Positions 1 through 64,000 are shown, numbered from the stretch's first letter. The stretch is 64,000 nucleotides of DNA from Bacilli bacterium (GCA_017511805.1 JAFWJA010000013.1:594-64593), one strand, 5' to 3'. The notes: generated from the letters alone by a model not told the origin. Translations and numbers: made by a program.

Positions 1-1
1 T

Positions 2-2584
2 GTAACATATTATGCTAAATGGACTGGTGATATATCAGATGCTTCATTTGCTTATAGTTCATTTATTCTTAGCGTAGGTGATGAAGATGATATTGTTATA
101 AATAATTCTTCTGATTATGAATCTGTAACTTATACTTCTAATGATACAAGTATCGTTACAGTAAATAATAGTGGTCACTTAACTGCTGTTGATGATGGTG
201 AAACAACTATTACAGTTACAGGTTCTAGATCAGGTCATACAAGAACAATTAATGTTAAAGTAACAGAAGAAATAACAGAATTTGTTGTACACTTTGATTC
301 AATGGGTGGATCAAGTGTAAATGATATGAATGTACCAAAAAATACTGCTATTGGATCATTACCAGAAGATCCAATATTAGCAGATAATATATTTGCAGGT
401 TGGTATACAAATACAAATTATTCAACAAAAGTTACAACAGATACAGTTATAAGAAGTGATGTAACATTCTATGCTAAATGGATACCAGAAAATGCAGTAG
501 CGGAGATTAATCATTCATACTTTACTTCATTACAAGATGCATTTGATTCAGAAATGACTGGTAAGACTACAATTATATTATTAAAGGATATAAGTGTTAA
601 TAATACATATTTAAATCTATATACTAAGAATCTAGGTAAAGATATTGTGTTAGATTTAAATAATAAAACAATTACAGGTACTGGTAGTCAAACTATTAAA
701 ACTAAAACATCTTTAGAAATAAAGAATGGTACTATCACTCAAAGTTCTTCAAATGGTACTATAGATATTGGTTCTGGAGGACATTTAATTATAAATAGTG
801 GAACAGTTATTAATACTGGTTCAAGAGCTGCTATATATAATGATGGTGGAACAGTTGAACTAGGTGGAACAGTTAATATAACTTCTAACGCGGAATGGGC
901 AGGTAATAATAATAGAGGAACTGTTCAAAATAAGAGTGGAACAACTATTATAACAGGTGGAACTTATATTAATACTCGTTCATCTAATTCATATGCAGTT
1001 TCAGCTACTGTAGGAACATTAACAATAGGAACAAAAGATGATATATATAATACATCTAATATAGTTATTCAAGGTGAAACAGGTGGTATTTATTCAGCAG
1101 TTAATTATTCTCTATATGATGGAATGATTAAAGGTATAACAGCTGCTGTTGAGAATGAAAGTAAAATAACTAGTATTGAAGATAATGCTACTAAAGTTAA
1201 TGATGTAGATGGTAGTTATAATATTTTATATTATACTGTACCAAATAATAAATATAGAATAGATCTTGATGCAGGTGAAGGTACTGTTAATCCAACATAT
1301 ATATTAATAGATGCTGGTGATCAAATAGGTACACTTCCAACACCTACAAGAGGAGTATATACATTTGATGGTTGGTTTGATTCAAATGATGTAGAAGCTG
1401 ATCCAACACATCAACCAACAAGTAGTGAAACATATTATGCTAAATGGCATTATGAAGCATCTAATGAAATAGTTGAATTTAGAACAACAAATGATGCTAT
1501 GGCAGAGTATTATGATAAAATTGATACATGGAAGGTTAGTTCAAGTAACTTCCCATCATGGTCATCTAGTAATAACTCACCAAATTGGGCATTAGACGCA
1601 ACTGAAAATACACCTATGAAAAATAATTTTGATGCTAATAACTGTCAATGTGCTGATGGACAATGTTCATCAAGTGGAACAGTAGCTTGTGATAAGCCAA
1701 AAGGATATTCAACAGGTTTAAGTGAAAAAGTAAACGTTTACTTATCTGATGCAGTTACTAAAGCAAAAGGAGATTTAGTTACATATGCTAAATCAAATAA
1801 TGGTGTAATATATAACTTAATCCCTGGACAAGTATATTATTGGGAAGCAGAAAGTGATGAAAACGTTCATGGTTATGTTAAATTTACTGGTGAAAGAAGA
1901 ATATTAGATACAGGAGATGTTAGAAATACTCGTGATCTAGGAGGATTACCAGTAGATACAGATTCTGATGGAACTATAGATGGAGAATTAAAGTATGGTA
2001 AATTATTTAGAGGTATAAAACTTAATTCAGCTTCAAGTGTTACAGAATTAGTTAATTTAGGAGTAACTGAAGAGTTTGATTTAAGAGAATCTAATAGTGA
2101 TCCATATAAATTATCAGATGTATCTGGTAAAAAATATCATAGAATAGAAGCACAAAACTATTATGTAAATTATAATCCTGATAATGCAACAGAAATGGGT
2201 TATTACAATATGACAAGAGCAGCTGTTAAATATGCTATGGAAGAAATAGTAAATGGTGAAAATATATACTTCCATTGCCGTATTGGAACAGATAGAACAG
2301 GTACTGTTGCTTATGTTCTAGAAGGATTACTTGGTGTTCCTGAAGAAGATCGTATACAAGATTATGAATTATCATTCTTCTATGGATTAATTAGAATTCA
2401 CCGTTATCATAATGAAAAACCTGGTTCTTCAGTAGGAACAGGTAAAGAAAGATTTGTTTATATGCATAATTTCATGCCAACAAATTCTGATATTTATGAT
2501 TGGTATATGGCAGGTTCAACTAATGTATCTGAAGACCAAGCATTAATTAATTCATTTAGAACAAAGATGATTAATTCGTACTAA
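2..2584 (+). CDS. Multidomain surface/secreted protein, 5'-partial (runs off the left edge): Ig-like (Big_2-type) domain, Listeria-Bacteroides (Flg_new) repeats, beta-helix module, C-terminal protein-tyrosine-phosphatase-like domain
   Basis: The frame of the tracked ORF (302..2584) stays open back to base 2 (VTYYAKWTGD...YTSNDTSIVTVNNSGHLTAVDDGETTITVTGS). There are G-W-[YF]...YAKW repeats. A module beginning AEINHSYFTSLQDAFD...IILLKD ends in SLYDGMIKG, the same pattern as the giant ORF modules. The C-terminus reads NTRDLGG...LFRG...DLRES...FHCRIGTDRTG, with the CX5R P-loop at 2273-2302. Confidence 0.8.
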   Translation, partial: VTYYAKWTGDISDASFAYSSFILSVGDEDDIVINNSSDYESVTYTSNDTSIVTVNNSGHLTAVDDGETTITVTGSRSGHTRTINVKVTEEITEFVVHFDSMGGSSVNDMNVPKNTAIGSLPEDPILADNIFAGWYTNTNYSTKVTTDTVIRSDVTFYAKWIPENAVAEINHSYFTSLQDAFDSEMTGKTTIILLKDISVNNTYLNLYTKNLGKDIVLDLNNKTITGTGSQTIKTKTSLEIKNGTITQSSSNGTIDIGSGGHLIINSGTVINTGSRAAIYNDGGTVELGGTVNITSNAEWAGNNNRGTVQNKSGTTIITGGTYINTRSSNSYAVSATVGTLTIGTKDDIYNTSNIVIQGETGGIYSAVNYSLYDGMIKGITAAVENESKITSIEDNATKVNDVDGSYNILYYTVPNNKYRIDLDAGEGTVNPTYILIDAGDQIGTLPTPTRGVYTFDGWFDSNDVEADPTHQPTSSETYYAKWHYEASNEIVEFRTTNDAMAEYYDKIDTWKVSSSNFPSWSSSNNSPNWALDATENTPMKNNFDANNCQCADGQCSSSGTVACDKPKGYSTGLSEKVNVYLSDAVTKAKGDLVTYAKSNNGVIYNLIPGQVYYWEAESDENVHGYVKFTGERRILDTGDVRNTRDLGGLPVDTDSDGTIDGELKYGKLFRGIKLNSASSVTELVNLGVTEEFDLRESNSDPYKLSDVSGKKYHRIEAQNYYVNYNPDNATEMGYYNMTRAAVKYAMEEIVNGENIYFHCRIGTDRTGTVAYVLEGLLGVPEEDRIQDYELSFFYGLIRIHRYHNEKPGSSVGTGKERFVYMHNFMPTNSDIYDWYMAGSTNVSEDQALINSFRTKMINSY

Positions 2585-2616
2585 AAAAACTCATTCTTTA
2601 TGAATGAGTTTTTTTT
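2583..2616. terminator. Bidirectional rho-independent terminator between convergent genes
   Basis: A-run, stem ctcattc/gaatgag, then a T-run. It lies directly between the stop at 2584 (+) and the stop at 2615 (-). Confidence 0.7.
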
Positions 2617-3211
2617 AATATTTAAAGAAAGTATATTCAGAATAAATATCAAGAGCATCTGGGAGATTAAATAAATTTGTAAATACTAGGTTATATATTT
2701 CATCTATTAGTATTAATGATACTAGTGTAATTCCAACTGTTAAGAATATTTTTTTAGGAATTTTTTTAGATAGTTTAATTAAAAATGGCATTAACATATA
2801 GTTTAAAAATAAACCACCTACAGCGAAACCTGATAAACTTAATAAACAAACATATCCATGGAAATTTAATATTTCATTTTTATAATTCCAATATCTTATA
2901 CCAAATACCTTATCAAATATAAAACCAGTTGTTAATTCAAATGTACCAGCGACTAATAAAGATATTAGTAATACTTTTAATGGTTTATCTCTAAATCTAT
3001 ATGTACAAGCTAGTATTAAAAATGAACCTATTGAATACATATTTATCCAAGGAAGAAAGTTTCCACCTCTCCAATACAAATCCTGCATACCATTATCCCA
3101 GAATGCAAACCAAAATTCAATTAACCATCCTATGAATCCTGGTATAATCATTATTCCACAGGCAATCCCTATCTTTTGCCATGTTTCTAACTCTCTTATA
3201 CTGTACTTCAT
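2615..3211 (-). CDS. Small polytopic membrane protein, possibly of the 'putative ABC-transporter type IV'/DUF1113-like family
   Basis: 198-aa ORF with about 5-6 hydrophobic segments. The family assignment is from memory of the overall sequence pattern only. Confidence 0.45.
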   Translation of the reverse strand: MKYSIRELETWQKIGIACGIMIIPGFIGWLIEFWFAFWDNGMQDLYWRGGNFLPWINMYSIGSFLILACTYRFRDKPLKVLLISLLVAGTFELTTGFIFDKVFGIRYWNYKNEILNFHGYVCLLSLSGFAVGGLFLNYMLMPFLIKLSKKIPKKIFLTVGITLVSLILIDEIYNLVFTNLFNLPDALDIYSEYTFFKY

Positions 3212-3289
3212 ACTGCACCTCTATTTTAATAATAACAAAAAAAAATAAAAAATCAAAGTGTTTTGTCAATTTACATAATAGACTATACA

Positions 3290-3298
3290 TGATATAAT
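3290..3298 (+). promoter_or_regulatory. Extended -10 promoter element (TGaTATAAT)
   Basis: tgatataat lies 26 nt upstream of the ATG at 3324. A G-rich RBS (agggggg) sits in between. Confidence 0.45.
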
Positions 3299-3323
3299 TT
3301 ATTTAATTAGGGGGGAATAATAA

Positions 3324-3971
3324 ATGAAAGATTATTCATATTCATATAATATTCTATGTAAACACAAAGAAGAAAGTGAAGATTACTTTTTATTTTATGA
3401 AAAAAAAGATGGAAAAATTATTGTTCATTTAGCTGGAGGTAGTGTAAAGGAGTTTACATATTCTAAAGAGACCGAGAATATTATTTTAGAGAGAATGGAG
3501 TTACAGGTATTAAAGTATGGAGAGTCTCTAATAAACAATTATGAAATAGATGCAGAAGAATTAATAGAAAGAGCTAGTCCATTTGTTTTATTAAGTAGTT
3601 TTGGTTCGATTACTATGATTGATGCTTCATTATTATTCTCAATATTGAATTACTCTGTTTTAAGTGGTTGTAGTTTATTAATTGGATATGGTGGAATAGA
3701 ATACTATTATTCAAAATATTTAAAAAAAGACTATGTTAAACACAAACTATTTTTAGATAATAAAGAACTTATTCAATCTAGTACATATAGAGATTTAAGA
3801 CCATTAGTTGGAGTAAATAAAAAAGCTTTAAAAGAAGCTAGGCAAAATCTTGATGAAGATCAAGCCTCAATAAATATAAATACAATTAGATTATTTAAAA
3901 AAAAAGAGATTAATTCAATTATTAACTATATTAAAGATAATAAAAAAATCTATTCTTTTAAAAGAGAATAG
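3324..3971 (+). CDS. Hypothetical protein with a central hydrophobic hairpin
   Basis: 215-aa ORF with a strong RBS. I recognise no motif. Confidence 0.55.
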   Translation: MKDYSYSYNILCKHKEESEDYFLFYEKKDGKIIVHLAGGSVKEFTYSKETENIILERMELQVLKYGESLINNYEIDAEELIERASPFVLLSSFGSITMIDASLLFSILNYSVLSGCSLLIGYGGIEYYYSKYLKKDYVKHKLFLDNKELIQSSTYRDLRPLVGVNKKALKEARQNLDEDQASININTIRLFKKKEINSIINYIKDNKKIYSFKRE

Positions 3972-3979
3972 TTTTTTTA

Positions 3980-4008
3980 TTGACTAAGGTCTTTATTAAA
4001 TATATAAT
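3980..4008 (+). promoter_or_regulatory. Sigma-A-type promoter (TTGACT-17 nt-TATAAT)
   Basis: ttgact at 3980-3985 and tataat at 4003-4008, with exactly 17 nt between them. It lies upstream of the RBS/ATG at 4033. Confidence 0.6.
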
Positions 4009-4032
4009 TATATATAATAGGAGTATGATAAT

Positions 4033-7000
4033 ATGAAGAAGTATAGAAATGTATTTATAGTTGCTTTTTTTATTGCTTTTTTCTCAACATTAGTTTTTTT
4101 ATCATATAAAGTAAATTTTGGAAGAATAATGTCAGATATTTCTTCTGTTACAAGAGAAACAATTAAAACATATGATGTAGGTGATATTGTAAAATTTGAT
4201 CCAGTTAATTATGAGATATGTGATGAAGATAGTTCTAGTAGTACTTGTCATAATTGGTACGTAGTAAGTAAGAATAACAATGTTTATGATTTATACTATG
4301 AAGGATTTGAATCTAATATGCTTTGGACAGTTAAAAATCCTGTGGATATAATTAAATCATATACTGAAAACTGGGATAATAGATTAACTATGGATAATTC
4401 ACATGATATTACATTAACCGATGACTATGGCTATTATTTTAGTGAAACAAAAGCTAGAATAATAACAGTAGATGATTATTATAATATAGATGAGTCAGTA
4501 AGAAGAAAACTATTAATTCCATATAGTCCAGAACTAAATCCATCTACACCTAGATATAAATATATGATTATTAATCCAGGTGAAGAATGTATATCTTTTT
4601 TTGGTGAAGCAGATCAATATGGTACAGGTGTTATTACTACTATGACTTATAGTAATAACATAGAGGGTGGTTATAATCCTAGTGTATATATTAGACCATT
4701 AATAAATCTTGATTTAGAAAATGGTGTAGGTAATGCATATCATGTTGTTACTGAACACGAGGTTGAATTTGTAGTAGAAGGATCTACTTATGGTGATAAA
4801 CAAACTATTATAGAAAATAATTTAGTACAAAAACCAGAAAATCCTATAAAAGAAGGGTATAGATTTAAATATTGGAGTCTAGAAGAAAATGGAAGTGCAT
4901 ATAACTTTGGAACTCCAGTAACAAGTAGTTTTTATTTATATGCTGTATTTGGTGAAATAGATCCAAGACAAAAAAGATCATTTGAATTATATGACACAAT
5001 AGATTTTGATCCAGTTAATTATGAATTTTGTGATGAAAATTATGAAGGGGATACTTGTTATCAATGGACTGTAATTAGTAAGAATGAAAATGAATATGAT
5101 ATTTATATGAATTATGCATTACCATCTATGGGATGGAGTACTGCTAATCCTGTAGATGTCATTAAGAGTTATACAAGTAGTTGGGATTCTCAGTTAACAG
5201 TAGATTCCTCATATGATGTAACTGTTAATCCAAATTATGGTTATAAATTTAGTGAAACAAAAGCAAGAATGCTATTAGCATCTGAATATAATAATTCTGG
5301 TTCTAATATAGATAAAGTTGTTAGAAGAAATGTAATTGTAACTCTATTAAATCCTGATAATAGATACATAGATTTAGTTAGAACTGATACTGAGTATACA
5401 ACAACACCATCAACTAATAATTATAATTTAATTGACTACTATTCATTTGATAGTAATGCATCGGGTACTTATGAATATAAAGCATATGTTATTCCGGTTG
5501 TTCATATTAACTTAGATAATGGTATTGGTAATTCTGAAGAAAGAGATAGAAAAAAATATACTTGTAGAAGAGCAACTAAGAATATTACTTTAGGTAAACT
5601 AAATACTGTAGGAACTTTAGAATCTGGTGATGAATTTGATTGTGATGTTGATGGTAAAGGATATAGAGAAAGATTTTACTATGTAACTGATTTAGATTCT
5701 AATAATGATTATGGTGTATTATTATATAATCAAAATGTAAAACAAGGTAATATATATAATTTTATTTGTTATAATGACAATGGTTGTCCAAGAGAAGATA
5801 GACAGTATTTTAAATATGATGATAATCCATTTCAAAATGGACCTAGAACTGCAATAACACAGTTACCAACAACAAGTCAGTGGACAAATATTTCTTTATA
5901 TAATAATGTAAGAAACATATATGATACTAACAAGAATAAGATAGTAAGTAACTTTAGTTATGAAGGAAAGGCAGCTAGATTATTAACATATGAAGAAGCA
6001 TTAAAGGCTTGTGGTGTTGAATATAGAAAAATCTATGATTCTTATATTTCAATTCCACTAAATGAACAATGTTTCTATTTAACTGATAATCTTCATTCAC
6101 ATTCTGGTGATGTAGATACAGATAAGTGGATGGAAAAAGGGTTACCAAGATTAACAAAATATAATGGACTTCCATGGGCATACTGGTTAGAAAATGTATT
6201 TGTAAGTAGTTATTTAGATGATCATGGTCGCCCAGTATATGATTATAACAATCCAAGAGTTATGAGAATGTTTGGTAATTATCAAGGTGAGGAGATGATT
6301 ACCATTGAAAATGGTAATGATGAATCAGATAAAGCAATAAGACCTGTAATTGAAGTTAAAAAAACTAAAATATATTATGGTTTAAAAGCAAATGTTACAT
6401 TTAATGATGAAGAAAGATTAACTGTTAAAACTATTGATTTAGGATCAACAGTAACACCAGTTGATAACCAAGGCAAAACTAATTATCATTTTAAACATTG
6501 GAGTTTAACAAAAAATGGTGCTGAATTTAATTTTAATACATCTATTAGTGAAGATATAACTTTATATGCAGTATATGAAATAGATAGATATAACATTACT
6601 TATAATTTAGATGGTGGTGTAGTAACAGGTAACCCAAGTACTTATACACCAGAAGATACATTCACTTTAAATAATCCAACAAAAGAAGGATATAAGTTCT
6701 TAGGATGGATAGGAACTGATTTAACTGATAAAACTATGACAGTAACAGTTCCAGTTGGTTCAACAGGTGATAGAGAATATACTGCTAATTATGAAGAAAT
6801 AGAAGATGAATGTAAGATTTATATAGCAAGTAGTGTTTACTCTGTGGATAATGATAATTTAGTAATTAGTGGTGTTCCAAAAGATGAAACAGAAGAACAA
6901 ATAGAAAGTAATTTAAATATTGAAGGTAAACTTGAAAAGATTACTAGTGAAACCGTAACTGTTTCATGTAATGATACTAAGAAAGTATATACTATTCAAA

Positions 7001-7152
7001 GAATATGGATGCCACATACTGGTATGAATATAATTAAATTCTCATTTATATTCTTATATAGTGCAGGTATAATCACAGTATTAATGTTTATAAATAGAGA
7101 AAGATTAAAGAATAAACTACTAAAAGTATCTATAAGAAATAAAAAGGAATAA
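4033..7152 (+). CDS. Cell-surface protein: N-terminal signal anchor, three copies of a Cys-containing domain of unknown function, three Listeria-Bacteroides repeats, C-terminal sortase-type sorting signal
   Basis: N-terminus is MKKYRNVFIVAFFIAFFSTLVFL. Internal duplication: YDVGDIVKFDPVNYEICDED...CHNWYVVSKNNNVYDLY...ETKARII versus YDTIDFDPVNYEFCDEN...CYQWTVISKNENEYDIY...ETKARML. Repeats of the form GY.F..W....G..F.F.....D..LYAV are present. The C-terminus is MPHTG, then a hydrophobic stretch, then a basic tail. Confidence 0.8.
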   Translation: MKKYRNVFIVAFFIAFFSTLVFLSYKVNFGRIMSDISSVTRETIKTYDVGDIVKFDPVNYEICDEDSSSSTCHNWYVVSKNNNVYDLYYEGFESNMLWTVKNPVDIIKSYTENWDNRLTMDNSHDITLTDDYGYYFSETKARIITVDDYYNIDESVRRKLLIPYSPELNPSTPRYKYMIINPGEECISFFGEADQYGTGVITTMTYSNNIEGGYNPSVYIRPLINLDLENGVGNAYHVVTEHEVEFVVEGSTYGDKQTIIENNLVQKPENPIKEGYRFKYWSLEENGSAYNFGTPVTSSFYLYAVFGEIDPRQKRSFELYDTIDFDPVNYEFCDENYEGDTCYQWTVISKNENEYDIYMNYALPSMGWSTANPVDVIKSYTSSWDSQLTVDSSYDVTVNPNYGYKFSETKARMLLASEYNNSGSNIDKVVRRNVIVTLLNPDNRYIDLVRTDTEYTTTPSTNNYNLIDYYSFDSNASGTYEYKAYVIPVVHINLDNGIGNSEERDRKKYTCRRATKNITLGKLNTVGTLESGDEFDCDVDGKGYRERFYYVTDLDSNNDYGVLLYNQNVKQGNIYNFICYNDNGCPREDRQYFKYDDNPFQNGPRTAITQLPTTSQWTNISLYNNVRNIYDTNKNKIVSNFSYEGKAARLLTYEEALKACGVEYRKIYDSYISIPLNEQCFYLTDNLHSHSGDVDTDKWMEKGLPRLTKYNGLPWAYWLENVFVSSYLDDHGRPVYDYNNPRVMRMFGNYQGEEMITIENGNDESDKAIRPVIEVKKTKIYYGLKANVTFNDEERLTVKTIDLGSTVTPVDNQGKTNYHFKHWSLTKNGAEFNFNTSISEDITLYAVYEIDRYNITYNLDGGVVTGNPSTYTPEDTFTLNNPTKEGYKFLGWIGTDLTDKTMTVTVPVGSTGDREYTANYEEIEDECKIYIASSVYSVDNDNLVISGVPKDETEEQIESNLNIEGKLEKITSETVTVSCNDTKKVYTIQRIWMPHTGMNIIKFSFIFLYSAGIITVLMFINRERLKNKLLKVSIRNKKE
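7009..7152 (+). other. Atypical cell-wall sorting signal (M-P-H-T-G, TM helix, basic tail)
   Basis: Codons atg cca cat act ggt at 7009-7023. These are followed by MNIIKFSFIFLYSAGIITVLMFI and then NRERLKNKLLKVSIRNKKE. Confidence 0.5.
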
Positions 7153-7178
7153 AATGGTTAACTATTTTATTCTTTTTT
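7147..7178 (+). terminator. Rho-independent terminator
   Basis: 9-bp stem gaataaaat/attttattc followed by tttttt. It overlaps the stop codon of the 4033..7152 gene. Confidence 0.65.
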
Positions 7179-7202
7179 AGTATAATTAGATTAGGTGATA
7201 TT

Positions 7203-8549
7203 ATGAAGAAGATGTTTTTACAGGATATAGTTAAAGTTACAAAAGGTAGACTTGTTTGTGGTGATGAGAATTTAGAATTAGGTAGTTTTTCTATAAATAC
7301 TAAGACTATAAATAATGATGAGGTATTTGTTGGAATAAAGGGTGAAAAAGTAGATGGATCTAAATTCTATTTAGATGCATTTAATAATGGTGCTATAGGT
7401 GCTATTATTAATAAGGAATCTGTTGATATTAAAGAAGTAGAAGGCAAGTTTATATTAGAAGTAGATGATACTGTTATAGCATTACAAGAAATAGCTAAAT
7501 ATAAAAGAAGTTTATATGAAGATTTACTAGTTGTAGGAGTTACTGGTTCAGTTGGTAAAACTAGTACTAAAGATATAATAGCGTTAACTTTATCTAATAA
7601 GTATAAAGTATTAAAAACTGAAGGTAATTATAATAATGAATTAGGTTTACCGTTAACAATATTAGGTCTTAAAGATGAAACAGCATTAGTACTTGAAATG
7701 GGTATGGATGGTTTTGGTCAACTTAGTACTTTATCTAAAATAGGTAGACCTAAATATGCAGTTATTACTAATGTAGGTACTGCGCATATAGCTAATTTAG
7801 GTTCTAGAGAAAATATATTAAAAGCTAAATTAGAAATATTAGATGGACTAGATAAAGATGGTAAATTATTTATCAATAATGATAATGATATGCTTAATAT
7901 GTGGAATAATAAAGAAAAGAAATCTAATGTAGTAACATTTGGTATAAATAATAAAAGCGATTATACCGCTACTAATGTTAGTTATGATGAATTAACTACT
8001 TTTACTTGTAATAATGAAGAATACAAAGTAAATGTAGGTGGTGAAGCATTTGTTTATAATGCACTATCCGCAATTGCAATAGGTACTACTTTAGGTATAG
8101 ATAAATCTATGATTAAGAACAGTTTAAGTAATATAGTTCTTACTAAAAACAGATTACAAGAAATAGATAAAAAAGGTTATAGGATTATAAGTGATTGTTA
8201 TAACGCAAACTATGATTCTATGAAAGAAGGTTTATCTAATTTAGGTAAATATAAAGATAAAAGAAAAATTGCTGTTTTAGGTGATATGTTAGAACTAGGA
8301 GAATATTCAAAAAATCTACATGAAAAAGTAGGAGAAGAAGTTCTAAATAATAATATAGATATACTTGTTACAGTAGGAACTGAAGCTAAATATATAGCAA
8401 ATATAGCTAGTAAATCAGTAGAGGTACATGAATTTGATAATAATAAAGATGCAATTAAATACTTAAATGAGATAATAAAAAAAGATGATGTAATATTAGT
8501 AAAAGCATCTCATGGTATGAATTTTACAGAAATAGTAGAAAATATATAG
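7203..8549 (+). CDS. murF: UDP-N-acetylmuramoyl-tripeptide--D-alanyl-D-alanine ligase
   Basis: Mur-ligase P-loop VGVTGSVGKTSTKD. Length and overall pattern (NNELGLPLT, DCYNANYDSM, LGDMLELG) are typical of MurF. Confidence 0.9.
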   Translation: MKKMFLQDIVKVTKGRLVCGDENLELGSFSINTKTINNDEVFVGIKGEKVDGSKFYLDAFNNGAIGAIINKESVDIKEVEGKFILEVDDTVIALQEIAKYKRSLYEDLLVVGVTGSVGKTSTKDIIALTLSNKYKVLKTEGNYNNELGLPLTILGLKDETALVLEMGMDGFGQLSTLSKIGRPKYAVITNVGTAHIANLGSRENILKAKLEILDGLDKDGKLFINNDNDMLNMWNNKEKKSNVVTFGINNKSDYTATNVSYDELTTFTCNNEEYKVNVGGEAFVYNALSAIAIGTTLGIDKSMIKNSLSNIVLTKNRLQEIDKKGYRIISDCYNANYDSMKEGLSNLGKYKDKRKIAVLGDMLELGEYSKNLHEKVGEEVLNNNIDILVTVGTEAKYIANIASKSVEVHEFDNNKDAIKYLNEIIKKDDVILVKASHGMNFTEIVENI

Positions 8550-8590
8550 AAAAAGCCACTATTTTTCATTATAAAAAAATTGCTATTTTA

Positions 8591-8617
8591 AAAGACTATA
8601 AAAATAGTCTTTTTTTT
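8591..8617 (+). terminator. Rho-independent terminator after murF
   Basis: Stem aaagactat/atagtcttt with a 4-nt loop, followed by a T-run. Confidence 0.65.
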
Positions 8618-8659
8618 AGTAAAAAAATCGACAAAATTCTTTATAAAAACAAGCAAATA

Positions 8660-8668
8660 TGGTATAAT
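8660..8668 (+). promoter_or_regulatory. Extended -10 promoter element (TGgTATAAT) at the head of the SipW/giant-protein locus
   Basis: tggtataat lies just downstream of the murF terminator and upstream of the RBS ggtaggag. Confidence 0.45.
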
Positions 8669-8684
8669 TTTATATGGTAGGAGT

Positions 8685-9830
8685 ATGAAGAATATGGGGA
8701 TTATAAAAAATAAGACAAATTATTTATTTTTATCACTATTTTTAGTATATATTTTCTTATATAGAATGCTTATAATTCCTAAGTTTTTAAAGTATTCAGA
8801 AAGTATTACTTCTGTCTTTTTAATTTTTATGTTTATTTTATCAATTATGTTTTATGGATTTAAAAAGACAACTAATACTAATTTTAAAAAGAATGTTCTT
8901 AGAAAAGTATTAAAAATAACTGGTATATATTTCTTACTAATTTATTTTATTGGATTATTTACTGGTTATTTATCTAATGCGTATTCATTAAATCCTATAT
9001 CAATCTTTAATAATATATTTTTTCAAATAATTATTATAGTAATGATTGAATTAATTAGAAGTAATTTTATAAATTACAACAAAGGTGATAAAAGAATAAT
9101 AGCGTTACTTGTTATATTACTTACTATTTTTGAAATAATACTTAATTTTAAAATGGAATATATAAGTAATACAGAAGCTATATTTAAATTTATTACTTCT
9201 AAAATATTACCAATAGCTTTTAAAAATTATATGTGTTCATATTTAACATATTATACTGATTTTGAAACTTCACTTGTTTATTCATTAATAACTGGTTTAT
9301 ATAAATATTTAGTTCCAATAGAACCTAATTTAGATAATTTATTAATTTCACTTATAAATATTTTAATTCCGTTTATTATAGTTATGAGTGTTTCTAAATA
9401 TAGATTTAATTATGATGAGACAAGAGAAAATATAGTGAGCAAGAAATATGTTAGAAAGTCTGATATACCATTAATAATTCTCCTTGGAATATTAGTTTTA
9501 CTAGTATTTGGAGTTGGACCATATAAAGTGGTTGGTATAAGATCCGGTTCTATGTCACCTGCGATTAATGTTGGAGATGCAGTTTTGTTAGAACAAAATG
9601 TATCTAAAGAAGATTTAAAAGAAAATGATATAGTTGCTTATACAAATAAAAATAATGAAACTGTTGTTCATAGAATAATAGCAATAAATAAAGATGGTAC
9701 TTATATAACTAAAGGTGATCATAATAACACTGCTGATAAAGATTATGTAAGTATAGATCAAATAACAGGGAAGGTTAAATTTAGAATACCATATATAGCT
9801 TATCCTGCTGTATATTTTGATAGGAGATAA
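8685..9830 (+). CDS. Fusion protein: polytopic membrane domain (about 8 TM, unknown family) plus a C-terminal SipW-type (ER/archaeal-type, Ser/His) signal peptidase I domain
   Basis: The C-terminal approx. 120 aa carry GIRSGSMSPAINVGDAVLL (Ser box), VVHRIIA (His where bacterial-type SPases have Lys) and TKGDHNNTADKD (GD.N box). The N-terminal approx. 260 aa are hydrophobic. The true start may be the ATG at 8694, which has better RBS spacing. Confidence 0.8.
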   Translation: MKNMGIIKNKTNYLFLSLFLVYIFLYRMLIIPKFLKYSESITSVFLIFMFILSIMFYGFKKTTNTNFKKNVLRKVLKITGIYFLLIYFIGLFTGYLSNAYSLNPISIFNNIFFQIIIIVMIELIRSNFINYNKGDKRIIALLVILLTIFEIILNFKMEYISNTEAIFKFITSKILPIAFKNYMCSYLTYYTDFETSLVYSLITGLYKYLVPIEPNLDNLLISLINILIPFIIVMSVSKYRFNYDETRENIVSKKYVRKSDIPLIILLGILVLLVFGVGPYKVVGIRSGSMSPAINVGDAVLLEQNVSKEDLKENDIVAYTNKNNETVVHRIIAINKDGTYITKGDHNNTADKDYVSIDQITGKVKFRIPYIAYPAVYFDRR

Positions 9831-9831
9831 C

Positions 9832-10395
9832 ATGAGTAAAAATTTTAAATTGTTTACTTTGTTTGTAGTATGTGCAATATCATTTATGATAGCGTTAATG
9901 ACATATTATAACGATGATAAAAACTATACAATCTTATTTATATTTTTATTAGTAGTTAGTTTAGGATATATGATTTATATAATGTTTCATAAAACTGATA
10001 AAAAAGCAGTTTACAAGAAAAAGATAAAAAAGATTATGAAAGTATATCATTCAAAACTAGTTAGAATAAATGATAACTATGAACTAACTAATGAAAATAT
10101 AGTTAAAGCAAAAAACTTAGAAGATATATTTGATTTATCAGAAGAATTTGATAGACCAATAGTTTATTTGGAAGAACCTGAATCTTGCTTATTCATTCTT
10201 CAATATGGAGAAGATATTTTATACTATATACTTAAACAAGATGAAGAAAAGGAAACTAAATTTGAAATAGCTCTAAGAAGTTATAAAGAAAGAAATAAGA
10301 AAACAGAAAAAGAATTATTATCGAATATTAATAAAACAACAATAATTCAATTAAAGAACAATAAGTTCTATAAAATAAAACCAATTAAAAAATAA
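9832..10395 (+). CDS. Small two-TM membrane protein, paralog of 35204..35755
   Basis: The tracked ORF starts at a TTG (9817). An ATG at 9832 follows an AGGAG at 9822-9826. It shares ...EDIFDLSEEFDRPIVY... and a ...NKTTIIQLKNNKFYKIKP C-terminus with the 35204 gene product. Confidence 0.7.
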   Translation: MSKNFKLFTLFVVCAISFMIALMTYYNDDKNYTILFIFLLVVSLGYMIYIMFHKTDKKAVYKKKIKKIMKVYHSKLVRINDNYELTNENIVKAKNLEDIFDLSEEFDRPIVYLEEPESCLFILQYGEDILYYILKQDEEKETKFEIALRSYKERNKKTEKELLSNINKTTIIQLKNNKFYKIKPIKK

Positions 10396-10416
10396 AAAGA
10401 AAGGTGCTGATGTAGT

Positions 10417-10975
10417 ATGAATAAATTAGTTAATTTAATCAGAAATAATAAAACTAAATTTATTCTTTTTGCTATGGCTATATTAATAGCAAGTATTACA
10501 TTAGTAACAGCTTTATTAAGTAGTAATTTAAATATTAATGGTACTGCTTATATTGAAGAAAGTAGTTGGGTTATTTATTTTACTGATGTTAGAAAGAGTA
10601 CTGATTCTGTTGCATCAGATAATGATGCTAGAATAGTTAATTATGAAAAAACTAAAATTGAATTTTCAGCAGACTTACATAGAGGTGGAGACTTTTATGA
10701 GTTTACAGTATATACAGTAAACGATGGATCTATAGATGCGATGGTAGATTCGATAGAAAAGAGTGCTTTAACAGAAGAACAATTAAAATACTTAGAATTT
10801 AATGTTACTTATGATGATGGAAGGCAAATTCAAAGATGTGATCCACTTGATGCTGGAACTAGAAGAAGAGTAAAAGCAATTGTTAAATATAAAGACGGAA
10901 TAGATATGAGTGATTATCCTGATGAAGATGTTCATTTAGATTTATTCTTTAATATAAACTATGTACAAAAAGATA
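10417..10975 (+). other. N-terminal signal-anchor plus approx. 185-aa module shared with the 187-aa and 226-aa proteins (tentatively TasA/camelysin-like)
   Basis: By-eye alignment of three stretches. First, LLSSNLNINGTAYIEESSW versus ALQTQLEINGNTTIDAVGW. Second, GGDFYEFTVYTVNDGSIDAMV versus PGDFYEFTVDIVNAGTIDAKI versus PGQYYAFSVDIKNEGNLDAKV. Third, the C-terminal D..L.L...I.YV[QE][KD]. Confidence 0.75.
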
Positions 10976-13900
10976 ATGCATGTACTCCACAAGATTTTGG
11001 TGATGAACATGTACTTACAATTGTTCCAAATGGAGGTATTTATCAAGGAAGAACAGATGAAATAAGAGTATATCTTGAAGAAGGAGATACTTATACATTT
11101 ACTGAACCAACTAGAGAATTCTATAACTTTACTGGTTGGGAAGGTGATCCTGCTGAAGGAACATATACACTAGAAGATAAAGTATTCACAATGGGTAAAG
11201 AAAATGTTACAATGACTGCTTCTTGGGAAGAAGGAGACTATGTAGCAAGAATAATGAATGTATATTATCCTTCAATTCAATTAGCATTTGATGCGGCTGG
11301 TAATACTTGGGAAGATAATACAGTATATTTATTAAAAGATACTACAGAAGATCCTACAAATAATACTGATGAAAGTTTTGTATTTAATTTAGGTGGACAT
11401 ACAGTTACAGGAACACTTACAAATAGTGTTGATGGTAATTTAACTATAGTAAATGGTAGATTTGAAAATGAAGATGAAAATGAAATAACTGTTAGAAACT
11501 ACGGTATACTTACTATGGGTGTTGATGATGATGATGTACAAGTAGAAAGTAGTATAGCTATTTGTGGTGAAACTATTGGATTACAAAATGAAGCTGGTAG
11601 TGAATTCTATTTCTATGATGGTTACTTACAAGCAGTACATGCTTTAGTAGGTGGATATACTGATAAAGCTGATGGTTACTATGTAATAGTTGATTATAGA
11701 AAATCTATTAACAAAGATAGAGTATACTTAGTTAAGAATAATAACAGAGCAGTTGCTAAAACGACTACTAATGGAGATTTATATTACTATAACTTACAAA
11801 GTGCTATAGAAGAAGTAGAAGGTAATAAAAAAGATAATCCATCTTTAACTGATTCAGATTATATTATAACTGCAATAAGAAGTTTTGAAGCTGCTTATGA
11901 AATAGATGTACATAATAATTCAAGAATATTCTTTGATACTGATGGTTATAATATAGATTTTGGTGAAAACATTACTAACGATGGATACTTTAATATTTAT
12001 AATGGACAAGATAGTATTAGTACATTAAAGATGGCTAAGACTATTGCAAATAACGGTTCATTAATAATTAATAATCTATTATTTGAAGAAACTACTAATT
12101 CAAATATTATTAATAATACTGGTACATTAGCAATAACTAATTCAACGTTACATTCAAAATATGGTAATGCAGTTAATAATAGTGCAAATGGTACTGTTAG
12201 TTTAGATAATAATACATCATTAAAATCTGATGATGGATATGGATTAAATAACTCAGGTTCTAATTTAACAATAGGTGCAGGAACAATATATGGATTTAGT
12301 AATAGTGGTACTGCTACTATAACAGGTGGAAATTATATTACATTTGTTGATAAAACACAAAATGAATATAATACAAGATATACTAATGGTATATATAATA
12401 CTGGAACTATTAATATGAATGGTGGTAGTGTTCAAAATAATATATCTACTAATCCAATTGTTAATAGAGGAACATTTAATTATTATGATGGTGATTTAGA
12501 TTCTAGTACTACATTAATTGAAAACTATTATGGTACAGTTAATATTTTAGATAATGAAATATCTACAACAGGAACTGCAATTAATAATGGTACAGTTAAT
12601 ATTAATGGTGGTGATTTAATATCAGATACTACTACAATTACTGGATCAACTAATGTAACTGTTACATCAGGTGAAGTTAAATCAAATGAAGGAACAGCAA
12701 TTAGTATTTCTGGTTCAGTAAATGTAAATGGTGGTACTGTTACAGGTAAGACACAAGCTATTTCAACTAATAACTTTACTATTAGTTCAGGAACAGTTAC
12801 TAGTGAAGGGGCAGGTGTTAGTGCTAGTTCATCAAATGTATCAGGTGGAACAATCACTTCATCAGGTGTAGGTTTATCAACAACTAATTTAAGTATGACA
12901 GGTGGTACTATTACTTCTACTGATAATACAGGTGTATATGTATCTAATGATGGTACAATTACTGGAGGTAATATTAATGGTGATCTATATGGACTATATA
13001 CAAATAATAAAATTACTTTAGGTAGTAATGATGAAAATATAAGTACAGATAGTCCAGTTATTACTGGTAATAGTTATGGTCTATATATGAATGGAAATGA
13101 CAACAATTTCTATGATGGATTTATTAAAGGTCAAGTAGATAGTTATGAAGGAGAATTTACTGGTTTACCATTAGGAGGATTTGTTGCTAGAGAAGAACAA
13201 ACAATTTCTGATACTAATTATGTAGTAAGTTATGTTTCATTCTATGAAAACTGGTTAAGAGTAGGAGAAAATGAATATAATACAATAGATGCTGCTAGTG
13301 ATGCTATTACTGGAGAATCTGGAACAATAGAAGTTATTAAAGATGCTGAAATTAACTTTGAACAAACATTTAAAGCTAATTCAACAAAAGTAATTACTTT
13401 TGATTTAAATGGTCATAATATTACAACTACTCAAAATATTACAAATAGTAGTTTAGTAAATTTAACTATTACTGATAGTGGTAATGTAGCATTTAATGCT
13501 AAAACAGGTTTTATAAATAATGGAAATGTCACTTTTGAAGGTGGAACTTATACTTCAACTAATCCATATATAGTTACAAATAATAATGTTGTTACAATTG
13601 ATGGAGCAACATTTACAACTAATAGAGATGTTATTAATAATGGTAGTCGTACATTAATAATTAATAGTGGAACTTTAAATGGTTCAACAGTAGTATCAAA
13701 TAGTTATGGTTCAGTTACTATGAATGGCGGTACTATTAATGCTACTAATTATGGTATTATTAACGGTTCATTTGAAATGAATGGCGGTACTATTAATAGT
13801 AATGACTATGGTACAGCATATACAACTGTTCATATAATAGATGGTACGATTCATACTACAAATACTGCAATCTTCTCATATGGTACAAGTACTAATATTG

Positions 13901-16900
13901 AAGGAGGTACTATAACAAGTGATAATAGTACAGCAGTTGATGGAAGAAGATATGTTTCAATTAGCGGTGGTACAATTACAGGTACTATTGGTGTATATCA
14001 TACAACATATTCTGATGGATATTATATATATCAAGATAATATGTCAATTACAGGTGGTACAATTACAGGTACTACTGGTGAAGGTATTATTACATATTGT
14101 GGAACTCTTACATATAGTGATGCTACAACAACTGGTAATACAAATGGTTTAGTAGTAAGTTATGATACAAATAATTATGGAGCAACTGCTGTAATATTAT
14201 TTGGAACTATTAAAGGTAATACAAATGGTATTTTAAATAATGATACTTTAGTATTAGGAACAAATGATGAAACAATATCTAAAACAATACCATTAATTAT
14301 GGGTGGAGATTATGGTGTTTATAATAACGATAATAGAAATGCAACATTTAGATTCTTTGATGGTATTTTAAAAGGTTTAGAAGATGGACATTATGGTTTA
14401 GTTACAGAAATACCTGATGCATCAATGGTAGTAGATGATTATGAATTTATTGATAGAGTAGAATATCAAACTGAATATATAGGTGAACAAGCTGATTGGA
14501 TTAGAGTAGGTACTAGAACATTTAATTCAATTAATAAAGCTGCTGATTATATTGGTGAATCAGGAACTATGTATTTAATGCATGATGTATCTATATCATT
14601 TGATCAAGAATTACCTACTGGTAAAGATATAACATTTGATTTACAAGGTCATAGTTTAATGATGACTAATTCACTAAAAGTAAGTGGAACAGGAACAATA
14701 ATTGATTCAGTTGGTAATGGTGGTATTACTAATATTAAACAAAATGTATTTAATGTTACTGGCAACTTAATAGTTAATTCTGGTACATATACTGCTACTA
14801 ATACAAATACAATTAGTAATTCTGGAACAACTACTATAAATGGTGGAACAATTAGAAGTACTAAAGATGGAGCTCTTGGTATATATACAACAGGAACTAC
14901 TAATGTAACTGGTGGAAGTATTGATGCACCAAGAGGTATAGAAAATAATGGTGGAACACTTAATGTATCAGGTGGTACAGTTAGTGGAACAAATGGTATA
15001 GCTATTACAACAAATGCTACTACAAGTATTTCTGGTAGTGCTTATGTAGTATCTAGTACAACAGATGGTGTATATGTAAGTAATGGAGAAACAACAATTT
15101 CAGGTGGAACAATAAAATCACTTGGAGGAACAGCAATACATCAAAATGATTATTATAATTCAACATTAAATGTAACTGGTGGAGAAATAGAAGGTAATTA
15201 TAATGGTATTACTTCAGGAACAGGTACAACTAATATATCAGGAGGACATATTGTTGGTATAACTAATGTTGGTATAAATGCTGGAGGTACTAATTATATT
15301 ACTGGAGGTACTATTGAAGGAGCAACTTATGGTGTTTATTCAAATGGAACAACAACACTAGGTAATAATGATGGAACTATATCAATAGATGAACCTTCAA
15401 TAAAAGGTGAACTATATGGTTTATATATTTATTCAGGAACAGTTAATTTCTATGATGGTATTTTAAAAGGTATAACTGATGCATATAAAAATGAAATAAC
15501 TAATATACCAGACAGAACTGAGATATTTAATGATGTTGAAAGAATAGATAATTATGATTATAAGACAGCATATTTACTTACTGAATCTGTAATCGCAATT
15601 AATACTACAACAAATGAAGAATATACAAATCTACAAGATGCATTAGATGAAGCAAAAACTGGTGAAACAGTTAAATTACTTGCTAATGTACCTTTATATT
15701 ATGAAGTAATTAATAATAATGATGATCCAATTATATTAGATATGAATGGATTTAGAATTACAACAAATAAGAGAATTATTAATAATAAAAATTTAACAAT
15801 TAAAAATGATGGAGAAAATGATAGTTTCATTAGAACATCATCTGGTATTAATTTAATAACTAATACTGAAACATTAAATGTTTATAATGTTGAAATTATT
15901 AATAATTCATCATCAGTGTATGTAATTAATAATACTGGAACTTTATCACTTACCGAATCAAAAGTAACTGGTATAAATGATATTTCAAGTTCTAATAGTG
16001 TTACTTTAGATCATTCAATTATTAGTTCATCTAACATAGCTATTAATACTAGTGGAAGTTTAAATGTAACAGGTGGAAGTATTTCAGGAAGTTATTATTC
16101 AGTATATGCAAATAATAATAAAACAAATACATTAAGTGAATGTACTATTACTGGAACATATTATAACCAAGGTGGTAATTCAACTACATTTAATTATGTA
16201 ACAATGAATTCAAGTATTCAAAACTATAGTAGTACTATTACTGCTAATGGAAGTGTATTTAACTATAGTATATTAAATGCTGGTACATTTACATTACAAA
16301 ATAATTCAACATTAAATGGTGTTATATCACAAAATAGTGGAACATTAAGTGCTATAAATTCAACTATTAATTCTAGTTCAGATAGAGTAATTTATAACTC
16401 TGGAACAATGAATATAAATAATACAAATGTTAATGTTGATAGAGATTATGGGGATAGTAGAATCTTTAATAATAACGGAACATTAAATATTACAAATGGT
16501 TCAACTATTAGTGGTGGAGCTTCTACTACTGGTGCTAGCTACATGGGTATTTATAGTTATGGTAGTGGTAATGCAACTATAGAAGATTCTAATATTATCT
16601 TAAATAGTAGAAGTAATGTATATGGTGTATATGTTGATTCTACTAATTCACATGTAACTATTAAAACAGGTAATATTGAAGTTACAGGAAGTACATCATA
16701 TGGTGCTTATTTATCCGCAGGTACATTTACAATGGGTGAAGTCGAAGTAGGTGAACATTCTGGTACAGAAGATGCAGATGTTTCACAAACTAATCCAAAA
16801 GTACAATCAATTGGTAGAGCACAAGGTATTGGTGTTAAACATAATAATGCAAACTTTGAATTCTATGATGGTATAGTATGGGGTTCTAAATATTCTAAAC

Positions 16901-19900
16901 CAGATATCACTACATTAGTTGAATTAAACTACGAAGTTACTACTTATGTAGATATGGATAATGGTTATGAATATTCAGTACTTGAATTCATGAAACACGA
17001 TTATCAAGATTCAGTTGCTATATTAAATAATGTTTATTATAGAGATGTACAAAGTGCTATTGATAAATGTGAATCTCCTAATGATGAAATCTTATTATTA
17101 AGATCTACATCAGAAAACACATTAAATATACCAGAAGGTGCAAGTGTTAAGATTAATTTAAATGGTTATTCAATAACAACTAAAGTTACTAACAATGGTA
17201 CATTTAATATATATAATGGATCTCTTCAAAGCTTTGATGAAGTAACAGTTACAAATAATGGTACTTTGATTATAGGTAAAAATGATGGAACTATATCTAG
17301 TACAAATGTCAGAATAATAAGTGAATCAACTGCTATTCAAAATAATGGAACTGTTAAGATGTATGATGGATATATTCAAGGTGTTCCTTCAATTAATGGA
17401 ACTATTGATGAAATACCAAATCTTTCTAGAATTTATACTGAAGTAACAGATCAAATGGAAAGAAAGTACTTACAATCATTAAGTGAAGAAGCAATTATAA
17501 GTGGAGAAACAAAACTTATTATTACAATAGATCCAAATGGTGGTTCATATAATGGTAGTAAAGAGGTACAAGATGTATATGAAAACTATCATGTACCTTA
17601 TACATTATCAACTCCTATTAAAAATGGATGTACATTTATTGGTTGGGAAATAAGTGATCCAAGTGTATTATCTGGAACAGGTACAGAACAAGATCCATAT
17701 GTAATTACATTAGAATTAAGTGATATTACTTTAAAAGCTAAATGGAGTATTAATGATGATGTAGTTGCTCAAATAGGAAATGAATACTATACAACAGTAA
17801 TGTCAGCTATAGAAGATGCAAAAGATAATGATACAATTACAATACTAAAAGACGTTACTGAAGATGTAACAAATAATAAAAATGTAACAATAGATTTAAA
17901 TAATAATACAATCACAGGAGCATTTATTAATAACGGAATATTAAGATTAATAAATGGTGTTATTGAAAATGCAAATGGTACAGGTCTTGTTAATAATAAG
18001 ACATTGACTATGGGTGAAAGAGATGGTGTAGTAGTTACTGATAGTGTTAAGATTATGGGTACTACACTAGGTCTTGAACAAAATGGTTCATTCAATTTCT
18101 ATGATGGTTACATCGAAGGTGATGTAGCTATGTTAGGAAGAACTAATTCAGTTCCAAATGGATATTTCTTATATAATGAAAGAAATGTTATTAAGAATTG
18201 TCAAAGAGTATACTTAATTGGTAATCCTGCTAATGCAGTTGCGGTTATTGAAGAAGGTGGAACTCAATACTTCTTCAGTTTGCAAGATGCTATTAATACA
18301 GCAACAGTTTCTGGTAGTGAAATATTTATAGTAAGAGACTTTGAAGCTACATATACAATAACTGTAGATGAAGGTGCAGATATACTAATTAACATGAATA
18401 GTTATAATATTACAACTGGTAATGATATAACTAATAATGGTACTTTAAAAATATATGATAATTCAGAAAATAAGGGTTCAATTACTAGTGCTAGAACTAT
18501 TACAAATAATGGAACATTAACAATTGAAGATATTAGCATTACAGAATCTAATACAGATAATATCGCAATTAATTCTGTAGCTAATTCTTCACTTAATATT
18601 AAAAATGCTAATATAACAGCTCAAAATGGTTATGCAGTTAAGTCTTTAGGTAATTTAAAACTTGAAGGTGATTATAATCTAGATTCAAATGATTATGCAT
18701 TATATGCTGGTGGTACTACTGAAGATATTACAACTGGTAATATAGCAGGTATGGAATTATATTCAGATTTAAATATTGGTGGTACAGTAAACGTAATATC
18801 TAAAACCGCAGCAATTGCTATAAGACAACCAGTAAATTTAACTATAGATGGTGGTTATTATAAAACAATAAATAGTAATTCAGGTATCTATAATGAAGGT
18901 GGTTCATCTACTATAACTATGAATTCTGGAACTATTGAGGCATACTATGGATTCTCATGTAGTTCAGGAACAACTACTTATACATTGAATGGTGGAACAA
19001 TAACTGCTAGTGATCAAGGTGCTAGAATGTATTCTGATAACTGTAATTTAACAGTTAACGATGGATCTATAACAGGTACTAATTATGGTGTTTATACATA
19101 TGGTCAATCTAATAAAATAAATATTAATGGTGGAACAATTACTGCTACTAGTTATGATGGTATTAGAGATGATAGAAGTAAAAATACAACTAGTTCTGAT
19201 GGTGAATATCCATATTTCTCAAAAATCAATGTATTAGGTGGAACAGTTACAGGTGCAAGATATGGTATTTATGAAATATATTCTAGAACAACTATTGGAA
19301 ATGCAGAAGTAAAAACAACATCAACTAGTAATAGTTATTATGCTATATATAATGGTGATTGGTCTAACTTATATATTAATGATGGAGCATTTGTTAATGC
19401 ACCATATGCATGTGGTATATATTGTTCAGGTGGTGTTGATATTCTTGGTGGAAGAGTAGTAACTGGACATAATAATGGATATGGAATCTACAGTAATTTT
19501 ATGGGATTAAATATGAGTGGTGGTTCTATTGAAGCAACAGGTAATAGCTCATATGGTATTTATTCTAATTCAAATTACTTTAAGATGAATATGACAGGTG
19601 GATCTATTACATCAAAGAATATAGGTGTTGCATTAGTAAATAGTGGAAACTACACAAGAGAATTTACTATGACAGGTGGATCTATTCAAGGTGATACTTA
19701 TGGTGTATATCAAACACAAAACTTTACAACAACTATAGGTAATGCTGAAGATGAGTTATCCACAACAATTCCTTATATAACAGGTGGTTTATATGGATAC
19801 TATAAAACAGCAGGAACTGCATATTTCTATAATGGTAGATTAAGAGGTCTAACATATGGATATAATGATATATTCAATAATATAAGAACAAAGATGGATA

Positions 19901-22900
19901 TCGCAGAGGTAACAGAAACTAGTGATATCGATCAAAATATAAAAACATATTCTGTTTCAGAATATTCATCTACTCCAGAATCAAATACACCAAAAGCTGG
20001 TGCTGGTTATGCAAAAATTACATATCTAGATGATTCTGGTAGTGTATATACTCAAAATCAACAATTTGATTATCCATATATGGGTTCTGAAGATACATTC
20101 ATACCTCTAGATTCAGGTAGATATTCTATAGAAGTATGGGGAGCTCAAGGTGGTACATATGATTCAACATATTATGGTGGCTATGGTGGCTACTCATATG
20201 GTGAAATAGAATTAAGTGCTGGTGAAACACTATATATTAATGTCGGTGGACAAGGTTCTTATACTGGTTCAATAGTCGACGGAGGATATAATGGTGGAGG
20301 ATCTGGTAGATATCGTGGAGGTTCTGGTGGTGGAGCTACATCAATAGCTACAGCATCTGGATTACTTTCAGAATTAGAAAATAATAAAGCTTCAATCTTA
20401 ATTGTCGCTGGAGGCGGCGGTGGAGGAGCTTATACAAATAGTGCAAATGGTAGTGCAGGAGGTTCTGGAGGAGGATTCGAAGGAGCAGACTCAATTATTA
20501 ATGCACGTGGAGATAACGTTCCTAACGGTTTCGGTAAAGGTGGAACTCAAGATCATGCTGGATGTGCAAGTAATAGTAAAAATTACTGTGGTGCATTTGG
20601 TCAAGGTGGTACATCTACAATGGATACTAGTTATTATGGATCCGGCGGTGGTGGCGGAGGCTACTACGGTGGTGGTACTGGTTACTATGATGGTGGAGCT
20701 GGAGGTTCTGGATATAATGGAAACTCTAGATTAACTAACAAAGTAATGTATGGTTACAGTGTTCCAATGACAAACGATGTTTGGATTAATAATTACTTAG
20801 TTGAAAGAGCGGGATTCATCGAAGTAAATGGAGAAACATTTAATAGCTTTGATGATGCATCAGAATATATCATAGATAACCTAAATGGCGTAGGAACAAT
20901 GAATATTGTTAAAGATGCTACTGTTCAAGAAGTAAGTACTATTTCAGGAACAACAATCACTTTAGACTTACAAGGACATGTATTAACAACAACTAAGACT
21001 ATTAACAATGAAGCAGACTTAACTGTTGAAGATGGTTCTACTCTAAAAACAGGAAAGATTGAAGATAATAAAGATAACGCATTTACTAATAAAGGATCTA
21101 TTACATTAGATGGTGTCTATGTTAAATCAACTGGATACAATGTAATCAATGGTTCTACCGGAACAGGTAGTATCGTTCTTAAGAATGGTAGTACACTTGA
21201 AGGTGCTAGAGGTATTTTATTAAATGCAGCTCAAAGTGTTACTATGAGTGATACAACAATTATTGCTACAACTGATGCTATTAGAAGTGATGCTGCTGCA
21301 ACAGTTACAATTAATTCTGGTACAATAACATCTTCAGATGTTGGTATTAGACTTCAAACAGATAATAATACATTAACTATTAATGATATAACTTTAACAG
21401 GAACTAATTATGGTGTTTATAACTATGGTCAATCTAGTGTAATAACTATTAATGACGGTACTATAACTGCTAATAATTATGATGGTGTTAGAGATGATAG
21501 ATCTAAGAGTACAACTACTTCAAATAATGAACATATATATTTCTCTAAGATTAATATTAATGGTGGAACAGTAACTGCTGGTAGATATGCAGTATATGAT
21601 ATTTATAGTTATGTTAATGTATCTAATGCAGAATTAAAATCTACTTCAACAAGTTATGCAGTATATAATTATGATTGGGGTATATTTAGCTTAAATGATG
21701 GAGCATTTATTAATTCTCCTAATGGTGATGGTGTATTCTTAAACTCATCAATTTATATACATGATGGAAGTAGAATTTATGCAGGACATACTTCAGCATA
21801 TGGTATTGGTGGATATTATATAAATGTTGTTATGGATGGTGGTTCTATTGAGACACCAGGATCTAATGCTTATGGTATTAGAGATACTCAATATGAATGT
21901 AATATTAATATCTCAGGTGGTTCAATTACTTCAGGTAATATTGGTGTTGGTTTAAATAATAGTGGAAACTATACAAGACAATTTACTATGACAGGTGGAT
22001 CAATTCAAGGTGATACTTATGGTGTATATCAAACACAAAACTACGCTACTACAATAGGATCTGAAGAAGCAGAATTATCAACAACTATTCCATATATAAC
22101 TGGTGGTTTATATGGATACTATAAAACAGCTGGAACATCTAATTTCTATAATGGTAGATTAAGAGGTTCTACATTTGGTTATAATGATGAATTTAATAAC
22201 ATTAGAACTAAAAAGACTATAGTAACTGAATATGAATCAGGAACTATTGATTCAACATTAACTTATTCAACTGATCAAGTATCTGAATATCCTATTTCAA
22301 ACTATGCTAAAGCAGAAAATGGTTATGTAAAATTAACATATCTTGGTGAAACTGTAGGAACATGTACTAATAACCAAGTATATGAATTTGATTATACAGG
22401 TGAAGAAGAAACATTTACGGTAGAGTGTCCAGGTGATTATAAGATAGAAACTTGGGGAGCTCAAGGTGGTTCTTATAGTGAAACATATAGAGGTGGTTAT
22501 GGAGCATATTCAACTGGTACTATTTCATTAGTATTAGATGAAGTATTATATATTAATGTTGGAGAACAAGGTTACCATTGTGAAGTAAACTCTGGAAGAT
22601 GTGAAGGTACATATAATGGTGGTGGAGTTGCTATCGCAGGTAACCAAGATTCAAGTACTGGTGGTGGTGCTACTTCAATTGCTTTATCATCAGGAACATT
22701 ATATGAATTAGGTCAAAATAGTTTACAATCTGACGTTATCATAGTTGCTGCCGGTGGTGGTGGTACTGGACAAACTGGTTATGGTGGTGAAGGTGGAGGT
22801 CTTCTTGGATCTTCAGGAACTGCTAGTAATCTTGATTATAACCATTTATATGGTGGTACCGGTGCTTCTCAAACAACTGGTGGTACTAGAGAATCTGGTG

Positions 22901-25900
22901 GACTATGTGGTTCATCTGGATTAAACTCAACTGGACAATTTGGATTAGGTGGAGCTTCAGCCGATTCTTCTTGTGGAGGATCTGGTGGTGGAGGTGGATA
23001 CTACGGTGGTGGTGGTTCACTTCGTCAACATAATGGTGCTGGTGGAGGATCAAGTTATATTGGTCATTCTAGATTAAGCGATGCTGTTATGTATGGATAT
23101 AAGGTTCAATCTTCCGCAGGAGTTTGGGTAAATAACTATCTAGGAGATATGGAAGGATTCTTACAAGTAGGTTCTGAAGTATTTAATAGTTTTGAAGATG
23201 CTAATGCATATATAGTTGAAAATCTATCTGGAACAGGAACTATTAATGTTATAAAAGATGCAACTATAACAGAATCAATAACATTCCCAGAAAGTACAAA
23301 TATAACAGTTGATCTAAAAGGTCATAAGTTAATTACATCAAATACAATAATTAATAATTCAAGTCTAGTTATTCAAGATACAGTAGGTAATGGTGTTATT
23401 CATAATAAGAAAGGTGACACAATACAAAATAACTTAAACTTAACAGTAGATGGTGCTAAGTTAAAGACATCTGCGGATGCGGTTATATGGGCAAAAACTG
23501 GAACTGGAGTTCTATTAATTAAAGGTAATTCAGTATTAGAAGGATCTAGAGCGATAGTTCTTGATTCTGCTCAAAAACTTACTGTATCTGATACTTATAT
23601 GCATACTACATCTGATGCTATAAGATCTAATGTAGCTAATGCCAATATTACTATTAATTCAGGTACTAATATTGATGCTGGTGATCTAGGTATTAGACTA
23701 CAAAATTCTGGTAATACTTTAGTAGTTAATGGTGGTACTATAAAAGGTACTAATTATGGTATATATAGTTATGGAGCTACTAATACTATTACAATTAATG
23801 ATGGTATTATAACAGGTACTAATAATGATGGTATTAGAGAAGATTATACTTCAAGTGGAGGTACACTTTCAGTATTAGGTGGAACTGTTACTGGTGGTAG
23901 ATATGGTATTTATTGTTATGGAGAATTATTGACAGTAGAAAATGCAGAAGTTAAAACTACATCAGCTAATAGAGATCACTATGCAATATATACTAGTTGG
24001 GGTACAACTCATATTAATGATGGAGCATTTATAAATGCACCTGATGCATCAGGTATCTGGGCAGAAGATGATTTATATATAGAAGCAGGCAGTAGAATAT
24101 TTGCTGGTAATAGATCAGCATATGGTATCGCAGAAAGATGGTCAAATACATTTGTTATCAATGGTGGTACTATAGAAACTCCTGGTTATAATGCAATGGG
24201 TATTTATTCATATGATAATCTAGTTAACTTAACTATGAACAGTGGTACAATAACTTCTGGTCATATAGGGTTATACTTAAATACATCTAGTAATTATACT
24301 AGAGTAGTAAATATTTATGGTGGTTCTATTTCAGGAGAAACTTATGGTATTTATCAACCACAAAACTATACAACAACAATAGGTGATAATGAAAGTGAAT
24401 TATCAACAACAGTTCCATATATAACTGGTGGATTATATGGTATATATAATACAGCAGGTACTGTTAATTTATATAGTGGTAGATTAAGAGGTCAAACTTA
24501 TGGATACTACAATGCAATTAATGATATAAGAGAAGAAAAAGTCATAAAAGAAGAAATAGAAGGTAATGAAGATATTGGTGTAACATCAACATATTCAGTT
24601 AATACATCATCAAGTACCGCAACTGCTAAAATTCCAAAAGCGGGCGCAGGATATGTAAGAATTACATACTTAGATGAAACTAATGCTACTTATACACAAA
24701 ATCAAACATTTGAATATAGTTACTTAGGTTCTGAAGAAACATTTACTCCTTTAGTAACTGGTAATTATTCATTAGAAGTATGGGGAGCTCAAGGTGGTTC
24801 AATTAATTCTAGTTATCTTGGTGGTTATGGTGGTTACTCATATGGTGAAATTGAATTAACTGCTAATGAAACACTTTATATTAATGTTGGAGGACAAGGT
24901 TCATATGGAAGTTCATCTATTCCAGGAGGATATAATGGTGGTGGTATTGGTACAGGTGGTTACTGTAACGGTACACGTTATGCTGCTTCTGGTGGAGGTG
25001 CTACTCATATAGCTACATCATCAGGAGTATTATCTTCACTTGAAAATGATAAATCATCAATCTTAATTGTTGCCGGTGGTGGTGGAGGTTCATCATCATA
25101 TGGAGCATATGGTTCTGGAGGATCCGGAGGAGGATTCAAAGGAGCAAATGGTCAATTCACATTAAGTGGACATAGTTATTCACAATATGCTACAGGTGGA
25201 ACTCAAACATCAGGTGGTATCTTTGGTAACAGTTATGCTTTACAAAAGAATGTAGTTTCAGGTTCATTTGGACAAGGTGGAAATCTTGATACAAGATCTT
25301 GTTCTGAAGGTTCTGGAGGTGGTGGAGGCTACTACGGTGGTGGATCCGCACTATTTGGTACAGGTGGTGGAGGTTCTGGTTATATTGGAAGCTCTAGATT
25401 AACTAACAAAGCAATGTATGGTTATAGCGTACCAATAACATATGGTTCATGGATAAATAATTATTTATCTGATCCAAAACAAACTATTCTTAATGTAGAA
25501 CAAGATGTTACATACTCAAATCTTCAAACTGCATTAGATGAAGTAGAAGATGGAGAAACATTACAATTATTAGATGATATATCTATAACATATGATTTAG
25601 AAACTCAAGAGAATATTAACTTTACATTAGATATGAATGGTTATAATTTAGATACAACAAAACAAATAACTAATAATTCTAATATGAAGATAATTAATAG
25701 TACTGTGGATAGTACAGAAGAGGAAGAAATAGTAGTAGAAACTAGTGAAAGTATTTATTACTATAATGGTACTAAGTATAATAACTTATATACTGAAAAT
25801 ACATATCAAGTAGATCAAGCTACATTTGAAACAAATTATATTGATTTACCAAATGATGGTTCAGGTTATTATATTGTGTATACTGATACTATTGATTTAA

Positions 25901-28900
25901 GTCAATATAATACAATAATAGTAAAAAAGACCAACTTTGTTGGCACAAGAGCTAAGTTTGCAGAAAATCCTAACTTAGTAGGAAATGTAGGAGATACTAT
26001 TTCTCCAACATGGCAAAATATATCTGGTGATATATATGCTGCAGATATTAGTTCATACAATGATGGTAATAAGAAATTCTATATAGATGCAGATTCTGGA
26101 GAAAATGCAGGATATGTTTACTATATAGCATTCTCATCAAAAACATTAAGTGAAGTAACAGAAGATTCAAGTTTTGTTGATAATCCAACAGTAACTTATT
26201 CAAAAGCATTTAATTATACTGGAAATGAACAAGTATTCACTGCTCCAGAAGATGGAGTATATAAATTAGAATCTTGGGGAGCTTCTGGTGGAGATGCTAT
26301 TTGGAGTGATAGTGTTAGATATCCAGGTGGATATGGTGGATATTCAACAGGAACTATAAGCTTACATAAAGGTGATAAATTATACATCAACGTTGGTGGA
26401 GCTGGAACAGATGATTGTAGAGAAGACTGTGATGGTGGATACAACGGTGGTGGTATTGCATCAGGAAGTGATGGGGCAGGTTATGGAGCAATATATGTCA
26501 TAACTGCTGGTTCAGGAGGAGGAGCTACTTCAATAGCTACTGAAACTGGATTACTTGAAGATCTAGAATCTAAAAAATCATCGATTGTCTTAGTATCTGG
26601 TGGAGGAGGCGGAAGCTTAATCCACAGATACGAAAATGCTGAAAACTGGTGGCAAGGTTATGGTGGTTCTGCTGGTGGATTTGAATCTACCGCAGGTGCT
26701 ATTCCAGTAGCTGGAAGAAGTATAAGTCCAACTGTAGCTACTCAAACTACACCAGGTACAGGTTATAGCCAAAGTAGTTATTATGGACAAGGATCATTTG
26801 GTAAAGGACAAGATGGTAACTTACATAAAGATGTTGCTAACTGTGCTGGTGCCGGTGGTGGTTACTATGGTGGTGGTGCATCTGGTTATACATCAACTTC
26901 AGGTGGTTCAAGTTATATTAATACATCAGTATTAAATAATGCTTATATGATGTGTTATAACTGTACTGAATCTAATACCACTGAAACAAAGACAATTTCA
27001 ACAACAAATACTGCTTCTACACCAACATCTGAATATGCAAATGAAGGTGATGGGTACGTATTAATTACATCAATTAATGCAAAAGAAAATAATGATCAAA
27101 CATTTAATTATACTGGTTCAGAAGAAGAATTCACTGTTCCAGTATCAGGTATCTATAAATTAGAAACTTGGGGAGCTCAAGGAGGAGCAGCTATTTGTAA
27201 TAATGGAGACTGTGAATCAACACCAGGTTATGGTGGATATGCAGTCGGTGAAATATATTTATCACAAGGTACTAAACTATATATTAATGTAGGTGGTAAA
27301 GGAGGAAAAGGAACTCTAAATGCTTGCTCTACTGGAGGTTATAATGGTGGAGGTACAGGAACTAACGATGGAGGTTCTTGTGGTTCAACAGAAGATAATG
27401 AAGCCTCTGGTGGAGGAGGAGGAGCTACATCAATAGCGACAACATCTGGTCTTCTATCTACATTAGAAAATAATAAAAATAGTATATTAATAGTCTCTGG
27501 AGGAGGAGGAGGAGCTTCATACAATTATGACTCTGGTTCTGGAGGCGGTGCCTTTGGTGGTATTACTTCTACAACCAACCAAACTGAAGTAAGTCAGACT
27601 ACTGGTTATGCATTTGGTCAAGGACAAAATGCAACAGGAGCTGGTGATTCAGATGGTGTTGGAGGAGGAGGAGGAGGCTACTACGGTGGCTACTCTAACA
27701 ACGTAAGCTTTAAATCAGCTGGATCAGGTGGTTCAGGTTATATAGGAAATTCAAGATTAAATACTAAACATATGGCTTGTTATGATTGTGATATATCAAG
27801 TGAAAGTAGTTCAAAAACTATCTCAGTAACAGATGTATCTGAAACACCAGTTGCTAACTATGCTAAGATTGGTGATGGTGCTGCAAAGATATCATTTGTA
27901 AGAACTACATCTACAGTTGAATTTGATTATACTGGTGATGTTCAACAGTTTGTTGCTCCAGAAACAGCTAAGTATAAAATAGAAGCTTGGGGAGCTCAAG
28001 GTGGATCGACAGATTTAAATTCTGGTGGTAAAGGAGCATATACATCAGGTATCATTGATTTAAATAAAGATGATGTCATATATGTTTACGTTGGTGCAAC
28101 GCCAGGTGATGATTCTAGATCAGTTGCCGCATATAATGGTGGTGGTTTATCGTCAGGAGAACCTGAATATAGTTCAGGTGGTGGTGGTGCTACTGACATT
28201 AGATTAGTATCAGGAACTTGGAATGATCAATCTTCATTAGCTTCAAGAATAATGGTTGCAGGAGCTGGTGGAGGAGCATATACATATGAATTAAGTAACT
28301 TTAAATTTGATGGTGGTGCAGCCGGTGGATTAGAAGGAGCAACTGGAGAATACTCAAATACTTGTGCTTCAACAGGTGGTACTCAAACTAGCGGTGGAAC
28401 ATGTTCATCGAATAATTCTACTGCAGGTTCATTTGGACAAGGTGGTAATTCTGTAGGAGGAAGAGCTTCTGGTGGAGGTTCAGGATACTATGGAGGAGCT
28501 GCTAGATATGATGCACCTGGCTCTGGTAGTGGAGCAGGAGGTGGATCATCATATATCTCTGGATATAGAGGATCTATAGCTATAACTTCAGGATCAGATT
28601 TAACTCCAAAAACTGGATGTACAAGTGGTACAAACGATATCGAATGTTCATACCACTATTCAGGAAAAATATTTACTAATTCTAAAATGATAGATGGTGC
28701 TTCAACTATGCCAACACACGATGGAACTAGTACAATGGTTGGTAATAGTGGAGATGGATATGCAAAGATTACTAAAGTAGAAGCAAGTCCAATAACAGAA
28801 TTTGATTATACTGGTGATGTTCAAGAATATACAGTTCCAGCAACTGGTACATATAAGATTGAAGCTTGGGGAGCTCAAGGAGCAAGCCAAACTGACACAA

Positions 28901-31900
28901 ATGGTGGAGCTTATACATCTGGAACAATTACATTAACAAAAGATACTAAATTATACATATATGTTGGTGAAAAGGGTAATTACACTAGAACTGCTACATT
29001 TAATGGTGGTGGTGTTGGTGGATTAAGTAATGAGTCAAATCCTGATGATCTTGGAAACTCTGGAGGAGGAGCAACAGATATACGTCTAGTAAAAGGTACA
29101 ACTTGGGATGATTCAAGTTCTCTAGCAAGTAGAATTATGGTTGCTGGTGGCTCTGGAGGAGGAGCTGATAGTTTATATGAAACTGCTGGTGAATATTCAA
29201 TCGCAGGTGGATTAACTGGTGGCTCTGGCGGATATTATTCTGGTCATTCATATGTAGGTCAAAATGGACAAGGTGGAACTCAAACAGCTGGTGGAGCAGC
29301 AGGAGTAAATCATTATTCAGCATCAGGTACAAATACATCAGGAAGCTTTGGTCAAGGTGGTTCATCACAAAGTACATCTGCTTATAAAGGTTCCGGCGGT
29401 GGTGGCGGAGGCTACTACGGTGGAGGAGCTGGAGGAAGTACTATGTCTGGCGGAGCTGGTCAAGGTGGTGGCGGTGGTTCATCATATATCTCAGGATATA
29501 AAGGATCAGTTGCTATAACATCTGAACAAGATCTAACTCCAAAATCAGGATGTTCTGATGGAACAACTAATGTTGAATGTTCATATCATTATTCAGGTAA
29601 TGTATTTAAGAATGCAATAATGAAAGATGGTGCTTCAACTATGCCAACACATGATGGAACTAGTACAATGGTTGGTAATAGTGGAGATGGATATGTAAAG
29701 ATTACATTTATTGAAAATGATCCTGTTACCGAATATGGCTATACAGGAACTGCTCAAGAATTCACTGCTAAAAAGACTGGTAAATATAAAATAGAAGCTT
29801 GGGGAGCTCAAGGATCAAGTAGACCTGATAATAGATCTGGTGGTCCAGGAGCATATACATCTGGTATTCTAGATTTAAATCAAGGTGATACTTTATATGT
29901 TTATGTCGGTGGAACAGGAGCTTCTGAAAAAAATAATGGTGCAGGTAATACAATACCATATGGTGAGTATGCATTTAATGGTGCTTCAGGTGGTAATTAC
30001 ACTTGTTATTCATATAACAATACAACTGCTTACAACAATTATGGTGGAGGAGCAACGGATATTAGATTAGTTTCAGGAAACTGGGATGATAGTACATCAC
30101 TTGCTTCAAGAATTATGGTTGCTGCTGGAGGAGCTGCTGCTAATGAAAATGCAGATGGAGTTCCAGGAGGAGCATTAACAGGATACGATGGAATACATGG
30201 TACAGGTGGTACTCAAACATCTGCAGGTGGACCAAGAAGTGGTTCATTTGGTAAAGCTGGTATTCCAGTATATGGTGGATATAGATGTAATGGTAGTATT
30301 GCTTCTGGTGCAGGTTCTGGATATTATGGTGGAGGAGCTTATGATCAAGATAGAGATAACAATGGAATGGGATCAGCTGGATCAGGTTCATCATATATTT
30401 CAGGATATAAAGGATCAGTTGCTATAACATCAGCATCTGATACATCTCCAAAAACTGGATGTACAAATGGAACAACGGATGTTACATGTTCATATCACTA
30501 TTCAGGAAAAGTATTTACAAATACATCAATGAGAGATGGTGCTTCATCAATGCCAACGCATGATGGTGAAGGTACTATGACCGGTAATGAAGGTGATGGA
30601 TTTGTTAAGATTACATATATTGAAGAAAAAGAAGAAGTAAGACCAGTAGACTTTGATTATACAGGAAGTGAACAAGTATTCACTGCTCCAAAAACTGGTA
30701 CTTATAAATTAGAAACTTGGGGTGCCCAAGGTGGTGGACCAGGTACAATTAATAATAAAGTAGCACTTGGTGGTTACGGAGGTTATTCAACAGGTGAAAT
30801 AACTTTAAATGCTGGTGATACATTATATATCAATGTTGGAGGAAAAGGTACTTATGGTAGAAGTGATCCTCAAACAGGTGGATATAATGGTGGAGGTAAT
30901 GTCTCTAATCGTCATGGTGATTCTAATGAAGTAAGAGCATCAGGAGGCGGAGCTACATCAATAGCAACTTCAACTGGTACATTATATGAATTAGGTCAAA
31001 ATAGTAAACAAGGTGATGTAGTTATAGTTGCCGGTGGCGGTGGTGGTTCACATTTAAATAGTGTATCTTCGTCATACTCTTATGGAGGCTCTGGTGGAGG
31101 ATTCATCGGAGGAGGATCTTCAGGAGTAGGAGATGGAACATATAACTTAAATAATGGTGGAACACAACTTGAAGTAGGTAGCTCAAGTACAAGCTGGGGT
31201 GTATCTGATTATGGTGACTTTGGAAAAGGTGCTTCTGCTTCACAAAATGGTGCAGGTGCCGGAGGTGGATACTACGGTGGTGGTGTCGGAGTAAGAGGTT
31301 CTGGTGGAGGATCTGGATATATTGATACTAGCGTTTTAGCTAATGCTAAAATGGTTATGTATCAAACAGATCAAGGTTATAAATCAACTGAACCAGAAAC
31401 ATATACAGATATTACTAGTGATGTTAATGAAGAAGCAGTATCTGATAATGCTAAATCAGGTGATGGTTTTGCAAGAATAACATACGTACCTGATAATGGA
31501 GAAAACATAACAGAAGAAGTAATTAGTGTTACAACTGTTACAAACTTCACATATGATTCTGTATTGAATAATCAATATGATGAAATGGTAGTTAGTAATG
31601 GTAAGTTAATATCAACTGTAGCTAATTCAGGAAATGCTTCAGTAACTTATTACAATAATCCAATAAGAGTTACAACTACTAAAGTAAATAATATGACTAT
31701 TATGGGTTCAATAGATTACTATAATAATAAAGATGATAATTCTTTAGGAACTCTATATGTTGGATTATCAAAGACTAATTCAAATAACATAGACTTTGAT
31801 TACTATGATGAATATGAAATTGACTCAACAACCGCAAAAACAATAGACTTTGAATTTACACCAGATGAAGTTGGAGATTATTATTTCAAGATAATTCTAG

Positions 31901-33594
31901 TTCATAATGATTCATATGCATATAGCAATATATTTGCTGAATTAAATAATTTAAAGATTAGAACTATAAAGAAAAAATCTGAAAGAGAATATAGTCCAAG
32001 TTCTATAAATAATGGTGTAAGTACAACATTATTTATAAATAATAGTACATTAGATATAGAAAATGTTAACTTTGATGTATATAACCTAGTTGAAGGAACA
32101 AGTAATTCAGTATTAACAATTGATGGTTCAACTATTAAAGGAGATAATAAAGCAATTAATAGTTCAGGTGATATAACTGTAACTAATTCAAGTATTGTTT
32201 CTCCATATGGTATAGATTCTAAGAAAGACTTGGTATTAAGTAATTCATCAATTAGATCTACAAATCAAGGTATAATTAATTCTGGAACAATGACTATTAC
32301 TAATTCATCAGTTTCAGGAACATCATATGGTATATATGTTAATTCTTCTGGAAATAGTACAGTTACAAATTCAGTTATTAAATCTACATCAGTATCTGTT
32401 TATAAACAAGGTTCTGGATCAATAGATTTAACAAATGATACTATGACTGGTAGTGTTCAAAATAGTGGAGCATCAAGTACATTAACTGTTACTGGTGGAA
32501 GTATAACTGGTCAAATATCTAACTCAGGTACATCAACATATTCTAAAGTACCAATTACTTATACAAGCAATTATTACAATGCAGAAAACTTAATTAATAA
32601 CTCAGGTATATTAAACATGAATGAATCAGAAGTTACATTTAATAGTACTTATGCATCAGGTTCAAGTTATAGAACTAGTGCTCTATATAATACAGGAACT
32701 GTTGATTCATATAAGACTAAATATAATGTATTCCATACAAATGGTTATTATAAATGGATGATAGGTATTAATAATAGTGGTTTATTAACATCTAATAGAG
32801 ACTCAATTGAGATAACAGGAGCAGGTGCTTCATATGCAATCTTAAATGATACAAGCAATGATTGTACTATAACTAATATCAATATTAATTCTCATGATAA
32901 TGGTAGTGAAATATATGGTATTAGAAACTTAAGAGGTAAGATTAATCTTAATGGTGGTTCTGTTTCAATGAACAATAATACATTTACTCATGGTCTATAT
33001 ACTAGTGGTACAAGTAATACTATTGTTACAGATACAGTATTTACATTAACTAATAACTCTAATAACAGTAAAGCAATTTACATGCAAGATGATGGAGGTA
33101 CTGTTACAGTAGTAAGAGGTACATTTAGTGCAAGTGCTACTGGTGAAGCAGATGCTATATATATGGATAATGGTACATTAAATATTCAAGATGGTATATT
33201 TAACGCTAACTCTACTAGTGGAACAGCATATGGATTAAAGATGTCTAATGGTACTGCTACTATAGAAAAAGGAACTGTTAGTGCACATGGTACAAATGCT
33301 TATGGTATTTATATGACTAGAGGTACTTATACTCAAGGTATTCCAGATAATTCAGGATATGAAACAGCTGATGTATCAATTACTGATCCTCATATTGAGG
33401 CTATTGGTACAACAGAAGGTACTGGAATAAGTATGGGTTCAGGTTCATTCAATTTCTATGATGGTATTATTATAGGTTCAACTAGATCAAGAGTTGCGGG
33501 TGACATAGTAACTAATACAGATACAAACTTTCAAGTTAAGACAGATATAGATGAGAACAACTATAGTTACTCTATACTAGAATTTATAAAGTAG
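10417..33594 (+). CDS. Giant exported modular protein (7,725 aa): SipW-type signal-anchor and TasA-like module, Flg_new repeats, about 11 beta-helix-like modules, nine glycine-rich (ALK/LTK-GRD-like) domains, no C-terminal wall anchor
   Basis: Single uninterrupted ORF of 23,178 nt with an RBS aaaggtg upstream. Strong internal repeat structure. Ten F/Y-Y-D/N-G-x-[ILV]-x-G module caps at approx. 13108, 14353, 15448, 16861, 17359, 18097, 19825, 22144, 24468 and 33454. Nine W-G-A-[QS]-G motifs. Confidence 0.9.
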   Translation: MNKLVNLIRNNKTKFILFAMAILIASITLVTALLSSNLNINGTAYIEESSWVIYFTDVRKSTDSVASDNDARIVNYEKTKIEFSADLHRGGDFYEFTVYTVNDGSIDAMVDSIEKSALTEEQLKYLEFNVTYDDGRQIQRCDPLDAGTRRRVKAIVKYKDGIDMSDYPDEDVHLDLFFNINYVQKDNACTPQDFGDEHVLTIVPNGGIYQGRTDEIRVYLEEGDTYTFTEPTREFYNFTGWEGDPAEGTYTLEDKVFTMGKENVTMTASWEEGDYVARIMNVYYPSIQLAFDAAGNTWEDNTVYLLKDTTEDPTNNTDESFVFNLGGHTVTGTLTNSVDGNLTIVNGRFENEDENEITVRNYGILTMGVDDDDVQVESSIAICGETIGLQNEAGSEFYFYDGYLQAVHALVGGYTDKADGYYVIVDYRKSINKDRVYLVKNNNRAVAKTTTNGDLYYYNLQSAIEEVEGNKKDNPSLTDSDYIITAIRSFEAAYEIDVHNNSRIFFDTDGYNIDFGENITNDGYFNIYNGQDSISTLKMAKTIANNGSLIINNLLFEETTNSNIINNTGTLAITNSTLHSKYGNAVNNSANGTVSLDNNTSLKSDDGYGLNNSGSNLTIGAGTIYGFSNSGTATITGGNYITFVDKTQNEYNTRYTNGIYNTGTINMNGGSVQNNISTNPIVNRGTFNYYDGDLDSSTTLIENYYGTVNILDNEISTTGTAINNGTVNINGGDLISDTTTITGSTNVTVTSGEVKSNEGTAISISGSVNVNGGTVTGKTQAISTNNFTISSGTVTSEGAGVSASSSNVSGGTITSSGVGLSTTNLSMTGGTITSTDNTGVYVSNDGTITGGNINGDLYGLYTNNKITLGSNDENISTDSPVITGNSYGLYMNGNDNNFYDGFIKGQVDSYEGEFTGLPLGGFVAREEQTISDTNYVVSYVSFYENWLRVGENEYNTIDAASDAITGESGTIEVIKDAEINFEQTFKANSTKVITFDLNGHNITTTQNITNSSLVNLTITDSGNVAFNAKTGFINNGNVTFEGGTYTSTNPYIVTNNNVVTIDGATFTTNRDVINNGSRTLIINSGTLNGSTVVSNSYGSVTMNGGTINATNYGIINGSFEMNGGTINSNDYGTAYTTVHIIDGTIHTTNTAIFSYGTSTNIEGGTITSDNSTAVDGRRYVSISGGTITGTIGVYHTTYSDGYYIYQDNMSITGGTITGTTGEGIITYCGTLTYSDATTTGNTNGLVVSYDTNNYGATAVILFGTIKGNTNGILNNDTLVLGTNDETISKTIPLIMGGDYGVYNNDNRNATFRFFDGILKGLEDGHYGLVTEIPDASMVVDDYEFIDRVEYQTEYIGEQADWIRVGTRTFNSINKAADYIGESGTMYLMHDVSISFDQELPTGKDITFDLQGHSLMMTNSLKVSGTGTIIDSVGNGGITNIKQNVFNVTGNLIVNSGTYTATNTNTISNSGTTTINGGTIRSTKDGALGIYTTGTTNVTGGSIDAPRGIENNGGTLNVSGGTVSGTNGIAITTNATTSISGSAYVVSSTTDGVYVSNGETTISGGTIKSLGGTAIHQNDYYNSTLNVTGGEIEGNYNGITSGTGTTNISGGHIVGITNVGINAGGTNYITGGTIEGATYGVYSNGTTTLGNNDGTISIDEPSIKGELYGLYIYSGTVNFYDGILKGITDAYKNEITNIPDRTEIFNDVERIDNYDYKTAYLLTESVIAINTTTNEEYTNLQDALDEAKTGETVKLLANVPLYYEVINNNDDPIILDMNGFRITTNKRIINNKNLTIKNDGENDSFIRTSSGINLITNTETLNVYNVEIINNSSSVYVINNTGTLSLTESKVTGINDISSSNSVTLDHSIISSSNIAINTSGSLNVTGGSISGSYYSVYANNNKTNTLSECTITGTYYNQGGNSTTFNYVTMNSSIQNYSSTITANGSVFNYSILNAGTFTLQNNSTLNGVISQNSGTLSAINSTINSSSDRVIYNSGTMNINNTNVNVDRDYGDSRIFNNNGTLNITNGSTISGGASTTGASYMGIYSYGSGNATIEDSNIILNSRSNVYGVYVDSTNSHVTIKTGNIEVTGSTSYGAYLSAGTFTMGEVEVGEHSGTEDADVSQTNPKVQSIGRAQGIGVKHNNANFEFYDGIVWGSKYSKPDITTLVELNYEVTTYVDMDNGYEYSVLEFMKHDYQDSVAILNNVYYRDVQSAIDKCESPNDEILLLRSTSENTLNIPEGASVKINLNGYSITTKVTNNGTFNIYNGSLQSFDEVTVTNNGTLIIGKNDGTISSTNVRIISESTAIQNNGTVKMYDGYIQGVPSINGTIDEIPNLSRIYTEVTDQMERKYLQSLSEEAIISGETKLIITIDPNGGSYNGSKEVQDVYENYHVPYTLSTPIKNGCTFIGWEISDPSVLSGTGTEQDPYVITLELSDITLKAKWSINDDVVAQIGNEYYTTVMSAIEDAKDNDTITILKDVTEDVTNNKNVTIDLNNNTITGAFINNGILRLINGVIENANGTGLVNNKTLTMGERDGVVVTDSVKIMGTTLGLEQNGSFNFYDGYIEGDVAMLGRTNSVPNGYFLYNERNVIKNCQRVYLIGNPANAVAVIEEGGTQYFFSLQDAINTATVSGSEIFIVRDFEATYTITVDEGADILINMNSYNITTGNDITNNGTLKIYDNSENKGSITSARTITNNGTLTIEDISITESNTDNIAINSVANSSLNIKNANITAQNGYAVKSLGNLKLEGDYNLDSNDYALYAGGTTEDITTGNIAGMELYSDLNIGGTVNVISKTAAIAIRQPVNLTIDGGYYKTINSNSGIYNEGGSSTITMNSGTIEAYYGFSCSSGTTTYTLNGGTITASDQGARMYSDNCNLTVNDGSITGTNYGVYTYGQSNKININGGTITATSYDGIRDDRSKNTTSSDGEYPYFSKINVLGGTVTGARYGIYEIYSRTTIGNAEVKTTSTSNSYYAIYNGDWSNLYINDGAFVNAPYACGIYCSGGVDILGGRVVTGHNNGYGIYSNFMGLNMSGGSIEATGNSSYGIYSNSNYFKMNMTGGSITSKNIGVALVNSGNYTREFTMTGGSIQGDTYGVYQTQNFTTTIGNAEDELSTTIPYITGGLYGYYKTAGTAYFYNGRLRGLTYGYNDIFNNIRTKMDIAEVTETSDIDQNIKTYSVSEYSSTPESNTPKAGAGYAKITYLDDSGSVYTQNQQFDYPYMGSEDTFIPLDSGRYSIEVWGAQGGTYDSTYYGGYGGYSYGEIELSAGETLYINVGGQGSYTGSIVDGGYNGGGSGRYRGGSGGGATSIATASGLLSELENNKASILIVAGGGGGGAYTNSANGSAGGSGGGFEGADSIINARGDNVPNGFGKGGTQDHAGCASNSKNYCGAFGQGGTSTMDTSYYGSGGGGGGYYGGGTGYYDGGAGGSGYNGNSRLTNKVMYGYSVPMTNDVWINNYLVERAGFIEVNGETFNSFDDASEYIIDNLNGVGTMNIVKDATVQEVSTISGTTITLDLQGHVLTTTKTINNEADLTVEDGSTLKTGKIEDNKDNAFTNKGSITLDGVYVKSTGYNVINGSTGTGSIVLKNGSTLEGARGILLNAAQSVTMSDTTIIATTDAIRSDAAATVTINSGTITSSDVGIRLQTDNNTLTINDITLTGTNYGVYNYGQSSVITINDGTITANNYDGVRDDRSKSTTTSNNEHIYFSKININGGTVTAGRYAVYDIYSYVNVSNAELKSTSTSYAVYNYDWGIFSLNDGAFINSPNGDGVFLNSSIYIHDGSRIYAGHTSAYGIGGYYINVVMDGGSIETPGSNAYGIRDTQYECNINISGGSITSGNIGVGLNNSGNYTRQFTMTGGSIQGDTYGVYQTQNYATTIGSEEAELSTTIPYITGGLYGYYKTAGTSNFYNGRLRGSTFGYNDEFNNIRTKKTIVTEYESGTIDSTLTYSTDQVSEYPISNYAKAENGYVKLTYLGETVGTCTNNQVYEFDYTGEEETFTVECPGDYKIETWGAQGGSYSETYRGGYGAYSTGTISLVLDEVLYINVGEQGYHCEVNSGRCEGTYNGGGVAIAGNQDSSTGGGATSIALSSGTLYELGQNSLQSDVIIVAAGGGGTGQTGYGGEGGGLLGSSGTASNLDYNHLYGGTGASQTTGGTRESGGLCGSSGLNSTGQFGLGGASADSSCGGSGGGGGYYGGGGSLRQHNGAGGGSSYIGHSRLSDAVMYGYKVQSSAGVWVNNYLGDMEGFLQVGSEVFNSFEDANAYIVENLSGTGTINVIKDATITESITFPESTNITVDLKGHKLITSNTIINNSSLVIQDTVGNGVIHNKKGDTIQNNLNLTVDGAKLKTSADAVIWAKTGTGVLLIKGNSVLEGSRAIVLDSAQKLTVSDTYMHTTSDAIRSNVANANITINSGTNIDAGDLGIRLQNSGNTLVVNGGTIKGTNYGIYSYGATNTITINDGIITGTNNDGIREDYTSSGGTLSVLGGTVTGGRYGIYCYGELLTVENAEVKTTSANRDHYAIYTSWGTTHINDGAFINAPDASGIWAEDDLYIEAGSRIFAGNRSAYGIAERWSNTFVINGGTIETPGYNAMGIYSYDNLVNLTMNSGTITSGHIGLYLNTSSNYTRVVNIYGGSISGETYGIYQPQNYTTTIGDNESELSTTVPYITGGLYGIYNTAGTVNLYSGRLRGQTYGYYNAINDIREEKVIKEEIEGNEDIGVTSTYSVNTSSSTATAKIPKAGAGYVRITYLDETNATYTQNQTFEYSYLGSEETFTPLVTGNYSLEVWGAQGGSINSSYLGGYGGYSYGEIELTANETLYINVGGQGSYGSSSIPGGYNGGGIGTGGYCNGTRYAASGGGATHIATSSGVLSSLENDKSSILIVAGGGGGSSSYGAYGSGGSGGGFKGANGQFTLSGHSYSQYATGGTQTSGGIFGNSYALQKNVVSGSFGQGGNLDTRSCSEGSGGGGGYYGGGSALFGTGGGGSGYIGSSRLTNKAMYGYSVPITYGSWINNYLSDPKQTILNVEQDVTYSNLQTALDEVEDGETLQLLDDISITYDLETQENINFTLDMNGYNLDTTKQITNNSNMKIINSTVDSTEEEEIVVETSESIYYYNGTKYNNLYTENTYQVDQATFETNYIDLPNDGSGYYIVYTDTIDLSQYNTIIVKKTNFVGTRAKFAENPNLVGNVGDTISPTWQNISGDIYAADISSYNDGNKKFYIDADSGENAGYVYYIAFSSKTLSEVTEDSSFVDNPTVTYSKAFNYTGNEQVFTAPEDGVYKLESWGASGGDAIWSDSVRYPGGYGGYSTGTISLHKGDKLYINVGGAGTDDCREDCDGGYNGGGIASGSDGAGYGAIYVITAGSGGGATSIATETGLLEDLESKKSSIVLVSGGGGGSLIHRYENAENWWQGYGGSAGGFESTAGAIPVAGRSISPTVATQTTPGTGYSQSSYYGQGSFGKGQDGNLHKDVANCAGAGGGYYGGGASGYTSTSGGSSYINTSVLNNAYMMCYNCTESNTTETKTISTTNTASTPTSEYANEGDGYVLITSINAKENNDQTFNYTGSEEEFTVPVSGIYKLETWGAQGGAAICNNGDCESTPGYGGYAVGEIYLSQGTKLYINVGGKGGKGTLNACSTGGYNGGGTGTNDGGSCGSTEDNEASGGGGGATSIATTSGLLSTLENNKNSILIVSGGGGGASYNYDSGSGGGAFGGITSTTNQTEVSQTTGYAFGQGQNATGAGDSDGVGGGGGGYYGGYSNNVSFKSAGSGGSGYIGNSRLNTKHMACYDCDISSESSSKTISVTDVSETPVANYAKIGDGAAKISFVRTTSTVEFDYTGDVQQFVAPETAKYKIEAWGAQGGSTDLNSGGKGAYTSGIIDLNKDDVIYVYVGATPGDDSRSVAAYNGGGLSSGEPEYSSGGGGATDIRLVSGTWNDQSSLASRIMVAGAGGGAYTYELSNFKFDGGAAGGLEGATGEYSNTCASTGGTQTSGGTCSSNNSTAGSFGQGGNSVGGRASGGGSGYYGGAARYDAPGSGSGAGGGSSYISGYRGSIAITSGSDLTPKTGCTSGTNDIECSYHYSGKIFTNSKMIDGASTMPTHDGTSTMVGNSGDGYAKITKVEASPITEFDYTGDVQEYTVPATGTYKIEAWGAQGASQTDTNGGAYTSGTITLTKDTKLYIYVGEKGNYTRTATFNGGGVGGLSNESNPDDLGNSGGGATDIRLVKGTTWDDSSSLASRIMVAGGSGGGADSLYETAGEYSIAGGLTGGSGGYYSGHSYVGQNGQGGTQTAGGAAGVNHYSASGTNTSGSFGQGGSSQSTSAYKGSGGGGGGYYGGGAGGSTMSGGAGQGGGGGSSYISGYKGSVAITSEQDLTPKSGCSDGTTNVECSYHYSGNVFKNAIMKDGASTMPTHDGTSTMVGNSGDGYVKITFIENDPVTEYGYTGTAQEFTAKKTGKYKIEAWGAQGSSRPDNRSGGPGAYTSGILDLNQGDTLYVYVGGTGASEKNNGAGNTIPYGEYAFNGASGGNYTCYSYNNTTAYNNYGGGATDIRLVSGNWDDSTSLASRIMVAAGGAAANENADGVPGGALTGYDGIHGTGGTQTSAGGPRSGSFGKAGIPVYGGYRCNGSIASGAGSGYYGGGAYDQDRDNNGMGSAGSGSSYISGYKGSVAITSASDTSPKTGCTNGTTDVTCSYHYSGKVFTNTSMRDGASSMPTHDGEGTMTGNEGDGFVKITYIEEKEEVRPVDFDYTGSEQVFTAPKTGTYKLETWGAQGGGPGTINNKVALGGYGGYSTGEITLNAGDTLYINVGGKGTYGRSDPQTGGYNGGGNVSNRHGDSNEVRASGGGATSIATSTGTLYELGQNSKQGDVVIVAGGGGGSHLNSVSSSYSYGGSGGGFIGGGSSGVGDGTYNLNNGGTQLEVGSSSTSWGVSDYGDFGKGASASQNGAGAGGGYYGGGVGVRGSGGGSGYIDTSVLANAKMVMYQTDQGYKSTEPETYTDITSDVNEEAVSDNAKSGDGFARITYVPDNGENITEEVISVTTVTNFTYDSVLNNQYDEMVVSNGKLISTVANSGNASVTYYNNPIRVTTTKVNNMTIMGSIDYYNNKDDNSLGTLYVGLSKTNSNNIDFDYYDEYEIDSTTAKTIDFEFTPDEVGDYYFKIILVHNDSYAYSNIFAELNNLKIRTIKKKSEREYSPSSINNGVSTTLFINNSTLDIENVNFDVYNLVEGTSNSVLTIDGSTIKGDNKAINSSGDITVTNSSIVSPYGIDSKKDLVLSNSSIRSTNQGIINSGTMTITNSSVSGTSYGIYVNSSGNSTVTNSVIKSTSVSVYKQGSGSIDLTNDTMTGSVQNSGASSTLTVTGGSITGQISNSGTSTYSKVPITYTSNYYNAENLINNSGILNMNESEVTFNSTYASGSSYRTSALYNTGTVDSYKTKYNVFHTNGYYKWMIGINNSGLLTSNRDSIEITGAGASYAILNDTSNDCTITNININSHDNGSEIYGIRNLRGKINLNGGSVSMNNNTFTHGLYTSGTSNTIVTDTVFTLTNNSNNSKAIYMQDDGGTVTVVRGTFSASATGEADAIYMDNGTLNIQDGIFNANSTSGTAYGLKMSNGTATIEKGTVSAHGTNAYGIYMTRGTYTQGIPDNSGYETADVSITDPHIEAIGTTEGTGISMGSGSFNFYDGIIIGSTRSRVAGDIVTNTDTNFQVKTDIDENNYSYSILEFIK
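20055..20810 (+). repeat. Glycine-rich domain copy 1 (WGAQGG type)
   Basis: YSIEVWGAQGG (tgg at 20137)...LYINVGGQG...GGGATSIA...ILIVAGGGGGGA...GSGGGGGGYYGGGTGYYDGGAGGSGY. Confidence 0.8.
22375..23150 (+). repeat. Glycine-rich domain copy 2
   Basis: YKIETWGAQGG (tgg at 22453)...LYINVGEQG...GGGATSIA...IIVAAGGGGTG...GGSGGGGGYYGGGG. Confidence 0.8.
24700..25470 (+). repeat. Glycine-rich domain copy 3
   Basis: YSLEVWGAQGG (tgg at 24781)...LYINVGGQG...GGGATHIA...ILIVAGGGGGS...GSGGGGGYYGGGS. Confidence 0.8.
26200..31490 (+). repeat. Back-to-back array of six glycine-rich domains (copies 4-9)
   Basis: W-G-A-[QS]-G codons start at 26275, 27169, 27988, 28867, 29800 and 30718, a spacing of 819-933 nt. 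Each unit begins F[DN]YTG..[QE].F..P..G.YK[IL]E.WGA and ends G[DE]G[YFA].[KRL]I[TS]. Confidence 0.85.
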
Positions 33595-33602
33595 GTGATA
33601 AT

Positions 33603-34397
33603 ATGAAGAAGATGAAAGAAATTTACAAAAAATTTATTGCTTATGCTAGTAAAAAAGAAAACTTTGGAAAGGTATTACTAGGAATATTACTTTTAATATT
33701 CCTAGTACTTACCATTATTTATTTTATCGGTACTGGTAGAATAAGTAAGATAGAAGAAGAAAAGATTACTAGAGAAAGTGCAAAATATTTAAGTTATATA
33801 GAGGATATAACAGAGTCTGATAGTGATGAAATAGATAAGTACATTATATTTGCTTTAGATTATTCTTTATATAATGAGAATAATTCAAGTATGACTTCTG
33901 AAGAAATATCAAAATTTATAAAAACTAATTTAAATATAGATGTTGATAAAGAAAAGATTATTAATTTAGGTATTACAGAAGAAATGCTTGCAAAGAATAT
34001 TACTTATGATGCCGGTAAAGATATATATACCATTAATCAAAAAGAAGTAACTGGTAAACAAATAAGTGAGACTAAAATTATTTATTATAAGTTAAATAAT
34101 ATTAAAAAAACTACAAAGTCTTCTTATAAAGCATTTTATGATAAATATGTTATTACTAATCCATATGATATGTTAAATTATTATATTGATAAGAATGCTG
34201 AAGAAGATAATAAAGAAAAAATAGTAGATATTACAGCAATAAGAAATTATTTACTTGGTTCTAGTAGTGTTTCAAATGTTAAAGAGATAATAAAGAATAA
34301 TGAAGATGATTTAAGTAAATATGCTGAAACAGATGGTAGTGTTACTATATCTTATAGTCTAGTTGGTGATGAACTAGTTATAGATGGAATTAATTAG
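33603..34397 (+). CDS. Single-pass membrane-anchored protein, unknown family; paralog of the next gene
   Basis: 264 aa with one N-terminal TM (VLLGILLLIFLVLTIIYFIG). It shares IIFALDYSL..., ...LGITEEMLAK... and ...YDKYVITNPYDMLNYY with the 34406 product. The gene starts 8 nt after the giant ORF stop. Confidence 0.7.
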   Translation: MKKMKEIYKKFIAYASKKENFGKVLLGILLLIFLVLTIIYFIGTGRISKIEEEKITRESAKYLSYIEDITESDSDEIDKYIIFALDYSLYNENNSSMTSEEISKFIKTNLNIDVDKEKIINLGITEEMLAKNITYDAGKDIYTINQKEVTGKQISETKIIYYKLNNIKKTTKSSYKAFYDKYVITNPYDMLNYYIDKNAEEDNKEKIVDITAIRNYLLGSSSVSNVKEIIKNNEDDLSKYAETDGSVTISYSLVGDELVIDGIN

Positions 34398-34405
34398 GTG
34401 ATATT

Positions 34406-35170
34406 ATGAGAAAAAAGAAAAAGAATGATATGATTAATATTGGTAAGTATTCTATCAAAAAAACAATATTGTTAAATATACTAGTTTTATTATTAATAGT
34501 CAGTTTAATATTTATATTAATATATAATTTTAAATTAACTAATCTTGAAAGAGTAAAAATAGAAGAATTTAATAAAAGAACAGAGAATTACATGGAAGAT
34601 TATGTAGATTCTGATGATGATGGTAAATATATAATTTACGCAATTGATTATTTAAGTAATGTAAATAATCAAAATGAAATTTCAGTAAAAGAAGTATTAG
34701 ATGTTATTAATGATACTTTTAATGAAGAGATAGATGAAAAAAAATTATATAGCATTGGTATAACTAATAAGATGCTAGAAAAAGGAATTGTATTAGATGA
34801 TAAAAATAAAAAGTATATTATTAGTAATGTTAGAACTAGACAAGATATCGCAGAAGAAAAAATAATAAAATATGAACTTATTAATATATCTAAAAAAAGT
34901 AGAAATAAGTTTGTGTTAACATATAAAAAATATGTAATAGATGATCCCTATCAAATGCTGAATTATTATAATAATTCGGATAGTAAAACATATGATGAAA
35001 AAATAAGTAAGACTATTATTTCTTATTTAAAAGGTGAATCTGATGTTTATAGTGTAAAGAGTATTATTAATAAGGATAATATAGATAAATTTGGTAAGGA
35101 AGATGGAAAAAGAGAAATTACTTTAATTGTTAATAGTAATGATAAATTAACTATAGAAAAAATTAAATAA
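34406..35170 (+). CDS. Single-pass membrane-anchored protein, unknown family; paralog of 33603..34397
   Basis: 254 aa with an N-terminal TM. Carries IIYAIDYLS..., ...IGITNKMLEK... and ...YKKYVIDDPYQMLNYY. Confidence 0.7.
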   Translation: MRKKKKNDMINIGKYSIKKTILLNILVLLLIVSLIFILIYNFKLTNLERVKIEEFNKRTENYMEDYVDSDDDGKYIIYAIDYLSNVNNQNEISVKEVLDVINDTFNEEIDEKKLYSIGITNKMLEKGIVLDDKNKKYIISNVRTRQDIAEEKIIKYELINISKKSRNKFVLTYKKYVIDDPYQMLNYYNNSDSKTYDEKISKTIISYLKGESDVYSVKSIINKDNIDKFGKEDGKREITLIVNSNDKLTIEKIK

Positions 35171-35203
35171 ATATGTTATCATATTATATAATAGGAGTCA
35201 TGT

Positions 35204-35755
35204 ATGAAAAATAATGTATTCAAAAGTGGTTTTATATCAATATTGTTTGTAATAATATTAATTATTTTTCTAATTATGGGTAAAATAGAATTTGCTTTAA
35301 TAACAATAGTTTTACTTATAATATGTTTATTAATATTCTTTATGTCAGTAAGAACTATTAACAAACCTAATGGATATTTTTATGATTATATTCATAATAT
35401 CCTGGAACAAAATGAAAATATATTAGTAGAAATTGATAAATTTCCTAGTTTTACAAATAAGAAGATATATAGGACTACAACAATAGAAGATTTATTTAAT
35501 TTAGAAAAAACAGTAAAAAAACCAATTTATTATACTTATAATAATGATTCTTATGATTTTATTCTTATAGATAATAAAAAGATATATGTTAATACTATAA
35601 AGAAAGATGAAAAAATAATATCTTGTTTAGATTTATATCTTAAAGAGTTAAATGATAAAAAAAATGCATATAACTTGATTGAGGATTTAGACAAGACGAC
35701 TATAATAAAGGTCGATAAGGATAAAGAATTTATTGTTTATCCTTTGAATAAATAA
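35204..35755 (+). CDS. Small two-TM membrane protein, paralog of 9832..10395
   Basis: AGGAG at 35193-35197 precedes the ATG at 35204. Carries ...IEDLFNLEKTVKKPIYY... and a ...DKTTIIKVDKDKEFIVYP C-terminus. Confidence 0.7.
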   Translation: MKNNVFKSGFISILFVIILIIFLIMGKIEFALITIVLLIICLLIFFMSVRTINKPNGYFYDYIHNILEQNENILVEIDKFPSFTNKKIYRTTTIEDLFNLEKTVKKPIYYTYNNDSYDFILIDNKKIYVNTIKKDEKIISCLDLYLKELNDKKNAYNLIEDLDKTTIIKVDKDKEFIVYPLNK

Positions 35756-35783
35756 AAAATAGATTACGAAGGGAGTAAAAAAA

Positions 35784-36347
35784 ATGAATAAGAAATCTAA
35801 TTTTTTAAAGAAAAGATCGTTTGTAATTGCATTATTTCTATTATTAATTGCAGGAATTACATTAGGATATTCTGCATTACAAACACAACTTGAGATTAAC
35901 GGTAATACAACAATCGACGCAGTAGGATGGGATATCCATTTTGCTAATGTAAATGTAACACAAGGATCAGTAGCTATTGGAGCTGGAAACCAAGCAGCAA
36001 CTATTGATTCAGAAGATACAACTAAGATGAGTTATAACATAACATTAAAAAATCCAGGAGACTTTTATGAATTTACAGTTGATATAGTTAATGCTGGAAC
36101 AATTGATGCTAAAATAAGTGAAATTGTTGCTGATCAATTAACAGCAGCTCAAGATGTATATACTAATTATACAGTTACATATACAAATAATACTATTCCT
36201 GCCGCAGAAGATAAACTAGCTCATGGACAAACTAAAACTTTAAAAGTTAGAATTGAATTTGATACAGATATAGATCCAGATGATTTACCTACAGAAGGTG
36301 CTAATCTTGATTTAGACTATCAAATACTATATGTTCAAGATAGATAA
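35784..36347 (+). CDS. Small exported protein consisting only of the signal-anchor plus the shared TasA-like module (candidate major subunit)
   Basis: 187 aa with RBS gaagggag. Collinear with giant-protein residues 1-185. A strong terminator follows immediately. Confidence 0.8.
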   Translation: MNKKSNFLKKRSFVIALFLLLIAGITLGYSALQTQLEINGNTTIDAVGWDIHFANVNVTQGSVAIGAGNQAATIDSEDTTKMSYNITLKNPGDFYEFTVDIVNAGTIDAKISEIVADQLTAAQDVYTNYTVTYTNNTIPAAEDKLAHGQTKTLKVRIEFDTDIDPDDLPTEGANLDLDYQILYVQDR

Positions 36348-36374
36348 AAAAACATATTTAATATGTTTTTTTTT
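36346..36374 (+). terminator. Rho-independent terminator after the 187-aa module gene
   Basis: Stem aacatat/atatgtt extended by A/T pairs, then a T-run of at least 8. Confidence 0.7.
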
Positions 36375-36416
36375 GTCTTATTTTATGGTATTATATAATA
36401 TATAATAGGTGATAAA

Positions 36417-37097
36417 ATGAATACAAAAAAGAATAATCGAAATAGATTTATATATGCCTTTTCTTTAATAGTAGTTTTAATACTTGTATCTATTATATAT
36501 GCATCTTTAGCAGTTAATATAGGTATTAAAATCAATAAAGAAAAAGCTTTAAATCCTGATACATCAACTCCTATAGATGTGGTTCCAATTCCAGAACCAG
36601 AACCAACTGGTACTAGAAAGAGAAGAGTTATACCAACACCAACACCAATTCCAGAACCAGATATACCTGTAATAGTTCCTGATGATATTAATTGGAAAAT
36701 AGAATTTGATAATTTAGTTGTTAAAAGTGGTTCAGTACAAGCTGTAACTGATGCTCATATATTATCTAGTAAAACTGATATAGCATATGAAATAATATTA
36801 ACAAAACCAGGTCAATATTATGCATTTAGTGTTGATATTAAAAATGAAGGTAATTTAGATGCTAAAGTATATGAGTCGGTTAAAACAGGATTATCTAGTA
36901 TGCAAACTAAATATTTAACATATGATGTTACATATAATGATGGAACACCTATATCTGTAGATGATGTGTTAGAAGCAGGAACTAGAAAAAAAATAAATGT
37001 AATTGTTAAGTTTAATGATGATGCTTCAGAAGATGATTTACCTGATTATAGTGAAACATTAAAATTAACTTATAAGATTACATATGTAGAGAAGTAG
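36417..37097 (+). CDS. Exported or anchored protein: signal anchor, Pro-rich linker, shared TasA-like module
   Basis: 226 aa. TM is FIYAFSLIVVLILVSIIYASL. The linker PIDVVPIPEPEPTGTRKRRVIPTPTPIPEPDIPVIVPDD lies within approx. 36546-36685. The module that follows aligns with the 187-aa protein and the giant N-terminus. Confidence 0.8.
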   Translation: MNTKKNNRNRFIYAFSLIVVLILVSIIYASLAVNIGIKINKEKALNPDTSTPIDVVPIPEPEPTGTRKRRVIPTPTPIPEPDIPVIVPDDINWKIEFDNLVVKSGSVQAVTDAHILSSKTDIAYEIILTKPGQYYAFSVDIKNEGNLDAKVYESVKTGLSSMQTKYLTYDVTYNDGTPISVDDVLEAGTRKKINVIVKFNDDASEDDLPDYSETLKLTYKITYVEK

Positions 37098-37105
37098 GTG
37101 ATAAT

Positions 37106-38272
37106 ATGGATATACATAAGAAAAATAGAGTTATTATTTCTAGTATGATATTTTATCTAATATTATTTTTCACTTTAATATTCCTTTTATTACCTAATTA
37201 TGCGACATTAATAAATGGTATATTTGTACTTGCTTTAACAGTATCATCATTTCTAATGTTTCATTATAAAAAACTAGAAGTGAATGAATATGAAAGTAAA
37301 ATAACTAGATTAGTATTTATATCTATACTGGTATTCTTTACAATTATATATTTATTAGGAATATTTACTGGTTATGGAAGAAGTGTATTTTCAGTTGATT
37401 TTATTTCAATAATGAAAAATGCATTTATTCCTTTAACAACTGTTATATTATTAGAGTTATTTAGATATATGTTTATATCTAATAATAAAGGTAATAAACA
37501 CGTAACTAGAGTAATAACAATATTAATAATATTTTTAGATATTGCAATTAATTTATATAGATTTGATTTAACTATATCTAATATATTTATATTTTTAACA
37601 GTAACTGTATTACCACTAGTATTTAAAAATATAATGCTTAGTTATATTACAAAGAATGTTAATTATGTTCCTTGTTTAATATATGTAATACCATTATGTT
37701 TATATAAATATATAGTATTATATAAACCATTACTAGGTAATTATTTGAGTTCTGTATTATTCATCGCATTACCTGCATTAATATATATTTATTCTTCAAG
37801 AATAATATCTAGTAAAATAGAAGGTAAAAAAGGAATGAGTGTTCTAAGAGTAGTTAGAATATTTGTATTAGATATACCTTTAATACTATGTTTTACTATA
37901 TTTATAGGTTTAATATCTGGTTACTTTAAATATCATCTAATTGGAGTAGAAAATAGTACTATTTCTTACATAAAAAGAGGAGATGCGATAATGATAGATA
38001 AATCTTATTCATATAGAAAATATGAAAAAGGTGATATTATTGCATATAAAGATGGTAAGAAAAATATAATTGCGACAGTATCTAGGGTAGAAAAAGATAA
38101 CTATAATAACATAAAAGTATATATTACAACTGTAATAAATACTGAATCAAAAGATACTTATAAATTAATTGAAGAAGATAATGTTCTAGGTAAATATGTT
38201 AACTTTAAAATTGATTATATTGCTAAACCAACTGTTTGGTTTAAAGAACATGTTACAGATAATTTAAATTAA
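37106..38272 (+). CDS. Paralog of 8685..9830: polytopic membrane domain plus a degenerate SipW-like domain (probable pseudo-peptidase)
   Basis: The N-terminal domain aligns (GIFTGYGRSVFSVDFISIMKNAF...LLELFRYMFISNNKGNK versus GLFTGYLSNAYSLNPISIFNNIF...MIELIRSNFINYNKGDK). In the C-terminal domain the His box VVHRII is replaced by ATVSRV, and the GDHN box is absent. Confidence 0.75.
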   Translation: MDIHKKNRVIISSMIFYLILFFTLIFLLLPNYATLINGIFVLALTVSSFLMFHYKKLEVNEYESKITRLVFISILVFFTIIYLLGIFTGYGRSVFSVDFISIMKNAFIPLTTVILLELFRYMFISNNKGNKHVTRVITILIIFLDIAINLYRFDLTISNIFIFLTVTVLPLVFKNIMLSYITKNVNYVPCLIYVIPLCLYKYIVLYKPLLGNYLSSVLFIALPALIYIYSSRIISSKIEGKKGMSVLRVVRIFVLDIPLILCFTIFIGLISGYFKYHLIGVENSTISYIKRGDAIMIDKSYSYRKYEKGDIIAYKDGKKNIIATVSRVEKDNYNNIKVYITTVINTESKDTYKLIEEDNVLGKYVNFKIDYIAKPTVWFKEHVTDNLN

Positions 38273-38275
38273 GTT

Positions 38276-38303
38276 AAAAAGGACTAACAAAGTTAGTCTT
38301 TTT
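38276..38303 (+). terminator. Rho-independent terminator closing the locus
   Basis: Stem gactaac/gttagtc with loop aaa, then a T-run. Confidence 0.65.
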
Positions 38304-38304
38304 A

Positions 38305-38313
38305 TGTTATAAT
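38305..38313 (+). promoter_or_regulatory. Extended -10 element (TGtTATAAT) for miaB
   Basis: tgttataat lies 22 nt upstream of the ATG at 38335. A GGAGG RBS sits at 38325-38329. Confidence 0.5.
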
Positions 38314-38334
38314 ACTTTCGTGTTGGAGGCGTTT

Positions 38335-39762
38335 ATGGAAAAGATAAAACCTTCTTATTCTAAAGCTAGAAGAAGAACTAAAGAAGAAGTTAAAATATTA
38401 ACTGATGCATATATAATGAATAATGAATTAAGTAAATTAGGTATAGGTAAAACATATCATATTATTACTTATGGATGTCAAGCTAATGTTAGAGATAGTG
38501 AAACTATTAAAGCAATATTAGAAGATATGTCATTTACTGAAACAGATGATATGGAAAAGGCTGACTTAATATTACTTAATACATGTGCTATTAGAGAAAA
38601 TGCTCATAACAAAGTATTTGGTATGATAGGTAGAGTTAAACATTTAAAAGAAAAAAGACCAGATATAATACTTGCTATTGGTGGATGTATGGCTCAAGAA
38701 GTATCTGTTGTTAATGAACTAGAAAGAAAGAAAAAGTACGTTGATGTAGTATTTGGTACTCATAATATACAAAACTTACCTAAATTAATTAGTGAAGCAA
38801 TGGATAAAAATGAACAAGTAATTGAAGTATTCTCAAAAGAAGGGGATATAGTAGAAAACTTACCTGTTAAAAGAGATAGTATGTATAAAGCATTTGTTAA
38901 TATCATGTATGGTTGTGATAAATTTTGTACATATTGTATAGTACCATTTACTAGAGGTAAACAAAGAAGTAGAAGAAAAGAAGATATATTAAAAGAAGTA
39001 GAAGATTTAGTTAAACTAGGTTATAAAGAAGTAACTCTTTTAGGACAAAATGTTAATGCTTATGGTAAAGATTTAGATGAGAGTATTACTATGGCTGAAC
39101 TTTTAGAAGAAGTATCTAAAACAGGTATTGAAAGAGTAAGATTTGTAACATCTCATCCGTGGGATTTTACTGATGATATGATTGATGTAATAGCAAAATA
39201 TGATAATGTTATGCCATATATACATTTACCTCTTCAATCTGGATCAGATAGAATATTAAAATTAATGGGTAGAAGATATAATAAAGAAAGCTATTTAGAA
39301 TTATTTCATAAGATTAAAGATAAAGTTAAGAACGTTACTATAACAACTGATATAATTGTAGGTTTCCCAGGTGAAACAGAAGAAGACTTTAAAGAAACAT
39401 TAGAGGTTGTTAATGAATGTAAATATGATGGTGCATATACATTTATATATTCACCAAGAGAAAATACACCAGCAGCGTCTATGAAAGATAATGTTTCTTT
39501 AAAAGAAAAAGAAGAAAGATTAGCTAGATTAAATGAACTTATTAATAAATACTATAAAGAAAGTAATGATAAGATGGTTAATCAAGTTGTACCAGTTCTT
39601 ATAGAAGGTGTTTCTGATAAAAATGAAACTATGTGCGCAGGTTATACTGATACTATGAAACTAGTTAATGTTAAATGTTCTAAAGATTATATAGGTAAAA
39701 TAGTAAATGTTAAAATTACTGAAGCTAAAACTTGGAGTTTAGATGGAGTACTAGATGAATAA
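38335..39762 (+). CDS. miaB: tRNA-2-methylthio-N6-dimethylallyladenosine synthase (radical SAM methylthiotransferase)
   Basis: N-terminal YGCQANVRDSE, the radical-SAM motif GCDKFCTYCIVPFTRG, and a C-terminal TRAM-like end. I moved the start from the tracked GTG (38320) to the ATG behind the GGAGG. Confidence 0.9.
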   Translation: MEKIKPSYSKARRRTKEEVKILTDAYIMNNELSKLGIGKTYHIITYGCQANVRDSETIKAILEDMSFTETDDMEKADLILLNTCAIRENAHNKVFGMIGRVKHLKEKRPDIILAIGGCMAQEVSVVNELERKKKYVDVVFGTHNIQNLPKLISEAMDKNEQVIEVFSKEGDIVENLPVKRDSMYKAFVNIMYGCDKFCTYCIVPFTRGKQRSRRKEDILKEVEDLVKLGYKEVTLLGQNVNAYGKDLDESITMAELLEEVSKTGIERVRFVTSHPWDFTDDMIDVIAKYDNVMPYIHLPLQSGSDRILKLMGRRYNKESYLELFHKIKDKVKNVTITTDIIVGFPGETEEDFKETLEVVNECKYDGAYTFIYSPRENTPAASMKDNVSLKEKEERLARLNELINKYYKESNDKMVNQVVPVLIEGVSDKNETMCAGYTDTMKLVNVKCSKDYIGKIVNVKITEAKTWSLDGVLDE

Positions 39763-40090
39763 TATTTTAGAAGATGTTCTAGAATTAAAAGAATTAATAC
39801 TAGAAACGGATGAATATAAGAATTATAAATCTAGTTTAAATAAAATAGAAAGTAATAACAAAGTTAATACTTTAATAAAAGATATAGTATCTAAACAAAA
39901 AGAAATAACTAATAAAGAATATAAAAAAGTAGACACAAGTCTACTTGAACAAGAACTAGATTCTTTATATGAAGAACTAAATAATATAAAAGAGTATAGT
40001 GATTATATAGAGAACTCTATATTATTAAATAATTTAATAACAAATATTCAAAATAGATTTGAAGAATACTTTAATAGTTTAGTTAGTTAA
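39755..40090 (+). CDS. YlbF/YmcA-family regulatory protein (RicA-like)
   Basis: 111-aa helical protein overlapping the miaB stop. In Bacillus subtilis ymcA directly follows ymcB (miaB). The call rests on synteny and size, not on a motif. Confidence 0.5.
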   Translation: MNNILEDVLELKELILETDEYKNYKSSLNKIESNNKVNTLIKDIVSKQKEITNKEYKKVDTSLLEQELDSLYEELNNIKEYSDYIENSILLNNLITNIQNRFEEYFNSLVS

Positions 40091-40127
40091 AAAAACAATT
40101 CAGATTATTTTTCTGAATTGTTTTTTT
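40089..40127. terminator. Bidirectional terminator
   Basis: A-run, stem caattcaga/tctgaattg, then a T-run, between convergent genes. Confidence 0.7.
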
Positions 40128-41106
40128 CTAATTTATTTAGATAATATATAACTATACCACCTAAAACAAACGCAACCATTAATCCACATACTTTTTCGGT
40201 AGTTAGATTTAATGTTCCTTCTAAGTTCATTGGTAATATTATTGCACTTGCTATTATAAATCCTAATATTAGACTCATAGTATTTCCTTTATGATTCTTT
40301 AATAACCTAGTTAATATCTTAGAACTTACTACAATACCAATTAAAACTCCTATTGCTAATATACCAAGTTTAATATATATATTAAAATCAAATTTAGTTA
40401 TATCAGCAACATATCCTCTAATTAAATCATATCTTCCTAATACAAGCATTACCATAGATCCAGATATACCAGGGAATATCATTGTAGCACCACCAACAAT
40501 ACCTAATCCAAATAATATTAACATATTCATAAACCCACTATCATCAGTTACTTTACTTATACCACCATGTAAGTTAAAGTATTCAAGTATGCCTATAATA
40601 GCAACTCCAACTAAGAAATAAAAAATATTAAATCTTTCGCCTTTCATTTCTTTATTATATATTAATGGAATACTAAATATAATTAATCCCATAAACCAGA
40701 ATATTGTTTCTGCTTCCATATGATCTAAAGTATATCCTAATATTTTAGCAAATACAACTAGACCAACTGCAACACCAATTAATACTTTTAATACAAATAT
40801 AATACTTTGTTTTCTAGTATCTGTTTTTCGTTTAAATATATCACTTATTGAATATGCTAACTTATCAAATAGACCAAATATAACCATCATTGTTCCACCA
40901 GATACACCAGGAATAATATTAGCTATACCAACAGCAATACCTCCAAAGAATGATCTTAATTCGAATCTTTTTTCTTTATTTCTCTTTTCTAATTTCTTTT
41001 TATTCTTTTCTTCTTTCTTTAATACTCTTAGTTTTTGTTTTTTTGCCTTAGAAAGATGTTTTTTCTTTTTTTTAGGTTCTTTTTCTTTTTTACCAAATAG
41101 TTTCAT
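40105..41106 (-). CDS. DUF368-family membrane protein (family recently linked to undecaprenyl-phosphate translocation) with a Lys-rich N-terminal extension
   Basis: Two copies of the PG[VI]SGG[TS]M motif (IIPGVSGGTMMVIFG and IFPGISGSMVMLVLG). The N-terminal approx. 50 aa are KKEKEPKKKKKHLSKAKKQKLRVLKKEEKNKKKLEKRNKEKR. The start was moved to the ATG behind the GGAGG (MKLFGKK). Confidence 0.75.
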   Translation of the reverse strand: MKLFGKKEKEPKKKKKHLSKAKKQKLRVLKKEEKNKKKLEKRNKEKRFELRSFFGGIAVGIANIIPGVSGGTMMVIFGLFDKLAYSISDIFKRKTDTRKQSIIFVLKVLIGVAVGLVVFAKILGYTLDHMEAETIFWFMGLIIFSIPLIYNKEMKGERFNIFYFLVGVAIIGILEYFNLHGGISKVTDDSGFMNMLILFGLGIVGGATMIFPGISGSMVMLVLGRYDLIRGYVADITKFDFNIYIKLGILAIGVLIGIVVSSKILTRLLKNHKGNTMSLILGFIIASAIILPMNLEGTLNLTTEKVCGLMVAFVLGGIVIYYLNKLEKNNSEK

Positions 41107-41141
41107 GTTCTTAACCTCCAATATAATTATATCATAAATCG

Positions 41142-41170
41142 TTGACTTTTAAACGAATTATTGATAAAAT
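41142..41170 (+). promoter_or_regulatory. Sigma-A-type promoter (TTGACT-17 nt-TAAAAT, with TG extension)
   Basis: ttgact at 41142-41147 and taaaat at 41165-41170, with tg at 41162-41163. Confidence 0.55.
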
Positions 41171-41202
41171 GATAACGAATTTAAAGAGAGAGGAGTGAAA
41201 AC

Positions 41203-41301
41203 ATGAAGATAAGATTTTTTGATATTTTAAATTTGTTTAAAGTTAGTAGTGAGATTAAGGAGAAAAATCGTTTTGTTTTTACTCCTGGTTTTGCTTGCTA
41301 A
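41203..41301 (+). CDS. Untracked 32-codon ORF (MKIRFFDILNLFKVSSEIKEKNRFVFTPGFAC) between a promoter and the ABC exporter gene; leader peptide or small exported peptide
   Basis: Strong RBS agagagaggag 7 nt upstream of the ATG. A hairpin (aactact...agtagtt) plus T-run lies directly after the stop, at approx. 41301-41326. Confidence 0.3.
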   Translation: MKIRFFDILNLFKVSSEIKEKNRFVFTPGFAC

Positions 41302-41346
41302 CTACTTTTAAAGTAGTTTTTTTAATGGAATAAAAGAGGTGATATT

Positions 41347-43101
41347 ATGAAAAAAAATAAAAAAGAAAAAAGAAATAAAGAATTAAAAAAGTTTAAAACC
41401 ATTTGGGATTTATTAAAAGAAGATAAAAAGAATTTAATTATTTCATCTATTTTATTAGTAATCGCATCACTTGCTACATTACCTACTGGATTTTTAAATG
41501 GTGCTGCTACTGAAAGTATTACTAAGATGGAATTAAATAAAGCAGTTATATATCTTATAATTTACTTTTTAATAGTAGTATTAATGGAGGGTGTTTTATA
41601 TAGCTCAGCTAGTGCAATGCTTCAAAAAGTAGAGTCAAGGTTAACTAGAAAATTAGGTTTTAATACATATATTAAAGCACTTGATTTACCTGCTAAAGCA
41701 TATGAAAAACTATCATCTGGTGAAGTAATTAATAGAATAACATCAGATGCTGATTCACTATCATTTGTTTTTGGTAGATTATTAGATACATTTACTCATA
41801 TTGTAGGTTCTATTCTTCTATTATTTTATATTTTCTTTATTTCACCAATAATTGGTTTAGAAATAGTATTAGTTGTTACTATATTAATATTTGTTATAAA
41901 AAAGTTTAATCCAATACTAATTAAGACACATAAAGAAAGAAGAAAAGAACAAGATAAATTCGCATCTCTTACTAATGAATCTATAAGAGGTATTAGAGAA
42001 TTAAAAACTCTTGGTATTAAAAATAATTTAATTACTGATATGAGAGATTTAATTAAAGATATATTAAAAACTAGTATTAAAGAAATTGATACTAGAAGGA
42101 AATATGATATTATTACTAGATTTATTAGAGTTATATTAGAAGTAGGTTGTTTTATAACATGTATCATATTACTTTATTATGGAAAAACAAGTCTAACTTT
42201 CTTTATAGCTATGACATACTATATTTATAGATATATGTATTTAATGGATGCGATAAATATGTTAACAACTGATTATCAAAAAGTATCAGTTGCGGTAGGA
42301 AGAGTTAATGAATTATTACAAAATGAATTATATCAAGATGAAAAATTTGGTGATAAAGAATTTGATTCTAAAGGTGTAATTGAATTTAAAAATGTTACAT
42401 TTGGTTATCCAAGAGAAAAGAATGTATTAGAGAATTTTAATCTTAAATTAGAACCAAATAAAAAGATTGCTATTGTTGGTAAATCTGGTCAAGGTAAATC
42501 AACATTATTTAATCTTTTAACAAGAGTATTTGATGTTAAAAAAGGATCTATTACATTAGATGGAGTTAATATAGAATCATTAACAGAAGATAGTTTAAGA
42601 AAGAATATTTCTATTATTAGACAAGAACCATTTGTATTTAATAGAACTATTAAAGAAAACTTTAAATTAATTAATCCTAAAATAAAAGTAGATGAAATAA
42701 GAGAGTATACAAAACTTGCTTACTTAGATGAATATATTATGTCTTTACCAAAGGGATATGATACTTTACTTGGTGAAGGTGGAGTAAACTTATCTGGTGG
42801 ACAAAAACAAAGACTTGCTATTGCTAGAACACTTGCTAAGAAGTCAAAAGTTATACTATTTGATGAAGCAACTTCAGCTCTAGATAATAGTTCTCAAAAC
42901 TACATAAAAAAGACAATAGATAATTTAGTTAAAGATCATACTGTTATAATAGTTGCGCATAGATTATCAACAATAATAGATGCTGATATTATATATGTAG
43001 TAGATAAGGGTAAAATCGCAGGTTCTGGTACTCATACAGAATTATTAAAAACAAATAAAATATATAAAAACTTATATGAAACCGAATCTTTAAATTCGTA
43101 A
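41347..43101 (+). CDS. ABC exporter, fused permease and ATPase (type I exporter, MsbA/MDR-like)
   Basis: Six-TM N-terminal half. Walker A GKSGQGKST, signature LSGGQKQRLAIAR and Walker B ILFDEATSALD. Confidence 0.9.
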   Translation: MKKNKKEKRNKELKKFKTIWDLLKEDKKNLIISSILLVIASLATLPTGFLNGAATESITKMELNKAVIYLIIYFLIVVLMEGVLYSSASAMLQKVESRLTRKLGFNTYIKALDLPAKAYEKLSSGEVINRITSDADSLSFVFGRLLDTFTHIVGSILLLFYIFFISPIIGLEIVLVVTILIFVIKKFNPILIKTHKERRKEQDKFASLTNESIRGIRELKTLGIKNNLITDMRDLIKDILKTSIKEIDTRRKYDIITRFIRVILEVGCFITCIILLYYGKTSLTFFIAMTYYIYRYMYLMDAINMLTTDYQKVSVAVGRVNELLQNELYQDEKFGDKEFDSKGVIEFKNVTFGYPREKNVLENFNLKLEPNKKIAIVGKSGQGKSTLFNLLTRVFDVKKGSITLDGVNIESLTEDSLRKNISIIRQEPFVFNRTIKENFKLINPKIKVDEIREYTKLAYLDEYIMSLPKGYDTLLGEGGVNLSGGQKQRLAIARTLAKKSKVILFDEATSALDNSSQNYIKKTIDNLVKDHTVIIVAHRLSTIIDADIIYVVDKGKIAGSGTHTELLKTNKIYKNLYETESLNS

Positions 43102-43129
43102 AGATAGTAAAATTTTACTATCTTTTTTT
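43102..43129 (+). terminator. Rho-independent terminator
   Basis: Palindrome agatagtaaaa/ttttactatct followed by a T-run. Confidence 0.65.
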
Positions 43130-43168
43130 CATTCTTTTGTGTTATTATAATTAAGAGGAGGAGTATCA

Positions 43169-43597
43169 ATGAAAAAAATTGACAATGATAAGGTAAAAGA
43201 AAAGAGTAAAGGTTTCATTGAAGAATTTAAAGCATTCGTTTTAAGAGGAAACGTAATGGATATGGCAATAGGTGTCATTATAGGTACTGCATTTGCAGCT
43301 ATTGTAACAGCTTTAACAGAAGATTTTATTAATCCATTAATTGATTCTATAGGTGGAGCTGAAGTTCAAGGAAAGATTGCTATCTGGGGTGGTCAATCGC
43401 TTAACTGGGGACATTTTGTAACAGCTATTATTAACTTCTTAATAATGGCACTAATATTATTCTTAATGCTTAAAGGTGTTAATAAACTAGTATCTAAGAG
43501 AAAGAAGAATGAAGAAGTTGCAGCTCCTGTTAAATCAGATGAAACTATTCTTTTAGAAGAAATAAGAGATTTATTAAAAAAACAAAATAAGAAGTAG
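43169..43597 (+). CDS. mscL: Large-conductance mechanosensitive channel
   Basis: FKAFVLRGNVMDMAIGVIIGTAFAAIV...FINPLI; two TM segments; 142 aa. Confidence 0.9.
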   Translation: MKKIDNDKVKEKSKGFIEEFKAFVLRGNVMDMAIGVIIGTAFAAIVTALTEDFINPLIDSIGGAEVQGKIAIWGGQSLNWGHFVTAIINFLIMALILFLMLKGVNKLVSKRKKNEEVAAPVKSDETILLEEIRDLLKKQNKK

Positions 43598-43611
43598 GAA
43601 GGAATAAAAAT

Positions 43612-44505
43612 ATGGCAGATATGTTAGTTGCTAGAGATATTGTAAAAATCTATGGCAAAAGAACTGTATTAAAAAAAGTAAACATGAATATCCAAAAAGG
43701 TGATATTTATGGTTTTATAGGTAAAAATGGTGCTGGTAAAACTACTTTCATGAGAGTTATTTTATCACTTACTTATCCACAATCTGGAGATGTAAAATTA
43801 TTTGGTGATAAAACACTTCAAGAAGTAGGTTTAAAAGTTGGATCATTAATAGAAGCACCAGGTATTTATAAGAATTTAACTGGAGAAGAAAACTTAAGAA
43901 GATTTTCTATTCTATATGGAGCAGATCCAGATAAAGCACCAGAATTATTAAAATTAGTAGGTTTAAATAATACTGGTAAAAAGAAAGTAAAAGATTATTC
44001 TTTAGGAATGAGACAAAGACTTGGAATAGCTATTGCTTTAATAGGTGATCCAGAATTATTACTTCTAGATGAACCAATTAATGGTTTAGATCCAGAAGGT
44101 ATTAAAGAAATAAGAGATTTAATTCTTAAATTAAATGAAGAAAAAGGTATCACATTCTTAATTTCATCTCACTTATTAGATGAACTTGGTAAAGTTGTTA
44201 CTAAGTATGGAATAATAAATGATGGTGAAATGCTAGAAGAAATAGATGCTGAAGAATTAAGAGAAAAATGTAAACAAAAATTAACTATTGAAGTAGATGA
44301 TTTAGCTAAAGCTATGTCTATAGCTGCGAAAATAGTTAAGGAAGAAAATCTATCTGGTAATAAACATATTATGACTGTTGAAGGTGAAGTATCTAAAGCT
44401 GCTGAGCTTAATACTGCACTTGTAAAAGGCGGAGTAGCTGTTAAAGCTATCTATCCTAATTCAGATACTTTAGAAGAATACTTTATGAAAAGGATAGGTG
44501 AGTAA
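43612..44505 (+). CDS. ABC transporter ATP-binding protein (ABC-2 type)
   Basis: Walker A GKNGAGKTT, signature YSLGMRQRLGIA and Walker B LLLLDEPINGLD. Confidence 0.9.
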   Translation: MADMLVARDIVKIYGKRTVLKKVNMNIQKGDIYGFIGKNGAGKTTFMRVILSLTYPQSGDVKLFGDKTLQEVGLKVGSLIEAPGIYKNLTGEENLRRFSILYGADPDKAPELLKLVGLNNTGKKKVKDYSLGMRQRLGIAIALIGDPELLLLDEPINGLDPEGIKEIRDLILKLNEEKGITFLISSHLLDELGKVVTKYGIINDGEMLEEIDAEELREKCKQKLTIEVDDLAKAMSIAAKIVKEENLSGNKHIMTVEGEVSKAAELNTALVKGGVAVKAIYPNSDTLEEYFMKRIGE

Positions 44506-44506
44506 T

Positions 44507-45223
44507 ATGAGTAGATTATTAAAAGTTTATTTAAGAAATATATTTAAACAAAAAGGATATTATGTATGTACAGGTATTAGTTTACTAATAGGTGTAATTA
44601 TTCCTTTTATAATATCTTTATTTATTAAAAGCACTGATACAATTACATTAGCTAGTAGAATAGTAGATTCATTTAAAGTAGATATAATTATAGTTATATT
44701 TGTAACATTATTTGTATGTAGTGATTTTACTGATGGAACTGCTAAAAACTTTATAGCAAGAGGTTATTCTAGAAGACAAATACTATATGGTAAATATTTA
44801 GCTTCTTTAATAGCAGTAGGAGTATACTTCTTAGGATGTTTAGCATTCACATTAGCATTCTTTGCTAAAGATGGATTAAACTTCACAATATCTGATCTTT
44901 ATATGATATTAGCAGCAATAGCTACAGCAGTAGCATCAACTGGTTTATATGTAATAGTTGCTAATACTGCAGAAAAAGTATCAACAGGTATTGCAGTAAA
45001 CATAATAATGTTCTCATTCTTCAGTTTATTATTAGAAGGATTAACTACATTATTAAAACTAAATATTAATTTATCTAATTATTGGATTACTGGTCTAACT
45101 GGTTTAATGGGAGAAAAAGCTGTATTAGTTGATCTATTCAAGGTAATAGGTATAGCAGCAGTATATCTAGTATTACTATTTGAGATAAGTAATTTTATAA
45201 TAAAGAAAAAAGAAGTAAAATAA
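44507..45223 (+). CDS. ABC-2-type permease
   Basis: Six hydrophobic segments, translationally coupled to the ATPase gene. The ATG at 44507 sits behind AGGTGAG; the tracked start at 44498 is a GTG. Confidence 0.7.
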   Translation: MSRLLKVYLRNIFKQKGYYVCTGISLLIGVIIPFIISLFIKSTDTITLASRIVDSFKVDIIIVIFVTLFVCSDFTDGTAKNFIARGYSRRQILYGKYLASLIAVGVYFLGCLAFTLAFFAKDGLNFTISDLYMILAAIATAVASTGLYVIVANTAEKVSTGIAVNIIMFSFFSLLLEGLTTLLKLNINLSNYWITGLTGLMGEKAVLVDLFKVIGIAAVYLVLLFEISNFIIKKKEVK

Positions 45224-45226
45224 AAA

Positions 45227-45257
45227 AATATACAAAATATCTTGTATATTTTTTTTT
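45227..45257 (+). terminator. Rho-independent terminator
   Basis: Stem aatatacaa/ttgtatatt followed by a T-run. Confidence 0.65.
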
Positions 45258-45261
45258 ATTT

Positions 45262-45270
45262 TGTTATAAT
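45262..45270 (+). promoter_or_regulatory. Extended -10 element (TGtTATAAT) for the tRNA gene
   Basis: tgttataat ends 17 nt upstream of tRNA position 1. Confidence 0.5.
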
Positions 45271-45287
45271 CTATATGTAATTTTGAT

Positions 45288-45364
45288 GGCGATGTAGCTC
45301 AGTTGGCTAGAGCGTTCGGTTCATACCCGAAAGGTCGTGGGTTCGACCCCCTCCGTCGCTACCA
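45288..45364 (+). tRNA. tRNA-Met (anticodon CAT), elongator type, CCA encoded
   Basis: Cloverleaf folded by hand: acceptor GGCGATG/CGTCGCT, D-arm GCTC AGTTGGCTA GAGC, anticodon arm TTCGG-TTCATAC-CCGAA, T-loop TTCGACC, 3' ACCA. It closely resembles the Bacillus elongator tRNA-Met as I remember it. A lysidine-modified tRNA-Ile2 cannot be formally excluded. Confidence 0.85.
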
Positions 45365-45377
45365 TATAGATTATAAC

Positions 45378-45400
45378 CGAACTTAATAGTTCGTTTTTTT
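45378..45400 (+). terminator. Terminator hairpin of the CGAACT/AGTTCG family (copy 1)
   Basis: cgaact-taat-agttcg followed by ttttttt. Confidence 0.65.
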
Positions 45401-45431
45401 ATGAATACTTGTAGTTTACATGGAGGTTTAA

Positions 45432-46226
45432 ATGCAAATAATACATAATAATAACTTAAATAAAATAAGCACGAGAGAAGATCTTATTGAACTTCTAAAA
45501 AAATATAAAGGTATATTAACTGATCCAACTATCAGTTATTTAAAATCTTTAATAGATTTAGATTTTTCTGTTATTAATAATTATATAGATGAAAGTGGAA
45601 GATCTGCTTTATCTGAATTAGAAATATATAAAAAGGCAACAATTTATAATATTTATAATAGAGCATTAAACTTATTTAAACAAAATGATTCGGAATTAAC
45701 AATTTCAGGTAATGATGAAGGTATTGAAGGATTAAAAGTATATTCTAAAATAGGAGATAGAAACTTAATATTATTTGATTATGATTATAAAGATAGTATA
45801 GTAAATTTATCTTTATTTAAAACAATTGAAAGTAAAGAACAAAGAGATGAAGAATTAAGAAGAGTAATGTACGAATTAGATAAACTATATGATGAAAAAA
45901 ATCCATATCATTCTATTCCTAATACTTATGGTGGACCTGCTTCTCAATGGGTTTTTGAACACACTAAAAAAATACAAGAATATGAAGAAAGATTTAATCA
46001 ATTAGTTTCTAAAAAAGAATTAACTGATGAAGATAAAAAAGAAATAGAAATAACAAAAAAGTATCATGAATTATTATTAGAAGATTATGGATTAATAAAT
46101 AAGGACTTTGAAAAAGAACCTAATTTTCATATTTTAGATTTTGATAGAGATAGAACAAAAATGCATAAAACTCTTGTTAAAAAGATGCCATGTACAAATA
46201 TTAAAAACAATATTAAATTTATTTAA
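45432..46226 (+). CDS. Hypothetical protein
   Basis: 264-aa hydrophilic ORF. I recognise no motif. Confidence 0.55.
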   Translation: MQIIHNNNLNKISTREDLIELLKKYKGILTDPTISYLKSLIDLDFSVINNYIDESGRSALSELEIYKKATIYNIYNRALNLFKQNDSELTISGNDEGIEGLKVYSKIGDRNLILFDYDYKDSIVNLSLFKTIESKEQRDEELRRVMYELDKLYDEKNPYHSIPNTYGGPASQWVFEHTKKIQEYEERFNQLVSKKELTDEDKKEIEITKKYHELLLEDYGLINKDFEKEPNFHILDFDRDRTKMHKTLVKKMPCTNIKNNIKFI

Positions 46227-46230
46227 AAAG

Positions 46231-46255
46231 TCGAACTAGAAATAGTTCGTTTTTT
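46231..46255 (+). terminator. Terminator hairpin of the CGAACT/AGTTCG family (copy 2)
   Basis: cgaacta-gaaa-tagttcg followed by ttttttt. Confidence 0.65.
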
Positions 46256-46267
46256 TATTTTGAAATA

Positions 46268-46296
46268 TTGTAAAACGTACAAATGTATGATATAAT
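46268..46296 (+). promoter_or_regulatory. Sigma-A-type promoter (TTGTAA-17 nt-TATAAT, TG-extended)
   Basis: ttgtaa at 46268-46273 and tataat at 46291-46296, with tg at 46288-46289. Confidence 0.55.
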
Positions 46297-46321
46297 TAAT
46301 TGCGAAAGTAAGGAGGGTAAT

Positions 46322-47167
46322 ATGGAAAATAAAATAATTTCGTTAACTAAATCATTTGAGGATGAAAGAATTAGAACTGTTTGGGATAAAGAACAAGAAA
46401 AATATTTTATAAGTGTTGTTGATATAGTTAAAGTTTTAATAGATTGTGATTATCAGCAAGCAAGAAATAATTGGAAGGTAATAAAATTTAGATTGAAAGA
46501 AGAAGGAAATGAAACGGTTACAAATTGTAACCAGTTGAAATTGAAAGCAACTGATGGAAAAATGAGAATGACTGATGTTGTTGATATAGAAGGAATGTTT
46601 AGAATTATTGAATCTATTCCTTCAAAGAAAGCCGAACCTATAAAACAATGGCTTGCTCATTTAGGTAAGGAAAGAACAGATGAAGAATTTGATCCTGAAA
46701 TAACAATAAATAGAGCATTAGAAACCTATAGAAGAAAAGGATATTCAGATGATTGGATTAACCAAAGATTAAAGGCTATTGATGCAAGAAAAGAATTTAC
46801 TGATGAACTTAAAAATAATGGTATAGAAAGTTGTAAAGATTATGCTATATTAACAGATTTACTTACTAAAACATGGAGTGGTTTTTCAACAAAAGAATAT
46901 AAGTCATATAAAGGATTAAAAAAAGAGAATTTAAGAGATAATATGACAAATATGGAATTAGTGTTAAATATGCTTGCTGAAGTATCTTCAACGGAAATAT
47001 CAAAATCAAATATAGAAAAGAATAAAGCTAGTGCAAAGGATTCTATAATAAAAGGTGGAACTATTACTAAAAATACAAGGGAACAAATAGAAAAAGAAAC
47101 TGGTAAGAAAATAGTTACTAAAAAGAATAATAAGAATATCGGTCAAGCAAAAATGATAGATAATTAA
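46322..47167 (+). CDS. Bro-N domain protein (phage anti-repressor/BRO family-like)
   Basis: FEDERIRTVWDKEQEKYFISVVDIVKVL...LKLKATDGKMRMTDVVDIEGMFRIIESIPSKKAEPIKQWLA matches my memory of the Bro-N pattern. The start was moved to the ATG behind AGGAGGG because the tracked start lies inside the promoter. Confidence 0.6.
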   Translation: MENKIISLTKSFEDERIRTVWDKEQEKYFISVVDIVKVLIDCDYQQARNNWKVIKFRLKEEGNETVTNCNQLKLKATDGKMRMTDVVDIEGMFRIIESIPSKKAEPIKQWLAHLGKERTDEEFDPEITINRALETYRRKGYSDDWINQRLKAIDARKEFTDELKNNGIESCKDYAILTDLLTKTWSGFSTKEYKSYKGLKKENLRDNMTNMELVLNMLAEVSSTEISKSNIEKNKASAKDSIIKGGTITKNTREQIEKETGKKIVTKKNNKNIGQAKMIDN

Positions 47168-47168
47168 G

Positions 47169-47191
47169 TCGAACTATATAGTTCGATTTTT
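47169..47191 (+). terminator. Terminator hairpin of the CGAACT/AGTTCG family (copy 3)
   Basis: Perfect palindrome tcgaactat/atagttcga followed by ttttt. Confidence 0.6.
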
Positions 47192-47212
47192 ATTTTATTT
47201 TTTATATATATG

Positions 47213-47221
47213 TGTTATAAT
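47213..47221 (+). promoter_or_regulatory. Extended -10 element (TGtTATAAT)
   Basis: tgttataat lies 15 nt upstream of the ATG at 47237. Confidence 0.4.
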
Positions 47222-47236
47222 TTTCTCGGTGATTAC

Positions 47237-47866
47237 ATGAAAAACAATAGAATAGTAGACATATCACAATTTTATGATGAAAATGTAGGAACAATAAATA
47301 GATTAACAATGAATAGTTCTATAGAAACTCTTTCAAAGTTTGATAAATTGCTACCGGATGAAGATGAAATTTCTTCTGACGATATTGCTACTTCATGGAG
47401 ATATGGATATTTAATGAAATACTTTATGGGTGTAATAGTTACAGATGAATTAGATAAAGATACTACTCAAGATGTTCGTAATTATAATAATATTATAGAG
47501 AATATTAGATTTAGAATGTTTATTATGTTTTTTAGAGAAAACTATAGTAACAATGTTATATATTATGAAGAATTTGTTAAGTTTAGTAGATTATTAAATG
47601 AAACTATTATTCATGATGAAGATATAGTTAGTGTCGATTTTAAAGATAAAATTATTAGTTCATTAAAAACATATTCTAATGATAGTTTAGGAGTAGTTTA
47701 TAATATTATTCATGAACTAAGTGGTAAAGAATATAAATTTGATAAGAATAAATTAAAATTAGTTATTGGTAGGGTTAAAACTATGAGTTTAGACTCTTTT
47801 GATGAAGAAGTTGATAAAATAGAATCTAGAAAAAATATTTTGAAATTAATAAAAAAAGAAGATTAA
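47237..47866 (+). CDS. Hypothetical protein
   Basis: ORF of about 209 aa from the ATG at 47237. The tracked start at 47210 overlaps the -10 element. No motif recognised. Confidence 0.5.
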   Translation: MKNNRIVDISQFYDENVGTINRLTMNSSIETLSKFDKLLPDEDEISSDDIATSWRYGYLMKYFMGVIVTDELDKDTTQDVRNYNNIIENIRFRMFIMFFRENYSNNVIYYEEFVKFSRLLNETIIHDEDIVSVDFKDKIISSLKTYSNDSLGVVYNIIHELSGKEYKFDKNKLKLVIGRVKTMSLDSFDEEVDKIESRKNILKLIKKED

Positions 47867-47885
47867 TGATATAATCTTTTTTTTA

Positions 47886-47894
47886 TGTTATAAT
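47886..47894 (+). promoter_or_regulatory. Extended -10 element (TGtTATAAT)
   Basis: tgttataat lies upstream of the RBS gaaggag and the ATG at 47927. Confidence 0.45.
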
Positions 47895-47926
47895 TAAATT
47901 GATAGTATAGTGAAGGAGTGAATATT

Positions 47927-48361
47927 ATGAAAAAGAAAATGCTATTAGGATTATTAGTAACTATTCCATTTTTAACTGCATGTGGAAGTAATGGTGGTAG
48001 TGGTAATGTTATGAGATGCTCAGATTATTCAGGAGCTGAAATGAGTGGTTACGCATTCAAGTTTGATGGTGATAAACTATCAAAAATGGGAATGTTTGAA
48101 GGTATTGATTTAAATAAAGTCAGTAAAGAAGATGGATGTACTGATAAATCAAGTTGTACTAAATTAGCTGAAACTGCATTACCAGAATGTGAAAATGATG
48201 AGTATATGGAAAGTTGTAATATTGAATCTGATGATGATACAGTAATAATAGTAGGTTATTATAATGAAAAAGGAATGAAATCTGAAAGAAATTATAGTGT
48301 AGGTATGTCTAAATCTGAAGTTAAAAAACAAGCTGAATCAGAAGGATTTACTTGTAGATAA
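47927..48361 (+). CDS. Small Cys-rich lipoprotein
   Basis: MKKKMLLGLLVTIPFLTAC with lipobox L-T-A-C, followed by GSNGGSG and seven further Cys residues. Confidence 0.7.
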   Translation: MKKKMLLGLLVTIPFLTACGSNGGSGNVMRCSDYSGAEMSGYAFKFDGDKLSKMGMFEGIDLNKVSKEDGCTDKSSCTKLAETALPECENDEYMESCNIESDDDTVIIVGYYNEKGMKSERNYSVGMSKSEVKKQAESEGFTCR

Positions 48362-48384
48362 ATGAACTATTAGTTCATTTTTTT
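48362..48384 (+). terminator. Terminator hairpin, variant of the same family (TGAACTA/TAGTTCA; copy 4)
   Basis: atgaacta-t-tagttcat followed by tttttt. Confidence 0.55.
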
Positions 48385-48433
48385 CTTGCTTTAAATTATT
48401 ATTAGTATATAATAGTTTGTTATAGGTGATATT

Positions 48434-49087
48434 ATGTCAAAAGAAGAAAATGTATTTAATTATTATCTTTTATGTAATAAATTAAAAGATGTTGTAAGAA
48501 CAGGTTGGAAAGATTGGAATGTTAAAAGAGAAAGAGTAGAAAGCATTGCGGAACATATTTTTGGAGTTCAAATGCTTGCGATTGCGATGAAATCAGAATA
48601 TCAATATAATATAGATATTAAGAAAGTAATATTTATGCTTGCTATTCATGAACTAGGAGAAACTATTATAGGTGATTTGACACAATTTCAAATAACAAAA
48701 GAAGAAAAAGAAAAAATAGAACATGAGGCTGTTCATAATATTTTATCTTCATTAATAGATGGTGAAAAAATAGAAGAATTATTTTTAGAATTTGATGCTC
48801 ATGAGACACTTGAAGCTTTATTTGCGTATCAATGTGATAAACTAGAATGTGATATACAATGTAAGTTATATGATCAAGAAAACTGTGTAGATTTAAATCA
48901 TCAAGAGAATAATGCTACTGCATCTAATAAAGAAGTAAAGGAATTGTTAGATAGTGGTAAGTCATGGTCAGATATGTGGATGGAGTTTGGTCAAAAAAGA
49001 TATCCATATGATAATAATTTTATGTCAGTGTCTGAATATGTAAAAGGAATAAAGAAAATTAAAAAACTAAAACTAGAAAATAACTAA
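48434..49087 (+). CDS. HD-domain phosphohydrolase (YfbR-like 5'-deoxynucleotidase family)
   Basis: ESIAEHIFGVQMLAI...LAIHELGETIIGDLT, i.e. an H...HE..E...GD metal-binding pattern. Confidence 0.7.
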   Translation: MSKEENVFNYYLLCNKLKDVVRTGWKDWNVKRERVESIAEHIFGVQMLAIAMKSEYQYNIDIKKVIFMLAIHELGETIIGDLTQFQITKEEKEKIEHEAVHNILSSLIDGEKIEELFLEFDAHETLEALFAYQCDKLECDIQCKLYDQENCVDLNHQENNATASNKEVKELLDSGKSWSDMWMEFGQKRYPYDNNFMSVSEYVKGIKKIKKLKLENN

Positions 49088-49113
49088 TATGTTATAATTT
49101 AAGAGGTGATAAC

Positions 49114-49803
49114 ATGAAAATAGGTATAATATTTGCTATGAAGGAAGAACTAGATGCACTTCTTTCTAAAATAGAATTAAAGAATAGTTATGAAATATTT
49201 GATTTAACATTTTATGAATGTGAATATAATAATTTGGAATGTGTATTAGTAGAATGTGGTATTGGTAAAGTAAATGCTGCTAGATCTACTCAAATACTTA
49301 TAGATAACATGAAAGTAGATTATATTATTAATATAGGTGTTGCAGGAGGAATATCTAGTGATTTAGACGTATGTGATATAGTAGTAGGAGAAAAATTAGT
49401 ACAACATGATTTTGATTTAACTGGTTTTAATCATGAAAAAGGATATATACCAAATGTAGGAAAATATATAGATGCTGATGAATACTTAGTTAAAGTTGCT
49501 ATGGATAATAGTGAAGGATTAAGTGTTCATAAAGGAGTTATTGCGTCAGGAGATATATTTGTTACAGAAGAAAAAATGAGTGATAAGATTAATACTAAAT
49601 TTGATGCTCTTTGCGTTGAGATGGAAGGAGCTAGTATAGCGCAAGTTTGTTACTTATCTCATATACCATTTTTAGTAATTAGATCTATATCAGATTCACC
49701 TAAAAAAGGTAATAATAAAATGACATATGATGAATTTGTAGTTAAGAGTTCAGACATAGTTTCTAACTATATGATAAAGATTTTAACATCATTAAATAAT
49801 TAA
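49114..49803 (+). CDS. mtnN: 5'-methylthioadenosine/S-adenosylhomocysteine nucleosidase
   Basis: MKIGIIFAMKEELDAL...GIGKVNAA...GVAGG...VEMEGASIAQVC...IRSISD. Confidence 0.9.
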   Translation: MKIGIIFAMKEELDALLSKIELKNSYEIFDLTFYECEYNNLECVLVECGIGKVNAARSTQILIDNMKVDYIINIGVAGGISSDLDVCDIVVGEKLVQHDFDLTGFNHEKGYIPNVGKYIDADEYLVKVAMDNSEGLSVHKGVIASGDIFVTEEKMSDKINTKFDALCVEMEGASIAQVCYLSHIPFLVIRSISDSPKKGNNKMTYDEFVVKSSDIVSNYMIKILTSLNN

Positions 49804-49816
49804 TGATGTTTTTTTG
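49786..49816 (+). terminator. Rho-independent terminator overlapping the mtnN stop
   Basis: Stem acatcatta/taatgatgt followed by a T-run. Confidence 0.6.
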
Positions 49817-49904
49817 TGTAAAAAACGTGAAAACAATGTAAAAAAATAAAAAAGTAAAATCAACTTAAAAGTACATTATTAAATGTACTTTTTTTCTTTA
49901 CACG

Positions 49905-49913
49905 TGGTATAAT
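49905..49913 (+). promoter_or_regulatory. Extended -10 element (TGgTATAAT) for murD-murC
   Basis: tggtataat lies 18 nt upstream of the ATG at 49931, with RBS gaggtgg between. Confidence 0.45.
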
Positions 49914-49930
49914 TATATAGAGGTGGCACT

Positions 49931-51268
49931 ATGTTTAATAACAAAAAAATATTCATATTAGGTATGGCAAGAAGTGGTTATGAAGCTGCTAAATTATTAT
50001 CTAATTATGATAATGAAATTCTTGTTACTGATATGAATGAACAAGATAAAGAACAGGTATCTGAATTAGAAAAGAAAAAGGTTAAAGTAGTTATAACAGA
50101 AAATCCAATAGACTTATTAGATGATACATATGATTATGTTATAAAGAATCCAGGTATTAAATTTGATCATCCATTATTAGTTAAAGCAAGAAGTCTAAAT
50201 ATAAAGATTATAAATGAAGTTGAAATGGCATATGACTTTTTAGATAAAGATATAAATATTATAGGTGTTACAGGTAGTAATGGTAAAACAACTACAGTTA
50301 ATTTAATATATAAGTTCTTAGTAGAAGAAAAAGATAATGTTATATTAGGTGGTAATATAGGAACACCACTTTCACACTATGCATTAGATGTTAAAAAAGG
50401 AACATATTTAGTATTAGAAATTAGTGACCATCAATTACTAGATATGTATAACTTTAAAACTAATGTGTCAGTATTAACTAATATTACACCTACACATTTA
50501 GATTTCCATCCATCTTATGATGTATATAAGAATACTAAAAAGAAAATATTTCAAAATCATACAGAAAAAGATATTGCTGTTATAAATAGTGATGATCCAG
50601 AAAGTATGAATGTAACAAAAGATATTCCTAGTACTAAATATTATTATGGTACTGATAAAAATGATAAAGCTTACTATGATGAAACAGGAATATATTATGA
50701 TAATAAATTAATAATAAAACTAGAGGATATAGTTTTAAAAGGTAATCACAATTACCAAAATATATGTGCATCTATCGTTGCTGTCAAAGAGTATGGTGTT
50801 ACGGATGAAACAATCTCTAAAGTACTTAAATCTTTTGGTGGTGTTGAACATAGATTAGAATTTGTAAAAGAATATAATGGTATTAAATTTTATAATGATT
50901 CAAAAGCAACTAATTGTGTATCAACAAATATTGCATTAAAGTCATTTAGTGATCCAACAATACTTTTATTAGGTGGAACTGATAGAGGTCATTCATTTTA
51001 TGATTTAGAAGAATCTATATCAAATGTTAAATGTATATTTGCGTATGGAGAAACAAAGGATAGAATAGAAGATTTTTGTAAAGATAAAGGTATAACTTGT
51101 TATAAGTTTGATACATTAAAAGAATGTATGATGAAAATAAAAGATGTAATGGAAAAAGGTGATATAGTACTTTTATCACCAGCATGTGCATCTTGGGATC
51201 AATATAAGAAATTTGAAGATAGAGGTAATGAATTTAAGGAGTTAGTCGAGGTGATAACAAATGCTTAA
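49931..51268 (+). CDS. murD: UDP-N-acetylmuramoylalanine--D-glutamate ligase
   Basis: N-terminal Rossmann-type motif ILGMARSG, P-loop GVTGSNGKTTT, and FGGVEHRLE. Confidence 0.9.
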   Translation: MFNNKKIFILGMARSGYEAAKLLSNYDNEILVTDMNEQDKEQVSELEKKKVKVVITENPIDLLDDTYDYVIKNPGIKFDHPLLVKARSLNIKIINEVEMAYDFLDKDINIIGVTGSNGKTTTVNLIYKFLVEEKDNVILGGNIGTPLSHYALDVKKGTYLVLEISDHQLLDMYNFKTNVSVLTNITPTHLDFHPSYDVYKNTKKKIFQNHTEKDIAVINSDDPESMNVTKDIPSTKYYYGTDKNDKAYYDETGIYYDNKLIIKLEDIVLKGNHNYQNICASIVAVKEYGVTDETISKVLKSFGGVEHRLEFVKEYNGIKFYNDSKATNCVSTNIALKSFSDPTILLLGGTDRGHSFYDLEESISNVKCIFAYGETKDRIEDFCKDKGITCYKFDTLKECMMKIKDVMEKGDIVLLSPACASWDQYKKFEDRGNEFKELVEVITNA

Positions 51269-52625
51269 GAAACATATTTATATGATAGGTATTGGTGGTA
51301 TCAGTATGGGTGGTATTGCTAAAATACTAGTTAATTATGGCTATAAAGTATCTGGTTCAGATATGGTAGAAAATGATGAAGTAAAAGAACTTGAAGAACA
51401 AGGTATTAAAGTAAATATAGGTCAAGTAAAAGAAAATATTACTGATGATATAGATTTAGTTGTTTATACAGCTGCTATATCAGATACTAATGAAGAATTA
51501 GTTGAAGCAAGAAAAAGAGGAATTGAAACTATAGAAAGAGGAGTGTTCTTAGGAGAATTAACTCTTAACTTTGAAGATTGTATAGGAGTTGCGGGTACTC
51601 ATGGTAAAACAACTACTTCATCAATGGTATCATGTGTATTTGTTGAAGCTAAAAAAGATCCATCTATTCAAATAGGAGCTAATCTATCTGTTATAGGTGG
51701 AAATTATAGAGTAGGACATAGTGATTATTTTATAATTGAAGCATGTGAATATAAAGATAGTTTTCAAAACTTTAAACAAAGAAGTGCAATAATTACTAAT
51801 GTAGATAATGATCATTTAGATTATTTTAAAACATTAGACAATATATCTAAATCATTTGAAGAATATGTATCACATTTACCAGAAAATGGTGTACTAGTTC
51901 TTAATATGGATAATGAAAGATGTTATGATTTAAGAAATTATACTAAAGCAGAAGTAGTAACTGCTAGTTTCAATAATGAAAAGGCAGACTTTAATGCTAA
52001 AAATATAGAGTATGATGATAGAGGTTGTGCTTCATATGATGTATATAAAAAAGGTGAATTTGTAACAAGAGTTAAACTTAATGTAAAGGGAGAACATAAT
52101 GTACTTAATTCACTTGAAGCATATGCATTATGCGATTGGTATAAAATAGATTCTAAAGATATAGTAAAAGGACTTGCTAATTTCACAGGAGCATCTAGAA
52201 GAATGGAATATAAAGGTAAGTTTAATGGAGCTAATGTATATGATGATTATGGTCATCATCCAACAGAAATAGAAGCTACATCTAATGCAGTACTTAAAGA
52301 AAAATATAATGAAAGTTATGCTATATTTGAAGCTCATACTTATAGTAGATTTTATGAACATAAAGAAAGTTTTGCTAAGTCATTATCAAAATTTGATCAT
52401 ATTATAGTTATTGATATATATGCAGCTAGAGAAGAAAATACATTTGGTGTTAAACCTGAAGAACTAGTAGATATACTAGTTAAAGAAGGAAAAGATGCAG
52501 TTTATATTAGTGATTATGATGAAATAAAAGAATATTTAAAAGAAAGAGTAAAAGAGGGCGATTTAATTATTACATTAGGTGCAGGAAATGTAACAAAGAT
52601 TGCCTCAAAATTAGTGGAGGATTAA
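51261..52625 (+). CDS. murC: UDP-N-acetylmuramate--L-alanine ligase
   Basis: HIYMIGIGGISMGGIA, P-loop GVAGTHGKTTTSSM, and GASRRMEY...DDYGHHPTEI. Confidence 0.9.
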   Translation: MLKKHIYMIGIGGISMGGIAKILVNYGYKVSGSDMVENDEVKELEEQGIKVNIGQVKENITDDIDLVVYTAAISDTNEELVEARKRGIETIERGVFLGELTLNFEDCIGVAGTHGKTTTSSMVSCVFVEAKKDPSIQIGANLSVIGGNYRVGHSDYFIIEACEYKDSFQNFKQRSAIITNVDNDHLDYFKTLDNISKSFEEYVSHLPENGVLVLNMDNERCYDLRNYTKAEVVTASFNNEKADFNAKNIEYDDRGCASYDVYKKGEFVTRVKLNVKGEHNVLNSLEAYALCDWYKIDSKDIVKGLANFTGASRRMEYKGKFNGANVYDDYGHHPTEIEATSNAVLKEKYNESYAIFEAHTYSRFYEHKESFAKSLSKFDHIIVIDIYAAREENTFGVKPEELVDILVKEGKDAVYISDYDEIKEYLKERVKEGDLIITLGAGNVTKIASKLVED

Positions 52626-52626
52626 T

Positions 52627-53490
52627 ATGAAGAAATTATTTGGTGGAATTAATTTAACTTGGAAAAAACTAATTGTTTTTTCCATACTTATAGCTATATA
52701 TGTTGCAGTTATGATGGTAATACCTATAACAAAAGATACTTCTTTTAGAGATATAGGAACTACATTTGAATGGTGGATATTATTTGGAGTATTAATAATA
52801 GTAAATAGTAAATCTCCAGTAGATTCGATGTTAAAATGTTTTGTATTTTTCTTAATAAGTCAACCACTTATTTACTTATTACAGGTACCATTTTATGATC
52901 AAGGATTTAAAATATTTGTTTATTATCCATATTGGTTTAAATGGACACTAGCAACAATACCTATGGGATTCATTGGTTATTATATTAAAAGAAAAGACAT
53001 TATTAGTGTATTAATACTATTACCTGCATTAGGTTTATTAGCATTCCAAGGTATAGGTTTTTTATCAGCAACATTAGATAGTTTCCCATCTCATTTATTA
53101 TCTACAATATTCTGTTTTGCATCAATTATATTTATAGCAATTGGAGTATTTGATAAGTGGTTATATAGATTAATTACAATAGGGATAATTGCAGTGGGTT
53201 CAGTTGGATTCTTAGTATATGAAGGTGCTTTTGATAAAAACTTTGAACAAGTATATCAATTAAATCAATACGATATTCAACTTACTGAAACAGCTGAAAT
53301 AACTAGTTTTAGTGGTTCAACTAATGGTAATGCTGAAATTGTAAGTACAGAATATAATACAGTAAAACTATCAGGTAAAGGTAATAATACTTATAAATTT
53401 ACCATAGATGATGGTAATGGTAATAGTTATGATTTTAAATATTACTTTGATTCAAACACAAAAGAGATAAAATTAGAGTTAGTTAAATAA
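52627..53490 (+). CDS. Polytopic membrane protein with a C-terminal soluble domain, unknown function
   Basis: 287 aa with about 7 hydrophobic segments. It starts 1 nt after murC. Confidence 0.6.
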   Translation: MKKLFGGINLTWKKLIVFSILIAIYVAVMMVIPITKDTSFRDIGTTFEWWILFGVLIIVNSKSPVDSMLKCFVFFLISQPLIYLLQVPFYDQGFKIFVYYPYWFKWTLATIPMGFIGYYIKRKDIISVLILLPALGLLAFQGIGFLSATLDSFPSHLLSTIFCFASIIFIAIGVFDKWLYRLITIGIIAVGSVGFLVYEGAFDKNFEQVYQLNQYDIQLTETAEITSFSGSTNGNAEIVSTEYNTVKLSGKGNNTYKFTIDDGNGNSYDFKYYFDSNTKEIKLELVK

Positions 53491-53497
53491 AACATGT

Positions 53498-53534
53498 AAA
53501 TAGAATATAGAAATATATTCTATTTCTTTTTTTT
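53498..53534 (+). terminator. Rho-independent terminator
   Basis: 11-bp stem aaatagaatat/atattctattt followed by a T-run. Confidence 0.7.
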
Positions 53535-53535
53535 A

Positions 53536-53544
53536 TGTTATAAT
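53536..53544 (+). promoter_or_regulatory. Extended -10 element (TGtTATAAT)
   Basis: tgttataat lies upstream of the RBS aggaggg and the ATG at 53564. Confidence 0.45.
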
Positions 53545-53563
53545 GATACTAGGAGGGTAATAT

Positions 53564-53920
53564 ATGAATGTAGAGATATTAACTAAAAATAAAATAGATG
53601 TTAACCATGGATTAGAATTACTAGGAGATATGGATTTTTATAATGAAACACTTGGTACTTTCTATGACAATATAGATAAAAATTTAAAAGATTTAAAGAA
53701 ATTTAAAGAAAGTGATGATTTTGAAAATTATGGAATATTATCACATTCTATAAAATCTGATTCTAAATACTTAGGATTTATGGATCTTGCTGAAATAGCT
53801 TTAAGTCATGAAATGGCTGGTAAAGGATCAGATAAAAAGTTTATTGAAGAAAACTATGATTCTTTTGTAGAAGAAATAAATAGAATTGTTGGTGTAGTCA
53901 AAGAATATTTAGGGAGGTAA
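53564..53920 (+). CDS. Stand-alone HPt (histidine phosphotransfer) domain protein
   Basis: LSHSIKSDSKYLGF fits the HPt H-x-x-K-[GS]-x-x-x-x-x-G motif. It is a 118-aa helical protein. Confidence 0.65.
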   Translation: MNVEILTKNKIDVNHGLELLGDMDFYNETLGTFYDNIDKNLKDLKKFKESDDFENYGILSHSIKSDSKYLGFMDLAEIALSHEMAGKGSDKKFIEENYDSFVEEINRIVGVVKEYLGR

Positions 53921-53922
53921 AT

Positions 53923-54330
53923 ATGAGTGAATTTAATCCAATTATAAGTGAGAAAGCTATATTAGTAGTAGATGATAGTAATATTACTAGAAATCTAATA
54001 GATCATGTATATAAAGATAAATATAAAGTACTTATGGCTAGTGATGGAAAAGGCGCAATGGATATAGTAGATGTTATGAAAGACTCTATTGTGGCTATTC
54101 TATTAGATTTAAATATGCCAGATGTAGATGGATTTGAAGTACTAGATTATTTTGTACAAACAAAAGTAATGGATACAATACCAGTATGTATTATTACAGG
54201 AGAAGATGCTCCTGAAATAATAGGTAAAGTTAAAACTTATCCAGTTAGTGCTATTTTATTAAAACCATTTAGTACTGAACAAATAGAAACTGTTGTTACA
54301 AAAGCAATGGAATTAAAGGGAATTAAATAA
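53923..54330 (+). CDS. Single-domain response regulator (CheY-like receiver)
   Basis: ILVVDDSNITRNLI...ILLDLNMPDVDGFEVL...IITGE...LLKPF. Confidence 0.85.
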   Translation: MSEFNPIISEKAILVVDDSNITRNLIDHVYKDKYKVLMASDGKGAMDIVDVMKDSIVAILLDLNMPDVDGFEVLDYFVQTKVMDTIPVCIITGEDAPEIIGKVKTYPVSAILLKPFSTEQIETVVTKAMELKGIK

Positions 54331-54352
54331 AGCAAGAAATTGCTTTTTTTTT
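54330..54352 (+). terminator. Short hairpin plus T-run after the receiver gene
   Basis: Stem aagcaa/ttgctt followed by ttttttt. The stem is weak (6 bp). Confidence 0.45.
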
Positions 54353-54358
54353 GTATTT

Positions 54359-54367
54359 GTGGTATTA
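54359..54367 (+). promoter_or_regulatory. Extended -10-like element (TGgTATTAT)
   Basis: tggtattat lies 30 nt upstream of the ATG at 54397. Confidence 0.35.
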
Positions 54368-54396
54368 TATCTACTCGTTGTGAAAGGGGTTTTACA

Positions 54397-55821
54397 ATGA
54401 AAGATATTATTACAAATGATAATATCGAAGTATTAGATGAAAGAAAAGATTTTTTACTTAGACAAAGATATGAATATAGAAAAAACCTTGAATCTAATTG
54501 CTTCGCACTAGATGTATTAAAACGTTCAATTAAAGTATTAATTGAATCTTTTTCTGATGATGGACATCAAGTTGCGTATATGGAAAGTAGAATTAAATCT
54601 GAAAATAGTTATTTAAATAAAGTTGATAAAAATCTTTCTAAGAATAAGCTTTTACCTTATGAAGATTTTCATGATATTGTAGGATGCAGGGTAGTCTTCT
54701 TAAGTATTTCTGATATTAAAGATTTTATTAGTCTTATTAAAAAATCAGAAGATTTTAAAATAATAGAAGAAAAAAACTATATATCTGAAAGTAAAGATAG
54801 TGGTTATAGAAGTTATCATTTAATATTAGAGATGCCTTTAAGAATTCAAGAGGAAGAAAAAACAGTAAAGGTAGAATTACAATTAAGAACTATCCTAATG
54901 GATATATTTGCACGTGAGGAACATAAATTAAGCTATAAAGGTAACTGTTCAGCAGAAGATAAAAAAATATTAAAAGAACTTAGTGATAGATTATTATTCT
55001 ATGATATAAACTTATCTGGATTTCTAGATGTTGCGAATAGAACATTTAGTTCTGATAGATATATACCTACTCAAAATATTTTTGAAATATCTAAATGTAG
55101 TTATGAGTTTGAAAAGGTATTCCATTACTATGAATTTATTCAAGGTGAAATGGAAAAAATGATAAAAGAAATTATTTCTGGATTTAGTGGTTCTGATGAT
55201 ATACTTCACGTTAGTTCTAGAATTAAAAAAGTTAAAAGTATAACTAGAAAAATTAAAGAAATGAATGAAGAAAGAAAAGCAAAAGGTTTAGATGAATTAC
55301 CTATATCTATTGATACTATTTTATATCAATTAAGAGATGTTGTTGGTTTTAAAATTGTATGTACTGATATAGATACTGCAAAAGAATTTATTAAATATGT
55401 TAAAGAATATTTTGAAACTAGATCACAAGTTACAATGTCAAATGAAAAAGATAATCTTGAAATAGATAGACAAAAAGATACTGGTTATAGAGGTTATAAA
55501 GTAAATTTAAGTTTTATGCTTCCTGTATTAAATGGTACTAAAGAAATACAAACTGAATTAATTATTAGAACGATGGTTATGGATGCTTGGGCACTTCAAG
55601 ATGATAGAATTTATTCTAAGACTAATGTTCCAGAAGCTTTATCTACAAACTTAAGAACATTAAGTGGAGAATTATTAAATCTTGAATATACACTTAATGA
55701 ATTAAGAACTCATAGAACTGAAAAATATAAAGCTAAAGATATAATATCTGAATTAGATCAATATGAAAAAACTAAAAAGAAACCTAAGAAATTAGTGTTA
55801 GAAAAAAAAGATGAAGAATAA
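54397..55821 (+). CDS. Protein with two tandem RelA/SpoT-type (p)ppGpp-synthetase-like domains
   Basis: Domain 1: ESRIKSENSYLNK...DIVGCRVVF...SGYRSYHLIL...VELQLRTILMDIFAREEHKLSYK. Domain 2: SSRIKKVKSITRK...DVVGFKIVC...TGYRGYKVNL...TELIIRTMVMDAWALQDDRIYSK. The start was set at the ATG behind gaaagggg; the tracked upstream extension overlaps the promoter and terminator. Confidence 0.8.
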   Translation: MKDIITNDNIEVLDERKDFLLRQRYEYRKNLESNCFALDVLKRSIKVLIESFSDDGHQVAYMESRIKSENSYLNKVDKNLSKNKLLPYEDFHDIVGCRVVFLSISDIKDFISLIKKSEDFKIIEEKNYISESKDSGYRSYHLILEMPLRIQEEEKTVKVELQLRTILMDIFAREEHKLSYKGNCSAEDKKILKELSDRLLFYDINLSGFLDVANRTFSSDRYIPTQNIFEISKCSYEFEKVFHYYEFIQGEMEKMIKEIISGFSGSDDILHVSSRIKKVKSITRKIKEMNEERKAKGLDELPISIDTILYQLRDVVGFKIVCTDIDTAKEFIKYVKEYFETRSQVTMSNEKDNLEIDRQKDTGYRGYKVNLSFMLPVLNGTKEIQTELIIRTMVMDAWALQDDRIYSKTNVPEALSTNLRTLSGELLNLEYTLNELRTHRTEKYKAKDIISELDQYEKTKKKPKKLVLEKKDEE

Positions 55822-55835
55822 TTCATCTTTTTTTA
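55808..55835 (+). terminator. Rho-independent terminator overlapping the stop codon
   Basis: Stem aagatgaa/ttcatctt followed by a T-run. Confidence 0.6.
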
Positions 55836-55912
55836 TTCCCAAAATTTCACACAATTTTTACATAATGATTTTACAGTTATTTTCTAATATATTAGTCAAG
55901 AGGAGGGATATT

Positions 55913-56611
55913 ATGGCTATAACCATAATAGATAGAATGGAACAAAAATACTTTATTAGTTTTGACAAGTATAAAGAATTAATGAATAAAATAGAAGATA
56001 AACTTGTTAAAGATAAGTATTTTAATGAAAGAATATATAATATTTATTTTGATAATGATGAATATGAATTTATTGTGAAATCATTAGATAAACCTATCTA
56101 TAAAGAAAAGGTTAGATTAAGAAGTTATTCTGAAGCTAAAGAAGGTACTAATGTGTTTTTAGAAATAAAAAAGAAGTTCATGGGTCATGGTAATAAAAGA
56201 AGAGTTGTTATTGATTATAATGATGCGATTAATTATATAGATAATAATATTATTCCAGATACCAATAAACAAATAATGTATGAGTTAGACTATACATTTA
56301 AAAAGAATAATTTAAAACCTAAAATAAGTTTAACTTATGATAGATTATCTTATGCATTTAAAGAAGATGAATCATATAGAGTAACATTTGATACCAATAT
56401 TAGATATAGTAATAAAAAACTAGATCTAGTTAATATAGATGATGAAGACTCATTATTTAATGATGGATATATTATGGAAGTTAAAACTTTAAAGGGATAT
56501 CCAATATGGTTTTCAAAAGCATTAAATGAATTAAAAATATATCCTACTTCATATTCAAAAGTAGGTGAAGCTTATAAAAAATTAAAAAAAAGGAATGAAT
56601 TATATGTTTAA
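55913..56611 (+). CDS. VTC-domain (polyphosphate-polymerase-like, triphosphate-tunnel fold) protein
   Basis: IDRMEQKYFIS...NIYFDNDEYE...YKEKVRLRSY...LEIKKKF...KRR matches my memory of bacterial VTC proteins. The ATG at 55913 sits behind AGGAGGG. Confidence 0.65.
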   Translation: MAITIIDRMEQKYFISFDKYKELMNKIEDKLVKDKYFNERIYNIYFDNDEYEFIVKSLDKPIYKEKVRLRSYSEAKEGTNVFLEIKKKFMGHGNKRRVVIDYNDAINYIDNNIIPDTNKQIMYELDYTFKKNNLKPKISLTYDRLSYAFKEDESYRVTFDTNIRYSNKKLDLVNIDDEDSLFNDGYIMEVKTLKGYPIWFSKALNELKIYPTSYSKVGEAYKKLKKRNELYV

Positions 56612-57266
56612 TAGTATTATAGGTGATAGTTTAACTTTTTTCTCAGCAAGTATATGTATTCTTACTTCTATTATATTAGGTATATTTATATCTTTTATAC
56701 ATATGAAGACAACTAAATATAATAAAAACTTTATTGTGTCATTATCAGTACTTCCTTTAATAGTAAGTATGATTATAATAATGGTAAATGGTAATCTAGG
56801 AACATCTGTTGCCATAGTAGGTGCTTTTTCATTAATTAGATTTAGAAGTATTCCTGGTAATTCAAAAGAAATAGTTTCTGTATTCTTAGCGATGTCAGTA
56901 GGACTTGCTATAGGTATGGGACAAGTAGTATTCGCATCCCTAATAACTTTAGTAACAGGTTTAGTATTATTAATGTTAACTTATTCTAAATTTGGTATAG
57001 AAGAAACTAAATATAAAACACTTGATATACTTATACCAGAAGATTTAGATTATGATACAGTATTTGATAAAGTATTAAAAAAATATACTGAATTATTTGA
57101 AATAATAAAAGTAAAAACATCTAATATGGGTAGTTTATATGAACTAAAATATAAAATAGAAATGAAGAAAAATATTTCTGAAAAGAAATTTATAGATGAA
57201 CTTAGAGTGTTAAATGGTAATTTAAAGATAAGTATTAGTAAAGCAGAAACGGAGGAGATGTTATAG
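56595..57266 (+). CDS. DUF4956-family membrane protein
   Basis: Four TM segments followed by a soluble C-terminal domain. This family is the usual partner of bacterial VTC genes. The start could be 56604. Confidence 0.55.
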   Translation: MNYMFNSIIGDSLTFFSASICILTSIILGIFISFIHMKTTKYNKNFIVSLSVLPLIVSMIIIMVNGNLGTSVAIVGAFSLIRFRSIPGNSKEIVSVFLAMSVGLAIGMGQVVFASLITLVTGLVLLMLTYSKFGIEETKYKTLDILIPEDLDYDTVFDKVLKKYTELFEIIKVKTSNMGSLYELKYKIEMKKNISEKKFIDELRVLNGNLKISISKAETEEML

Positions 57267-58498
57267 TGAAAAATAAAAGTATAACTATATTAATTATTGT
57301 GTTATTAGTATTAATTGGAGGAATAACTACTTATTTAGTATTCTTTAATAATAAGGTAGATGATATTAAGAAAGAAGATACTAAGACTGAAACTAAAACA
57401 GAGACTAAAACAGATACTACATCAACAGATAAATATGATTTTAGTAGTTATGAAACTAGTGATATAGATTTAAATAAAGAAAGTAAATTATCTATTACAA
57501 AACAAGGTGTTTATAATTTATCAGGTACATTAAATGGTTATATTGAAATAAATACTGAAGAAAACGTGGTGCTTTCTTTTAAAAATGTAACTATTAATAA
57601 TACAAGTGGACCTTGTATAAATGTAGTTAACGCTAAAAATGTATATATTAAATTAGAAGGAGAAAATACTCTTACAGATGGATCAAATTATACTGGATTT
57701 GAAGAAGCTGATGCCTGTATTTATAGTAAAGATGATTTAATTATATATGGCGATGGAATACTAAATGTAAATGCTAATTATGGCGATGGAATTGTATCTA
57801 AAGATGATTTAGAAATAAATTCAGGTACTTTTAATATAACTTCTAATGATGATAGTATTAAAGGTAAAGATTCAGTATCTATAGAAACAGGTACATTTAA
57901 TATTAAAGCTGGTGGAGATGGTATTAAAACTACTAATGAAGAAGATATAAATAAAGGTATTATTACTATTAATGGAGGAGATATAACTATTAATAGTACA
58001 ACAGATGGTTTTGATTCTACAAATAAAATAATAATTAATAATGGTAATATAAATATTGATTCAGGTGATGATGGAATACACGCAGATGGTTATATAGAAA
58101 TAAATAATGGTACTATAAATATATCAGGAGTAGAAGGAATAGAATCTACTACTATTAAAATAAATGATGGTACCATCAACATATCTGCATCAGATGATGG
58201 AATTAATTCCGGTAACAAAAGATCTGATTATCAAGTATTAACTGAAATAAACGGAGGAAATATAACAATAAAAATGGCTCAAGGAGATACTGATGGAATA
58301 GACTCAAATGGTGATTTAACAATTACTGGTGGAACTATAAATATAACAGGTCAATCTGCTTTTGACTATGATGGAACAGCTACATATACTGGAGGTACAT
58401 TAATTGTTAATGGAGAAGAAATACATGAATTAACTAATCAAATGATGGGACCAGGTGGTATGGAACCAGGAGGAATGAACGGTCAAAGAATGAGATAA
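57266..58498 (+). CDS. Membrane-anchored beta-helix protein of the Cthe_2159-like carbohydrate-binding family
   Basis: GTG start 7 nt after GGAGGAG. It has an N-terminal TM, a TKTETKTETKTD linker, and repeated ..GDGI / DDGI[HN] / EGIE ..I.I.[NG]G.[IF]NI units. Confidence 0.6.
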   Translation: MKNKSITILIIVLLVLIGGITTYLVFFNNKVDDIKKEDTKTETKTETKTDTTSTDKYDFSSYETSDIDLNKESKLSITKQGVYNLSGTLNGYIEINTEENVVLSFKNVTINNTSGPCINVVNAKNVYIKLEGENTLTDGSNYTGFEEADACIYSKDDLIIYGDGILNVNANYGDGIVSKDDLEINSGTFNITSNDDSIKGKDSVSIETGTFNIKAGGDGIKTTNEEDINKGIITINGGDITINSTTDGFDSTNKIIINNGNINIDSGDDGIHADGYIEINNGTINISGVEGIESTTIKINDGTINISASDDGINSGNKRSDYQVLTEINGGNITIKMAQGDTDGIDSNGDLTITGGTINITGQSAFDYDGTATYTGGTLIVNGEEIHELTNQMMGPGGMEPGGMNGQRMR

Positions 58499-58526
58499 AA
58501 AAGTGGTAATTATTTACCACTTTTTT
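58497..58526. terminator. Bidirectional terminator
   Basis: Stem aagtggtaa/ttaccactt flanked by an A-run and a T-run, between convergent genes. Confidence 0.7.
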
Positions 58527-59031
58527 AATATTCATCTGAATGACTAAAATATCCGTTTATTAATTCTTTACTTTGATTAATACTAATAAATGCATTATTA
58601 TCAATAGAATTAATTAGACTAATTAATTCATTCTTTCTTTTATTATTAATAAAAGAATAAATTATGTAATTCTTTGTTCCATATAATCCATGCGCATCTA
58701 TTATAGAACCTGAATATCTATGATTTTTTAATATATCAAATACTTCATTTTTATTGGTTATAATTTGAACAAGTAATTTCTTTTTAGATAATTTAGTAGT
58801 TAATAAAGAAGCAAGATATGTTCCAATAGAATATCCAGCTGCGTAACTAATCGCAATTAATATTTCATTCCCATCGTCCAAAGCTAATTTAATTATTAAA
58901 AACCAAATAATAACTTGAATAAAACTAAGTACTGAACTCATTATTCTTTTTTCATCTATTAATAATATTGTAGATATAGTTGAAGTAAAAGCTTCAACTA
59001 TTTTTAAAACAAGTATAAGTATAAATAACAT
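58525..59031 (-). CDS. UPF0316/DUF2179-type membrane protein
   Basis: Three TM segments followed by a soluble approx. 80-aa C-terminal domain (...HRYSGSIIDAHG...NAFISI). The family assignment is from memory. Confidence 0.5.
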   Translation of the reverse strand: MLFILILVLKIVEAFTSTISTILLIDEKRIMSSVLSFIQVIIWFLIIKLALDDGNEILIAISYAAGYSIGTYLASLLTTKLSKKKLLVQIITNKNEVFDILKNHRYSGSIIDAHGLYGTKNYIIYSFINNKRKNELISLINSIDNNAFISINQSKELINGYFSHSDEY

Positions 59032-59104
59032 ATAATCACCATTATTAGTTTTTAATTTATTTAAAAAAATATTCTAATATGATAGAATATTTTTAGGTGG
59101 TTTT

Positions 59105-59920
59105 ATGAAACTTAAGGTAGATAATTTTAATTTAAAAGATACTGTTACTTGCGGACAAATATTTAGATTTGAGGAAGAACAAGATAATTCATATACTGTT
59201 ATTCTTGCTGATAGAGTAATTAATATAAAACAAGTAGGAAATGAATTAGAAGTTACATCTTCTAATGAAGATAATTTAGAAGAAGTAATTAGAAACTATT
59301 TTGATTTAGATTTTGATTATGAAACCATTAATAATAAATTAATAGAAATAGATAAAAATAATAAAGAAATAATAGATTCATGTTTAGGACTTAAAATGAT
59401 TAATGAACCTAGATTTGAAACTATCATTAGTTATATTTTATCTTCAAATAACAGAATACCTCAAATAAAAAAAGCACTAGATAATATATCTATGACATAT
59501 GGTCATAAAGTTCTATTTAATAATAAAGAGTATTACTTATTTCCAACTAAAGAAAAGTTAAGTAAATGTGATATAGATACTTTAAGAAATTGTAAAACAG
59601 GTTTTAGAGATAAATATATTTATGAATTTTTAAACAGTAATTTTGATATCAATAAAATAGATACTTTGTCTTCAGAAGACGCACTTAATTATTTAAAGAG
59701 TTTAAATGGTGTAGGAGATAAAGTAGCATCTTGTATATTATTATTTGGTTATCATAGATTTGATGTATTTCCAATAGATACATGGGTTAAAAAATATATG
59801 AAAGATAAATATAATATTGAGGGTGTAGATAACATACAAAAATTTGTTAAAAATAAATATAATGAATATTCAGGTTTAGCTATTCAATACATGTTTCACT
59901 ATAAAAGAAATAAGAGTTAA
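59105..59920 (+). CDS. ogg: 8-oxoguanine DNA glycosylase/AP lyase (HhH-GPD superfamily, Ogg1-like)
   Basis: N-terminal FNLKDTVTCGQIFRF (OGG_N-like). The HhH-GPD region reads LNGVGDKVASCILLFGYHRFDVFPIDTWV. Confidence 0.75.
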   Translation: MKLKVDNFNLKDTVTCGQIFRFEEEQDNSYTVILADRVINIKQVGNELEVTSSNEDNLEEVIRNYFDLDFDYETINNKLIEIDKNNKEIIDSCLGLKMINEPRFETIISYILSSNNRIPQIKKALDNISMTYGHKVLFNNKEYYLFPTKEKLSKCDIDTLRNCKTGFRDKYIYEFLNSNFDINKIDTLSSEDALNYLKSLNGVGDKVASCILLFGYHRFDVFPIDTWVKKYMKDKYNIEGVDNIQKFVKNKYNEYSGLAIQYMFHYKRNKS

Positions 59921-59936
59921 ATTTTATTTCTTTTTT

Positions 59937-59945
59937 TGGTATAAT
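59937..59945 (+). promoter_or_regulatory. Extended -10 element (TGgTATAAT)
   Basis: tggtataat lies 18 nt upstream of the ATG at 59963. Confidence 0.4.
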
Positions 59946-59962
59946 TATTATAGGTGGTTTCC

Positions 59963-61702
59963 ATGAGTAAAAAAAGTGATTTTTTTAGTAAGTATTTTTT
60001 CATTATTGTATATTTAATTTTTGTGGTTGGTCTTATTATAGTTTCAAACATATATTTTTTAGAAGCATCAAATACAGATAACAGAGGATTAGATTATATA
60101 GGTGAAGCAATTGCGAAAGGTATTTTTATGTTAGCTGTCATTAGGTTATTCTTTATAATAGTTCCTGTAATTGTTTCTATAGTGTTCATTATTAGATATG
60201 TAGGATTAAATATTAATGAGAATACAAAGAGTTCTATAGTTTGCGTGCTAAAAACTATTAGTTCATATTTTATTTATTATTCTATTTCATCATTGATATT
60301 GCACTTTGCTTTAAATATTGATTCTGAATTATATATGTCAAGGATATTTATTAGATATATATCAGTAATTTTAGCTTTATATCCAGTAGGTAAGTTATTA
60401 TTGAATAAGGAAAGATTGTCAAGATTATCAGTTCTTTTTTTGATAGTATTTATTCCTGCATGCAATTTTATATTACCTTTCTTTACTAATAATATATATG
60501 ATATGGATTTTCAATTAATAATTCTTTATTCTTTATTAGAAGTATCATGTTTAATTACTTGTTTTAGGCCAGCATATAAGGAAGATTCTTATAAAACTGA
60601 ATCAAATAAAATCAGTTATATAGTATTTGTAGGATCTATTATTACTTTAATAATTAGCTCATTATTGTTAAGTAACGTAGATAACTATATTTATTCTAAA
60701 GATATAGATAAAGTAAAAAATGAAAAACTAAGTGATAGAAATATATATTGTCTAACTCCATATAAAACAAAAGATAATTCTATTTATTTTACTGTATCCA
60801 TGACATCAGATTGCTCCTATGAATATTCTAATAATAAAAATGATTTAGTAGATTACAGATTATATTCTGTTGATAAAAACTTAAATGTAAATTTTGTTAA
60901 ATACATGTTTAATTATTTGAATGATTTTGGTGGAGAAACAGATTATTTATATTATATAAGTGATAGAAATTTATATAAATTATTAAATAATAATGAATCA
61001 GAAAAATTGTTCAACAATGTTTATATATCAGATTTAGCGGGTGTTTATGATAATAAGTTCTATTATGAAGAAAACTATGGTGATTGTACAACTATAGATA
61101 TTAGTACAGGTGAATTAAATACTAAAGTTAATTTTGATTGTAGATTTATGCCTAGAAGTATGAATGAGTATTATTTTGTGAATGAAGGTGATACTTTATT
61201 AAAGAATGCCTATTTTATTAATAAAAAAACTAATGAAAAAATATGGGTCGATAGCTTTAATAAAGATTATGAGAATAAAAAAGGTATTCTATATGCTAGT
61301 GATATTATAGATATATATAATGATGAATTATATTATACTAATATTACTAATAAGCATATTTATTTAAGAAAGATTAATATGAGAACTGGAGTAATCACGG
61401 ATATATCAGAATTAAATACATTGTTGAAATTAGATTATTATGAATCTACTAATATTTGGTATGAAAAAAGAAAAACGATTATTATTCGAGATAACTATTT
61501 ATATTATTCTAATCGTGATGATAGTGGATTAATATACAAAATAAACTTAGATACTTTAGAAAAAGAAAAAGTTAATAATATACAGAATAGTTATCCATAT
61601 GATGTTATAGATGATTATTTATATTACACAACATATAGTAGTGATAAAACAACAAGTTTCTATAGAATAAAAGATGGTATAAATGAGATAATAGTAGAAT
61701 AG
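59963..61702 (+). CDS. Polytopic membrane protein with a C-terminal beta-propeller-like (DUF5050-like) domain
   Basis: The N-terminal approx. 240 aa are hydrophobic. The C-terminal part has repeated Y[YF].....L[YI][KR][IL] units, e.g. NYLYYSNRDDSGLIYKINLDT. The ATG at 59963 sits behind AGGTGG. Confidence 0.55.
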   Translation: MSKKSDFFSKYFFIIVYLIFVVGLIIVSNIYFLEASNTDNRGLDYIGEAIAKGIFMLAVIRLFFIIVPVIVSIVFIIRYVGLNINENTKSSIVCVLKTISSYFIYYSISSLILHFALNIDSELYMSRIFIRYISVILALYPVGKLLLNKERLSRLSVLFLIVFIPACNFILPFFTNNIYDMDFQLIILYSLLEVSCLITCFRPAYKEDSYKTESNKISYIVFVGSIITLIISSLLLSNVDNYIYSKDIDKVKNEKLSDRNIYCLTPYKTKDNSIYFTVSMTSDCSYEYSNNKNDLVDYRLYSVDKNLNVNFVKYMFNYLNDFGGETDYLYYISDRNLYKLLNNNESEKLFNNVYISDLAGVYDNKFYYEENYGDCTTIDISTGELNTKVNFDCRFMPRSMNEYYFVNEGDTLLKNAYFINKKTNEKIWVDSFNKDYENKKGILYASDIIDIYNDELYYTNITNKHIYLRKINMRTGVITDISELNTLLKLDYYESTNIWYEKRKTIIIRDNYLYYSNRDDSGLIYKINLDTLEKEKVNNIQNSYPYDVIDDYLYYTTYSSDKTTSFYRIKDGINEIIVE

Positions 61703-61726
61703 AAATAGGAATTAAATCCTATTTCT
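61701..61726. terminator. Bidirectional terminator
   Basis: Stem gaaatagga/tcctatttc between convergent stops. Confidence 0.6.
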
Positions 61727-62752
61727 TTTAATTATATTAAAAGAAATAATAATTAATAATATTGGATTGTAGTAAATAAATAAGTAATACTTTTTAGTAA
61801 TAATACTAGCGATAGTAGTATTACTAAACAAAACAAGTGATAATATAAAACTAATTGGTATAACTATATATTTTAGTCTTTCTTTATTAATATGTTTTAA
61901 ATATTCAATTATAAAATTTAAACTCATAACAGTAGATATGAATATAGAAAACAACCATTCAAATGTTGATATATTTTCAATATGCTGAATAAAATCAAAA
62001 TAATTAATCTTCTTCATTAATGAATATTCTGGATAACTAAATAGACTAGCTAGATCTATTCCAAATACTCCAATTATATAAATGAATAATAGTAATAGAT
62101 TTACTAAACTAATTATAAAGAATAGAGTGGTATTCTTAGTTTTAATATCAGGTATAGTAAGTAACATAAACATAGGTGTAACAAAATAAGAACTAAATAT
62201 AAAAGAGTCTTTAATAATAGTTATTATTGGTGTATTAAATAGAGGTTTAAAGTTATCTAAATCTATGCCAGAATATAAATTAGTAACAGAAAATAATATT
62301 ATTAAAAAAGTAATAATAAATAATAAACCAGATACTTTTGATATTGTTCTTATACCTTCTTTTTGACACCATATAACAGGTATAAGAAATAGTAAAATAA
62401 TTATAAAACTAGGTGTAGAATCTAGATACTTATTTTGTATATAAGTATTAATACTCCATAAAAGATATATAAAATATAGAATAAATATAAGTACTAAAAA
62501 TAGATTAATAATCTTACCAAGTTTTCCATAAACTAGATCTATCTTTTTAAAGATATTTAATTCTTTTTTATAATTAATAATCTTAGTAATAAAGAATAAT
62601 ATAACTAATGAAATAATACTACCTAAAATACAAGAATATATAGTACCTGTTTTAGAACTATTTAGTATTTCATTTAATCCAGTATGAATAAACATAGTCT
62701 CTGTAATAAAAAATATAATTGAATAAAAACTAATACTCTTTAATTTATTCAT
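61712..62752 (-). CDS. Spore germination receptor B subunit (GerAB/GerKB-type permease)
   Basis: 346 aa with about 10 TM segments, translationally coupled downstream of a Ger(x)C lipoprotein gene. Confidence 0.7.
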   Translation of the reverse strand: MNKLKSISFYSIIFFITETMFIHTGLNEILNSSKTGTIYSCILGSIISLVILFFITKIINYKKELNIFKKIDLVYGKLGKIINLFLVLIFILYFIYLLWSINTYIQNKYLDSTPSFIIILLFLIPVIWCQKEGIRTISKVSGLLFIITFLIILFSVTNLYSGIDLDNFKPLFNTPIITIIKDSFIFSSYFVTPMFMLLTIPDIKTKNTTLFFIISLVNLLLLFIYIIGVFGIDLASLFSYPEYSLMKKINYFDFIQHIENISTFEWLFSIFISTVMSLNFIIEYLKHINKERLKYIVIPISFILSLVLFSNTTIASIITKKYYLFIYYNPILLIIISFNIIKRNRI

Positions 62753-63863
62753 TTTTTTCTCCTTTAATACTATTATCTAGTTCTCCTTTTCTAGATATAT
62801 TTACATTAGTATTTATATATAGTTTATATTCTTCATTATTATAATCCGGATATTCTAAATAGATTAATCTTTTTAAACCAAGAAATTCACTTTTAGAACT
62901 ATCTTGTACTTTTAATACTTTATCAATATATTCTTTTAATTTATCTTCAGTTTTAGACTCTAATTCTTTTATAGTATCTTCATTTATATCTTTATTACAG
63001 TTATATTCATTTAAATTACCATTACTATTAATATCTATTTTTATTTTATTTTTATTAACATCGTATTTAGTTTCACTTTTTATAATAGAAATAGATGCAT
63101 AGTTATCACCACATTTTATTGGTACAATTAATTCATTTATATTATTTCTAACTAGATTATAACCAATAGTTTCTTCTTCGTTTAAATATCTTTCTAATTT
63201 ACCATTACTTGTAATCCCTATATTACTAAGTACAATTTTAGTATCAGGATCAGTCGTTTTAGTATTATCTAAACTAGTACCCTCATCATTAAAATTTTCT
63301 ACTTCAATTACTGATACAACTGGATCAATATAATCTTTTAAATAAAATGAAACAAATTCATCTAACTTAGAAGAATAGGTAAGAGCGCTATCAAGATAAG
63401 CACTATCTATTTCATTTTTAACAAAGTCTGCAGGTATTGTTCCGCCCGAAGTCATAACCTTAATAACATCAACAGCCTTTATATTTTTAGAAATAGTAAT
63501 ATTAAATTCAGTTTTAATTTCAGGTAATCTTTGAAATAAATCAATAACGTCTATAATACTATCTTTCGCTACTTCTTCTGATATAACTAATTTGCTTAAA
63601 TGACCTCCAAATAACTTTTTATCTGCTTTATTAGTCATATTTCTAAGTGCTTCTTCAATAGTATTACCTTCTTCAGTATATACAATTACTTTACTAGAAT
63701 CAGTATCTTCATTTTTTATATTCATAACCTGCGCACCAACTATATATTTATTATCTTCTTTATCTATTGAAATAGATGAAACTATTCCAATTTTATTTAA
63801 TTCTTTATAGTTATAACAACCAGTTAAAAATATAATTAGAATTATTATTAATATCTTTTTCAT
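62745..63863 (-). CDS. Spore germination receptor C subunit (Ger(x)C-family lipoprotein)
   Basis: MKKILIIILIIFLTGCYNYKELNKIGIVSSISIDK, i.e. a lipobox followed by the typical GerAC N-terminus. Confidence 0.8.
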   Translation of the reverse strand: MKKILIIILIIFLTGCYNYKELNKIGIVSSISIDKEDNKYIVGAQVMNIKNEDTDSSKVIVYTEEGNTIEEALRNMTNKADKKLFGGHLSKLVISEEVAKDSIIDVIDLFQRLPEIKTEFNITISKNIKAVDVIKVMTSGGTIPADFVKNEIDSAYLDSALTYSSKLDEFVSFYLKDYIDPVVSVIEVENFNDEGTSLDNTKTTDPDTKIVLSNIGITSNGKLERYLNEEETIGYNLVRNNINELIVPIKCGDNYASISIIKSETKYDVNKNKIKIDINSNGNLNEYNCNKDINEDTIKELESKTEDKLKEYIDKVLKVQDSSKSEFLGLKRLIYLEYPDYNNEEYKLYINTNVNISRKGELDNSIKGEKNE

Positions 63864-64000
63864 AGTTTCTCCTTTATATAATCGTAACTAAAGCTTTTTA
63901 TTGAACATATTCTAGTAAAGAATAAAACTGTTCCTATAAATATTCCATATAATCCAGTAAAAGAACCAAGTATTAAAAATATTAATTTCCATATTCTAAT
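63860..64000 (-). CDS. Spore germination receptor A subunit (GerA family), 3' end only; runs off the right edge
   Basis: The reverse strand reads ...IRIWKLIFLILGSFTGLYGIFIGTVLFFTRICSIKSFSYDYIKEKL*, with its TGA overlapping the GerC ATG (ATGA). The C-terminal ...S[FL].Y.Y pattern is typical of GerAA/KA. Confidence 0.6.
   Translation of the reverse strand: MRIWKLIFLILGSFTGLYGIFIGTVLFFTRICSIKSFSYDYIKEKL

Follow-up and report, generated by a model that had tools for sequence, protein, structure and literature searches.

Nine glycine-rich domains of the ALK/LTK type in one giant bacterial protein

The natural polyglycine or PPII-bundle domains that have been surveyed are few, namely antifreeze proteins, Obg, gp38 and ALK/LTK (bioRxiv 10.1101/2023.11.25.568672). 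In phages, the TNF-like and Gly-rich domain of Pam3 gp24 resembles C. elegans ALK, and the protein recognises its host through variable distal tips; its TNF-like domains are found in a trimer in which the TNF-like/Gly-rich contacts are described as loose, the driving force for trimer formation being an alpha-helical bundle (PMC9608196). In Pam3 gp24 (7YFW), where a TNF-like sandwich and a Gly-rich lattice occur together, and in T-even/S16 gp38 (6F45), the conserved Gly-rich motifs act as scaffold and the variable segments carry recognition. For bacterial proteins of the Pfam family PF12810 no functional data were found in the literature that we searched. Here we describe a bacterial protein that contains nine glycine-rich domains (GRDs), all sharing this Pfam family with the GRD of ALK and LTK (7LIR, 7LRZ, 7N00, 7NWZ, 7NX1).

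The window analyzed is a stretch of 64,000 nucleotides and all positions given below are counted from its first letter; every feature lies on the + strand. The nine GRDs are carried by a single ORF (10417-33594) coding for 7,725 aa, with an RBS-like AAAGGTG 9 nt upstream of its ATG. The product has a signal-anchor plus beta-sandwich N-terminus, 11 beta-helix-like modules that each terminate in a [FY][FY][DNS]G motif, the nine GRDs and two domains of ~170 aa without assignment. When the whole protein was scanned with Pfam, the GRD-bearing part (aa 3162-6994) matched PF12810 only and the N- and C-terminal parts gave nothing significant. Beta-helix module 9 (20842-22251), located between GRD units 1 and 2, gave a weak match to Pfam NosD when scanned alone (23.8 bits versus a cut-off of 23.6, E 3.4e-5). 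NosD is a right-handed parallel beta-helix family, and this one shaft module passes its cut-off. An origin of the repeats as an assembly artefact was rejected, given that the nine units, which fall into two subtypes, are 36-64% identical in pairwise protein comparisons, that at the DNA level the last 10 kb of the gene contain a single internal repeat, of 354 nt and 80% identity, and that the 7,725-aa gene call is repeated in at least four independent metagenome assemblies. Comparison of these last 10 kb across eight loci showed 100% identity in seven of them.

The preliminary description of this region had located nine W-G-A-[QS]-G codons at 20137, 22453, 24781, 26275, 27169, 27988, 28867, 29800 and 30718, and these positions are exact (aa 3241, 4013, 4789, 5287, 5585, 5858, 6151, 6462 and 6768 of the ORF, all in frame). 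The motifs [YF]NG[GA][GS], GGGAT and GYYGG also occur nine times each and in identical order, the first reading YNGGG in seven units, FNGGG in unit 7 and FNGAS in unit 8. The common motif order that had been proposed for all the units holds through the poly-Gly motifs, but the closing G[DE]G[YF].[KR]IT is C-terminal in units 4-9 only. The layout of a six-fold tandem array plus three interspersed copies is seen in the ORF, with the three interspersed GRDs spaced 772 and 776 aa and followed by six head-to-tail copies joined by linkers of 6-10 residues. The proposed membership in PF12810 was borne out by nine significant Pfam matches (1,035.9 bits summed over nine stretches of the protein) to the family, now named ALK_LTK_GRD. 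Single units scored between 112.9 and 171.4 bits (E 3.2e-32 to 4.2e-50) against a gathering threshold of 24.5 bits, and five shuffled plus five reversed units had no Pfam match at E<=10. The matches cover positions 6-243 of the 243 of the profile in units 4-9 and only 3-204 in units 1-3.

The six tandem copies are canonical, that is, formed by a core followed by a C-terminal tail, for which we built an HMM from 167 canonical homologues. The array runs from unit 4 (26179-27075; PF12810 E 2.4e-37 over profile positions 6-242, tail HMM E 1.6e-16) and unit 5 (27076-27900; E 3.7e-34, tail HMM E 7.1e-17) through three units of subtype B, unit 6 (27901-28779; E 4.2e-50), unit 7 (28780-29712; E 2.4e-46, 62% identical to unit 6) and unit 8 (29713-30621; E 1.5e-40, 61% identical to unit 6), to the last copy, unit 9 of subtype A (30622-31488; E 1e-34, tail HMM E 1.9e-11). 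Units 6-8 resemble their sister units less than they resemble GRDs from other proteins, with which they reach 56% identity. Glycine makes up 20-26% of the units, invariant non-Gly positions include Y, E, W, A, L, V, N, T, I, F and S, and the conserved Gly motifs alternate with variable segments of 6-14 residues.

The three interspersed copies differ in the order of their parts. Unit 1 (19933-20778; PF12810 E 3.2e-32) matches only positions 3-203 of the 243 in the profile, and its tail (aa 3173-3204) was found by the tail HMM upstream of the core (aa 3217-3454) with an E value of 2.4e-12. The same was seen in unit 2 (22252-23121; E 2.8e-33, profile positions 7-204), with a tail at aa 3946-3976 (E 1.7e-9) and then the core, and in unit 3 (24583-25446; E 3.9e-35, positions 4-203), with a tail at aa 4723-4752 (E 6.4e-9). 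Apart from these three upstream locations the tail HMM matched exclusively at GRD C-termini. In units 1-3 the homologous closing strand (GAGYAKIT, ENGYVKLT and GAGYVRIT) precedes WGAQGG by ~45 aa, which moves the start of the array from the stated 20055 to near nt 19933. In the AF2 model of unit 1, derived from a shallow alignment, the N-terminal tail strands are docked on the core (pLDDT 92-96) and the C-terminal continuation has a pLDDT <50. Since the strands missing from the profile match were found upstream and modelled as docked, units 1-3 resemble circular permutants placed between beta-helix modules. The same leading permuted pattern is seen in related giant proteins.

AF2 gave confident models for unit 6 (pLDDT 94.8, pTM 0.93, with 252 of 296 residues at pLDDT >=90) and for unit 1 (pLDDT 89.2, pTM 0.88). 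Both contain ~15 strands together with long segments that are neither helix nor strand and have a pLDDT >90, so that the Gly runs are modelled as ordered and not as disordered loops. This confident non-regular structure is indirect evidence for a putative lattice of hexagonally packed polyglycine-II (PGII) helices (phi/psi near -75/145, spacing of ~4.8-5 A). In Foldseek searches of the PDB the top matches were ALK/LTK ectodomains only (the first 21 for unit 6, and likewise the top ones for unit 1), with a probability of 1.00 and TM-scores of just 0.3-0.44 at an rmsd of 10-15 A, so that any equivalence in detail, the putative PGII lattice included, is tentative. Pam3 gp24 (7YFW) came at rank 22 for unit 6 as a weak match (E 0.18, TM 0.25), and many predicted phage proteins in BFVD, among them structural and tail proteins, matched the same model at E 1e-21 with TM up to 0.73. 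Profiles built on the units retrieved SCD-2 (7LIR, 2.1e-13), ALK (4e-10) and LTK (5e-8) from the PDB, and these three were the only domain-length, multi-entry matches; a lone unit sequence without profile had no match there. Each GRD is predicted to consist of a TNF-like beta-sandwich intertwined with an ordered glycine-rich subdomain.

The giant gene belongs to an operon-like gene string in which it is flanked by two SipW-type signal peptidase genes. Behind a promoter-like site (8640-8668), the first gene (8685-9830) codes for a SipW/archaeal-type signal peptidase I with a ~260-aa membrane N-terminal extension (NCBIfam TIGR02228 92 bits versus a cut-off of 51.85, and Pfam Peptidase_S26), and it is followed, directly 5' of the giant gene, by a DUF5305-like small membrane protein (9817-10395; Pfam DUF5305 E 2.4e-11). 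This SipW-DUF5305-giant order is preserved in the closest related genomes. Downstream, two small paralogues of the N-terminal domain of the giant (187 and 226 aa; 35784-37097) were identified by alignment, and the cluster is closed by a second SipW-type signal peptidase-like gene (37106-38272) that matches TIGR02228 below the cut-off (33 bits, E 4.9e-8) with the same architecture as the first. The N-terminus itself (10417-10986), a signal-anchor followed by a ~150-aa beta-sandwich domain, was delimited by alignment to these small proteins (34-37% identity to ORFs 35784-36347 and 36417-37097); it had no significant match in Pfam or PDB and belongs to a family with many members in Bacilli MAGs from gut and rumen. 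SipW-type peptidases in Bacillus process matrix fibre proteins, and a SipW-like peptidase adjoining putative substrate genes is a feature that this locus has in common with SipW/TasA-type fibre systems. Searches with the N-terminal domain and the two paralogues found no Pfam, NCBIfam or PDB sequence match, TasA/camelysin (Peptidase_M73) included.

Putting these data together, we think it somewhat more probable than otherwise that the giant is a surface fibre displaying nine diverged GRDs as binding knobs. The identity and number of its GRDs, their ordered fold, the permutation signal and the gene context are shown by the data above, and its export, assembly into fibres, adhesion and targets are what we infer. 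It would be secreted by an uncultured gut Bacilli bacterium of low GC, and the two flanking SipW-type peptidases probably process its signal-anchor and beta-sandwich domain at the N-terminus. The two small paralogues are candidate co-assembled subunits, which may attach to the giant or assemble with it. This fibre-assembly part of the explanation is weak, because no similarity of the N-terminal domain to TasA or a solved fibre subunit was detected. The 11 beta-helix-like modules would form the shaft that makes up the fibre body, bearing three permuted single GRDs between modules and the six tandem copies with short linkers near the C-terminus. Each GRD is most likely a binding knob in which the Gly motifs provide a rigid scaffold and the variable segments of 6-14 residues would form the contact surface, as in Pam3 gp24, T-even gp38 and ALK/LTK, and nine diverged copies of two subtypes might provide avidity or several specificities. 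The binding-module reading derives from the alternation of Gly motifs and variable segments, from the frequent prepilin fusions of single-GRD homologues and the occurrence of the fold in phage virion and tail proteins, and from the precedent of Pam3 gp24. Two observations speak against it: the variability between motifs could reflect relaxed constraint instead of ligand contact, and tandem copies with linkers of 6-10 residues would also suit a purely structural stalk.

The preliminary description had suggested either a rigid spacer or a multivalent binding surface, and we favour the latter. That the GRDs are mainly architecture, a rigid and protease-resistant stalk or spacer without any ligand of its own, making the fibre longer and holding the C-terminal beta-helix module and the ~170-aa domains at a distance from the cell, appears to us unlikely, if still worth serious attention. 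Six consecutive copies with such short linkers are what a spacer would look like, and short-linker tandem copies occur in the stalks of other giant adhesins. Furthermore, GRD copy number differs among related giants (4-9), which fits length tuning, and PPII bundles have been described as highly stable and as tolerating what flanks them in sequence (bioRxiv 10.1101/2023.11.25.568672). On the other hand, strong divergence and two subtypes are unnecessary for a spacer, three of the copies are mounted singly between shaft modules, in most bacterial homologues the GRD is present once and at a terminus, often on a pilin, where a spacer would not be expected, and every characterised relative is involved in recognition, ALK/LTK binding a cytokine and Pam3 gp24 a host receptor (PMC9608196).

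Self-association of the GRDs, with flat polyglycine faces or the edges of beta-sandwiches binding each other and holding fibres or cells together in a matrix or biofilm as SipW-exported TasA-type systems do, seems improbable to us. The SipW-type peptidases of the gene string and the trimeric state of the TNF-like domains in Pam3 gp24 (PMC9608196) would agree with it, but homology to TasA/camelysin was not detected in Pfam, NCBIfam or PDB, and in Pam3 the domain contacts are loose and the trimer is driven by the helical bundle (PMC9608196). Finally, we give practically no credence to the repeats being low-complexity, disordered Gly-rich linkers with a merely compositional Pfam match. The glycine content would allow such a view and older Pfam text for the PF12810 family warned of biased composition, but it is effectively refuted by the negative result for shuffled and reversed units, the many invariant non-Gly positions, the AF2 confidence along unit 6 and the specificity of the Foldseek matches to ALK/LTK.

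An exhaustive search found 17,794 PF12810-type cluster representatives (at 50% identity); every one of the best 150 of them had two or more GRD copies and some giants had 9-12. These numbers, together with the many phage proteins that share the fold, do not agree with the preliminary view of a rare fold. Actually, the domain and the multi-copy giants are common in gut bacteria and phages, which places the protein described here in a family that is known but unstudied and makes it no rarity; a giant with nine GRDs is not unique, and its PF12810 domains are already reported by standard Pfam annotation. As this protein and its relatives show, uncultured gut bacteria and their phages carry the ALK-type GRD in abundance on their surfaces, often in multiple copies, and the domain appears to tolerate circular permutation. 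Should the units be binding modules, they would represent a large, unexplored adhesin repertoire of the gut microbiome and, for protein design, a natural library of PGII scaffolds with grafted loops, and would bear on the origin of the ligand-binding domain of ALK/LTK. A more speculative proposal, to which we assign a minor chance, is that the GRD is primarily an adhesin module of prokaryotes and phages with a later co-option in metazoans, in which case the giant would be a poly-adhesin whose nine diverged knobs have different targets, be they hosts, glycans or microbes, with loops displayed on a putative polyglycine-II scaffold and with permutation allowing three of the knobs to be side-mounted on the beta-helix shaft.

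Compared with the known systems, ALK/LTK GRDs are the sole significant structural match in the PDB, with an identical motif order (strand-GAxGG, LYIxVGxxG, GGGAT and GGGxGYxGG) and a similar closing strand (nGyAkIt in the bacterial profile, EGYIKIA in SCD-2). However, sequence identity is only 16-26%, with the low TM-scores mentioned above, and the GRD is present nine times and not singly, with three copies apparently circularly permuted and all mounted on a beta-helix fibre of a bacterial host. The EGF-like module, the transmembrane helix after the GRD and the kinase are lacking, consistent with the Pfam scan of the giant, in which kinase and EGF domains were absent, and with the context of a bacterial chromosome, and no ALKAL-type ligand is known. 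The phage tips carry the domain singly and terminally, on a phage fibre that is trimeric, whereas here a cellular protein has nine copies. The closest relatives in sequence (40-56% identity to units 6-8) are single-GRD "glycine rich domain-containing proteins" of gut Firmicutes/Bacilli, similar organisms. They share the canonical core-then-tail topology of units 6-8, but are 300-550 aa long and have their one GRD attached to a pilin or signal peptide, many of them as fusions with a prepilin N-terminus (PF07963 + PF12810), and differ from the giant in the N-terminal domain and in the SipW-type peptidase neighbours of the latter. More similar in layout are the giants from metagenomes, proteins of 4,000-7,800 aa with 4-12 PF12810 domains such as P0121 (7,093 aa, 9 copies), P0128 (7,663 aa, 10-11) and P0195 (7,775 aa, 12). 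Four of them, P0132, P0142, P0160 and P0183, have the same architecture, with the N-terminal domain, the FYDG-type modules and the leading permuted units in common, and among these listed relatives the protein described here has the highest copy number, nine GRDs versus 4-6.

The forward-strand ORF at 10417-33594, uninterrupted in the window, codes for a giant protein of 7,725 amino acids in which the motif W-G-A-[QS]-G appears nine times, at residues 3241, 4013, 4789, 5287, 5585, 5858, 6151, 6462 and 6768. The corresponding codons (20137, 22453, 24781, 26275, 27169, 27988, 28867, 29800 and 30718) are identical to those listed in the preliminary description, and its arrangement of three interspersed and six tandem copies of a glycine-rich domain (GRD) was recovered as well, the first three units being 772 and 776 residues apart and the other six following head-to-tail. 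The ordered motifs that it described as common to all the units are indeed so for [YF]NG[GA][GS] (YNGGG in seven units, FNGGG in unit 7 and FNGAS in unit 8), GGGAT and GYYGG, found nine times each and in constant order, but the terminal G[DE]GY.KIT is missing from the ends of units 1-3. Nine significant matches to the Pfam family PF12810 (ALK_LTK_GRD) had also been expected, and the search with the GRD-bearing part of the giant returned this single family, in nine stretches totalling 1,035.9 bits. Scanned singly, the units scored 113-171 bits against a cut-off of 24.5 bits (E-values from 3.2e-32 to 4.2e-50). Actually, the precomputed annotation of the collection already assigned the giant to PF12810.

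No Pfam match was obtained, even at E<=10, with five shuffled units or with five reversed ones, so that composition does not drive the similarity and a compositional artefact could be ruled out. The alignment of the nine units has 39 invariant columns, many of them non-glycine. A single-sequence phmmer search of PDB with unit 6 found nothing, and profiles were needed. The profile of the nine units retrieved SCD-2 (7LIR) at 7.8e-10, human ALK at about 2e-8 and LTK at 6e-4, and its domain-length matches with several PDB entries were exclusively chains of the ALK family. With a profile of 108 sequences the values were 2.1e-13, 4e-10 and 5e-8, respectively, and the closing strand was also aligned, below threshold (nGyAkIt in the bacterial sequences versus EGYIKIA in SCD-2). 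We consider the nine units almost certain members of the PF12810 family.

Glycine makes up 20-26% of the GRD units. Along this part of the gene (20000-32000) the G+C content goes from about 0.26 up to 0.34-0.40, a rise explained by the glycine codons, nearly all GGT or GGA, glycine being 22% of the region, and therefore no sign of a foreign origin. The units share 36-64% identity at the protein level, and the only internal repeat at the DNA level in the last 10 kb of the gene is one of 354 nt at 80% identity. The locus is present on at least 24 metagenome contigs. At least four independent assemblies have the giant called at 7,725 amino acids and one has it at 7,617, and comparison of eight loci showed the last 10 kb to be 100% identical in seven of them. 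The divergence of the units and the identity of this region across assemblies rule out a copy number inflated by assembly. The shorter giant belongs to a strain variant (locus L166, ERZ28653885 scaffold_1240), in which the 108 missing residues fall outside the identical last 10 kb and the neighboring DUF5305-like gene codes for 198 amino acids instead of 183.

The AlphaFold2 model of unit 6, built on the 108-sequence alignment, reached a mean pLDDT of 94.8 and a pTM of 0.93. It contains about 15 beta-strands alternating with long stretches outside any helix or strand, with pLDDT above 90; these stretches are modelled as ordered glycine-rich structure, the opposite of the disordered loops that would have spoken against the preliminary description. 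In the Foldseek comparison that it had proposed, the top 21 PDB matches were all ALK/LTK ectodomains (E 8.5e-9 to 3.7e-6, probability 1.00), with TM-scores of only 0.37-0.44 and an rmsd around 10 A. Rank 22 was the fibre of cyanophage Pam3, at E 0.18, and lower ranks were noise. The units may contain a hexagonal PGII lattice. Against the viral predicted-structure library BFVD the same model matched 83 proteins at E<=1e-3, with TM-scores up to 0.73. Among their sources are gut phages, cyanophages, Caulobacter phages and giant viruses, and several of the proteins are annotated as virion structural or tail-collar proteins. Many GRD proteins of phages and giant viruses bear the automatic UniProt name 'receptor protein-tyrosine kinase' (for example, A0A8S5SE10, A0A1D7SXD8 and A0A385EC16), which appears to have spread from the Pfam family rather than to reflect a genuine annotation as kinases.

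Units 1-3 cover only positions 3-204 of the 243 in the PF12810 profile and lack the terminal strand, yet each has a hairpin homologous to it about 45 residues upstream of WGAQGG. The C-terminal tails of single-GRD homologues of the canonical type (167 sequences) were used to build an HMM, which gave nine matches in the giant, one at the C-terminus of each of units 4-9 and one ahead of each of units 1-3 (residues 3173-3204, E 2.4e-12; 3946-3976, 1.7e-9; and 4723-4752, 6.4e-9, respectively). It matched no GRD-less module end of the giant, so the hairpin is not the ordinary end of a beta-helix module. Among homologues the tail was C-terminal in 91 of 112 and upstream only in one, and the leading units of related giants also have the tail before the core. 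The model of unit 1 with its hairpin (residues 3168-3475) had a pLDDT of 89.2 and a pTM of 0.88, with 92-96 for the upstream strands (model residues 9-13 and 31-37), and Foldseek again retrieved ALK/LTK only. Its last 21 residues, with pLDDT below 50, resemble the start of every beta-helix module. The simplest reading of sequence and model is that units 1-3 are probably circular permutants, with the tail preceding the core. Insertion of a beta-helix module between a core and its own tail was rejected, since it would orphan the tail before unit 1 and leave unit 3 tailless, and AlphaFold2 docks the upstream tail on the core that follows. The permutants could have originated from a tail-core piece cut out of a tandem array.

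The rest of the giant includes 11 beta-helix-like modules, each closed by a conserved [FY][FY][DNS]G-[ILV]-x-G motif at residues 399, 898, 1313, 1678, 2149, 2315, 2561, 3137, 3910, 4685 and 7680. Module 9, between units 1 and 2, narrowly passed the Pfam threshold for NosD, a right-handed beta-helix family, and its sequence gave no match in PDB. As it is the only one of the 11 to reach a Pfam threshold, the module type is essentially undescribed. At least one Listeria-Bacteroides (Flg_new) repeat is found at residues 231-271. On either side of the six-copy array there is a domain of about 170 amino acids (25669-26178, residues 5085-5254, and 31489-32016, residues 7025-7200, both on the forward strand); neither had a significant Pfam match, and their composition suggests jelly-roll or CBM-like beta domains. 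The N-terminal domain (10417-10986, forward strand, 190 amino acids) consists of a signal-anchor and a beta-sandwich, and no match was found in Pfam or PDB, nor any tie to TasA or another solved or curated family. It belongs to a large paralogous family of gut and rumen Bacilli MAGs (loci L173-L251), with up to eight or more loci per genome and proteins from 190 to more than 3,500 amino acids.

The giant lies in a tightly spaced gene string with a promoter-like site at 8640-8668 and an RBS ahead of its own ATG. The string starts on the forward strand with a SipW-type peptidase (8685-9830; TIGR02228, 92 bits) and a small DUF5305 membrane protein (9817-10395). The giant is followed by two paralogous single-pass membrane proteins of about 260 amino acids with no family assignment (33603-34397 and 34406-35170), a second small DUF5305-like membrane protein (35204-35755), two small forward-strand paralogues of the giant's N-terminal domain (35784-36347 and 36417-37097) and, closing the string on the same strand, a second SipW-like gene (37106-38272). 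The TIGR02228 cut-off is exceeded by the first of these peptidases and missed by the second. Both ends of the cluster are occupied by SipW/archaeal-type signal peptidase I genes, whose products are extended at the N-terminus by about 260 amino acids of multi-pass membrane sequence, unusual for SipW, and both the DUF5305-like and the single-pass accessory genes are duplicated. The closest related genomes keep the order SipW-DUF5305-giant, and an orthologous giant (locus L173) is accompanied by the same accessory genes. The flanking genes are ordinary chromosomal ones (Mur ligase, MiaB, YlbF, MscL, ABC transporters), MiaB having at most 73% identity to uncultured Bacilli and Erysipelotrichaceae MAGs. 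Upstream there are two more large secreted-looking proteins with Flg_new repeats (302-2584 and 4033-7152), and one of the two also has a Y_phosphatase3 domain.

Unit 6 and unit 1, used as queries in word-indexed searches, gave more than 2,000 significant proteins each, nearly all of 300-550 amino acids with a single PF12810 and many with a prepilin N-terminal domain (PF07963); the few named ones are a 'glycine rich domain-containing protein' or 'glycine-rich protein' of Bacilli or Oscillospiraceae MAGs. When 1.84 billion representatives (clusters at 50% identity) were searched exhaustively with an HMM, 17,794 proteins passed E<=1e-3, and 3,240 of them E<=1e-30. The observation in the preliminary description is confirmed and its interpretation partly supported: it was right on the family, but the fold is not rare in prokaryotes. 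The best 150 of the 17,794 are all multi-copy (on recount, 40 with two copies, 42 with three, 32 with four, 17 with five and 19 with six to ten), and the maximum reported was 12 stretches in a protein of 7,775 amino acids. Several of these 150 (P0132, P0142, P0160, P0179, P0183 and P0184) are giants of the same architecture, with the same N-terminal domain and FYDG-type modules, and have 4-6 GRDs. In the genome scan, GRD loci came mostly from uncultured gut and rumen Bacilli ('Tenericutes'-labelled MAGs), Erysipelotrichaceae and Clostridia, with others in Segatella, other Bacteroidales, Saccharibacteria and Erysipelothrix.

Nine ordered GRDs of the ALK type are found here on a secreted-looking giant beta-helix protein beside SipW-type peptidases. 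The giant would be exported and form or decorate a surface fibre, each GRD acting as a binding knob. In the 108-sequence alignment the conserved glycine motifs are interspersed with eight variable segments (6-14 residues each), as in phage gp38 and Pam3 gp24, which follow a scaffold-and-loop logic with the host recognised by variable tips (PMC9608196; bioRxiv 10.1101/2023.11.25.568672). This arrangement favors binding over a pure spacer, as does the fact that all characterised relatives use the domain for recognition, of a cytokine in ALK/LTK and of a host receptor in Pam3 gp24. In most bacterial homologues the GRD is single and terminal, often borne by a pilin, and the nine units are strongly diverged into two subtypes, with units 6-8 more similar to GRDs from other proteins than to their sisters in the giant, all of which points in the same direction. 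The main alternative is a structural stalk, favored by the linkers of only 6-10 residues in the tandem array and by the different copy number among relatives. Both roles are compatible, and we give adhesion or binding an even chance of being the primary one.

Nine copies in one protein is a high number, not a unique one. The bacterial branch of PF12810 is large and named in databases; our literature search found no study of its members, and the surveys of PPII-bundle domains contain just a few natural examples (bioRxiv 10.1101/2023.11.25.568672). What is new is the permuted GRD copies inserted in the shaft and the SipW-flanked context. The giant belongs to the PF12810 domain family and not to the ALK/LTK receptor family, since it lacks the EGF module, transmembrane helix and kinase of those receptors. 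Its GRDs would work like the glycine-rich receptor-binding tips of phages, to which they may also be related.
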